From Nageia nagi (taxonomy: Eukaryota > Plantae > Pinophyta), in assembly GCA_050084985.1 (NCBI GenBank), contig JBITNC010000001.1:181040001-181104000 (forward strand): DNA of 64,000 nucleotides, in the 5' to 3' direction. Under the pieces are notes generated by a model that worked only from the letters and a program-made list of their open reading frames with translations, did not search any database and was not told the DNA's origin. Shown one piece after another: positions 1-64,000 of this stretch (the stretch's first letter is position 1; each line of letters opens with the position of its first letter). The position numbers were made by a program, and so were the translations under genes.

Positions 1-1099
1 GTTATTACATCTTCTGTTGCTTAGTCTATTCATTCTGTGTTAAAAGAATTTCATCTCCGTACCTTAAAATATTTCTGTTTCAAGATATGAAGTTAGAAAG
101 TATGTAAGAAAATGATGTTCATGAACTAAGATATATAAATTTCGTGAATGTCAATCTCAAAGAGGATTACACATCAGTTCAAATTTGCTCCACCTATAGC
201 ATTTAATTGTAGAGAGTCTTGTATCTTGCAATTAATTGAATATAGAAATGGTTAACCATGTATTTCCTTTTCTTTTCAAATTTTTACCCTACTTGACTAG
301 ACAACACGAGGATTTTCTAGACAAATGCATAGGGGTCTCCAAATGATCCTGAAGATAGATTAAAATAATATTGTAGGATAGATTAAAATAATATTGTAGG
401 ATGAAAAATGTGAAGGTACATATTTCAAGAAGAAAGAATAAGATAAGCATAGGAAAGAGATGAAAAATGATTGACACCAAAGGTAAAGGGGATGATATCA
501 TGCCCCGTCATTCATAGAGAGACTAAATTCTTGTACAAGATTTAAGAAAAAGATGAAAACTTGATAGAAAGGAGGGTGAAACTAGGTTTTAATTAAAATT
601 TGCTTATAAAAAAAGCGAACATTTTTTTTACAATTTATTTTTGATATTTGTTGATTGAGTTTATAGATTTTTATTTGATTAGTGCAATTTTCTTTGATAC
701 AAATATGGTATGTTTTAAAGTTTTGTCTTGTTACAGTTTTCAAAGTTACTAAGATGTAATTGAAGGTATTACATAATCTTCTAAATACGTGGGTAGTGGT
801 TTCTTATTTTTTAAATATAAATCAAAATTAAAAATCATGGTGCTTTAGGAGGAATCATGATAGGTCACAATGATTACAATATAATTTTTGTATTGTATAC
901 TATGATATTAATTTTCTGATATTATTAAACTGACTTTTTATATTCAACATTATTCATGTCATTTATTAAATTATTTCGTAGATAGGAATTGCTTGATTGT
1001 TACCTAGAGCATACTAGGGAGATTTACTAAGTCTACTTAAGTTTTTGGATTTAAAGTATGAGTACCTTATGTTAAGGTGACAAATGATATAATTCTATT

Positions 1100-2900
1100 G
1101 ATGCCATTTTAGTAGAGATGGGAGTGTTATATCAATTCCTTTTATCTTCCCATGGGAAGATGATTATCACTTTTAAAGGCATGTTTAGGATGAAGCTATA
1201 TGATCTAAAGGGATCAATTAGTAGATTAAGTCTTTAGACTTGGTATCTTCAAAGGGTTCAATTAGTAGATTAAGTATTTAGACATGGTCATTCAAGCGGC
1301 CAATGTAGAGGGGTTATTTTGGTTACATATTAGCAATGCAACCATTCATTCTTTTGCATATTTCATTGATCCTTACATGTATCATGAACTATTGCATCCT
1401 TTATAACCAAGGGGATAGATTTCAAGTGGGATAGATTTTAGGTGGTATAGATGATGTCATCTATATCATGATGAAGTATTGTACACAATATGCTTAGAGG
1501 TGGGAGATCTAAGTCAATATTTATCATGATTTATACAAGTCTTATTTTAGCTCAAGGATTAGCATCATGGCTTTGACAATAATCTAGATATAGGCTTGGA
1601 AGCACACAATGATTGGGAGGCCTTTAAGATTGCCACTTCTATTCATAAGGGGTCTTTTGTACATCTTTTGATAAGACAATATGATAAAAAAGATGGATAA
1701 AAATGGAAAGATTTTTTCATTAACATCCTTCTTGTTATTTTGGATAATCTAAAGCCAGATATGACCACCTAGAAATTATAAATAGATAAGTCTTTTAACG
1801 TAAACCCCTTGGTTTGTAGGACCTATCAAAGTTTGTCTAGAAGTAAATACATATGAATTAAATATTTGAATGATTGTTTATCATATAGATAATTTGTATT
1901 ATAAAATCACCACGTTTGTTTTAGTGATGCTATGTTCTCTTCTCTTTCTTAAAAAGAGAGGATTTAGAAACAAAGAATAACAACATACAAATATATATTT
2001 ATATCGTTCAAATTTAAATAATACCTACAATCCTAACAAATCAAGCTATCTATTCTTGAGCATGAACAAATATTTGCCCTCATACTCTTCAAAGTTCCAA
2101 AGCAAGCAAATTGAAGAGTATGTGAAATTATTGGTATCATATCAAGGAAGGTTTACAAACCATTAAACACGTTGAGTCGCATGGTTGTACATTTGTGGAC
2201 AACATTCATGTAAGTTCTTCAAGGGATATTGTTTAGACTTATTTTATATATAAGCACCTCAACACTACCACCTTTTCCTAAGCATATGTAGTCTTTCGTT
2301 CTCAGACATTGCATATCTATGAAAAGATCATATTCTTTTACAATGGTTTTGGGAATTTTCACAACTTCCTTCTATAATAGATTGGGTAATAGGGTTGTCA
2401 AGTTCCATAAAAATTATGTTTGCCTTTCTTTTTTGGAAGAGAAGAAACATCACTAGAACTTTGCAACTGCAAATAACCAACTTGAGATAGTTGTTGAATA
2501 TGACTATTATACGATTAGAGGATAATAATGTTTAAAGGGGTACAAAGGCCAAGGTGAATTTATTGGCGATAATATATATTCAATGAATATCATTCAAATC
2601 AAGTATTATGCTAAATTGAGATAGTACATGGAATTCTAGTAGGTCTAGAGTTCTATAATAGAGTTATAAAACAAGATCGATTAGCATTAATAGGAACAAT
2701 TAGAATACCTTCTAATGAGAAGGATCTCATTTCATGAGATCTCTTATCCATATTCCCTAGATTAATGGATCTATATGGACCCGACAATGGAACAAGAGTA
2801 GAGAGTCAAGCTGGTGATGCAAAGCTCACCCTACTTCCAATAAATCCCCATCGTTGTTACCAAGTGCCAAGGATGAGGAGGAGAATCCTTCATCCTTTGA
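1100..2900 (+). mobile_element. Highly decayed hAT-like DNA transposon remnant
   Basis: Scattered motif scraps only: ATIHSFAYFIDP (~1338-1373, cf. PLHAAAYFLNP), a KRRN-like scrap (~2437) and a DPISLD-like scrap (~2740). No termini found. Confidence 0.3.
1795..1930 (+). repeat. Ty3/Gypsy integrase C-terminal (GPF/Y motif) fragment, copy 1 of 3
   Basis: ttggtttgtaggacctatcaaagtttg (WFVGPIKV). Near copies at ~4375-4490 and ~5160-5250. Confidence 0.45.
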
Positions 2901-3972
2901 GGTAGATGATACAAGATGTATGGAAATTTATGATGGATGGTGGTGGGTCACATGACTTACCTTGATGATTGTGCAAGTATTATGTGTGGACGGAGAGGAG
3001 ATGCAATAAAAGACACTTGATAAAGGAGGAAAGAGAAGAAATGCACCTAGTTTCATAAGTGATGGAAAAGGAGGGGACGAAAAAACTTTAGGGTGCCACT
3101 TTTGAGCTCTTGGATTAGAAACTAGATGTGATGATAGCATTACCATTAGTATAGATCCATGTAAGTATTTATCTAATTTTTTGGTGATTTAATTTGGATT
3201 ACCTTTTTTTATGTGATGTGATATTATTACTTACTTCGTATCTGTAGGTTCAGCATATCAATGGATGGACCTTATAGAAGTTTCATGTGAGATTATTGTA
3301 GATGAAAACCTAGACAAGAATGCGACCAATGTCATTATTGGTGGCAATCCTAGATTGTTTGAGTTATGCTTATGACTTCAGAAGAGATATGTTGTGACAC
3401 CGACAAATGTTCTTACTTTGTAAGATAAATCATTATTTTTATTGGTCATAGAGAGATTAATGCAAGATAACATTAATATGAATTTAAGGAACACTATGAA
3501 GGTTGGTTTAAGCATACCTCCATCTCCAACTCCAACATAAGATATCCTACCCTAATTTCAACACATCTTGTAAAGAATAAACATCATTTTGAGGTTACAA
3601 AGGTAGAGTTGACATGGGCTAGAGTGAGGTATGAAATATCATATGTTATATGAGGTGGTCATACCAACTATTTGAAGGCTAAGGATTCCACAAGATGAGG
3701 AAAAGACTCCATGAGTTTGATGGGTTAGCCACCACCTCCATAAGGTAATGCCCTTAAATAAAAGGTAAGTGTTTGTATCCTAGGCTCTATTTTCAACACC
3801 CTATGTTATATGATATCTTGATTGTAAGGCCATATGACATTGTACATACATTTTTGATACATACATATACACATTTTTTGAGCTCTATTATAAGTGAGTT
3901 ATGATCTATCGATAGATGTATCCATGTTTTTCTATGTGTATTCATATTTTTAAGTAAATCATAAATCCATAT

Positions 3973-4178
3973 TTTTTTTGGGTTTAATCGTGAGGTAAAC
4001 CCTCGTTGGGTCATGACCACTAGCAGGGTCCGTCCACTTGGTGGTTGTGGATAGAAAGTACAATCTTAGTTGAGGCTTAACTAAATTAGAACATGTTGCA
4101 ACAACCATCCAAAGATTCAAACTAGAGACCTCCTATAGAAGAGTCAAAGTTTGAACCATTGCATTGCCTTGTTGGGGA
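3973..4178 (-). mobile_element. tRNA-derived SINE (~205 bp)
   Basis: On the minus strand: A-box-like GGCAATGCAATGG, B-box-like AGTTTGAATC and a 3' A-tail. Flanked by an ~18-bp imperfect TSD, taaatcataaatccatat (3955-3972) / taaatcataaatgaatat (4179-4196). Confidence 0.7.
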
Positions 4179-4354
4179 TAAATCATAAATGAATATTTAA
4201 GCAACATCTTATATTATAGAATAATAAATGATAGCGACATTAATTGCAATATCATCAAATTGACAACTAATGTTATGTAATCAATTGTAAGTGATAAGCA
4301 AATGTGAATCACAAAGAGCTATCAAATAAGATAAGTCTTCTAGATAGATAAGTC

Positions 4355-4490
4355 TCTTAATGTCCTTTTAAACCTATTGGTTTGTAGGATCTATGAAAGT
4401 TTGTCTAGAAATAGATATATATCAAGTATTTGAATGATTTTTTCTCACATAATTAAGTTGTATAATAAAAGAACCAATCTTGTTTTGGTT
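4355..4490 (+). repeat. Gypsy integrase GPF fragment, copy 2
   Basis: Aligns with 1795-1930 over ~130 bp (tagataagtct...ttggtttgtagga.ctat.aaagtttgtctagaa...tatttgaatgatt). Confidence 0.5.
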
Positions 4491-4519
4491 ATCTTAGTTT
4501 AAGAATTCATGGATTAAGC

Positions 4520-4850
4520 TATGATTACAAATATCTTTGTAGTTTTGTCTAATGTCTTTGTAAAGCGGGCAAAAAAGCAGAAAATGAGTTGTATCCTTTA
4601 TGGCATTTAGGTTACAAAACTTACAAATTCTTTCATTCTAAGGTGTTTTACGTATTGTCCATCTAATAGTGTTGCTATGTAGTTTGTGTGAATTAGTTCT
4701 TAGTTTTGCAATCACAAGTTTTTTTTTTTTTTTGAGATTAATAATCTTATGTGGATAGGATGGATGTTCAAGTTTTGGATTAATGATATTTTTGTAGTAG
4801 GTTAGTTTTGTTTTTATCTTTGATGTTATCATCTTTCTAAATTCTTTGAA
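4520..4850 (-). mobile_element. LINE ORF2 3' end fragment (C-terminal CCHC zinc finger)
   Basis: ORF 4638..4832 IAKLRTNSHKLHSNTIRWTIRKTP continues through a stop as *NERICKFCNLNAIKDTTHFLLFCPLYKDIR. Confidence 0.75.
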
Positions 4851-5139
4851 TTACTTTACTTTCATTTTTTACCTTTTTTAAGATGTTAATGAGTTAGACA
4901 AGCTTGATGGGTGACTATGGGAAATCTAAAGTGATAAAATTTATTAGTTTATAATTGTATAACATAATGGCATTTTAAAGCTTCACTCTCAATAGGAAGT
5001 AGCCCTGCTTCCATAAGAAGGATAAGGTAAGGTGTGTTATTTTTAATTTTGAAGTTATAAAAGATAAATCATTTTTGAATTTGCACAATTTTTTTCCAAG
5101 TGTGTTTGAAATGCTTTGACCCTAGACTTCATAAGCATA

Positions 5140-5260
5140 GAATATTATTGGAGTTTAAAGGATTGGTTTGTAGGACCTATCAAAGTTTTTCCAAAGAATG
5201 TATATATGTACGTATTGGATATCCCAAAGGGAAAAAACAAAGTGATTATGAAATCTCCAC
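5140..5260 (+). repeat. Gypsy integrase GPF fragment, copy 3
   Basis: ORF 5116..5304 contains LKDWFVGPIKV...YVLDIP. Confidence 0.45.
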
Positions 5261-7130
5261 CATGCTTCAAGAATTTGTACAATACAATGGAATCCTTAGA
5301 CTAGGCTAAAATGCTTCAAGAATTACACTCTATCCTATAATGAAATATAATACAATGGTATCTAAACCTTTTCCAAGGGTTACTTTCCAACTTACTAACA
5401 TACAAATAATCTTGCTACATAAAACAAATATATTTAAGTTTCCATAGATGAGCAATATATAATTGAGTAATGTGCCTATTGGAATAATAATTATGTAATG
5501 TGATAGTTGGGAAATGAATGTGATCTTAGCCTTGGAACAAGATATGATAGTCATCCTATGTATGCATTTGCTCCTTATATAGGCAAGTCTCCTTCTAACA
5601 TAATCTAGCTCTCTTAGTGCTTTGTTTACCCTTACACCATAAAAGAAGGAAATAAATATGAGATAATGTGCATGTTCATCAAAATAAAGAACATATATCA
5701 TCATTTATTTTAAGACATCTAAAATTGAAAAGTGTTTCTATTCTAGGTGTCAATAGTTGTTCCACTTTGCAATTGTGATGGTATGAACCACATAATCACA
5801 TACTACAAAGGAGAAAACATATCATAAAATATAACAAGAATAGAAAAAATACTTTCTTGAAAGATATATATGGCGATAGAAATGGGTAGCCCAGTTTGAA
5901 TGGTACATTTTTAGCCTATTCTTTGCCTTGTTTTTTGCAATGAGGAACCACTAAATGGAAGAAGTCAAGTTAAAAAATAGGGTGTATAGTTGATCTGTTG
6001 TCCATACTTTCAACCAATGACATCATAATATAGCCATCGACTACGAGACATGGTAAAACCTAAAACAAAGAGAGAAATAACTACAAATAACATCATCATA
6101 CATCGTTATTAGATATAGAAATAAATAATATGAGTTAAAAAATATCATAGTGGTGGTGCTTAATGCCCTAACCATTAATGGGAGATGTCATAAAGGTGGT
6201 ACTTACTATCTTGAGTACAAATAAGATATCATAGATAGTTAATGCCCTAACCATAATAAGGATATCATAATGAAACACCTCTTGTGAATACTTCTAGAAC
6301 TGTGTGGCACTTAATTCCCCAAGTACTAATAGAATATAAAATGATACATCTCTTATAGAGTATGCTAGAAGCATTATCTTCACAATGGAGTTACCGTTGT
6401 AGGCGTTTATTTATTCCAAAGTATCGAAATGAGCCAACAACATAATGGTTTGCTATTGCAAGTACTTATTTATTCCAAAGTACAAAAATAAATAAAGAAT
6501 GATCATCATAATGGGGTTCCCATTACAATTACTCTTTTCCCTATGTACCATTGGTATATATTCCATAGATGTTTGTATGTAGCAATGTGAACATAGAGTC
6601 ATGAAACCAAAACATGGCAATAAGGATAGTTTAAAATTGCCCTTATAGACCTTTAATGATGGTTTTCACCTTGCCATCTATGCGAGTGTCATTGAAAGGT
6701 CATCACTCTACAACAACAATTTATAACCGCCTTAAATTTCTACCTTCTTAAAGTCTATAATGATAGTTAGTAGCTTCCTTCTATGATGAATAACATTGCC
6801 CTCATATAGTTTGTTTATGATCTATTTAATATCTATTACGATCCTTTTGAACCATCATAAGAGGGGAGTTTTAAACCATCATAATAGATCATCTATTATA
6901 ACAAATTTAAACCATCATTAAAGATCATCTATTATGATGGTTCATATCCACCATTGTAGGATCTATTATGATGGTTAAAAACTATCATAATAAATCATAA
7001 GAGGGTGGTTATAAATCACCCTCTTCTTATTATATTAAAAAAAATGAAAAATGCCTTATAAATTCGAAGAACTTTGCAAGCATAATTTCAATTTGTGCTA
7101 CCATGGGAACTCTAGAAGAAGATATGGACA

Positions 7131-8296
7131 TGTAAAGATCCAATTACCAATTCAAGTGCAATTAAATTGAACACAAGAAAATATACCCAATGCATGAAAA
7201 AGGCTAGCAAGAATAAGTATTCAAAACCTCAATTTGCCAATGTTAGAGCTAAGGCATCCAACACAAGTTTGCATAGCACAATTATGCGAATGTCTGGCCA
7301 CTAGAAGCATGCATCAATGAATAAACCAAAACATTGCAATAGTAAAGCATACAAAGATAAATATGGAAATCCAAATGCCCACAGTTGTATGTAAGATAAA
7401 TGATGAATAATGATACAATACCAATCTCCTAGAGTTAGACATTGACCTCCAAGGAGCTAACTAGGGAACAACTGATGTCTCTCACTGTTGGACGAATGAT
7501 AGAAAAATAGGGCAATCTTTCTCCCTCGAAGCTTGATTTCTCTCCATCGAAGGAACCCTCCTTATATCTCGATAACCATTGAAGGTAGAAGCATAACCTC
7601 GAAATACTACCAAATGGGCAAGGGTCCTACGCCAATGTTGTAGACTACAGGATCCCTCAGCCTGATAGCCCTCCTAGATATTGCACTTAGGGGATTTCTT
7701 AGCATTGCTAAGACTTTTGTCCATTAGATGGTATCAAGAGATAATAATAATGATCAAGTATATATTCAATAATGAGTGCTGCAAGGACTAATATAGCTTT
7801 CCTAGATCTGGATCTTACCTCAATATCATCACCTAGTATCTTCATGCCCCAATGTTAGCACCCAAGAGTCAAAATTGACTCAAAATGGGTATGTAGGTCT
7901 CCCTCATGCTCCACATGGGTCTTAGAATGCATGTATGGGTATAGGAGGCATGCATGGGAATCTAGGGGGTAACATGGGTGTTATGGACCAACACGGGGGT
8001 CTAGAAGTCTCCCCAAGGTTGGCACATATGGACAAGTGCTCATCCATCAACCTAAGTGATAAATAGACCTTGGAATTCCCACAATCATGTATCAAGATCT
8101 CCAAGTACAATTAAAAACCTAATCTATGCTTGGGAGGGATACATCCCACTTGGGGCTCACAGTGGGGTCCATTGACCCATTAAGTCTTCTATCCCAAGCT
8201 ACAACTTGAAAGTACAATGCAATAATAAAATATATTACAAAAGGGGAATATGTTGGATTCCATAATTAATTACAATAATGCAAGAGGGACATCACA
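7131..8296 (-). repeat. 3' LTR of element 7131-12589
   Basis: Colinear with 11429-12589 and adjacent to the PPT. Confidence 0.9.
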
Positions 8297-8640
8297 AAGC
8301 CTCCCCTCTCGAATTACTTTCCCTCAAGCAATGATGGAAGACTGCAGCATATTATCTTCTAAGAATCCTTCAATTTTGAGAGCTATGATCTACCATGGTG
8401 GAATGCAACTTCAATACCTTCTTCCCATGATAGCAATCTAGTGTAGATTGCTCAATTTATGTTTCCATGCATCAATGTTGCATGCAAAAAATTTGATTTG
8501 TTGTAACTGTCACTCCTTATTAGCTGCTTTATGGCTATCCCCAACAAATATGGGGATGTATGTATGATTCCATGTGGATGTACTTATAAAAACCTCAATT
8601 AAATCATGGATGAGTGTAAATAAGGGGAACCCTTGCTCCA

Positions 8641-9280
8641 CAGATGAGGCCAAGCCTTTCACAAGCTCAACATGGGGTCCCAAGCCCTCCCAAGAATCAA
8701 TGTGAGGTTTGAAAATCTTATATCTTCCAACGTGGGGTACCAAGATACTATATGGTCCAATATCAAGTATGCAGACCTTCCTAGGTCCAACGTGGGGAGC
8801 CAACACTCCCTCAACCTAGTCGTTGGGTTCCCAAGCCCCTTCATGGTCATCGTCATGCATAAATATCCCTCAACCTCCCATGTGAGGTGTAGTAGCTCTC
8901 ATGAATCCAACTTGGGGAACTAGAAATCCTGTAGACTGAATGTCCATCTTCCAACCCTCTCAATGCTCCATTTGAGGGGTAGAAGCTCCCTTAGTCCCAA
9001 CATTTGATAGAAAATATCCCTAATACCCAACACAAGGTAACAAGTCACCTTAGTGTAAAATGCAAGGGGTAGAATCTCCCTCAAGTCCAATGTGAGGTGT
9101 CCCCCCTCCTTAAGGATCAATGTGTGGTGTCTAGCCTCCCTAAGCCCCATTGTGAAGTGTAAAAGGTCTTCCAAGCTTGATGTACCTACTCTAAGTTCTC
9201 TGGGATGCAATGTAAAGTTTGGGATCTCTCTAATGCTCCTCTTCTCCTACAAAAACTCTTTCACATCCAATGTGGCCCCA
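8641..9280 (-). repeat. Degenerate 30-bp tandem array (~20 units; 10-aa repeat xTL(D/G)LRExxx)
   Basis: caa/tgtg register recurs at 30-nt spacing (8670, 8700, 8730, 8760, 8790, 8910, 9000, 9030, 9090, 9120, 9210, 9270). ORFs 8920..9210 and 8659..8856 share a frame. Confidence 0.75.
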
Positions 9281-9339
9281 TTTTCAGATTCCTCCTTTTG
9301 GCACCACTCAATTACCTCCAGTCACTTATTATCCACCTA

Positions 9340-9720
9340 TGGAAATCATATTGAATCCCTTGCAGTGTATGGGTCTTCCCATCAATCTCAAAACTCATAG
9401 TGAGTTTCTAGTAGTTGGTGTGAATGTCACTCAAATCAAACAACCATTGCACTCTTAAAATAATGTGAGGATGCCCCTTCAAGGGGTAAACATAGAAGTT
9501 CTCCCTTAGTGTGTAACTTTGCAACCTCACTCCAAACCTCTCAACAATGTGGTCCACAAGCATGAGTTTCCCATTGGCATTAAAAACTTTGTATCCTTTG
9601 AACCCCTTAGTTTTTAGGTTCTTCTCTACAAAATCCTCATTGATGAAGTTATGGGATGATCTTGGATCAATCAAGAGCATCACATCCTTCCCACTTGCTT
9701 TCCCCACCACTTTTAGTGTG
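9340..9720 (-). pseudogene. Retropepsin (aspartic protease) of the LTR element
   Basis: VMLLIDPRSSHNFINEDFV...IILRVQWL...*KLTMSFEIDGKTHTLQG. Confidence 0.85.
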
Positions 9721-10029
9721 AGGTACTTCTTTACCCCATAGAGTTAAGTGATCATGCTCCCCAATGAGCCTTTTACTCTAGGTGCCTGCTAATTTGACAT
9801 GCCCATGCCCAGATCTAAGTCTAGACCATCTATCTCTTCATCAAAAAATACTTCTATATAGTGCACTTATCCCTTTCCTTAGCAACGGTGTCCTAACTCC
9901 CAAGTCTTTTTGTAATAGAAGTAGTTTCCTTCCTCCCTCAGCTTCCTTCATGTGGCTATATCTAACTACTTCGTCTAAGGTGGGGGGAAGGGTTTGGCCT
10001 TGCTAGGCACCTCCTTGTAAACAAAAGTC

Positions 10030-11350
10030 TTTCATGTGGATGACCCTTTGTACATATGCCCTCCCTTGAGGGACTTCATGGTCGACTCTAGATCATATGC
10101 AGCTTGTATGGCATCATAAAGGCTCCTAAGCAAGGATACCTTAACCATTCCCTGCAACAGCTCCATTAGTCCCTCTATGAAGAGGAATGTTAACCATTCC
10201 TTAAGGATGTGGTGAATCATGGTTGCAAATGAAACTCTAAAACATACTCATCCACTATGCCCTTATACCTAAAGGATGTAAAATCTTAGAAGTAATCATT
10301 CTTGTTCTTTCGATCGAACTTGTTTACCAATCATCTAGCAAATTCATCAAAAAAGGTGATGAGTGAGTAAACCTAGCTGATTACTCCATGATGCTACCAT
10401 TTGAGGGCATCACCCTCAAAGTGTAATGATGCAAAGTGAATTGCATCCTCCTCCATCATATTCAAGCTCAAGGTGAAGTAGGTTTGTAGCTGATGTTGCC
10501 AAGCCCTAGCCATCATCCTCTTTCCATCATACATATGTACCTGCATTTTATTTATCTTCTATTATAGGTCTCTCTTCTCTCCCTATGAGCTGCTCGGAGT
10601 GTGTAGACTGTGTGAACTACTCCCCTTCAACCCTAGGATTTCTAATTAGTCATTGAAGTTGACATCTCTCTTCAATCTTAGATCCAACATGGAGAACTCC
10701 CTGAAAATCTGATTTAACTCCAATGGGCCAAGAACCCTATTCTTTGCCTCTTCAATTGACTTCTTGGAAAAAATGGGCTTAGATGACTTAGGGATGATGG
10801 GTTGTTACCCCATTTTGCCAAATGTCCTTCTCAAAGTACCTCCCTAGGAGAGGGTTAGTACCCTATGGTGCTCGTTGTGAATGGGACCTCAAGAATGGGG
10901 TTTTTGATGAATCTATGGTGAGTAGACTCCCGATCTCTCAAACTACGAGATATGCTCATGCTTAGCTCTCGATCCATCCTATCCTCTTCATGCGACTTCT
11001 CTCTATCATCTCAAATAGGAAGTGGGGGGGCTAACTTTCCTCTTAGGATCCTCATGAATTCCCATGTGCCTATTCAGTTATTGTTGCATGGTGGTGATGG
11101 CCCTTGTCATGCTATTAATGGCTTAAATAAGCTCATTGAACTTTCATTTAGGTGTGGAATCCCAAAATGGAGTAGAGCTTCTCCTTCCAATCATTGCGAA
11201 TCTCTCCCTTGGCATATCCTCCTTCTCTATGAATGCTCCCTCATTTAGTGACTTGTTCATCCACTATTGTGATCCTCCTCATGGATGGCCCTAGAAGGTG
11301 TCTCTTCTATATGTGATTTTTTGCTTTTCCTTGTGAATGCCATCTCTCTT
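10030..11350 (-). pseudogene. Degenerate gag of the LTR element
   Basis: Lies between PBS and protease. LFIEGLMELLQGMVKV..SLYDAIQAA resembles a retrotransposon gag C-terminus. Multiple stops. Confidence 0.7.
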
Positions 11351-11428
11351 CGAGTATTGGATCTGGTGTAGTAGTGGTGCATTATCGGTTTCATACACAA
11401 GTTGGCCAAATCTAGGATCTTATACCAT

Positions 11429-12589
11429 TGTAAAGATCCAATCACCAATTCAAGTGTAATTAAATTGAACATAAGCAAATATACCCAACATCTGGACAAG
11501 GCTAGCAAGAATAAGCATTCAAACCCTCAATGTGCCAACATTAGAGCTAGGGAATCTAACATAAGTTTGCATAACACAATTATACTAATGTTTGGCCACT
11601 ACAAGCATGCATCAATGAATAAACCACAATGTTGCAATAGGAAAACATACATAAGATAAATATGGCGATCCAAATGCCCATGGTTGTATGTAATATAAAT
11701 CATGAATAACAATATAATACGAAGCTCCTAGACTTGGATGTTGGCCTCCAAGGAGCCAAATAGGGCACAATTGATGTCTCTCACTACTAGAAAAATGATA
11801 GATCAATAGGACAGTCTTGTTCCCTTGAAACTCAATTCCTCTCCACTAAAGGAGCTCTCCTCTGATCTTGGAAACCACTCAAGGGAGAAGCATAAGCTTA
11901 GAATACCATCAGATGGGCAAGGGTGCTACACCAATATTGTATACTATAGGATCCCTCAACCTGATAGCCCTCCTAGATGTTGCACCTAGGGTATTTCTTA
12001 GTGTTGTTAAGAATTGTGTCCATTGGATGATATCAAGAGATAATAATAACAATCAAGTATATATCCAATAATGAGTGCTCCAAAGGCTAATATAGCTTTC
12101 CTAGATCTAGATCTCACCTCAATATCATCACCCAGTACCCTCATGCCCCAACATTGGTACCCAAAAGTCAAACTAGGCTCAACATGGGTATCTGGGCCTC
12201 CCTCATGCTCCATGTGGATCATGGAATGTATGCATGGTATAGGAGGCATGCATAGGCATCTAGGGTGGAAACATGATTTTTATGGGCCAACATGGCTATC
12301 TAGAAGTCTCCCCAAGGATGGCACATGTGTACAAGTTCTCATCCATAGAACTAAGTGTTAAATAGACCTCTGGATTCCCATAATCTTATATCAGGATCTC
12401 CAAGTACAAATAAACACCTAGTCTATGCTTGGGAGGGAGACGCCCCACTTGGGACTCACAGTGGGGTCCAGTGACCCATTAAGTCTTCTATCCCAAGCTA
12501 CAACTTGAAAGTATAATGCAATAATAAAATATATTACAAAAGGGGAATCCTTTGGATTCCATAATGAATTACACAAGGCGGGCATCATA
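11429..12589 (-). repeat. 5' LTR of element 7131-12589
   Basis: Colinear with 7131-8296 and adjacent to the PBS. Confidence 0.9.
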
Positions 12590-13469
12590 GGACATCTATA
12601 AAAGATTAGTTAAAATTGATTTTGCATCAAATATTATAATTATGGGTTCCGTGATAGACATTTATACAAAAAGGGAAAGCATAGGCACATGAATTATTTG
12701 ATAAGATGCATGGTTGTAGAGAGTTTCATGGAGTACAATTATCATAGGAGTATGAAAAAAATGGATACATTGAAAGGGCCCATGAAATGCAATGATTGGA
12801 GGATATGCATGATGCAATCATATTTTAATGGAATGCAATTAATAGATAAAAATTCATGGTTGCAATAAGGATGCCCTTAAAAGTTTATATATGATGAAGC
12901 ACTTGGGAACCTTCCCTGATAACATAAACTTTGTATGTGTTCTATTTACATAAGTCTAGTAGATCAGGTTGTAAATACTTTACTAGCACGAGCCTTTCTT
13001 ATTACATTATTCCTAAGACGAATCATTACACAAGTATTATTGACCTTATTATTTCCAAAAAAAATTGATGCTACAATGTGTAATTATTTTCTTGGTGCTT
13101 GTAGAAATCATATAGAAGGTCCATGTACAATTTGATAAAATGCATCAAAGAGACATCATCTCATAGACTTCAATGTTTATAAGATATTCTTAGATTGGCC
13201 TTCTTATGGAAGATAAAAATCATTTTAGGGAAATGTAGTATAGAAACACAATCTTATAGAATGTAATAATCATAAGAGATGCACATATTGGGCATGGTTT
13301 AAATCCTCTAAAGTATTTTCAAAAAATATAATTGACTAGTTTTAGACTAGATTCAATAATCGTTGCAAGTATTCTAGTGGTGTCATCATAGAATTCCTAC
13401 ACATATGAGGTAAATTAGTTCATCTAACTAAAACCTCCAAGAACTCTATGGTGCAATCAATGTTTATGA

Positions 13470-16400
13470 TGTAGAGTTAGCTAAGAGATAAGTGTAGACC
13501 ATACATAATGAATTAAATAAATAATTCATTAATATGATTTACAATATATGATGTTGTTCAAGGTAATACAATCCATATATGATCTCTAACAGATGTATAA
13601 ACCTCATAAATGAATACATCATTCCAAATACACCTACCTTTTGATCATTAGTGAGCTCTAGGAAGTTGAATTAACACATCATCAATTTATAGGAAATACA
13701 TGTCATTAGTGGCATGGAATTAGTATAATTGCATGCACGAATTGAAGTATATGGAACCAAAAGAAGAGTATTGTAGATCAAACTTTAAACACAATAACAT
13801 CCATGTATAATGAACGCTATTAACGGCCTAAAATACACACACCCATGAGTACAAATTGAAAAGCATGAGACAAGACAAAGGGTACAGCAACTCTAAGATA
13901 AGTGGTGTTACGAGACACTTTTGTTGGAACGGATATGATGATATTGCATGTTCTATTCTCTCTCCTCATAGATCGAGTTACCTTTGGTATTCTTTTATAA
14001 CAACATCTTGATCCTCTTTGATTCTTGGGATCTTTGCACATTACATTGTTTATGATGTCTTTATTGATATTTGATACTCTTTACATTGTTCTATGATCCA
14101 TTACATTGATTACATTGCCTTGGGTGTATTTTAACCCCTTTTTACAATAAATATCCTTGATGCTATAAAATGAATTATTTAATAACTAATAATTCATTTT
14201 TAGGTGTCTACATTTTTCCCCTCTTTGGAGGTGTGATTGAAGCAAAGAAATTACATGTCTAAAGAAGAAGTATAGAAGAAATTTTTTGAAATCTTTATCC
14301 AACACTACCATTTGATGATGATGATGAGGGTCCTTTGCTACCCCCTTTTGACTTATTTTCCCTAGGAAAGCTCCTTGAGTGGTGCAGCTAAGACAAAATA
14401 TAAAGAACTGTGTCTATTTTCCCTTATGATATTATGGAAGGAACTCTACTAGAAGGTAGTCTTACGGTCCCATGTCCAATCTAGGAAATAGTTTCCCCTT
14501 ACACTATTCAACCATGGATCTAGCCGTTCCATTATTTTTTATACTCAATAATCAATGCTCTTATGTCCATGCCTTGATACAAAATAATTCACTTGATTTG
14601 AAGTCTTGATTCACTGATAAGCATGCCACTAACGATGTATAAATAGTAGTGCATTCATTGACAATGTGGAATATGCATTACTTGATTTCCTTCTTTTAAT
14701 GTAGATACCTGCAAAAAATGTTAGATATACCTTGCATGAAAATATTTTTTATACATAGTGAGTTGCATCGTCCATTTATGATGAGTCAATGTCAGCAATC
14801 TACTTACAATTGCATCATTGATTTGTCTTTTAAGTGAGTGAACTCTCACTAGCCGTATCGATGGCCATCGATGACCTAGCATTTTTATGTCCATGGTTTG
14901 CAGACATTATATTGTCATCAATTTTATCTTTTTGTCTTTTGCTTTTTTTTATCTCTTTCTCTTTTTTTTTTGCTATCTACACGTTGCTAATGATGTGCAG
15001 ATAGTAATGCATACTGCTGATAGTGTGGATCCTCATCATATGCATATGAAAATTCTTTGTACCCTATTGTACCATCATTTTGAATGATTTTCACTATCAA
15101 ATATCTATAATTTAGTGCCCTTTTTCATCATCTTGCTGAAACAATAATGCCCCCAAGGCATATAATATGGTTGATATGGAGAAATATAGTTCTTTCCTAA
15201 AATCCATTAGAATTAAAATCTAACTATATCCATCCATGAGAGACCAAGTAAAACTATCCACAATTATATCAATATTTGGAAATGAAATATCAAATCTTAT
15301 CCCTCCAATAGGCTTATTAATATGAACCATCCATTCCAAATAATGCATGACAAAACAAGGATCTAAACCAAGCATATCAATATAAGACCTTGCAAAATCA
15401 CTATGACTCTTAATAAACTTGTTTGTGTACCTTTTTTCCTACGATGTTGGTAGAGCAACTTCAACTTCAAGCAATTCATCATTTGTTTGTAATAGCACCA
15501 ATGATCCATTCAACCTTGAAATCTCATTTTCTTCCTTATTTTCCTCATTTAACTAGCCAATTCATAACACTCCCCCATGTACTCCAATATATCATCATTA
15601 TTATAGCAATCAATGTCATCATAAATAGGAAAAGAGAACATATTTTGATTTGATGTTTCTAAACCTTTTTCAATACTCTTACAGCTATCAACCATGTATT
15701 CTTGCACAAAAGGATATTAAAAGATATTACTTGTTGGATTTGATGAGAGTGATGATGTAGAGCAAGAACCATCTTCTTCAAATTTGGGGGCCTATTCATT
15801 TGGTGGTGGGGGAAAATTGTAGATCTCCTCAGATAAGGGTGAGATGAATACACCATCATAGTCCTCTTCACTTTGTTTTGATCTCTTACTATTATCAAAA
15901 TTGGTAATTCGTACAGTTGTGATAGGATCTAACACTATCGATGAAATATCTGAACCTTTCAATTCATTTACCTCTTTGTGTAGTGCATGTGCTTTTCTAA
16001 TCATCTTTCAAAATACTTCTTCCATTTTAATGCTGCTAATGGTCTAGGAACAACTATAAACACCATTAATGGCATAGATCTGTTACATAATTCTCATGAG
16101 ATCTTGCAGGGAGGGCAAGATAAATCGAACAAATGGGTTCACCAAAATGTAGACCATAAATAATGAATTAAATAAATAATTCATTAATATGAGTTACAAT
16201 ATATAATGTTGTTTGAGGTAATACAAGTCATATATGATCTCTAACTAATGTATAAACCTCATAAATAAATAGAGCATTTCAAGTACATACGAAATGAGTG
16301 GTCATACACTTACTTCTAATCATCAGTGAGCTCTAGGAATTCAAATTAACATGCCATTAATTTATAGGAAATACACACCTTAGCGGTGTGGATTTAGTAG

Positions 16401-18003
16401 AATTACACACATGAATTGAATTATACAGAACTAGACAAAGAGTATTGTAGATCAAACTTCAAACACAATAACATTCATGCATAACAAATGTCATTAATGG
16501 CCTAAAATATGCACATCCATGAGTAGAAATTGAAATGCATGAGACAAGATGAAGGGTATAGCAACTCTAAGATAGGCGATGTTACGAAACACCTTTTTTG
16601 GGATGGATATGATGATATTGCATGTTCTATTATCTCTCTCCTTAGAGATTATGTTACCTTTGGTATTCTTTTATAGCAACATCTTGATCCTCTTTGATTC
16701 TTGGGATCATTGCACATTACATTGTTTATGGTGTCTTTATTGATATTTGACACTCTTTACATTGTTCTATGATCCATTACATTGATTACATTTCCTTGGG
16801 GTGTATTTTAACCCCTTTTTACAATAAATATCCTTGATTTTGTAAAATGAATTATTTAATAAATAATAATTCATTTTTAGGCATCTACAATAAGTTTGAT
16901 TCTTTGTCTTTGACAAAGATTCTTTCATTGATGCATTTCTATAATTTTTTATACTTTCACTTGCAAAATAGAATGTTAAATCGTAAATGCAATCTAACGT
17001 GGTAGGGAAACCTCAGCTTAAGTTCTTAATACCTTAAGATGCAAAAATACGGAGTTAACCCCAAACTTGGGTATATGTAGGACCCCTTACACCCACTCAA
17101 AAGGTTTGTAGAGTAAAAAAAGTATGCCTACATGCAATGATATGCTAATGCTTATGATAATTCTATGATAATGTTCTTTATGATGATAAAGATTGCTAAA
17201 GATGATAAAGATAATTATCAATGCTAATGCTATATGATATTAATGCAATATTATTGCTAAATGATATGATAAGATAATTAAGAAAGTGATCTAAATAATA
17301 TTTATGAGTAATGCAAAGTACCCACAAAGCTAAATAATAATTCAAATTCATATGCAAGTCAACCTCAAACTACAAAAGAAAATGATAATTATGCTAATGG
17401 GTATGCTCACATTTATGATAATTCAAATATAACACAAACCCCTAGCATGAGATTAGCCTAGGATGCAACTACATGCATACAAGTAAGCTAGAAAGCAAAT
17501 ACTATGAAAATTATACAACTCCTCTCCAAATGCTCGAAGATTGTACCTATAATTGGAAATCACATGAAAAGAAAAGCATATGACACAAAATATGATAATG
17601 AAGCTCAAATATACCTCAAACCAATGTAAAGATGGTGTGAGATCAAGCTTGAAGAAGAAGAATGTTGAATTCTCTCTCCAAATCTGAACATAATGCTCAA
17701 AAGAATGTTCAAATGTTCATGTCAGAATGCTCAATGCTCAGAGATTGCTTAGATTGAATTGGCAAGAATGAATTGATTCATTCAAATGATCTTGAAAAAT
17801 TCTTTTATAGACAATTGTTTTAAGATTAGCTGATAGACTGCTAGTCGAAAGACCCACTATAGAGACTACAAGATCGGTAGGCCAATTACAAGATCGATTA
17901 TGATATGCTCTATTTTTTACTATTTTCCTTATTTTGATCAATGTTATATTTTTGCTCAAATACCATAGATGCAAGGTAAATATGTAATTTTAAGGTGTCT
18001 ATA
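13470..18003 (-). mobile_element. 3' LTR of an older host LTR element (interrupted at 13493-16889); its internal region continues at 18004-19670 and 50669-51038
   Basis: Starts tgtagag and ends ggtgtcta[t]a, followed by a PPT complement (gtttccccttttt). The left boundary is inferred. Confidence 0.5.
13493..16889 (-). mobile_element. Short (3.4 kb) non-autonomous Tat/Athila-type LTR element
   Basis: LTRs 13493-14212 and 16148-16889 (tgtagacc...tctaca). TSD ATAAG. PBS-like TGGTGAACCC at ~16135-16144. PPT complement tttttcccctcttt. The internal 1.9 kb holds only scraps such as FARSYIDMLGLDPCFVMH (~15340-15395). Confidence 0.9.
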
Positions 18004-18118
18004 GTTTCCCCTTTTTGAGTTGTGTTTTGTCATAAGACAAACTTAGTGCAAAAATAAGATGATGTGATTGTGATGATTAATTATTATTATGATATTGATA
18101 ACAATTTGGTTTGAAAAA

Positions 18119-18797
18119 TGATGAATTGTAAACGATGCTTTATTGACAAAGATGATTTATTATTATAAGTACGCAAACCTACCAATGTTGAGGAACACGC
18201 ATTAAGTGTTCCAAAACATGAATCAATGTAAGATATCCCAGTTTATGGTAACATGCTAAATGATTATGCTCAACCTATGGCAATTTTAAAGCTCTTGATG
18301 TGATCATGATATGCTAACGTTTTCCCAGTTGATAGAAATAAGGTCAAAAATGATAAAATGATAACTTTTCCCCAATTTGTGGAAAGTAAAGGATGATAAT
18401 GATCAAAATGCTATTCTTGTCCTAGTTTATGTAAAGCAAAAATGTTATGCTCAAAATCAATGATGAATGGTAAATGATGCTTTGATGACAAAGATGATTT
18501 ATGATTGTAGGTATGCAAACCTACCAAATGTTGAGGAACAAGTGTTAAGTATCACAAAACATAAATCGATGTAAGATTTCCCAATTATGGAAATATGCTA
18601 AATGATTCTGCTTGACTTATGGCGATGTTAAAGCTCTTCATTTGATCATGCTATGCTAACTTTAATGAAAACAAAGCAAAAAGTGATAAAATGATAGCCT
18701 TACCCCAGTTTGTGAAAAGCAAAGGATGATAATAATAATGATAAAAATGCTATTTTTGCCCCAGTTTATGTAAAGCAAAAATGTTATGCTCAAAATG
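18119..18797. repeat. ~340-bp tandem duplication (2 copies)
   Basis: gcaaacctacca..tgttgaggaaca at ~18173 and ~18515. gtttatgtaaagcaaaaatgttatgctcaaaat at ~18425 and ~18763. Confidence 0.85.
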
Positions 18798-21700
18798 ATA
18801 ATTTTTCTCTAGTTTATGGAAAACAAATAGTGATGCCATGATAAATCCAAACTTGCCTTAGTTTATATAAAATAAGGAAGAATATAGAATGATAATGTCT
18901 TAAGCCAATGGTTATGATATGTTTCCAATATGCTAGGATGTGATGCTATTGATATTGATTTGAGATAGTTGATATCTTGCCCCTCAAATAATGGTTTTAT
19001 GGGTGAACAAAGTGAAATCAACAAAATATTGATTAACCATTGATAAAGATATATACTCTAAGATTTTACATGATAAGATGTTTACTTGACTTTGCTTGAT
19101 TTCGATGTGATTGATTATGCTTTGATTATGATATATTTTTCTTGATCATGATATGATATTGCTTTTGATTTGTGATGTAATAATGCTAAATGATCACAAG
19201 ATAGAGATCCATCCATCTCAAAGTCTTTACCATTTACTCCATGAGTTGTGTTTCCCTCATAAACCATGATAGTTAACAATCAATAAACAACCCCAAAGGA
19301 TTGATTCTATGTTATCCCAATAATAACATTATGATCCAAGTGGTTGTATCTTGATGGGGAATTGGGCCCATGGGTAGTGATAATGAAAATGGATGGAATT
19401 AACCAAAAAAATACATATGTATGATGATTTGATCTTGATGTTTTATGTAAGGTACACTTGATAAAATTCTCAAAGATAATGATGATGATGATGATCAAAG
19501 ATATATGATGTATGTTTTTTATGTTTTGATTATTTCATTTATATTTTTTATTTTTTGCTTTGTTGACAATGATGAAAACATGACATGTGATAAAGATATG
19601 CTATTTTGGGATAAAAATAATATGATGTGATAAATATATATGCCACATGATTTGATGAAATGACATGATATGTAATGACCCCATTGGCAAACCCTTCAAA
19701 GGTTTAATTGAGGTGACGAAAATAGTATCATTAATGATTTATGAATAGTTAAATATTAGTATTAATGGAATAATACTAATATTATTAATGGAGGCATTAT
19801 GGTATTAGTAAATATTATTGATATTAAAAGGATTTAATGAATTGAATAATATTTATTTAGTATTATGATATCATTAAGACGAGTCAATAATATTTGTTGG
19901 AATATAAAATAGTAGGGTAACTAATTATAATTCAGTAAGATATTTTTATGAGAAACCCTAACCCAAAGAAAGAAATTATAAATAATACCAAAGGGTAAAG
20001 GTCTAGGGGGTGTCTTAAAGCAAGTTTTTATAGAAACAAAGAATTGTTGCTAGATTGGTGACTTGATTTTTTCAATTAGTTACAAAGGATTCCGAGTTGG
20101 ATATTTCCCTAATCCCTTGTATGAGCATGATTTGATGTATTGATCTTGCTTAATTTTTTATTTTATTATTAATTAAATAGTATGAGATTTTAATTTGATA
20201 TTTGTGTATTATTTGGTGTTGAAAATATTATGATCATATTATTGTATCTTTCATAATTGAAAAGGGTGTATTTGGAAAGCTAGATTATTGATCTATGAAT
20301 ATATTATATGGATTTGTAGTAAATCAAGTTGATCACTTCTTTCGGTAAAGAAAAATGTATGATCTCATAAAATTGAGTTATCTCTTGATTTGATTTGATC
20401 TGATACAATTCTAAAATTTGATTTGATTCCTTAATTATAGATCAATTTGATATCTAAAAAATTTAATAGGGTTCCAATCTTGCATATAGATCTAGACATT
20501 TGTAGAGGGTTTTACATGTTGAATAAAAAGTGAACTTGGTGAGAAATTCATGACTTCTCTTATAAAATTATGAAAATAGTGATGTTCATGTTTCGGGCGT
20601 AAATTACTTATATGATCTCCATTTTTGCTGAAATTTTGAGGAGATTTTGTAGACAAGCTTAAGAAAAAACCCATAAATGGTTTGTTGATTTATTAAGCAT
20701 GAAAAGAGATATAAGAATTTTAATAAGGATCTTTTTCTTAGACTACATTTTTATCCTTGCAATTGTTTGACAAAATTTAATATATGGATATATGTAGATT
20801 TAAGTTAGATCTAAGAGATATAAGGTGTATCTAAGAGATCTAAGAGATTTGAGATATATCTAATCAATGTTAGGAAGATCTAAGATATTCAAGGTAGATC
20901 CAAGAGATTTACGTAGACCAAGAGTTTTAATTTATAAAGAATAATCGTATTTATTAATTATTATTTTTTAAATGTTGAAAGAGGGTTTCTAATTTTAAAT
21001 GATTAAAATATGATATTTATTTGTGAAATAAATAAGAGAGAGATTAATATTGTTGTTTTTTTAGTCACCCCTAGGATTAACCTAAGTGGAAACTATGGTA
21101 AAACACTTAACATGTGATTATGTATTATACCAGTTATTTAAGTTGACTAATAATATGATAACAAAACGAATAGGAAACAAAAAATAACCTAAATGAATAT
21201 AGAAATAAAGTAACATACTTAGGTTATTGGATCAAGATAACAAAGTAGTAAATGCATGCACTAAAGAGATGGAATCAGGCGAAAGATAAATACTTGTGAT
21301 TCCTTACTTGGATGAAGTCAATTATATGCAGATAGGAACTTCACAAAGATATGTGAACTTGATGTGCAAACCTTATGGAGCACAATAGAAATAATGGTAG
21401 TGCATATGCTTGTGATAACTTGAGTGCTACATTTTCAACAGTAGTGTGAGCATGTACAATAGCATGAACGCTAGGAGTCCAATCGAGTAGAGTTTGCCAC
21501 CAAGAATTAAAAGATAACAAAAGATTGAAAAGTCAATCCAAACACATAACTACAAAATATGGAATGACATATATGCTTATGATAACAAGATCTCAATCTC
21601 AATAGGCAACATTTAGAAATACTTGAACTTTGAAGTGGTATGAGTTATTCAAATTTTAATCTTGATTGCTTTCCCATGTAATTATACTTACCTTTATATA

Positions 21701-22784
21701 CACTAGATATACTCCAATTTCCCTTAAGGAAGGCTAGCATTGATGCTAGGATACTTATTATAGAAATAAAAAGATCACATGAGAAAGGATCGATAACAAC
21801 ACGAACAATATGATATAAAATCAATATGGTATAACACCTAAGTAGGGACACCTTAGGGGTACCAAAATTGGGTATCAATAGATTCCCCCCTTTGTAAGTA
21901 TAATGAAATGAAACTTTTTGAAGTGGAATTATTCTTTCAAAGGAAGTCAATAAGAAAGAGAAGAAAAAAATTGACACTTCCCTGGTTTAGCTATAGAACT
22001 ATCCTATCGTCAAGGATTGATGATATATGTTGCCCACTCTTTGCCTTGATTTTAAGATAGAATGAATATCCATGAAATACAAACAACCAAGAGATAAAAA
22101 TGACTTGAAAAAGGAGAAAAAAAATATACAATCTTCCAAACATATATGTGATGATAAAATCTAAAAGATATAACAATGATAGTGAGAGCAATAATCATCA
22201 TAAGTGCATGATATTGTCATGGTAACACTCAATTCCCTATTCATGGATAAAAAATATCATAATAGAACCAAGTATATCATTTATAGACTCATACATAACA
22301 TATCGTCAAAAATCATATATAAATAAAGAGTAAGGATGAAATAAATATATATACACACATCATCATGAAAGAACCAAATATCCTATTCATAAATGCAATT
22401 CATAACATAAATACCTAATGCCTCATTCATGGATGCATATATATGATCAAAAAGGACTACCATGGTGATGGTTAGTTTAAAACCAACCAATAAAGGTGTA
22501 AATATCAAATGAGGATCATATCATTATTGAAGAAACAAGTTGCCCCATTCATGGATGTACATCGTTATGGAAACAAAGGATTCCCATTCTTGGATGTCTC
22601 AAATGATAAAGTGATAGATGCCCAACTCAAAGGGTTATCATATTCCAAAATATGAGATTTTTATAATGCCTTCATAGTAAATATGAATAGTATGGTAAAT
22701 GTCCAACCCATGGGGTTGTCATATCTCAAAAATATAGAATTTTTTCAATATCTTCCCTATAAAGATGGATAACAATAACAATAA

Positions 22785-23150
22785 TGGTTATTTAAAGTCC
22801 ACCCAACAAGGACATGATCATAAAGTAGTGATTATTATTTAACATCCACCCAACAAGTACATGATCATAAAGTAGTGATGGTTATTTAACATCTATCCAA
22901 CAAGGACATGATCATAAAAAAATGATGGTTATTCAACATCCACCCAATAATGACATGATCATAAAGAAGTTATGGTTATTTAAAGTGCATGCAACAAGGA
23001 CATGATCATAAAAGTAGTGATGGTTATCTAATGTAATCCAATAAGGAAATGATCATAAAGAAGTTATGGCTATTTAAAGTGCACGCAACAAGGATATGAT
23101 CATAAAGTAGTGATGGTTATTTAATGTACATCCAATAAGGACATGATAAT
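22785..23150. repeat. 47-bp tandem array (~8 copies) in the Ogre 3' non-coding region
   Basis: Unit tggttatttaa.(gt/at)ccacccaacaaggacatgatcataaagtagtga. Confidence 0.9.
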
Positions 23151-23749
23151 ATTTCAAAATGAAGTAATGTGATATGATCATAACAAAACATGATAAAAGC
23201 TAATAGTTTGCATATATTTGTTATGAATATAAAGAAATAAATGGTGCAAAAAATGATACATGATCTTACCTTTAGTGATTGTGATAGAAGTAGAAAGCCT
23301 AGCATGAATGCTAGTGTCAACATGACCATTGCTGTTAGCATGGACACTAAAGATATAAAAATAGCATGACACCAAGATACCATGGAATACATTCTAGTAA
23401 ACTAAAAATAATGTTGAGAAAGGATTCCCTATTTATTAAGGCATCAATTGTATGATTGATAAACCCAAATTGTTATACTAAATCATATGACTATCGTGAT
23501 CTAATTTTACAATATGAACTGAACCAAAAGATAACTCTAAGACCTATAACATTACTATATTTTATAATCATCATAAATCAAAGAAGACCCATGTGGATGC
23601 TAGATAACATAGTTGAAAAATACATAGAAGTCTAATGCTAGCTCTAGGATTGCAAAAAACAAAATAGAGCTAGGAGAGTGATATTGGACACCTACATAGG
23701 TTACTTACTAAACAAGACCTCTCAAAACATAAGTGACATGATTCTCTTA

Positions 23750-26700
23750 TGCATAAAATGGTTTCATGTGCCTAGCATTGGTTAAAAATTTATCTTCTTT
23801 TCCCTCAACAGTTACTAATTTGTATGGTCCATTGGTGTATTTTGTCTTGACAATGTATGAACCTATTCATTTTATCTCAAATTTGCCTTTGTTTTCTTTT
23901 TTGGCTTGTGTTTTGTGATGATTTCTTTGAATACCAAATCATAAATATTAAATTAATTTGGTCTTATCCTCTTTCCATATGCTTTCTTAGTTATTTTCTA
24001 ATATGCTCTAAGATGTTCCAAAACATGAATCATTTTCTCATCCAACCCTTTTAATTATATTAATATTGCTTTTCTTTGTTCTTCCCAATCAATTATGCCT
24101 TCCAAATGCACCCTTAGTGATGGTATTTCCAATTCTAATGGAAGCACTTCCTAATATCTATAAACTAATAAAAATGGAGTACACCCTATTGCTAAACTAA
24201 TACTAGTTCTATATGCCCATAGTGCATATATTAGTTGTGAATGTCAATCTTTGTTATTCTTTTTGACAATTTTTCATAAAATATTTATGATTATTTTGTT
24301 AGTTGCTGTAGCTTTTTAATTTCTTTTTGGATAACATGTTTATGCAAAATTTTGTTTTATCTTAAATGCCTTGCAAAAATCTCTAACATGCTTGACTCTA
24401 AATTTTTTTCCATTGTGTATGATTATGTGAGATGGAACACCAAATCTTGCAATGATATTGTCAGTCAAGAATTTCACAATTTGAGGACCCTTAAATGATC
24501 TCAAAGGTTTTAGTAAAATATTTAGTAGCAACCAAAATAAACTTATGTCCTTCACTAGATTTGGGATTGATAACCCCAACCAAATCCAAAGCCCAAATAC
24601 CAAAAGGCAAAGGAGAAATCATGGTAGCCAATTGATTTGAAGGAGCCATTCTTAAGTTAGCATGCTTTTGATATTTTTTCACATTTATTAATATGAAGTA
24701 TGTAATATTTTTCCATATATGGCCAATACTAACCCAATATTATATGTTTATAAAATATATCCTTACTGTTAAAGTATCCTCCACTTATATTTTCTTGCAC
24801 ATGTTCTATAGCTTTACTAGTTTCTTTGTTAGTTAGACATCTAAGAAAAGTTCTATCAAAAGGTATTTTGTAAATAATATCACCAATAATTATATAACTT
24901 GCTACCATTCTCTTGAGCCTTCATTTGAGGAACTTGTTATGACATGAATCTATAATCTTTTCATCTTTTAAGAAGTTGTAAATATCAACATACCATTTGT
25001 GTAATGGAAGGATAACACATAGGATTGGTTCTTTCTCAAATAAATTAGTGAAGGATGCTTAATATAGCAAAGAATTATTCTTTATAATTTATTTTTATTG
25101 TAGTTTCTTCATACTCAATGAAAATGGGTGTCAAAGAAGCGACATTGGCCATGGCATCAACAAATCTGTTACTGTTTCTTGGAATGCTCTCGAATTGAAC
25201 TTGTCTAAAGTACCTTTCAACCATATTTGTTACTAAGTATTGTATGGCTATAATTTTTCATATTTTATATTTTGAAATTCATTTATTTAATTGATAATAA
25301 GCTGTGAATCACCATTAACCTGTAGTTTCTTAATACCTATATTAATAGCATCATTTAAACCCAAAACTAAATCCTCATACTCAACCATGTTGTTGGTACA
25401 ATCAAATTTAGTTTGTAATCCATAGGGATAATACCACCTTCAGGATATACCAATACAATACCTAACCTGATTCCTTTTAAGCACTTGGAACCATCAAAAT
25501 AGAGTGTCCATTTTTGCTCATCAACTTCCTCAACTAACGCCATAAGTTTATATTGAAACCATTCTTTGCTTAAAGTGGAATTTTCACATGGTACCTCAAC
25601 CAACATATTAACAATAAATTATCCTTTGATTTTCTTTTGACACATGTAAATGAGATTAAATTCTTGTAATTACATAATTTATTTAGTAGGTATTCCTTGC
25701 AATTGAGATTTAGAAAGTAGATACCTCAATGGATCAACTTGAGCTACTACGTAAGTGGTCTTAGTAATCATATAATGCCTTAATTTTTGAGTGGTGTAAA
25801 CAATGAAGTAACATAACTTCTCAATTTGAGTATACCTTATTTTCACATCATGCAATATTTTTGATAAATAATACATAACCCTCTCTTTATTTTTATTAAC
25901 AATTACCAAAATAGTTCCTAGAGCATGGTTTATATCTGACATATATAAATATAAAGGTCTCTTATGATCAACTGGTTGCAACATAGGAGGGTTAAGTAAG
26001 TACCTTTTGATTTCATCAAATGATTTCTAACATTCTTCAATCCAAACATATTTGTTTCCTTTCTTGAGAAAATAGGATAAGAGAGCTCTTCTATCTACCA
26101 ATTGAGCTATGAATATTGTGATTGTTTGTAATTTTCCTTATAGAGTTCAAATCTGCTTGATATTCTTAAAAGGAGGTATGTACATGATGGATTTGACCTT
26201 CTTGGGATCAATTTCTATTCCTCTTATAGACACAGTATATCCTAAAAATTTTCCACTTGATACTCCAAAAACACATTTCTTAGGATTAAGCTTCAAATTT
26301 AATTGTCTCATTCTCTCTAAAGTAACTCTTAAGTCTTCCAAATGATCCTCTTTTTTCTTAGATTTGGAAAAATATCATATACATATAGTTCAATAGATTT
26401 ATGATCCTTTTTTTCTTAAGAGGTGGTATGTCCATGATGGATTTGACCTTCTTGGGATCGATTTATATTCCTCTTATAAACACAATATATCCTAACAGTT
26501 TGTCACTTTATACTCCAAAGACATATTTCTTAGGATTAAGCTTCAAATTGAACTATCTCATTATCTCAAAAGTAACTCTTAAGTCTTACAAATGATCCTT
26601 TTTTTATTAGATTTGGAAAAAATATCATCAACATATTCTTCAATAGATTTATGAATTAAATCAAGAAACATAGTTACCATTTATCTTTGGTATGTAGCTC

Positions 26701-29700
26701 TAATATTTTTTTAAGGCCAAAGGGAATTAATACCCAACAAAATGTACCCCAAGGTGTAGTTAAGGAAGTCTTGTGTTAATCCTTATATGATTGTAACCTA
26801 AAAAATCATACATGAAAGATATCATTTCATGGTTTGCTATGGAATCAATAATTTTGTCAATATGTGGTAAAGGAAAATTATCTTTAGGATAAGCCTTGTT
26901 CAAATCTCTAAAACTTGTGCAACATATAATCTCTCCATTTGGTTTTATAGGAGGGACAATGTTATACAAACATGATGAGTAATCAATAAGTTCAACAAAA
27001 CCAACTTTATGATACTTTTCTATTTCCTTATTGACTAGAAAAGCATGCTTGAGGTGCATAGGTATTATTTTTTGTTGTACTGTCTTAGCATCCTCATGTA
27101 CAACCAAATTGTGAGTGATAAAAGTAGGATTCAATGTAGTCATATCACCATATTTCTAAGTAAACATATAACCAAAATTCATAAAAAATTCTCTGATTTT
27201 TTCATCACCAATAACTCCATTTCCAATATGAACTATCCATGACACTTCTTTACTACTAATGTCTATCTTAACTAGAGGTTCATTCAACCAAGTTATTTGA
27301 TCATCAGGTTGGAAAATATTAGGCAATGCCCCCAATCCTCTTATGTCATAGGAGAAACCATATCACTCACACACACACACACACCTAACCCTTGCTACCT
27401 AGCCTACTCCTATTTGAGGAAAAATGAAAGTAGGCTATTGTAGCAGGGAAGAACCTACTATGTCATCCATATCCTATCCAAAATATGTGTGAGAATGAAG
27501 TGCGCTTTTGCTTTATCTCTTAGGATGATACTTTTTGAATGTCATATCATGCCCCCAACATATGCAAAAGTGCATCATCCATTTCAAACATATTAGTAGT
27601 CCTTAGAACTATCTTTTCTAACATGGGGTAGTCAAAATTATGTTCTATATTCTCAACACAAATGTTGATGGTAGCATTAGAGCCACCCCTAGTGTGGGCA
27701 CATGTATTCCTATGTGTTTTAGTATGCTTTGATAACTCAGGTACCAATTCAACCATGTTCACCGTCTGTTCATCTAAATCGAAGCCTAATTCTTTATTAC
27801 TTCTAGGTGAAATTGAAGCCTTGTTTCTATCTTTTGACCCAATTCCTATTTTTTCTAAGTTTGATTCAAATATTTCTATAGGTAATTATTTGATCCCTTG
27901 GTCCTATTTACATATGCCTTTACCTTTGTATCTTCTTCATTCCATGTAATGTGGATCTAGCTTTATTATTGACTTTGGCACAAGTGGCTACTCATTTTCT
28001 TTCCTTATCACTCTCTATAGTAGATTCTAATATATAAATATTATACAAAACTTCTTTTGTACTAGCATATTTATATTGGGTTTGAGTATGACCACATTTT
28101 GAGCAAGTAGGGTAGTGTAAGTGCTCACTCTCTTCTAAATGTGAGAGTGTGTGTTGGTGTTGGTGTAAATGCTACTCGACCTGCCAAAATTTTTTATTTT
28201 CTCTTCAATTAATTTCTAACTGAATATGTAGGTACCAACACCTATTTCTTTATATAATTGTATATTTTCATATATTATCTTCTTGTATCTGTTTGTCTCT
28301 ATAAGGGATGAAAGAATTTTTTATGCTTCCAATCATGTTTATAAGATCCTTTGCAGCTTTGATAACATATTCCTATCCTTCATGGTTAAATTTTAATAAT
28401 GTATGTAAACTAGATGATACATACCTCATAGGATATATCCATGGTTTACCAAGGAGAATGTCATAAGATAACTTCTTGTCAAGAACATATGTCATTACTT
28501 TCATAATATTTAGTCCCAACTAAATAGGAAGGATAATATGACCAATGCATAATATTATTCCATTATCAAAACTTTTAATCTTGTATTTTTCCTTTGTAAT
28601 CTATGCATCAACTTATCTCCAAAGTTTTGCAAGAATTCTAGAGAGCATATATTCAAACTTGCACCATCATCTACTAATGTAGTTTAGATTGTCTTTCTCA
28701 TAATCTTGACATGAATATGCATAGCTAAGAATTTTTAAATGATCTCTTGGCTAGAAAGCTCATCTTTGATGAAAGATGAAGCCTATTTAAAACAACCAAC
28801 CATCCCTACCAATTTCCTTGTCAAAATGTTATTATCAACATATATGCCATTAAGAAGCTCAAATAAAGCCAATCTATATTCTTCGAATGTTTCAAATAAC
28901 TCAAGTAAACTAATATTAGTGTTAATATTTTCAAATTTTGAATAACATTCTTCTTCCATTTATATTTGTTATTTTATTTAAGGGAAGGTGTATCTTTGCT
29001 ATTTTCTTTAAAAGAAGGTTTAGGAATTACCTCTTTTGTAGCAAAAAAAGGATTAGGAATACTTTTCTTACTTTGTGTGACAACATTCCATGCCTTCTCT
29101 TTTTCTGGTTTTGATTCTGAATATGATCTTGAGTCTGTACTTGAGTCATCATCAAACTTAATTGGATCACCATTTTCATCATAAATGATCATGTTCACCA
29201 TATTGATAGGATGAAGTTATTGATCTTTTACATTAATCACATCATTCTCATATGATAATATTCCATTGTCTACATGTTTCAATATTTTTCTCATAGTATA
29301 ACAACCTGTGGGATTATGCCCCTTGACTTGATGATATCTACAAAATAAATTTTCCCTATACCAATGTGGTTTACCATCATTAGGGCCATATTCCTTTCCT
29401 TGAACTCTCTTCTTTATGCATTTTTCAAGAAAATCCTCTAACATTCTACTAGGATGCATGGGAAGTGTGTATTTATCTTTAACACTTTCACATTTTCTAT
29501 CTTAGTTCTAATCTTGCATTGTAGGTTCAATAATATTAATAGAAGTATAATTTTTTTATGATATGGTTTTCTACCATTGTATTTATTTGAAGATGATGTA
29601 TATTTGATTTGAATTGATTTTAACATATATCCTTCTTTCTATATAAGTATATGAACCATATCTATAAATGGAACTTTAACATAATCAAGGCATAAGCAAC

Positions 29701-30400
29701 AAGAGTAGGATTAATGTTATCAAGGAATACATTTGTGACAATTTTTTCATCCACTCCTTGGTTTATTGATCTCCAACTCTTGACATATCTAGGGAAATTT
29801 TTGTTTAATTTTTTTTATTGTCCTTGCTTGTAATGGATTAGATTTTCCAAATCCATTGATTTATTGAAGTTGCATCTAAAATGACTTTTGAATTGATCCT
29901 TCAACTGCTTATATGAAGTAATAGATCTTGATGCTAAGTTATGGAACTGCTTTCATGCTTCATCAATTAAGCTCATAGGAAATTACTTTGCTTTCAAGTT
30001 ATCTCTTATTCATTATTTAAGCTCCATATTTTATTCAAAACCTTGAAGATGAATTATAGGATCATTCTCATGATTGATTTTTTCTAATTCTGGCTCCTTG
30101 TCTATTTCGATGAGGATAGCTTTGCAAATCTCCATGCTTAAGGAATTGCCTTTATCTTATGTATGGATAACACTTATCTGAAACTAGTTTTGTAGTAGGT
30201 CTACCTCCATTTTTGATAATATGATCTTCTCATTTATGTAGGTTTTAAAAACTAAAGTAGCATTTCTAGCATTAGCGTTGATGATAGTGTTGACGCTAAG
30301 ATTATCTTGGACTACTAGTGCAAATGCTTTTGCAAGGATGGCTTGAAATATGAGTATTTCCATTACCTTAGCCATAATTTCAAGAGTAATACTTTCCATA
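23750..30400 (-). pseudogene. Tat/Ogre gag-pol pseudogene
   Basis: Gag knuckle CRYHQVKGHNPTGC (~29300). G-patch-like YKGKGICK*DQGI..PI...GIG (~27830-27935). RT FRDLNKAYPKDNFPLPHID and LKLNPKKCVFGV. RH RPLYLY...KLRHY. Additional RNase H WTLYFDGS. Integrase PFGIWALDLVG...YFTK...RFGVP. Confidence 0.9.
26160..26655. repeat. ~250-bp tandem duplication within Ogre RT
   Basis: gatggatttgaccttcttgggatc at 26186 and 26436. Confidence 0.85.
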
Positions 30401-33400
30401 TCTATCACACTTAAAAAATATTATGATCAAATGCTAATAAAAATGCTAGGGATCTTGATATGATTACAAAATATTGGGTAGGTTTGAGAGTATTTATGTC
30501 CTACCCTAACTGAGAGAAGGATATGCTATAAAAAGGTGGGCACAAATATGTTATTGTGTTTTTAGTTACCCCTAAGATTAAAATAAGTGGAAACTATGGT
30601 AAAACACTTAATATGTGATTATGTATCATCTTAGTTATTTAACTCGAATAAATAGAAGATAACTGATATAACATGAAACAATAAATAACCTATATGAATA
30701 TAACAATCAAGTAACAAACCTAGGTTATTATATCAAAGATAAAAAAGTACTAAATGCACACACAAAAGAGATGAGATTTGGTGAAAGGTAAATACATGAG
30801 TCCTTACCTATAAGAAGTCGATTATATGAATATAAGAACTTATTGAAGATATGTGACCTTGATGTGCAAACCCCATGGACCACAGTAGAAAGAATGGTAG
30901 CACAGATTCCTATGATAGTATGGGTGCTAAGTCCTAAACAATAACATAGGCATGCACGATAGCATAGATGCTAGAAGTTCAATCGAGTAGAGTTCGCCAG
31001 CAAGGATTGAAGTATAATAGAAGATCAACAAGTCAAGCCAAATATATAATTGTAAAGTATGGAATGACAAATATGCTTGTGATAAAAAGATCTCAATCTC
31101 AATACGAGACATTTAGAAATACCTAACTTTGAAGTGGCACTGGCTATCAAAATTATAATCTTGATTACTTTCCCATGTAATCATACTTACCTTTATATAC
31201 ACAAGATATCTTCCAATTTACCTTTAGGAAGTCTAGCACCGACGTTGTGGTACCTAACATAAAAATAAGAAGATCATATGACAAGGACTAATAATAACAC
31301 CAACAATATGATATAAGATCAATGTGGTATAACACCTAAGCGAGGACACCTTAGGGTGACCAAAATTAGGTTTCAACAAATATTAAGATATTTCATTTAT
31401 AATGAATTTAGAGAATGTTTTAGTATGAATAAAGATAATTATTTGTGAAATAAATAAGAAAAGGGTTTTATAATGTGATGAGATTTCTTTGAGAAATAAA
31501 TAGGAGAACTAATTGAATATTATTCTTTAAGAAAGAAATAGGGAACTAAATCATGATATTAAGTTATGATATTTCTTGAGAAATAAATTTAAAAAAGGAC
31601 TTATTTATATGATAATATTTTCTTGAAAGGAAAATAGGGAAGTGATTTGTTTAATGCATGATTAATGATTCATTAGAAATTTAGGAAACATTAGATCATG
31701 GTAATTTTAGAATTAATAAATAAAGAATTATTGTTTTCTTAAGTAATTATTAGCTAGTATATGTATACTAAACAATAGAAAATTATAGCTAAGTGATGAT
31801 ATTATTCTAGAGTTAGAAGAATAATATCGAGTTAGTAGTTAAATTTCATGTTTGAGAAAATAATATAAGAAATAAGATTAAAAAAGGTAAATTATATTAA
31901 CTTCCACTCGAGACCAACTGATCTATGGGACAAACAACTTGTAGTAGGCTATTACATAACATGTATGTCTCAGTGTTAAACATTTCATAAAGAATGAAAT
32001 GGGAAAATAAATTTTGTAAATGAATACATTTATTTATTAAAAATATAGAAAAAGAAATTTATGAAAAAAGGAATTATGTAGAGTTTATTTTGTGAAAATT
32101 AACTTAGGTGCCTTTTCTTACCATAAGTAAAAGGAATTACTAGGTTTTATCAAGTGGATTAAAACATAGAGAGGAATATGTATATAGAAATGATTATGAA
32201 GTATTCTTGTATTTTAGTATTGAGTAAAATATTAGATTAAGTTGAATAATCATAGGATATTGATAAAGAATTTTTGATGTATAAGATTTAGGATGTGCAT
32301 GAAGTTCTTATTAGAATATTTTGTTATGCTATATTGAAAGAAATTCTTGACTTGTGAAGTTATTTGAAATCTATTTAGAAGGAAATAAATTTGTGTAATA
32401 CAATATTATGTCCTTTGAATACCTTTTTTTAAATATTTTAGTTGTTAATATAACCACCTTGTCAAGATTGGAGTTGTGTTGAAAATAAGGAAGTAGTACT
32501 AGATTGAGATTGTGTTTTTTATTAAAATAAATTACTTAGCGATCCAAGATAAAAATTTAGACTAATTGATACTTATGGTTATGAGTAGATAAACATATAA
32601 AATGAATATATTTGGTTCTATACAATGATAAATCAATGAGGTTTTTCATTTGATGTAAATAACTGATATCTTGGATAAAGTAAATTATTAAATGATGAGC
32701 CTTGAGGTAATATGTTGGTTACATAAAGTGATTGAATATTAGGGTACTCTTGTGATTTAATAATCATGAAAATTTAATTAAATTGTTGAATTGATTTCTT
32801 ATTCTTTTGATGTTTGAGAATGGACCTTATGTAACTTTGATAATGATGGAATGTTGTTAATGTTTCCTGCAAGAGTCAAGTAGATTATTGATTGTCAAAT
32901 CTTGAAGTTAATGAAATGTTTATAAGGCAAGTTATATTATCTTGAGTTGATATCTATGATTTAATTATGATTTGAAATTATTGAGATATTATGGGTTATG
33001 ATAACAAGCCTATTATCATGTAGGATGGATTGCTATTCACCAATGATCATCATGATGTTTTGATCCTATGTGGAAAAAAGGTTTAAGTATTATATTTGAT
33101 ACATGACTTGGTTGATGCATGGTAAAATATCAATGCTTCTAAAGTTGAATGAATCGAGTAATGAACATAGATGCATCATTGGTATAGGGTGAGTATACCA
33201 AGTGATGAAGAGTTCATGAAGAATGTTTTATTGAAAATGCATCTTGACGAACATTGCTTTGTGGATAGTTGTGAATTACTTTGGGAATTTTTCAATGATT
33301 GAAATTGAGTTTGTATTCAATGTTGATTGAATTTGAATGCACAAGTGCATATACATTTTAAGTTATGAATATCAATGAAAGAGATCTCTCCGATCCCTAC

Positions 33401-33528
33401 ATACTCTACTACTCTTGGAACTGACCAATAGGAATGGATTGGTGGAGAAAGAAGGTTTAAGACCTTGAAGAAAATGATATCTTGTATTTACTTGTTATGC
33501 AAATGTAATTTGGTTGATTGTATGGATT

Positions 33529-33870
33529 CATTAGTATAAAAGTAGCAATATATGACTAAATAAACTACTAAAAATTGTAGATGAATATATATTTTTTATC
33601 ACGTGACCAATAGTAGTTTATTACCAGTTATTTATCTCATGACCAAAGTTATGACTAAACTATGTTAGTCATTTATTTGATTATTTGATTTAATAATAAA
33701 TTTAGTTTAGTATATTTAATCATTAATTTAATCATATATTTAGTCATGAATTTAGTAGTATATTTAGTCATTAATTTAATCATATATTTAGTTATTAATT
33801 TAATCAAATATTTAATCATTGCATTAGTCATAAACTTAATCATTTTTATTTATTGATTACCATTAGTTGG
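33529..33870. repeat. CACTA left TIR and subterminal repeat field
   Basis: Many ttta(g/a)tca(t) and atgactaaa copies in both orientations. The same motifs occur at 50280-50360. Confidence 0.8.
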
Positions 33871-34299
33871 TAATAAATAAAGTTATGAAATAAATAATTT
33901 ATTAAATACCATAAATTTTACAATGCAAAAATAACATAATATTAAACTTGAACTAAAAAGATAAAAGTAAATAAAATATTACACATTCGAACAAGATACA
34001 CCAAGCTAAAATTAAAGGATTGATTTTTCATGATAAATAAAGGTAATGTGCAATTAAAAAATATTAATAGAAAAATGCATATCAAATTATAATATGTCAA
34101 AGATGTCTAAAAGTGTATATGTAAATATAATAAAAAAATGTCAAAATTGTATAAGATTTTTCCACTTTTTCAAAAATACCTTTATAATTAAAATCCTTAA
34201 ACAACAAAAACAAAATTCTACATAAAGCAGTGAGCCATGATGTCTAACAACTAGTACATAATAAACATGTTGATCAACTATGCAGTCATTTTTTGCAAA

Positions 34300-36430
34300 T
34301 ACTTTAGCGGCCATCATGTGAAGGATCCCTTTTTCTCTTTCAGGAGAGTAGCTCCATCTATTTTGTCCTCATAAGCAAGAGGTACATTACTTGTAACTTT
34401 TAAAATGTTTACATTTGCATCTCTTGTTCCTTTCAAGTTGACTCCATGTATAATTGATATAGGGTGAATTCATCCAATGCCCACAACATCATTAAATGAA
34501 TCTAATACCTTAACTTTATCCCCCTCTTTGAGTTTATCAATACATTTATGCATAAATAAAAAGAATAACAAAGTATATAAATAAGTTAACAAAGGAAAAT
34601 AATATAACAATCGTTACCATGCACATATAGCAGACACATAAGATTATAAGATTATTGTTATGCTTAGAAACTATTTAAACAAAATTTGCATATCATTTCA
34701 TAAGTAAAATATAATTCCTTAGAAACTACTATATTACCTCAACACAACTATTATTGGGCTACACATTCTTTTCCACTAGTTCATGATCACTATCAATATT
34801 GGTATGATCTTTGTTGGCATCAAGGTGTTTTTAATTTTTTGTTGCTTTGATAAAATTGTTATGCATGTAGTTAAAAGAGATTAAATCTTAATAAAATGAT
34901 ACTTTCAATAATGCAAAAGATATAGTATTATGAACCAAACTTAACACATCAATAAAACCTCTTACTTGATTTGAATTTGTGGGATTATGGTCATTCCATG
35001 TAGCAACTATAGGCTAAATCAAGGATGTCAATTGTGAAACTTGTTCAGTAAGAGACTATGTAATAAACTCATTAAATGTTGGTAGCCTTCATTTGAGTTA
35101 GCATGATTTGGAGTGGCTCTTACTCGACGTTCCACATATGGTTGTGAAATCTCTATTGGTGAACTAGATTTCCATTTCATACTACTCTTAGATTTTGTAG
35201 GATCTAGTGCTGCCATATAATTGATAATATCTTCAGCACCTGCCTCTCTATTATTGTTTTCTACCTAAAGTACAATGTTAATTTCACACATAGTCAGTTC
35301 AATAAAAATTTGAAAAAAATAATACAATGTAAATTGAACTAATTTAAAAGCCATACACTTACTTCAAATTTGTTTATTTTGGCCTACAGCCCGCCTTGGC
35401 CAAATGTATATCCAACCCTCACATTCTCTCTTGCCTCTATTACTTTTGTTCAAATTCTCTTTGTAATGCATAATTTCTTTCAATGTCTTTCAATGTCTCC
35501 CATTGTTTGGAAGATAAGAGTAGATTCTAACCTCTTTTCCCTCCATGATTGTTTTTCTACAGTTGTATTTGAAATTGTTCATCAAAGTCTCATCTTATTC
35601 TTGTAATATTTCCTAGAGATTTTTCCACCAATGGTGTCAAAGGTATTTTCCAATTTTTTGTATAACATATACCACATGCTATGGATCTTGCTTTGCAAAA
35701 TTTGATTTGCAAATATCGAAATGAACCCAACTTGTTATGCCTAACTTGGAGGTCTACCTTGCAGCATTTTTCCCAATGGGTTCACCATCTCTTGATACCT
35801 CAACCACGAATGTTTCTTTTCCATGCCTCTTTATAGATCTATACAAATCTTGACTCAATTTCTTTCTTTTAACAAAAGCAGACACATATTCTATCGAACC
35901 ACTAGCAATAGGAGTATTCTAAGGCACGTCAAATGTAAACGAACTCTCTTCAAGAATTTCATTAGGCTGCATATCACCATGTGCTTTATCAAGCTGCACA
36001 TGACCAAGTGTTGTATCAGGTTGAACATCAACATGTGCTATATTAAGTTGCACATCATCATAACTACATTTTTCACCAACTACATTTGTTGGATCACACA
36101 AACATTGGCTTCTACGAATTGACAACATTGTATTTTTACCAGCTTACATATTTTTTCTCTTCATTTTCTGTATGATTTTTTTCTTTCCTGTAAAATAAAA
36201 AAAATCATATTATACATAAATATTTTTCTTATAAAATTTCATTAAATAGTATTAAACAAATAATATACTACTTAACAGATTTACAACTTACCTATTTGAC
36301 AAACCAAGATGCGATAAATATTCATTATTCTTGGCCACTCATTCTTTATGAAAGCGTTCATAACCTATCATTGGAATTTCAGTATTACAATCACTATCAT
36401 CTAATTTGTGCCTTAAATTTTTTCTCCCCA
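34300..36430 (-). pseudogene. CACTA second ORF (TnpA-like), multi-exon remnant
   Basis: GKETFVVEVSRDGEPIGKNAAR*TSKLG...VIQK at ~35820-35650. 9-aa-spaced DVQ repeats at 35950-36065. cttac/ct(a/g) splice-site complements. Lies downstream of TnpD. Confidence 0.55.
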
Positions 36431-37439
36431 TTTCCTGATGTCCATAAAAATAAGAATGAATAAATTAACAATTTGATTATTAGATAATTAAACGTAATAG
36501 AATTTGCATAAATAGTACATAAGCTTTGGAAAATCAAATGTATGCTCAATTCTTATTTTGTACTTATACAACCAAATCCTAGAAGATATTTATTTCATAT
36601 CAAAATATAATTATTTGTACCAAACCCATCACAACATACAATAAAGAATCCAAAGTGCACAATAAATTTCAACAAAATAAAAGTATTAAGCACCAAAGAC
36701 ACAAATTAAGCAATATACTTCAGGTTCAATTGCATTGAGCGAATCATCAGATATAATGGCCCAAGGTAATGCTACTCTCTTTTTCATACATCTCAATAAC
36801 TCAAAAGGTAAGTGATCTTCAACTCTCTGAAAAGAAAATTGATACAAATCATCATTTATATCTTAACCAGGAACCAGTTCTTCATCTTTAGGTAGTTAAG
36901 AAAATATATTTTCCTTAGTATTCTATAATATCAAAATGTTTCCTGAATTATCCAGAATAAATAGATTCAGTAATGTACATCATCAAGTGATAAATGAGTC
37001 CAACTCAAATTTATTACATAAGGCAAGTTGTATTTAGTATGAACTTTTCTATCATTTGACTCCAAAATTGTCAAGCTAACAAAATATGTTAGTTTAATGT
37101 AAAGTAATGTAATATGGCTAATGTATTTCTCTAATGTTCTTAATCAAGTATGTTTTCGTATCAAGCATGCAATTACACTATATTTTCTTGATACATTGTG
37201 CATTCATGTTTCTTGACTTGATTTGTTTTGTTTAAGTTAGATGAGATGGCTCACATTTTGTACATTTCGAGGCAAGCACACTATATTTTGTAGGAACAAA
37301 GAATTAATCATGTCTTCTGGTGTGATGCCACTCTTGTTGGAAAATCAGTCTCTTAGGAAATTAAGAATAAATGTTTCTATGACTGTGTGAGCAATTATTT
37401 TTAAAAAATAGTCTGAATGAATCTCAGTCTCTGTGGTTG

Positions 37440-37650
37440 TGTGAGGCATTTTGTAAAATAGTCAAAAAATACAATTCTTGGACAACACACTTAAATTTCA
37501 GTGAGGCATTTTGTCAAACAATTCATGGACTCTTCCAATGTATCCATTTTGTGCATATCATGTGGCCTTGGAAAGTGGACATTATATCAAACAATATATG
37601 GATCCTTTTAAGGTGAGTGTGTCCATGAGGCATTTTATCAAACAATTAAT
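37440..37650 (-). pseudogene. PPR motif scraps inside the CACTA
   Basis: Minus strand YAQNGYIGRVHELFDKMPH (~37500-37560), plus two more gaggcatttt (..KMP) copies at 37443 and 37627. Confidence 0.6.
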
Positions 37651-38189
37651 GGAAGCTAGAAATAACTCTCAGAACAGCTTCTTTGTTTAGATTGCTAAAG
37701 AGACAAGTTAAGACTCATTTTATTTTTGATATTATTAGAATAACCACAACTATTCCACAAATGCAGGAATACAAAAGATCAATTATAAATTAAGTAATAC
37801 AGTTCACATCATATCCTGAATTAAATTGCACAATGCAACAACAAAATTGTTCAACTAACATATGCAAGATTAACATCAACCAGTAATATTGCAATTGTAG
37901 GAAGCTGGAAAAAACTCTTAAAATAGCCTCTCATAATCAACTGAAGCCCAATAAGGCACCATAACTAGCTTTTTTATATTATTGATGAGAATGTAGAAAT
38001 ACAAATTGAAATTAAGATAATTGTGACATGTGATGGAGTAGGTAAATGTTGCTGCAAAATGGTCTTTCAATTTTCTTTCAGTTTGTTGAAGAGAGGAAAA
38101 CTATTATGAAAAACTTAAAACAGATTAAAGTACTTTAATGAAAATAGATTAAAGTACACAATAAAAATTCTGATTGCTTCAAAGTCTCA

Positions 38190-38422
38190 AAGAGTAGTTG
38201 AAAATAGTTTTTCATCGAATTTTGTGGTTGTGAATACTTGATAAATATGCATGTAAAATGCTAAAGAATACTGAAGGCACGGGAAATGTTTGACGAGATG
38301 CATGATGTAGACACAATTTCATGGACTGTAATGATTGGAGGATAATGGCCACAACAAGGATACCCTTAAACTCATTAATCAGATGAAGCATTTGGGAACC
38401 ACCCTATAACAACATAACCTTA
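38190..38422 (+). pseudogene. PPR gene fragment (paralog of 47770-48010)
   Basis: QRVVENSFSSNFVVVN...AREMFDEMHDVDTISWTVMIGG...NKDTLKLINQMKHLGT. Confidence 0.85.
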
Positions 38423-38749
38423 ACAATAATTCACACATTTTGTAATATATCTGGTTTAAAAGTTAAATGTAGAAAAAATAAAATAAAAAAACAAAGAACA
38501 TTTCATGACTTTATTTATTACCAATTGTAGCATACAATATTATTTTGCATATGTTTCTTCAACAAAGCTTTTCTTTTGAAAGTATAACACATATGACTTC
38601 AATATCAGGTCATTTCTTTCAATAGGGGTCAACTCCAAACATTTTTTATAACTAAGAAATGAACAAAATTTTATCTAGTGAATATGGTGTTACATATGCT
38701 GAACATTTTCATATTTTATTTATTTCACTTGCATATCTACCTCAAATAG

Positions 38750-40960
38750 AAATATCATGTATCTAGTAAGTTTTCTAGGAATCTTGATTAGTCATGTATG
38801 CATCTGTTTGATTTTCTTCCTCATCATCATTTGCGACATGCAATACATTCTCTCTCACAATCTATTCTTCAAACAATCCCTCATTATCTTCATCCACTTC
38901 TTTGAATGTTTCTTGTAAATTAACATATTGCCCATTAGGCATTACATTAATAACTTCTATGAATTTCCATTTCAAATGAGACTCTATTTGAATGACATAT
39001 GACCAATCTGGGCTTCTCACATAATCAATTATAAATGATTGGTTAATTTGAAGAGGGAAAACATACGGCTCATCTGACGTTGATAAAAATTATCATGTAC
39101 AATTTGTACTATAGATGGTCAGATCCATTTACATTTTAATAATATAGGACTGTTTTCACCAAAATCGAATTAAATAATTTCTTGAATGAATCCAACATAA
39201 AATCTCATCTCAATTTCATGCAAAAATTCAGCACTAACAACACAATCACAATTTATCTTTCCTTTGTCATTTTCTTCCACTCTTAAATGACTATCATAGG
39301 CTGACATTCTACTAAAATACATAACCCATACATGTGGACAATGTGAAAGCTCACTTTACTCTATTGTTATATCTCAACCTTTTTCTTTTGCATCATTGAT
39401 TGCATTAGCAATCCATTCTTCAAATTTTGGAAAAAAATCACCTCTAATCAAATCATGACATCGACGCTTTTGAGGTTAATGTTGCATCCAAGTTTGATTC
39501 TCTTCTTCATATTTTCTACATAGAATAATGATGTACAAATATTAAGATTAAGATTACAAATATGTAAATGCAATTGAGTAAATAAAATATTGAGTAATTT
39601 TTTTTTACCTTCACCACTTATCAAACGAAGATGTGTTTTGAAGAATAAAGGCATGTATTACACTTCTTTCTTGAAATGATAGCTTGAAGCGACATCCATT
39701 TCCTTCTAATACTTCACCTACAAATCTCTCATCTTCATCATCATGCCACACATGTGGATTGACATTTTTAAAATCCTTCATATATTTTGTGCAAAACTCC
39801 ATGGCCTCTTGCATTGAATATCCCTTGGACATGTTGCCTTCTAGTTTTGCCCTAGTACGGATAAATTTTTTAAAACCTTTATATATCTTTCTATAGGATA
39901 CATCCATCTCATTTTTAGTGGGCCACAATGCTCCAGTTCATATTCTAGGTGTATCAAAATATACATAGAAATGTTAAAGATTATTGGTGGAAATTCTCAT
40001 TCCAATAGAAAGAGGACTTCAACAACCTCCTCCCTCAAACTATTAACGTTCAAAGGATCTAATACATGTAAACTCATTCTCTTTAACATTATACCCAACC
40101 TTATAATTGCCAATCTTGGTCCCTTTGTCAAACCTGATATGTTTATTGCAATAGGTAAAATATTCGCAATTATGACATGATAGTTGTAGGTCTTGAGGCC
40201 TCTTAAGCTATTAATATCACTTTGGCTTCTAATGCTGCTACTAACATATCCAATGGGAAAGTGAGTCTGAGACATCAACTATAAGAATTGTGTACATTAT
40301 TCTTTTGTCGATACATAAGGAGTACTAGGTTTTCTATATCTTTCATTATCACATTTTTCAACCCAAATATTTCTATGAATCTTTATTTCTCGAAAGTCTT
40401 CATGTGATGAAATAGTATCAAATGCACCAAAAAGAGTTTCTATGATAACATAAGCTATATTTTTCTTAGTATGCATAAAGTCAACAATATGCCTAATGGT
40501 TATATCCTTAAAGTATGGCAACTTATATAATATGCAAAATTTGAAAGATTATTATCAAATGACTTAATTTGAAATTAGCATACACAGGCTTTAAAGCATC
40601 CTCCATTGACTTGGCCCAATCATTGTTTAGACCCTCATTCAACATTCTATCAACTTCAAACCCTTTGTTAAATATTTCCACCTCTTCATCTATGTTTGTT
40701 GCCTCTTTATCTCTCACAGTCTGCAATTCTATCATATCTTCATAATAATTGTAAGCCCAGGGGCTTATGCCACTGTGCCCATATCTTATCATATGTCGAT
40801 AAATCACATTTCTTTTTTTCACCTTTCCACCAAGATAATATTTACATAGACATGGATATTTTTCCATGTCTATCTTATTAGCTACTCTCTCATCATATGC
40901 ATGATATTGGTTTGTAGTCATCCTTCGACGCTGGTCCATCAATAATATTCTGCATTCCAT
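38750..40960 (-). pseudogene. CACTA transposase (TnpD-like) with an internal deletion of the core
   Basis: N-terminal PCLCK..V.RHMIRYG, then LPYFKDITIRHIVDFMHTKKN, GLKTYNYHVI, AKLEGNMSKGY (DUF4218-like) and YVGFIQEI...KCKW...DEPYVFP (DUF4216-like). Confidence 0.9.
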
Positions 40961-41758
40961 TTTAATTTAGTTTACGATTTCAATAAAAAAATAGAAATTT
41001 GAAAAGAAAGATACGAAAATAATGTTGAAAATAGTCACGTTTAGTACAAACCATAAAAGAAAGAAAGTAAGCAATGAGGTTTTGAATTACCTCTGAATTC
41101 ATTGTAGAGGGCCTCGCTGACTCCAAATTATTCACAAACTTTGAATTCCTCGCCCACCTTTTCAAAAGTCTCCAAGTCCCATCTGCATAAGCTTTATCAC
41201 CCATGCAAGTGCTCTAATACCTGTCCATGATATTAAAAAATATTAAAAAAATTCAACTTCACTCTCATGCTTTATGTTGATAAGATAAAATCTATGTAAT
41301 TTTATTTTTAAATTCATAGAAAAAATGGCAAAACAGCTTGAGGGAACAGTGTCATGGATGAATTAGTAAATAATATATATGAAATTGGTAAAAATTATTA
41401 ATAAAACTATGTTTGTATGATGCATACATGTCTCACTGCGATCATCTACAAAGATAAATAATTATTTCAATATTTTTTCTTGTAACAAAGTATAAGGTGC
41501 AAAAATAAATAAATTTTTAGTGTTTGATAACAAACCTGTAGTGATTGCAGATTTGTCTGAGTATATATTCATAATTTGTACTCTGTGTTGACATACCTTC
41601 TTCATGTTTTATGTAGGCACATCAGCTTGAGGGTACCATGTGATGGATGAATTAGTAAATAATAAACATTTATTATCGCAGGATATACACAAAATGGTTT
41701 ATTAGGATATTACAGCAGCTTGTGTTTTATACTATTAGGGACCTTCCTGTGTTTGAAG

Positions 41759-43660
41759 TTTCCTTTTGTATCCCAAAGTGGAAAAATAAAAAAATTGGTA
41801 GCCAATCACAGAGATTCAAATGTTTCAAAGCTGGAGTTTCTTGGCTTACCTGGAGCAGAGAAATTTGAATTAACTACAAAGTTCTGTTATGGTATCAATT
41901 TTGAAATCACGACCTCAAATGTGGCTTCTCTTTTCTATGTCATCGAATACCTTGAAATGACAGAAGAATATGCTGAAGAAAATCTAGTTTCTTGAATAAA
42001 AGCATATATGGAAGAAGTTGTAAGTCAAACCCTTGAAAAATCCTTGGAATTCTTACAAAATTGTGAGAATCTGCTTCCTTTGGTAGAGGAATTGAAGATA
42101 GTGAGTAGATGAATTGATGCGATTGATTCCAAGGCTTGTAGAGAGAAAATGGCATCAAGTTTGTCACGGTTAGACTACAGCAGTTCGGGTCATCTCCATA
42201 GTAATGGTCAGCCAAAGAATTTGGGAGATTGGTGGATTGAATATATCTCCATGCTTTGTCTTGACATGTACTAGAGAGTTATAGGAGCTATGAAATCCAG
42301 AGGTGTATGACATGAGAGCATTGGGGCATCGCTTATGCATTATGCTCAGCATTCTCTGAAAGGATTGAGTAAGAAGCTAAGCGTGTGGGATTCCACTACA
42401 AAAGCAAATATAAATGCTGCTACAACCATGGAACATGAACAACAGATACTTGTGGAAACTATTGTGAACCTCTTGCTTATAGAGAAGAATTCAGTGCCTA
42501 TAAGCTTTCTTTTTGGGTTGCTGTGCACTGCTATAATGCTTGATACAACTATAGCTTGCAAGCTTGATATTGAGAGAAGGATTAGTTCACAACTAGATTT
42601 TGCAACCCTTGATTATCATCTCATTCCATGATTCTTACATACTTCCTAGGATACCTTTTTCGATGTGGACATAATTCATTGAATACTGAAAACGTTTTGC
42701 AGCAAGATGACAATGAGGATCAGATGGATTCTCATTCTGTTTATGAATCTGATGGTATGGGTTCCCCATCACAAATTGCAATAATAAAAGTTGCAAAGCT
42801 AATAGATGGCTACCTTGTAGAAATTGCACCAGATGCAAACCTAAAGTTGTTGAAATTCATAGCCTTGGCTGAAATTTTACCAGATTATGCACGTGTGGGG
42901 GATGATGGATTATATAGGGCCATTGATATCTACTTAAAGGTAACGTTTACATTTCTTGTATTTGGCAACCTATGTCTTGCATTTTCATTTCCAATAAGCA
43001 AAATCTTTGAGAGTTTCATCTTCTGTTAAGGTTAATTTACTATTGGTTTATATTTAAATCACTGTGGTTCTAGAAGTTCTCTATGCTATTTTTGTTAAGT
43101 TACAATTCTTTTTCTACCTATATTCTAGGCACATCTAGGGTTGTCATATATGGAGTGCAAGAAACTCTGTAAACTTATTGATTTTCAAAAGCTTTCACAA
43201 GAAGCATGTGATCATGCTGCTCAGAATGAATGCCTTCATGTCCAAGTTGTGGTTCAAGTGCTTTACTTCGAACAGTTAAGCTTACAGTATATTATTTGGT
43301 TCTCATGGAGATGGAGAACCAACAACAGTTTATCAATCTCAAAGGATTAGTAGTGGTGTTCTCACTGCTGCTATGTCTCCTAGGGATAATTATGCATCAT
43401 TAAGACATGAAAATAGAGGGCTCAAACTTATGATAGCCTGAATGTGGATGAGATTGAATAACCTTGAGAAAGAACATGTTTGTATGAAACAAAATATGGA
43501 AAAGTCCGGCTCTAACAAGTTTATGACCTCATTCCCAGCGAATTTGGGTAGAATGCAAATCTTTTCTTGTAACGATTCAAGAGATCAGAGTGCACCCTCA
43601 AAGCAATCACAAATGCATGATCCTAAATATTCAAGGAGAAAACGACATTCATTATCCTAG
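41759..43660 (+). pseudogene. NPH3/RPT2-like (NRL) BTB/POZ-NPH3 gene fragment; last two exons plus GT-AG intron 42940-43128
   Basis: ag|FPFVSQSGKIKKLV...PGAEKFELTTKFCYG...DWWIE...[13 protein letters not shown]|gt...ag|AH...CKKLCKLIDFQKLSQEACDHAAQNE...SPRDNYASL...TAG. In-frame stops (e.g. 41993, 42110) and frameshifts. 5' exons absent. Confidence 0.92.
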
Positions 43661-45319
43661 TCTGTAAATTTTTCAACTTTGAAAGGTTTGATATCACTCT
43701 TGCTTTCCATATAAGTGTAAAATCAATTCCCACAGAATAAACTGCAAATCTGAAGTCTTAGATCTCAATGACTTACAATGACTCACAGAACCTTGAAACG
43801 CATTTGAGGAATGCTATTTCTATTGCCAAGTCGATTTTGATGACTTGTATATCTTAATAATATTTCTGTGCAGGAGCATGTATTTTTCCTGAATCAAAAT
43901 AGTTTAATGGAAATCTGTAGATTCAAACTTACTTTTGTTAGAGCAATTGCTGAGTCAATAACATTATGTATTCAAAGGTCTAGACAATGGACCTTATATT
44001 TTCCCTTAGGTCGCTATTTTTCAACTCATCAAATTTATGAAACTTACTTTGTTCTATTTGCTACTACAATTTGCATAATATAGACATCTTGTTATTTTTT
44101 TTCTTTGGTGAAGGGATAAGGACAAAGATTTTATAGTTGACAAGTAGCATTCATATAATCAAACATTGGTAAAATAAGATAACGATGGAAAATAGACTTA
44201 TCACAAGCTAATGCTTGACTACTTTCACTTTTCTGATAAATTTTTACCGAGGAAATAATATTATGACTATAGTCTTTGTATGTGGGCACTCTTCGCTGCC
44301 TTGGAAATAATATTTTATGATAGAAACTCTTGATGATTCAAGGGAGAACGCTCACAACATAGCTATTTGCATGCCAATGAAGTTCTTACGATAGCAGTGG
44401 AAACTCATCCAGCTCTATCAATTTTGCCAAAATGGGTGCATTTAAAGACATTAAATCATAAAAGGATAAATTATAGTTAAAATGACATGCTATATGTTGC
44501 TATGATGTCACTAAATATAAACTTAACATACTTATGTAATTCATCACTTGATTCTACATTTAGAACTATTTCAAATTATGCTATACATTTGGGTAATATG
44601 TTTCATCTTGCCACTTTAAGTATTTTTCAATTTTCCACTAGTACAAAAATAGTATCCTATATCAGTTTAGGTATTTTTCAATTTTCCACTAGTAAAATTT
44701 ACTTAATTCTTGGATGACAAGAAGAAAAAAATAATATTAAATCTGCCTGAGGCTGGCATTGTTTGTCCTTTAAGTAAAGTTGAGGTTTTAAATATAAATG
44801 GCTTACTGATTCATTATATATTAATGGAACTTCCAAGTTGGCAGGAATTCAACATTAAGAAAATGTAAAAATTTAATAAACATTTAATTGCTCTCTTGAA
44901 TTGTGTGCACACACCAATTATGTTTAAAGCAAGCAGATTATCAGATGCAAAATTTTTATATAGTAAATCCAGACTCTGCAACCTTTGCCAACATTCTACC
45001 AGCAGGTGGCATAGCAGAAGGTATGAACATCCATAAAAGAGTAGTTGAAATCGGTTTTGCATCAAATTTTGTAGTTGTGAGTGCCCTGATAGACATGTAT
45101 GTAAAATCTAGAAGCTTAGAGAAGGCACACGAATTGTTTGACAAGATGCATGATGCAAACACAATTTCCTGGAATGCAATGATTTTAGGATATGCACAAA
45201 ATAGATACAATGAAAGGTCCTATGAGTTTGATAAAATTCCTCATTGAAACTTGAATCTCATTGAATACAATGATTGCAAGATATGTAAAAAATGGATTTT
45301 CTAAAAAGGCCCTAGAAAG

Positions 45320-47650
45320 AAATAAAGAAACTTTATTAATGTCCATGAGAGACCAAGAGCGATCTATGGGACTGTAGAGGGAGTACAACTGTATGTCATT
45401 GCTGGGAGTGGAACATGGGACACATGACATAGCAAGGTACACAATGACCAACTCTGCCAACTCTCTTGACTATATAGATGCTCTTATTGGTGCTGCTCAG
45501 CCCTCTTTGGCTAATGGTCCTATTTCTCTACAAGTTTTTCCTAATTATCTTGTCAGTATTGAATTAAAGTAGACAAATACAGTAGAGGATTAGCATAATA
45601 GCTAGAGGTGTAAAGCCCGTAAATCCTATGGATAGGGTGTGATATCCGTAGCTTTTCTTGAATTAACTCAAATGGAAACTGTAATTCCTGCTGGATAATC
45701 AGAAGTAGCAGGAATTACAGTTTCCATTTGAGGTAATTCACTCTGGGTTTCTGGATAAGTAGCAGGAATTACAGTTTCCATTTGAGGTAATTCAAGCAAA
45801 GCTATGACAACCACACCCTATCAACAGAATTTATGAGCTTTATGCCTCTGACTATTTTGCAACTCCTCTGAAAATGATGCTAAATAAACCTTTTTCATAA
45901 GAGGGTTGTGTATCTCACCACTATTATAATACAAATACTCCATATGACACATATAGTTATCTGTTTTACTAAGATCACAAATTTTCTGAAGAAGAAATTT
46001 GTGCTTATTTTTGCCTTCTTCCATTTGCCAATTACCAACAAATTAATTAATTAAGGCATTGTTAAAAGCAAGAAAATCCCTACGAAGAATACACTCTTTT
46101 TGAAGAGCTGGCAGAGTTTTCCACCATGTTCTCGGCAGCAAGCCTCTATAGGAAAATATTTAGAATCTATTTTTGATGACTTTATAGATCCTGCAATTCA
46201 AAAGGATTTATGGTAAGAACATACTTCTATTCAAAAACATAATGTATGGTGTACTTGTGATGAGTGCTTAGTTTCCCAAGGCTTACTTATTAAACCTGTC
46301 AAAACATATAAGCCGGATTTGCCAATAAGGCATGAGGAAAGTAAACAGTGGAGAGAAGAACATACTAAGATATTTCTTTAGTTTATCAAGAAGGCTCAAG
46401 CTAAAATAGAAAGCTTAATGGCAATAAGTGAGCAAGTTCTATTAGAAATAGAGTATGAAGCTAAAATTGCTAAAGCTTCCATTGCCATGAATAAGTCATT
46501 ATTCAAGAGCCCATTCCTCACATTATATTTTAAGTTTTCATATCTTAAGGCTTATCCAATTGACAACATGATAGATATAGGGGTAGATATATCACTTTAT
46601 CGTAAGTATGATATTCCTTTAGATGAATGGAAGCCTTAAGAGACGGTAATCTATTTTAATTCAAAAAGAGAGGTTACTCAGTCTGTAGCATACGTACCAG
46701 TCTTGATTAGCGAAGAAATAATTTTATTTAGATTTTTTTTATTTTGATCTACTCACCTATGATTGGCTAGTAGGCTCAGACAATCTGGAGCCTTACATGC
46801 AAGATACAAGTTACACCCATATAAGATTTAAAAATGGATCAGTTTTTCCTTTAACCAAAGAGTTTATTTGCAGATATCCTTTAGAAAAGGATATGAAAGG
46901 ATCTAAGGGAAAAAAATTAGGACGGATGGTTAACCAAATACAAGCCAATACCATTGATAAATATCTTATTTCTACAAAGATAAAAACTAATATGTGTTCT
47001 GACAATCCTCCAGCTTTCCGACATAGAAAAGAATATTTTTACAGGATTCAGTTGGCCTCTCCTTTCAAGTCCAAACCTCACCACAAAGGTATGATCCCAT
47101 CTCTAGAAAAAGAATGTCAGAAAGAGATTCAAGGTCTGAGTGAGAGTCCTAGAATTCCTCTTGCGAGTTGTGAAGCTCTCGTCCAGAGTTAGCAAGAGAA
47201 GTAAGTCGTAGTAAGTTAGCAAGACTCTCGTGGAGCTTGTGAAGTGGGGCACACTCCTAGCTGAACTAGTAATATAGGTAGTGTGGTATTGTTATTGATG
47301 GGATATATCCCTTATGAATTTTACATCCAGTTGATAGCGAAGAAGCTGAAGCTCTATGCTAAAGCTGAGTTCGTAAAGGTAATATACTGTATCTCATCTT
47401 TGTAAGAGTACAATCTGTTCAGAGAGGTATCCTCTCCCTTCGATTCAAGGTGTAAGAGAAAATCTTCTCAGATTTAGAGTGTGTCGATGACTTGATCCTT
47501 TGGGGATTCAATCCATTCCATACTGTAAATATACTATTTAATATAAGTACTGTTGTTTGACCCTACAATTCTACCGTGCATACATATATTATTTCTCGGA
47601 TCTATGTGTACTATTTAAATTACTTATTCTGGAGTAAAATATTGAGGGAA
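45320..47650. mobile_element. Rearranged endogenous caulimovirid (plant pararetrovirus) fragments
   Basis: + strand MP core LLMSMRD...DALIGAAQPSLANGPISLQVFPNYLVSI (45330-45565). - strand coat protein RTWWKTL...FLLQKICDL...YYNSGEIHNPLMKKVYLAS (45860-46140). + strand HNVWCTCDEC, protease MIDIGVDIS..IPLDEWKP and pre-RT CSDNPPAF.HRK...HKGMIP..CQKEI (46150-47135). Non-coding, intergenic-like 47135-47650. Confidence 0.85.
45597..45856. repeat. Imperfect ~96-bp inverted repeat with an internal 37-bp direct duplication
   Basis: 45597-45692 is the approximate reverse complement of 45761-45856. agtagcaggaattacagtttccatttgaggtaattca occurs at 45704 and 45758. Confidence 0.9.
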
Positions 47651-48869
47651 GCTTGACCATTTAAAAAAATGCAATTACTAAATATAAAGCCAAACTCTGC
47701 GACCTTTGCCAGCATTCTTACAGCATGTGCCACAATGGGAGCTCTAGAAGAAGGTATGTACATCCATAAAATGGTAGTGGAAAATGGTTTTTCATCGAAT
47801 GTTGTGGTTGTGAGTTCCCTGATAATCATGTATGCAAAGTGTGGATGAATACACAAGGCCCAAGAATTGTTTGACAAGATGCATGATGTAAGCATAATTT
47901 TATAGACTGCCATGATTGGAGGATATGCAATTCATGGGTACAACAAGGATGCCCTAAAGCTTTTTAATCTGATGAAACACTTGGGAACCAACCCTAACAA
48001 CATAACCTTTGTATATGTTCTATAACCTTTGTATATGTTCTACTTGCGTGCAGCCATGCAGATCTAGTGGATGAGGGTTGTAAATACTTGAATAGCATGT
48101 GTGATTCTTATTGCATTATTCTTGGGATTTATCATTATACATGCATTGTTAACCTTCTTGGTCGTGCAGGTTATCTTGGGGAAGCTTTGAACTTCATTAT
48201 CAAGATGCCCATAAAATCTGAATTGCATGTGTGGATGTGTCTGCTTGGTTCTTGTAGATCACATAAGAATGTAGGAATAGGGGAATTTGTGGCAACAATT
48301 CTTTGTTTATTAGAGCCTATAAATGCTTCATTTTGTGTTCTTATTTCAAATATTTATGCTGAAGTGCGAAGCTGGGATGATGTTCAAAGAGTAAGGACAT
48401 TGATGAAAAATAGAGGAATCAAGAAGATACATAGACGTAGTTGGATTGAAGTTGATAAAAGGGTACATGCTTTTCTTGTCGGAGATAAATAACACCCACA
48501 AATACAGGAGATCTATAGAAAATTAAAGAAATTATCTAGTGAGATGAAGGTAATGGGATATATTCCAAATACAATACCTATGTTGCATGATTTGGAGGCT
48601 GATGTTAAAGAATTGCTTCTCTGTTAGTATAGTGAAAAGTTGATAATTGCTTTTTGGTTGTTAAAGACCCCCCTGGAACCAATACTAGAGTTGTGAAGAA
48701 CCTTCGAGTATGCGATGACTACCATAATGTAACCAAGTTTACCTACAAGATTGTTGCAAGGGATATTGTTGTAAGGGATGTGAACTGATTCCATCATTTG
48801 AAACATGGAAATGATGAGTTCGCAACAAATGCAACACATAATGAGTAGGGTTTAATGAAGAAATCCTAA

Positions 48870-49500
48870 ATCGCTCTTATCAGTCTCAAGCAATACTGAA
48901 ATTTTCCCATAATAAATACATTACTTATCCACGTCTCTACCTCACGGAATTTTCTCAAACACATGCCATGAATCCTAAACCTCTACTTAAACTGTAAGCA
49001 CAATATTTTATAAAATTACAAAAAAAACAATCTTACTCTAAGCGAGCTCAAATCTTTACAGTTTTTTCAAAAATATATCCTTTTTAGGGCTAATTTGAGT
49101 TGAACGCCATACTTAATACCAAAAGAAAAAAGATAACGCGTTTAACAGGGAAAATTTATTGCCTATATATAAAGATACGAACACACGAATAAATAAAGAA
49201 GTTTTGGTACCTCCAATCAAGGGCAACTACTTCAACTTTGAAAGTATTCACCATTATTCAAAAAAATAGCGCAATCGTCTTCTTTTTCCTCAGCCTGCCA
49301 TAACATCTTGTTGAACACATTCTACTGGCCGTTAGGGTTTTCGAGGAATCGAGCTTAGTTATTTTTTCAATCATTTTTAGTTTAGCGCCATTCAACATTT
49401 TTAGTTTGGAACTTTCAAATTTCAGTCCGGGTTGAAATTTGATGTTTGCTCTTGCCCGTCAATAAATTTTTCATGACGGTTTCAATACTGTAATGCCCAT
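48870..49500 (-). promoter_or_regulatory. CpG-retaining putative CACTA promoter/leader
   Basis: Local cluster of CpG in a CpG-poor window. TATA-like tatatata at ~49164-49171. Lies at the transposase-upstream end of the element. Function is inferred. Confidence 0.35.
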
Positions 49501-49810
49501 CAATATACCTAATTTTTTTTTATGTTCTTTGAAATAAATTAATAATGTAATTAAATTATTTCTTTTGTAAATTAAATATAAATATTTTTAATTATATATA
49601 AATATTTTTAAATAAAAAATATGTATAAATATCAATATAATAATTATAATATTTAATAAATATAATATTTTTTTTACTATTATATATATTTTTTCCTAAC
49701 GGTAATAAGAAATATTTCCACTTCATATGTGACAGTTAATAAAAACAATTAGTAATAAAAAACATTTAAAAAGGTTACAAACATTCAATACGGGTGGCAA
49801 ATTTCAACCC
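49429..49810. repeat. Perfect 13-bp inverted repeat pair around an AT-rich core (MITE-like)
   Basis: gggttgaaatttg (49429-49441) / caaatttcaaccc (49798-49810). No clear TSD. Confidence 0.4.
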
Positions 49811-52800
49811 TAGTTTTAGTCTTGTCAATTTGAGTGTAAGCACTAACTCCTACCAATCACAAGAAGAAATGTTAATAAATTTTTATTAATATTATGTGGA
49901 ATAAATTATTAATAGCCTTTGAAACAAAGTTATTATTTGATATTTTACTAAAGATATTTATCCTTCAAATATTAATGTTGAATAAAAAAAGTTTTCACAA
50001 ATAAATAACCTTAAGGTATAAAATTTAGAAATTTATGATTGGTAAGTTACATAGAATAAATGTTGAGGGTCTTTATTAAAGGCATTTAAAGAAAATGAAA
50101 CTAAAAATAATTTGAATCAATTTCAAAATAAATAAAAGAGAAAGGTCATTCTTTAGGTAATATATTCACTTACCAAATTGTCGAAGCTAGATATTAATGA
50201 CCTAATATGTCTAAAGATACAATGATGCTTAAAATTATCATGTTTCTCAAATTACAGACCTTGTGATTTTACCTTATGAATAAATTAGTCATCTTTTTAG
50301 TCATTTATAATTATGAATTGTAAACAAATAGTACAATTTGATCAATTTTAGTCACATACTCATATATCTACCAAAATTCTACTAGTGATTTGGCCATAAT
50401 TTTTTCATCATGACATTACGTTAGGAGGTTTTATTGTTAGTAAACTTTTGTATGAGTGGTTAGTGGTGTGATGTCAAGAATATAAAAAGTTATTGTAAAT
50501 CATTATTGATCAAAGATATGTGGAGTCTATATCATTCATGGTCCATGAATTGTATAATTGTATAGATCGAATTATCACCCAAGTTGTTGATTTGATTTTA
50601 TTGATGAATATGTTTAATGCAAAAAGAATTATGAAATTTTTTTTATATCATTTTGGTGTTTGGTTACATGATAATATGAAAAATATATATACCACATGAT
50701 AATATAAGATGACATGATAAAAAATATATAGACAATGTTATGTGATGATGATGTTGATACGTGATGATAAGATAGCTCATGATAGTGCTAGGAGATGAGT
50801 GACTGGTCCTACTATGAAATTTTCCATACTAGATAACATCAAAAGGAGTTGGCTTAGGATTGACTCCTAAAATACCAAGATTAATGTGTTGATGAATGTA
50901 CTAATTAAGTTATGGATGTATGATTACTAAGATATACGATAGTGCTCATGTTGATGGTCAATGTTTTAATTAAAAAATTATGTGATGAATGAAAATAATG
51001 CTTTAATTATGATGATGTGCCAAAGGAGTTTGTTATATTCTAACACATTATCTATTCTCGACTTCACAAAACCCTAAAATTTTAGACCTATTTATTTTTA
51101 TTGAATTTAAGCACTAAATGGTGTAGGAATGGACAAGAAGATCCATATAAGCATATCAATGTTGCTAGTTAGTCAACACCCATATGGCAAGATTGGTCAA
51201 ATTTGAATTAACCAAACTTGATCAGAATTCTTCTGGTATTCACTTCTTAATGCTCATGATCCAGTTGGAAGATGCCACATAGGTGATCTCGCCATTTCTT
51301 TTCATGATTTGTGCAACAAACATTCTGGTCACAACTTAGTTATTTCCTACTTGGGTCCCATATCACCTGACATAATGTTCATCTAAAAGGTTATACATCT
51401 TTCCCTAATGGTAACCCTTTGATTCATAGGTGCATATAGATTTTCCTAGATAATCTTCCATATGAAATAGTTAAGCATCATTAACTATGGAATAGTCATC
51501 ATACCTCTATTTGCTAAACTATAGGTAGTAGCACTACTAGTTACCTTTCTATGGTAATTGTAGTTTTATTGATTGCTACCCTCATCCGATAATCTATCCA
51601 AGATATGACACTAGCCTACCCATATCTATTAGCTAAGTTCACCATGATGTTTGGGATCTCTATTCCCATATCTTAGGGAGCCATAAGTATAAGAATAATA
51701 CCCTAAGTGGTTTGTATAGTCTTAAATTTTTTAAGTAAGATTATAAAGAAAACCATCCCCACTCTAACGTTCCTAGAAATAATTGATCTTGGATCATTTA
51801 TTAGGTTTTGTATGTTTCATGCTTGAATTAAGCAGTAGGATGTTCTTACAATATACTTAAAAGCAAATAAATCACTTTTCACATTAATAAGCATGTTTGA
51901 TAAATGAAAATAATAAATTCATCAATCCTGCATAAAAAGTTTCATATAAGCTTATTCATGAAGCCATTAAAGAATATTCAACAATACTTTACTATAATAT
52001 CCCATATGCATGATGCAGTACAAAGAATATTACTTTAAAAGTCGATCACATACCAGAGAATAATAATAAGCCTTGGGATGCTTCTAAAAGTGGCTACTTC
52101 TATCAATAGATTGCAATGTAGAGTATAAAATACTCAAGGAATATATTTTGGTTTTCATCTTATGAACTTACAACAACAAGGGTTTGACTAAGTTTTCTTT
52201 ATATACAAGTGTCCTAATCATTTTTCAATTCATAACTTTTACTTAAACTAGTTTGTTTGTATGTTCATCACATCTAGTGATCAACTTCTAATATTGATTT
52301 GAGTACTCCTTTGCCTTTTACATTCCTTCTAGGGTTTTAGCTTCTTCATTAAGTTTCTTTATAGGATCACCTAAAATCCTAACATTTTATTTAAGCTTAA
52401 GCTAAGTACTAAGAACATTACCATATTATTCATTTCACTCGAAAGCTATGTAGGCAACAATTACCTTTATCATTTTAAGATCTTAAAGTTGTTTACAACT
52501 CCATCATTTCATTGTCTTAATGAGTCATTAAAAGTTTATTACCTATAAACCATTATATTTATTAGCATTAGGGAGATTCTCTTTCAACATCAAACTATCC
52601 ATGTACCTTAATATAGTTCATTAAATTCACAATAATCATATAATTAGGTTAGGGAATCTATTGTGATATTTACTTTGTATTTCTTATAATTTTAACACAT
52701 TAGGGTTCATGTATCATTATCTTAAATGTCCTTAATTTTAACATAGTCTCATAAATTATTTAGAAACATAATCATAGGATGAGACAAAATATACTTGGAT

Positions 52801-54358
52801 ATTGGATTATCAAAAATATCTTACAAATGTATCATGGATACAAAGGCTATCTACCTTGGTACATAAATTAGTACTTAATTAAATTTATTTTACATTTGAC
52901 TATATAACAATGGGTAATAACTTTATTCCATAGTACCCTAAGGTGTTTCATGATGAGAGCAATATGTCTAGACTTGGGTAACTCTAATTGGTAACTTGAC
53001 CATGTTTTACATCATAGTGTATGATGCATTTAATTACATGTGAGTTTCCATATAATGGACATAAGGAGTTTACATCATAGCTTTATTGAATTATATCATA
53101 GAAGATCTTTGATCCATCCTCATCCACTTGGTGTATCTTATTGACATCTTCATCTTGCACATTCATCCCAAGGATCCAAGACTTGTTGGGTGAAAGTACT
53201 AGGAGATATTTTTAGATTATTTGAGGATCCAAATAGCTCTTTCCATGATGTAAGGCATCCTACCCTAGGTGCATAATATCTCATTCATACAATCTTTCTC
53301 TTTCAATCAATTTCATACAAGGAAAAAATAATTAGAAAGGATAAACTCTATTCTTGATATTAAGAGGTTTTAGGTTCTCACTCGAACTACATCCCTTCCT
53401 CGATCATAGAGTAAAATTTCACCAATTAATATAATCATACCATCCAAATGCTTTCACATGCATCATTTACAAATTATCTTGAAATAGTAATTTTAAAAAA
53501 TTACACATGATAAATAAAAAGTTCAATGTTCAACCAATAAGAACAGTAAAAATCTCATAAATTCATTACCATGTTATAGGGGTAGTCATACATAGATATG
53601 TTTAATCATAAAATAATTTATTTTAAAAGAAATAATCATAGTTAGATCATTTAGATCTACCAAATAGTTTTATTATGAATTCTCCATTTCTTTTATTCCC
53701 TTAATTACAAGTTAGATGTAATAGCCATTTATTTTAGTAATATAATCAAGACTAATTTTAGAATTAAACGAGGATTTTGGAAGGGTAAAAATGGAGTTCA
53801 TATTCAAGCTATTTAAGATTAGGTGATTGCATATGATTTGCACTCATAAGGGTGGAAAGGATAATACTTACTATGGTTTCCATGATCTTAGTAAATCCAA
53901 CGAGCACAACATAAAATAAACATGATACTCAAGGGGTCTTCAATGCAAGCAGTGCACCACCATGAAGAGCTTCCCTCAACCCATGCTATGATGTCCTGAG
54001 ACATTAATACCTTATTTGTATTTGAGTACAAGATTATTCATATTAGGAGTAAAATAATATATTAAATTTTTTTGGATTCCCATATCATCCTGTGAATTTT
54101 ATTTTACTAGTACTTTTATTCGAAGTACCCTAATACACATGTATCAAACAAATCTAATTAGTATACCATTCATATGGCACAACTAAGGTTGGTCCACTAA
54201 TAGGAAAATAAATTATCCTTTAATATTATGAAAAAAATTTTAAATAAATAATTCAATCTTTTTAAGATAAATTATAAGGTCCAAAATTCAAATTCTCAAC
54301 TAGACTAAATATAAAATTGTTTACTTCTTCATTTAGATACCTCCAAACACTTATGGAA

Positions 54359-54800
54359 AAATTATACAATAAGTATACCCACCAAATAATTTTTAAATAA
54401 ATAGTTTCCTCCTTTTCTATATATAAACAAACTATACCACATGCAATAATAATAATAAAAATTTAAATAAAAATCTAAAAAAAAAAATTTCCTCAAATAA
54501 ATACAAGGTAGAGTACTATCTCTTGGCCAATATAAAATTAGTATGGAATTTACACCCATAAGTACTAAATCAAACATTGAGTAAATAAAATTTTCACTAT
54601 AAATACCTCCATATAAGGATAAATTATACAATAAATACACCCACCAAATAGTTTTCTCTTCTAGATACAAACAAACTATACCTTATGCAATAATTTTTTT
54701 AAATAAACGATTCCATTTAACTTCAGAAATATCAAACAAAATTCACCTCAAATAAGAACAAGGTGGAGTACTATCTCTTGGCCAATATAAAATTAGTTTG
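54359..54800. repeat. ~260-bp duplication within the chromovirus LTR
   Basis: gagtactatctcttggccaatataaaattag at ~54512 and ~54766. aaattatacaataa.ta.acccaccaaata occurs twice. Confidence 0.75.
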
Positions 54801-55339
54801 ACTTTACACCGTGAATTCACAAGACCATGGATTTTCTTTAATTTAATTTGTCTAATCTTTTCTCTAGATATTTACACATAGGTATGGACAAAGTATAGAA
54901 TACATTCACATGCAAATGTTGCAAATAATTACAAATATTATGTTCTCATAAGGTACAATTAATGTAAGGAAATTAATAACAATAAGCTTATTAATATTAT
55001 CACAAACTCTTAAATAAGCATTCCCTCCTTTAAATACATTGAAAATGGTCAAATAAAATTCAAAATTTAGACTAATGCTAAATTGCTACAAAAGCACCTC
55101 AAAAAATGGGAAATATGCCTTCCTTCATGGGTCTCCAAAATTTGGGAAGAGGGGGAGAGGTGTATGAATAATGATGATTTTTCTAATGGTTCTCCTAGGT
55201 ATTTATAACCAAAGGTTGGTATAGTCCATTAAAAAATATAACAATTTATCCACCTCACATTTTATTGTTCGTGAGGGATAGAGGGTTTTATTATTTTGTG
55301 GTAGAATTTTGACAAATTTGTTTGTAAGTACCAAGTCCT

Positions 55340-55610
55340 ACAAAATATTTTGCACACCTCATATTAGGCACCAAAATGTATAGAGAAGGTTTATCAATTA
55401 TTTTACACACCTAACATAAAATACCAAAATGTATGGAGATAGTCCCTCCATTATTTTGCACACCTATTACAAAATACAAAAAATAGTCCCTTATTTATTT
55501 TTCATACCTAATGCAAAATACAAAAATAGTCCCATATTTATTTTGCACACCTAATGCAAAATACCAAAATAACCTTACAACTACCATAAAATACCAAAAT
55601 AGTCTCTCAT
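55340..55610. repeat. Degenerate ~40-50-bp tandem repeats in the LTR
   Basis: ttttgcacacct...aaatac(c/a)aaaa repeated ~5-6 times. Confidence 0.7.
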
Positions 55611-56189
55611 CTTTATGGAATATTCCTTCCAACTTCTAATATAGTCAATTAATTTTTCAAAGCAATTCAAGCATGCACATCAAATTTTTAGCACATAGGT
55701 TAACCTATAGATATCATCTTTCTTGCAAGGTAAATTTTATTAGTGCATACACAAATATCATACACATCATAGGGATTGAATATCATGCATAATAATTATG
55801 AGATGCATTCATATGATTTAAGAAAGTCCCTATGGATGTCAACAAATCAAATTCAATCATTTCCTCACTCTTACCAATCTGTTCTCATAACCAACTCATC
55901 TTTGGTTTCCTGGGGTCTCCAACCTGACTTCCATGCTGAGTAACCTATAACTTGTGTCACAAAAATCTCACAACCAACATCAAATTGACACAAATATTGC
56001 ATATAACCACTCATAATTAATCATCTAATAACATAAATAGTCTCAATTATATTCAAATTCTCAAAGGTATTCAGATCATAATAAGTGCAATTTGGGTAGG
56101 TCGTTACATACTAACCCCTTAAAAAGGAACATAGTCCCTTGTGTTCTTAAATATAAATAATAGAGTTTAATAATATTTTACATAATCAC

Positions 56190-59100
56190 TCAAACAAGTA
56201 AGGAAATTATCTTCTCATCATAGATTCATCTTCCCAAGTGGAAGAAGATTCAGAATACTTATCCCACTAGACTAAATTTTCATTTATCTCCTAACTTCTT
56301 AATTTCCTAATCCTAAAAGCTAAGATTTTAATATGGAGAACTTCAACAACTTAAGGGTATTACATCTACAAGTTAGAAAAATCTAACACATGAGAAGGGC
56401 CAACAATATACTTTCTCAACAACGAGACATGAAAGACATCATGTATTTTTGAAAAACTTAGTGGAAAGGCAAGTATGTAGGTAATTGGACTCTACTTCTT
56501 GACTATTTCAAAAGGAACAACAAATTTGGAACCCAATTTGGTAGACTTTATGACACTTTTCATGGTTAGAACTTGTAAGAATACTTTATCACCCACAATA
56601 AATTTTCAAGGAGTTCTCTTAAGGTTAGCATAACTCTTTTATTGATTGATAACTTCCTTGAGATTCTATTGTATAGACCTAAGTTTCTCCTCCATTTTCT
56701 TTAACATTTTGGGTTGGATTATCATCTGATCCTTTTGATTGATATAAGATAAATGATCTTTTCATCTCTTTCCATAAAGAGCTTCAAAGGTGACTATTAT
56801 CAAAGATGGATGGTATCCATTATTATAAGCAAATTCGACTAAATAGAGGTAATACTCCCATTTAGTCTTTTGTTCCATGCAATACATTCTAAGCATATCC
56901 TTAAGAACTCTATTTACGCATTCATTTTGTCCATCTATTTTTGGATGATATGCTAAACTCATGTTCAATTTTGTTTTCAATGCCTTGTGTAATGATTTCC
57001 AAAAGATGAAGGTGAACTTTGAATCCCAATTTGAGATGATCACCTCTGAAAATCCATGCAATCTAAAGATTTCATGGGAAAACTTATTTTTCCATAATGG
57101 GGGCATCATAAAGTGGTTTTTTCCACAACAACCAACTCATGATCATAAGTTGCATAATTCAGTTCATGAGTTTTCAATTTCTTGGATTCATATGCTACCA
57201 TTTTTCCATTATGTAATAACACACCACCCAAACCTTCTAGTGAAGCATCTGTGCATATTGAGAAAGCACCATGTGGATTAGGGATGGTGAGAATAGGTGC
57301 TATGGTAAGCCTTTCTTTCAAGGTTGCAAAAGTTTTATCACATTTTTCTTTCCACTTGAACACCTTATTCTCTTTCTAAAGGCTAATGATGGGATTGGCT
57401 ATTTTTGAGAAATTTTTGATAAATCTTTGATAATATCCAGCTAACACCATAAAACTTCTTACCTTAGTCATATTTGTTGTTGCAATCCAACTCATTATTA
57501 TTTTCAGTTTCTTAGAATCGATTGAGATTCCATTTGCATAAATTATATGACTTAGATACTGAATTTATGAAATATAAAATACACATTTTGATAATGTTTT
57601 TTTACAATTGATTTCTTTTTAACAATTTTAGAGCCAATCTCATATTATGGTTATGCTCCTCCTTATTTCTTGAATATATGAGGATGTCATCAAGAAATAC
57701 CAACATAAGCTTGTTGAGATACTCTCCATACACATGATTCATCAAATTTATGAATATTGTAGGGGCATTAGTTAACCCAAAGGGTAGTACTACAAACTCA
57801 TAATGTCCATACCTAGTTTTGAAAGCTATTTTATGAGTATCTAAACTCTTGATCCTTAATTGATGGTATCCTGATCTTAAATATATCTCTGAAAATATAG
57901 CAACATCCTTAAGCTGATCAAATAAATCATTAATCCTAGGAAATGGATACCTATTTTTGATGGTGACCTTGTTTATCATCTTATAATTGCTGCATAATCT
58001 TAGAGTACCATCCTTCTTCTTTACAAATAACACTAGGTTTTATTAACTCTTTTTCTAAGAGATCCTACAGTTGTACTTTCAACTCTTGCATCCCATGGTG
58101 ATACACTAAGTTTTATTAACTCTTTTTCTAAGAGATCCTGCAATTCTACTTTCAACTCTTGCATCTCAATAGTATTCATTCTATATGGAGTTATAGAATT
58201 AGGTTCTGTTCTAGGTACTAGGCCTATCGAGAAATCAAATTCTCATTTGGGGGCAGTCATAGTAGGTCATCAAGGAATACATATTTGTATTCTCATAGCA
58301 AAGTGTACTTGCTTAGCATTTCTACATCCTTATCATTTTGTTCAACCTACTTAACCTTGACTACATATATCATCTCCCTTTTTCATATGCTTCTTTTAAC
58401 TTACATAGATGTGATCAAGTAAGGCTCAAAAGATCCTTGATCACTATAGACCCTCTATTGGGTTTGAGACTCACCAGGGTATTCCATCCATATTTCCTTA
58501 AATTCAATTAAAGATTTGTAAGCCACTAACCAATCCATGCTCAAAATTATGTCGTAAGATGCTAAGGGAACTACATAAAAAATTGAAATGATAGATCCAT
58601 TAGGTAATTCTACTTCCACATCCCTAAAACACTATCTAACATGGTACTTTTTTCCATACCCAAAATCTATTTTCCATCCATTTTTCAAAAGTTCCAATAC
58701 CTTAGATATTTCTTTACCTATGGAATTTGAGATAAACTATCTATAACACAATAATCTATCTAAACCTTAAATGATTTATTAGAGATTTTACCAGGAATTT
58801 GAAGGGGAGTGGCTTGTCCTTTGATTTGTGCTGATATAGTAGCTACAAAAATATGATACTTCTTGGACTGATCTACCTTTAAAGGAAACTAATTTGCATA
58901 GTGAGCTCCACCATATTTCCAACATCCATCCCTAGGATCCTTTTTCTATTCCAAAAACTTACCCTTAGTTATAATCTAATTGACCCTTTTATCTGAAAAG
59001 CCTTTGGCTATGGTTCTTGGAACTTTGGTTTCCATTACTAGTGTTATAGTTTTATTTACAAAACTATTAATTTTTCCTCTAAAAATTCTTCTTCTTATTA

Positions 59101-60200
59101 TTTTTGTTTTCAAATAATCTTTTCTCAAACTTGGGTGAATTACCATCTTTATGACCATGATTATTATCCTCAATCTTCTTATTGCCTAGCTATTATTCTT
59201 GATGTTCATATTCCGCTTTCAAGAATCCTATAATTTTACTCTTTCAAAGGATTTCCTTATCTTTTTCATCCAAAAGATTATAGTTTACGAAGGTTTTCCT
59301 AAATTTCCCTCTTCTCAATTCATAAGATCACACACTTCTTCAAGCATTTTGGGGCTTAATACATTCATCATAGTCCTTATCTTGGGGTCTATCCCAACAA
59401 GAAACCTATGAACCTTCATATGATTCTTATCTTTAGGAACATATTTGAGCAACCTAAAAATTTTTTTATGGTAGCTTTGGACACTCATGGATCCTTATTG
59501 TAGGGTATAATATTCTTCATACTTTCTATCATAATATATTTGAAGAATGAATCTTTTGTGTAATTCTACAACAAAGTTTGATCACTTCAAATATTGAATT
59601 CCTTGCTCAATATTGTAAGCATTCCACCATTCTAGTGCAATTTTCTAAAAGCTATAGGTATCCCATATAGTTTTGGTTTGTAGAGATAAGTTTTTCATCG
59701 AGAAGTATATCTTTGCTTCTTATAACAATACGTAAGCTTACTCACCCTCCTACTTATCACTAATCTTTGAGATCTAAAATTTCTTAAGATTTTAAGCAAG
59801 CTCTTATTCGATCCTTGCTTGAATTTGGTCATTTTTTCCTTCAGGTCTTGCTTGGTCTAGAACAAGTTCTTGGGAGGTTCAAACTATTGATTTAATAGAT
59901 TATTGATAATCTCCTTTTGTTATGCCACCTACTCTTATAACCTTATGATGGCTTCTTAACCTTCATTTTTCCTAGTGGAACAACTTGAGGAACTCTCATT
60001 TTCATTGTTATTAGGTACCTTTCTTTTGGCATTCCTCATTATTCTATTCCTTGCATTCAACCCCTAACATTCCTTCTATTTTCCCTTGCATTAGCATTCA
60101 TAGGCAGACCATTCTCTACACCTTGTTATAGGGTGCCAAAAGCTCTTGTTGCACTTCTTAGGATTTTCATAATTTGATTCCACTAAATGATGTTGTCATT
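56190..60200 (-). pseudogene. Chromovirus gag-pol pseudogene (gag, PR, RT, partial RH, INT, chromodomain)
   Basis: [13 protein letters not shown]...[10 protein letters not shown]...PFGLTNAP...[30 protein letters not shown]...AYHPKIDGQ. Chromodomain LV*WDKYSESSSTWEDE. Confidence 0.92.
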
Positions 60201-60982
60201 AGGCTCAAGCATACTTATCTCGACTTTGAAAAACTCTTGTAAAAAATGAGTCATGGATCATAGGCCTGAGGGTTTAAACTTGATGTTATGATACCAATGT
60301 AATGCATCACATATTCTTGAATTCATAAAATTCTAAAAATTTAGACCTATTTTTTGTTAAATTTAAGTACTCTAATGGTATAGGAATGAACAAAGTGATT
60401 TGCATGAGCATACCAATGCTGTTAGCTAGTCAACACCTACATGGCAAGATTGGTCAAATTCAGATTAACCAAACCTGATCAAAATTCTTCTAGTATTCAC
60501 TTCTCAATTCTTATTTCATTATAAGATGCCACATAGGTGATCCAACCATTTCTATTCATGATATGTGCAATAGATATTTTGGTCATGATGTAGTGATTTC
60601 CTACTCGAGGCTTGTATCACTTGAGAGAATGCTTACTCACAAGGCTATGCATCTTTCCCTAATGGTAACCCTTTGATTCATAGGTGCATATAGATTGTAC
60701 TAGAAAATCCTCCATATGAAATGGTTAAGCATCATCATTTATGAAATAGTTGTCATACCCATATTTGCTAAACTACAGGTAGTATGAATACTAGTTACCT
60801 TTCCTTGGTAACTATAGTTTTATCAAATGATACCCTCATTTGAAATTCTATCAAGGATATGAGACACTATCCTACCCATATCTATTGCCTAGGCTCACCA
60901 TGATGTCTAACATCTCTATGCCCATATCTTGGTGAGCCATGACTATTAGAATAATGCCCTCGAGTGGTATGTATAGTCTAAT

Positions 60983-63900
60983 TGTTGAGTACAAGCCAAC
61001 GATGTTGTAATTGTTGTCAAAACAAAGAGATCAATGTGCATATAGTTCCCATGGTTGCACATGTGGAAGTGATGATGTCTACAAGATTTGAAAATTTATT
61101 GGACACAAAAACGATAAAGAGACCAAACATTGTTAAGAGGTACCAAAAGTTGTCAAAGGGGAAAAATCGCAAACAAAAAGTGAAGGATAGCTCGAGATGG
61201 TTTGTATCAGTTTTTGGGTTGAAAATAAACTTGTGTGTAGTGTTGGAATGGTTGGATTATGTGTCAGTTCATTTTTGGACACTTTTGTGGATTATGAAAT
61301 AATTAGAAATCTGGGTGAAATTAGCTCCTTATAGATCAAATTAAGAGAGAATGGTAATGTTTCAAAGGCTAAATTTTAATTTGGATGTAGTAATATATAC
61401 CAAGAATTCATGTTCAAAATTTAAAGGCCAACAAAGTTCTTATGTGAAAATAGTGAGCATCACAAAATGGGTTTAAATCATTTTTTGTAGTTTTGGGCAT
61501 AAATTTTAGTTGTCATGGAAATAGTTGGATGGTTGTTTTGGGCTTACAAACTCTTCAAATATGGAATTTATATTTTTATACATGTATAAATTAGTGAGAT
61601 GAGAAACTTTGTATTTTGTATCATCTTGATTTGAGGTACTGAAGTATGAGAACCTTCAATGTGCACCAAATTAAGCATGTGTACAGTTTGATAAAATGTA
61701 TTCAAATATTTGTTAGAGACCACTTTGTGAGAACTGCTGTGCATAAAATATGAGAACTTATACCTTCAAATTTTGATAAAATGTATTTGGTTATATGGAG
61801 AATACGTGGTCCAAATTTCTTGTTAAACCGTACAACTAGTAAGAAGTTATGGCTATTCAAAAATGCCTCCAAAGCTCTTTTTTCCTATTTTCTTAGTTTT
61901 GGCATGTGAATTGTTTGACGAAATATCTCTAGAAAATGTATGAAGAGTTTTTGAGCTGTGCAGAATCAGAATTGGGATGTGACTTGTTTGATGAAATGCC
62001 TCATGTCTTGTAATAGAAGGCATGTGATTTGTTTGACAAAATGACCATTGTTGAAAATTAAATGTATGTGATATATTTAATTAAATAAAAAATGTAATGA
62101 GTTTGGGCATGAGCATTACATTCTAGATTGGACATCACTATTTTGTTTTATTCATTATCCATGAGATATATACAAAAAAAAAGGGGGCAAATATATAAAA
62201 GAAAGAAAAGTGGAGAGTAAGGGGTGGTATTGTCTGACAATATAATGTATCATTTTTTTTGGTGTGGTTTTATTTGAAGGTTTGTTGGGTGTGAACAAAA
62301 AATAAAAAATAAAAATAAGAGAAAGTTGTTCTTGAGATTTAATCTTTTAAATCTCTTTGTATACAATACATTTTATTCTAGAATTGTATCTTTAATAAAA
62401 AGAAGGCAGGGTGCACTACATTATTAAAATCCAAAAGGGACACTTGCTTTTGCATTTATCTTTAGTTAGCAAGAAAAGAATACAAATAGATATATAACAC
62501 ATATTATCAACAAGACAAAGAGTTTGAATAATAAAAGAGCTACTAGGTGTTAAGTTGTGAGATATGATTTCGGTTAGGTGTGCAAGTCATATAGAGGCAG
62601 TGATTGGATGAGTATACAAAATATTTGGAGACGGGATTTGTACTATCAAGTTAAGTAGAGATCAGTGGTTCCAATTTTAATGGATTTTTTGGATTGTGTG
62701 GAGTACTCAATAGAGCATGAGTAAAGAGACCATGAGTGTGAGTGGAGGAAGTATTGGAGCTATACCATTTAGGGTCTTGTGTGAACGATAATCAATCCTT
62801 CATTTTTTGTTATTAGAGTTCATTGAGTGGGTGCTTGGTAAGAGGAGTTAGTGCTCCTTATAGTTGGTACTATTCCTCATAGTGTCTACTATGAAATATT
62901 GTAACTTTTTTATGATTAGATTTGGATTGGAGTCTAAGCAATCCCTTTTGCAGAGTGGTTTTTTCCACATTAGGTTTCCACTATACATCCTTGTTGTGCA
63001 ATGCATGAATGTGTATTTATTTTCTTATTTTGATTTTCATACTTGGTAAAATTTTAAGATACATTGATTCATCCCCCTCTTAATTTCACATGTATTTCAA
63101 CAATTGGTATTAGAGCAAATTTTGGCTAAATCAATTAGGGAGATCTTACATGTGACATAATGACTTCAAGTGAAGGTTTCTCTTTGAACAAAGCTCCACT
63201 ATTTGATGGCACTAACTATGCTTTTTGGAGGATTGGGATGTAGACATATATCAATGCTTTAGGGTATGATATTTAGGAGGCTATTGAGAATGGATATACT
63301 GCACCTTCTACACCTATTATAGATGTAGCAGATAAGAAGGCATATGAAAATAACTTGAAGTCCAAGAATGCTATCATGTGCGGATTGGTGGATAGTGAGT
63401 TTGTAAGAGTAATGAAATACACATATAAAATAGAAATATGGGATAAATTGAAAAGTATTCATGAAGAAGACATGAAGATCAAAGAGGCCTAGCTCTAAAC
63501 ACATCGGTCATAGTTTGAAAGTTTAAAGATGAAAACATAGAAGCATACATGCTAAGGGTTAATGAGGTCATCAATTCAATTAGAGAAGTCAAAGAAAAGA
63601 TTGAAGACTTTATCATTGTGAAAAAGGTATTGTACTCCCTTCCTTAAAGGTTTGATTCAAAAGTTTCTACTATAGAAGAGGAAAAATATTTAAATACTTT
63701 CAATATGGATCAAATACATGGTTCTTTGATGGCTTATGAAATAAGAATAGGGAATTCCAAACCCTCAGATAGGGAATCCACTTTCAAAGAAAATAAAAAT
63801 GCTAAAGAAAAATAAAAATCAAAAGGAGAAGAATCTTCAAATGAATTGGAGGCAAGCTTTGTTAGAAAATTGAAAAAGGGGAAGCGAAAGTATAAAGAAA

Positions 63901-64000
63901 AGTTACCTTTCAAGTGCTTTAACTATGGTGGTGTTGGACACTTTGCAACCAAATGTCCTATCAAAGGAAAGAATGAAAATAATGATGAGTCATATAGAGA
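60983..64000 (+). mobile_element. Ty1/Copia LTR retrotransposon 5' part (LTR 60983-63102, PBS, gag)
   Basis: tgttgag...ttcaaca termini. PBS tggtattagagc at 63105-63116. Inserted in the chromovirus 5' LTR. Confidence 0.88.
63160..64000 (+). pseudogene. Copia gag (SIRE-like N-terminus), runs off the window
   Basis: MTSSEGFSLNKAPLFDGTNYAFW... and a degenerate knuckle KCFNYGGVGHFATKCP (~63910-63960). Stops present. Confidence 0.85.

Follow-up and report, generated by a model that had tools for sequence, protein, structure and literature searches.

A broken 16.9-kb CACTA element in a gymnosperm genome that encloses captured NPH3 and PPR gene fragments and a scrap of caulimovirid DNA

Conifer genomes commonly show both gene capture by transposons and fossils of caulimovirids. 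In the window analysed here, a 64-kb stretch of gymnosperm DNA, the two are found at one locus, which raises the question whether a DNA transposon has been spreading an endogenous virus together with host genes, as the initial annotation proposed. The proposed transposon is bounded by the following features.

33526..33528, left target-site duplication, ATT (from the sequence)
33529..33860, minus strand, element 3' end: short terminal inverted repeat (TIR) and subterminal array of 12/24-nt repeats (from the sequence and sibling L002)
50281..50387, minus strand, element 5' end: subterminal repeats and TIR CACTAGTAGAA (from the sequence and sibling L001)
50388..50390, right target-site duplication, ATT (from the sequence)

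The left boundary reads ATT followed by CATTAGTA at 33529, and the right boundary reads TACTAGTG at 50387 followed by ATT. The CACTA/G termini are in inverted orientation; they are exact on the right and in the siblings and carry one change, at base 3, on the left. Compared with the family word CACTAGTAGAA, the left TIR differs at bases 3 and 9, and the two ends agree at 7 of their 8 outermost bases and at 12 of the first 20. Alone, the termini and the duplication are weak evidence, since 16 such pairings of loose CACTA-like 7-mers, each with a trimer that matches, occur in the window and, by arithmetic, a matching ATT has a chance of about 4% at 70% AT; ranked by 30-nt identity, the 33529/50387 pair lies outside the best 8 of those 16. 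What singles this pair out is the clustering of TTAGTCA/TGACTAA words, 9 of 16 in the 64 kb falling within 300 nt of the two ends, together with relatives of both ends in other flanks. The subterminal repeats form a tandem array at 33665-33843. When metagenomes were searched with the end pattern, both matches (2/2) proved to be sibling ends with different flanks, a right end, L001 (93% over 46 nt, 84% over 73 nt), and a left end, L002 (72% over 246 nt). The pattern had no match in prokaryote genomes; its two matches in viral contigs showed no further likeness to the window and were attributed to chance, and two matches inside the window were discarded because a pattern built from these very ends makes them circular.

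The host sequence, called a probable solo LTR initially, is a candidate only. The flanks are repetitive (depth 65-267 in the DNA run X3), run on across two gypsy insertions and have no paralog within the 64-kb window. Strand bias is equal on both sides, as for insertion into one host repeat. A contig of X3 tracks the left flank to 33524 and then departs from the window for 45 letters, a hint of the empty site.

Could the two ends instead stem from independent insertions of the family, or form a hybrid of neighbours produced by aberrant excision, so that the DNA between them is, or once was, plain chromosome? The hybrid route has been described for Pack-CACTA (PMC13317346), the TIR is short and imperfect, and the 3-nt duplication has the chance probability given above. 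However, there is one left-type and one right-type end, correctly oriented relative to the transposase gene TnpD and with no inner ends, and the alike strand bias of the flanks speaks for a single insertion. Moreover, the DNA between the ends is not a single chromosomal segment, because its NPH3 piece has no promoter or first exons and the donor contig of that piece does not run into the PPR sequence. We therefore consider this reading highly improbable. The segment 33529-50387 is one CACTA element of 16.9 kb, broken, in a gymnosperm genome; on this point the initial annotation, which had cited the ATT duplication and the subterminal repeats, is borne out by the ends, the clustered words and the two siblings.

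The element's own sequence surrounds the captured DNA on both sides and includes smaller inserts.

34000..36850, minus strand, multi-copy CACTA interior, probable remnant of a second, TnpA-like ORF (multi-copy depth, family contigs)
36892..37465, low-depth stretch in the element, an insert (X3 depth 6.8 versus 90-120 on both sides)
37493..37653, minus strand, inverted PPR micro-scraps (same words in L001 541-590)
38189..38421, plus strand, PPR scrap (78-80% to the large PPR piece)
38865..40966, minus strand, remnant of the TnpD transposase, broken by stops and frameshifts and internally deleted at about 40537 (DUF4218, weak Transpos_assoc)
48813..50280, minus strand, probable CACTA 5' non-coding region (depth, family contig, position upstream of TnpD)

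Of the TnpD and TnpA remnants reported initially, the former was recovered in Pfam (DUF4218, E 4e-12; Transpos_assoc weak, E 0.03). TnpA had no Pfam match at 34000..36850, a multi-copy and coding-like stretch that may resemble it. The absence of a Pfam match to Transposase_21 in the element fits the internal deletion in TnpD, where contigs 6 and 7 of the DNA run X1 have 109 and 794 extra letters; this deletion had not been noted initially. The smaller PPR scraps mentioned initially are those at 37493..37653 and 38189..38421, and the insert at 36892..37465 has no match elsewhere in the window, in L001 or in L002. The probable 5' non-coding region shows an X3 depth of about 70 over 48946-49500 and matches a family contig over 49141-49455. 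The CACTA body lies at a distance of 8.8% from the family contigs.

Between the element's 5' end and its transposase lie the large cargo pieces.

41720..44959, plus strand, captured genomic NPH3 (BTB-NPH3) fragment (Pfam; spliced donor transcript contig; donor genomic contigs)
44951..45318, plus strand, left half of a PPR (PLS class) fragment, ending in the middle of a P repeat (Pfam, alignment)
45319..47658, rearranged caulimovirid scrap of 2.34 kb with no target duplication and no reverse transcriptase (RT) (protein comparisons)
47659..48812, plus strand, right half of the PPR fragment: remainder of the split P repeat, then E, E+ and DYW (Pfam; paralog contig)

The initial annotation had spoken of two host genes. 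Their identity is confirmed (NPH3, PPR, E, E+ and DYW at Pfam E 1e-23 to 1e-4), and both are broken fragments, not intact genes. The NPH3 fragment covers residues 64-639 of a 639-aa relative and carries 8 stops and 2 frameshifts. It was captured at the DNA level: it begins inside an intron and retains the intron at 42940-43128, the 3' UTR and downstream DNA. A donor transcript contig, spliced at the retained intron, differs at 136 of 2177 letters (6.2%), and donor genomic contigs, which enter at 41720 and exit at 44959, differ at 245 of 3231 (7.6%); this divergence is not larger than the distance between the body and its family contigs. The two PPR halves are a single PPR-E-DYW gene piece cut within one repeat by the 2.34-kb insert, a relation not recognised initially. 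In an uninterrupted paralog contig 45316 is joined to 47684 with 28 letters between; the longest direct repeat at the virus-PPR junctions is 4 nt, and DYW lacks its last residues. The pieces, gene fragments at the DNA level within one CACTA element, are not native to this site, as had been suggested, and the five cargo junctions named at the time were correct to about 30 nt. No RNA record was found for the cargo, and bins of X2 without cover were left unused.

The insert that splits the PPR piece is itself composite.

45321-45569, plus strand, possible movement-protein piece, putative (motif likeness)
45584-45869, fold-back
46156-45851, minus strand, inverted capsid-region piece (P0002 665-765, E 6e-6)
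46337-47180, plus strand, protease region (E 2e-21 to P0002, 3e-23 to P0001)
Non-coding tail

By these protein comparisons 45319-47658 is assigned a caulimovirid origin. P0002 carries movement protein, RT and RNase H, with no integrase match, and the capsid label of 46156-45851 follows from the position of its match in P0002. The piece at 45321-45569 may resemble a 30K movement protein, to judge by its motif; it had no match in Pfam, PDB sequences or pairwise BLAST, and in the atlas it fell among bacterial clusters at 0.90-0.91, where recognition is below the reliable level. Among 1.84 billion representatives no more than 3 are related to the virus protein, with 36-47% identity, the nearest being a Taxus protein and an MP-to-RNase H polyprotein. 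Other searches returned no homolog of the viral stretch 46055-46699 among 451 candidates, no relative of P0002 besides itself among 5544 candidates, and none of P0002 or the window ORF among viral contigs (0/30 and 0/14 pattern matches). The insert is a fragment and not a genome, because RT-RNase H and the tRNA-Met primer site are absent from it, and no genus can be assigned because there is no RT. Thus the pararetrovirus of the initial annotation is upheld as to origin and reduced to a scrambled scrap. The possibility that an RT at 57.6-58.0 kb is the one missing from the virus was rejected, since this RT is flanked by LTRs and accompanied by Ty3 capsid and protease matches.

Whether the element has carried this cargo to other sites was judged from depth in two DNA runs, X1 and X3, which come from relatives or are low-coverage data (at most 7% of words shared with the window). 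Reads were placed on 32300-49500, with the right end and the empty-site join outside this view. Median depth, which is summed over contigs and is not a copy number, was 18.2, 0.45 and 0.27 for CACTA body, NPH3 and virus in X1, and 127.5, 8.2 and 3.2 in X3, of which about 47% was read. The depth of the body thus exceeds that of NPH3 16-40 times and that of the virus 40-67 times, and NPH3 and virus both stand at or below single-locus depth in the two runs; most members of the family therefore lack this cargo. A few cargo-bearing copies would escape the test. In the 1.2 kb seen of L001 there was neither NPH3 nor virus, and its interior differs. A point on the other side is that the joints listed (15 of 991) include no contig linking the CACTA body with the 5' region past the cargo. 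No sibling or donor sharing the virus-PPR junctions was found in the DNA runs, the metagenome, viral contigs or prokaryote genomes.

These results argue against a family of loaded CACTA elements that dispersed host gene pieces and the virus scrap widely. In favour of such a family, its members are multi-copy and inserted elsewhere too, and the species behind X1 and X3 may have split off before an amplification. On the other hand, the low depth of NPH3 and virus, the different interior of L001 and the scarcity of relatives of the virus protein make this reading very unlikely, and the proposal that the transposon was spreading the virus with host genes is not supported. Sibling copies without the cargo had been named in advance as evidence against it; the depths, as indirect evidence, point to such copies, as does L001.

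The reading that we favour, with a probability of roughly 0.6, is that of a decayed, internally deleted CACTA element that took up NPH3 and PPR pieces by gap repair and received the virus later as filler, probably after it had come to rest. Template switching in the course of DNA gap repair would likely have brought in the gene pieces. The virus scrap would likely have served as filler DNA where the PPR piece was broken, a role in which caulimovirid DNA, often rearranged, has been described (PMC10377300). Its entry would most probably have followed the settling of the element at this site, making the virus the last arrival, and the cargo would be private to this copy. The scrap is likely to belong to this one copy and probably never was spread by the transposon; the element itself is probably fixed in place, because it cannot move itself and the third base of one CACTA end is changed.

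Alternatively, the PPR piece might have contained the virus before the jump that placed the element here, having received it either at its donor locus or within a parent element; the virus would then have ridden along in a loaded element that never multiplied. All parts of the element are similarly decayed; stops per codon (virus 3/377, NPH3 8/523, TnpD 7/665, the PPR count being inflated by a frameshift and excluded) are lowest in the virus, a hint of its youth, but do not differ significantly. The outer arms of the viral fold-back are 20% different (24/121), as old by divergence as nearby LTR pairs, and the virus bins in X3 show some depth (2-6). A virus-hit donor is plausible because PPR pseudogenes outside the element also gather insertions, such as the one at 7131-12573. 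Against this stand the hints that the virus is younger than the other parts and the lack, in the data searched, of a sibling or donor with the virus-PPR junctions. The CHG content of the virus is 0.99, with no depletion, versus 0.43-0.48 in the CACTA body, a measure that reflects family history too, and the copies of short duplications within the scrap show 2 differences in 74 letters. The fold-back was discarded as a means of dating the virus, as the outer arms disagree with the inner arms (1/34) and a direct copy (1/40). The dating hints as a whole are weak and mutually conflicting, and we regard a virus that rode along as possible but doubtful.

We compared the locus with known systems. As in En/Spm-type elements and the cargo CACTAs of Chenopodium (PMC8978399), it has CACTA ends, subterminal repeats, a 3-nt duplication, transposase domains, a size of about 16-17 kb and captured fragments placed 5' of ORF1. 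It differs from them in residing in a gymnosperm, in the 7.1 kb of cargo drawn from two donors, in its deleted transposase and in the viral scrap nested in the cargo. Like Pack-CACTA and other Pack-TYPE elements (PMC8903248) it is non-autonomous and holds host coding fragments between CACTA ends. Those elements are defined operationally by the lack of a transposase match, whereas a TnpD remnant is present here. A further hallmark of Pack-CACTA is cargo shared by at least two copies at different sites; no other copy bearing this cargo turned up, and depth argues against many, so that movement of the cargo would be conjectural. Gene capture by gymnosperm transposons involves all major superfamilies, with about 400,000 fragments per genome on average and two or more fragments in about 14% of carriers (PMC13477047); the main text of that study has no occurrence of PPR or caulimovirid cargo. 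Endogenous gymnosperm caulimovirids are likewise fragmented and rearranged, with no target duplication and in TE-rich DNA, and make up 0.36% of one cypress genome (PMC10377300, PMC13308828, Cupressus preprint 10.64898/2026.07.23.736688). Here the caulimovirid lies in DNA-transposon cargo, whereas the TE association described in PMC10377300 is with Ty3/Gypsy (banana streak GF virus); the accessible literature, supplements aside, yielded no report of a caulimovirid inside a CACTA element. If siblings were to share the virus junctions, DNA transposition would be an added route for the multiplication of caulimovirid fossils, next to the reinfection, segmental or genome duplication and retrotransposon chimeras reviewed in PMC10377300. 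The locus is a clear textbook case of sequences nested within one another in a gymnosperm giga-genome, with a CACTA in a host repeat, captured gene pieces in the CACTA and a virus scrap within those pieces. It is also a warning that both gene number and virus spread are exaggerated by a single copy of this kind.

The most interesting lead concerns PPR-like DNA, which is extremely abundant in this gymnosperm lineage, its summed depth being thousands of times that of a single locus. Gymnosperms have 509-2131 PPR proteins per taxon (PMC9545813); no report of PPR expansion by transposons in conifers was found in the accessible literature, supplements aside. This CACTA copy holds three separate PPR inserts, and the one sibling right end found, L001, also bears PPR scraps. 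It is conceivable, if unlikely, that the family repeatedly picks up pieces of PPR-DYW sequence and spreads them, which would partly explain the lineage's large PPR-like load, and that it moved a virus-interrupted PPR piece here. There would then be a link between CACTA activity and the way RNA-editing factor sequences have expanded in gymnosperms, and a caulimovirid fossil would have been transported by a cut-and-paste transposon. PPR scraps, not recorded initially, are also present in the window outside the element.

The initial annotation placed a single CACTA element at 33529-50387, and this was borne out by an ATT duplication, clustered subterminal words, sibling ends and a transposase remnant. 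As read in the sequence, the left end is ATT followed by CATTAGTA at 33529 and the right end is TACTAGTG followed by ATT at 50387. The terminal match between them is short (7 of 8 and 12 of 20 letters), and when the window's loose end pairs whose trimers match are ranked (16 in all), this pair falls outside the best 8. It is singled out because of word clustering and sibling ends, not the terminal match: of the window's 16 TTAGTCA/TGACTAA words, 9 sit no more than 300 nt from one or the other end, and a metagenome scan with a pattern built from both ends matched two contigs. L001 carries a right end (93% over 46 nt and 84% over 73 nt), L002 a left end (72% over 246 nt); each has a different flank, and both ends start with CACTAGTAGAA. 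A composite of two elements could also show so short a terminal match; we consider it very improbable, the least probable of the readings weighed here. The G and TGA strand bias is the same on both flanks. Among the pieces listed, a contig of X3, a DNA run, follows the left flank up to 33524 and continues with 45 non-element letters. The flank, a possible solo LTR, is a repeat that resumes beyond a gypsy insertion that has an AATAT duplication, and the window consists of AT-rich, decayed plant repeats.

Repeats neighbouring the CACTA element in the window
7069-7131 and 12592-13187: second PPR pseudogene, host to the 7131-12573 insertion
7131-12573: LTR element in this pseudogene; LTRs 1.14 kb, 85% alike, TG...CA; scanned interior ORFs without Pfam match
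13490-16889: small element, possibly a non-autonomous LTR element; 0.72-kb direct repeats ~88% alike; scanned ORFs without Pfam match
21051-31378, minus strand: gypsy-type element; LTRs 80% alike, AATAT duplication
22784-23151: 47-nt tandem array, in the 21051-31378 element
26163-26654: 250-nt tandem duplication in RT, in the 21051-31378 element
51053-60979, minus strand: Ty3/gypsy element; LTRs ~82% alike; traces of RT, RNase H, protease and capsid
63277-63489: remnant of a gag of copia type (Pfam, E 6e-7)

Copy tests used three public runs and the one metagenome pattern scan. The runs have at most 7% of words in common with the window and are relatives or shallow data; reads were mapped over 32300-49500, a range in which no empty-site join appeared, and contig evidence comes from the joints and pieces listed (15 of 991 and 23 of 64,332, respectively). 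Median summed depth, which is not copy number, was 18.2 over the element body, 0.45 over NPH3 and 0.27 over the virus in the DNA run X1, and 127.5, 8.2 and 3.2 in X3, of which ~47% was read; one contig path at depth 6-8 explains the X3 NPH3 value. L001 has its end, not its interior, in common with the element. Therefore, this cargo is absent from most members of the CACTA family. The element and its nested cargo are real and the processes ordinary; the further proposal, a transposon spreading a virus together with host genes, fared badly against these depths, and such spread is unlikely. Amplification of loaded elements, carrying virus and cargo to many sites, would accord with the multi-copy body and is highly improbable at the depths of the cargo.

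The NPH3 fragment at 41744-43657, broken by 8 stops and 2 frameshifts, corresponds to residues 64-639 of a 639-aa relative (P0004). Its named relatives belong to Ginkgo (74%) and Cryptomeria (69%), and two other proteins are closer, at 85% and 79%; the named relatives and the best viral match, a Taxus protein, indicate a gymnosperm host, probably a conifer. A 2484-nt transcript contig from run X2 is spliced over a GT-AG intron kept in the window, has 314 extra letters upstream and differs at 136 of 2177 letters. X3 genomic contigs (245 of 3231 letters different) enter the piece at 41720, inside an intron, and exit at 44959; the donor contig has no continuation into PPR. Since the intron is retained and the entry point is intronic, the piece was copied at the DNA level and lacks the promoter and the first exons.

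A P repeat breaks off at 45317-45318, where the left PPR half stops, and resumes in the right half at 47659-47660. Among the joints listed, one in a paralogous contig links 45316 to 47684 over 28 intervening letters. Thus, the insert cut a single PPR piece cleanly; direct repeats shared by the two junctions are no longer than 4 nt. The insert matches the protease region of P0002, a caulimovirid-like polyprotein containing MP, RT and RNase H domains, at 46337-47180 (plus strand, E 2e-21) and its presumed capsid region at 46156-45851 (minus strand, E 6e-6). A search of 1.84 billion representatives gave 3 relatives for the insert's ORF at 46722-47189; the best match of this viral ORF is a Taxus protein. 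Neither RT nor a primer site was found in the insert. The stretch 45321-45569, putatively a movement-protein piece, gained no support for that reading from any tool applied. Of the annotated pararetrovirus, the caulimovirid match thus stood and the whole virus did not: the insert is a 2.34-kb scrap with scrambled parts. In the available text of PMC13308828 the scrap's genome type measures 7.1-9.8 kb, and that of PMC10377300 describes caulimovirid fossils as often scrambled. Between the viral parts lies a 286-nt fold-back (45584-45869; z -12.5, 0 of 100 shuffles), whose outer arms are old (80% alike) but whose inner arms and 40-nt direct copy are near-identical.

The virus insertion postdates the existence of the PPR piece. 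We favor arrival after the last jump of the element (probability about 0.6), because the virus has fewer stops (3 in 377 codons vs 8 in 523 for NPH3 and 7 in 665 for TnpD), its CHG is not depleted, its short duplications are near-identical and the NPH3 capture is not older than the divergence between the element and its family. The lack of a significant difference in stop rates and the 20% divergence of the outer fold-back arms count against late arrival; that the virus instead rode along in one jump, without amplification, is conceivable and rather doubtful.

By chance, gene capture and a caulimovirid fossil are expected to meet in one element many times per genome. The available texts give an average of ~400,000 capture events per gymnosperm genome across all major TE superfamilies (PMC13477047), 0.36% caulimovirid fossils in a cypress genome (10.64898/2026.07.23.736688) and a frequent location of such fossils near TEs (PMC10377300). 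Among the literature listings searched, none concerned a caulimovirid nested within a CACTA. The cargo lies between TnpD and the element's 5' end, the same place as captured fragments in Chenopodium CACTAs (available text of PMC8978399). In its workings the element resembles Pack-CACTA, with host cargo between its ends, the moving of cargo being putative here; it falls outside the operational definition in the available text of PMC8903248, since transposase remnants are kept.

Summed depth over the PPR bins (44951-45318, 47659-48812), inflated by repeat motifs that fit several places, reached 6,500 in X1 and 59,000 in X3, against ~0.5 and ~8 for NPH3. PPR-like DNA is clearly very abundant in the lineage, and PLS-DYW-like DNA seems to be repeated there in very high copy number. 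Within the element are three separate PPR inserts; L001 carries a different PPR scrap (1-309, 70-85% alike, 0.9 kb inside the end) and the same inverted micro-scraps as the element (541-590). Because PPR scraps also occur in the local background (outside the element, in 77 of 900 sliding stretches of 1.1 kb; scraps at 7069-7131/12592-13187 and near 62.0 kb), this one sibling is only suggestive of a link between the CACTA family and PPR pieces.

DUF4218 lies on the minus strand (Pfam, E 4e-12), as does a weak transposase-associated domain (E 0.03). TnpA had no Pfam match; its presumed region is multi-copy and, we assume, resembles the second ORFs of CACTA elements. X1 family contigs differ from the element body at 362 of 4118 letters (8.8%). 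Among the pieces listed, two of these contigs show extra letters at ~40537 (109 in one, 794 in the other) that are absent from the window, indicating an internal deletion in the window's element. A 49-nt direct repeat (41327-41375 and 41616-41664, 88% alike) stands just before the cargo edge. The probable 5' non-coding part (48813-50387) has retained its CpGs (o/e 0.85; 0.2-0.36 in the rest of the element), and contigs from a run guessed to be RNA match it. The stretch 36892-37465, of low depth between two CACTA coding regions, adjoins inverted PPR scraps and may be a further captured piece.
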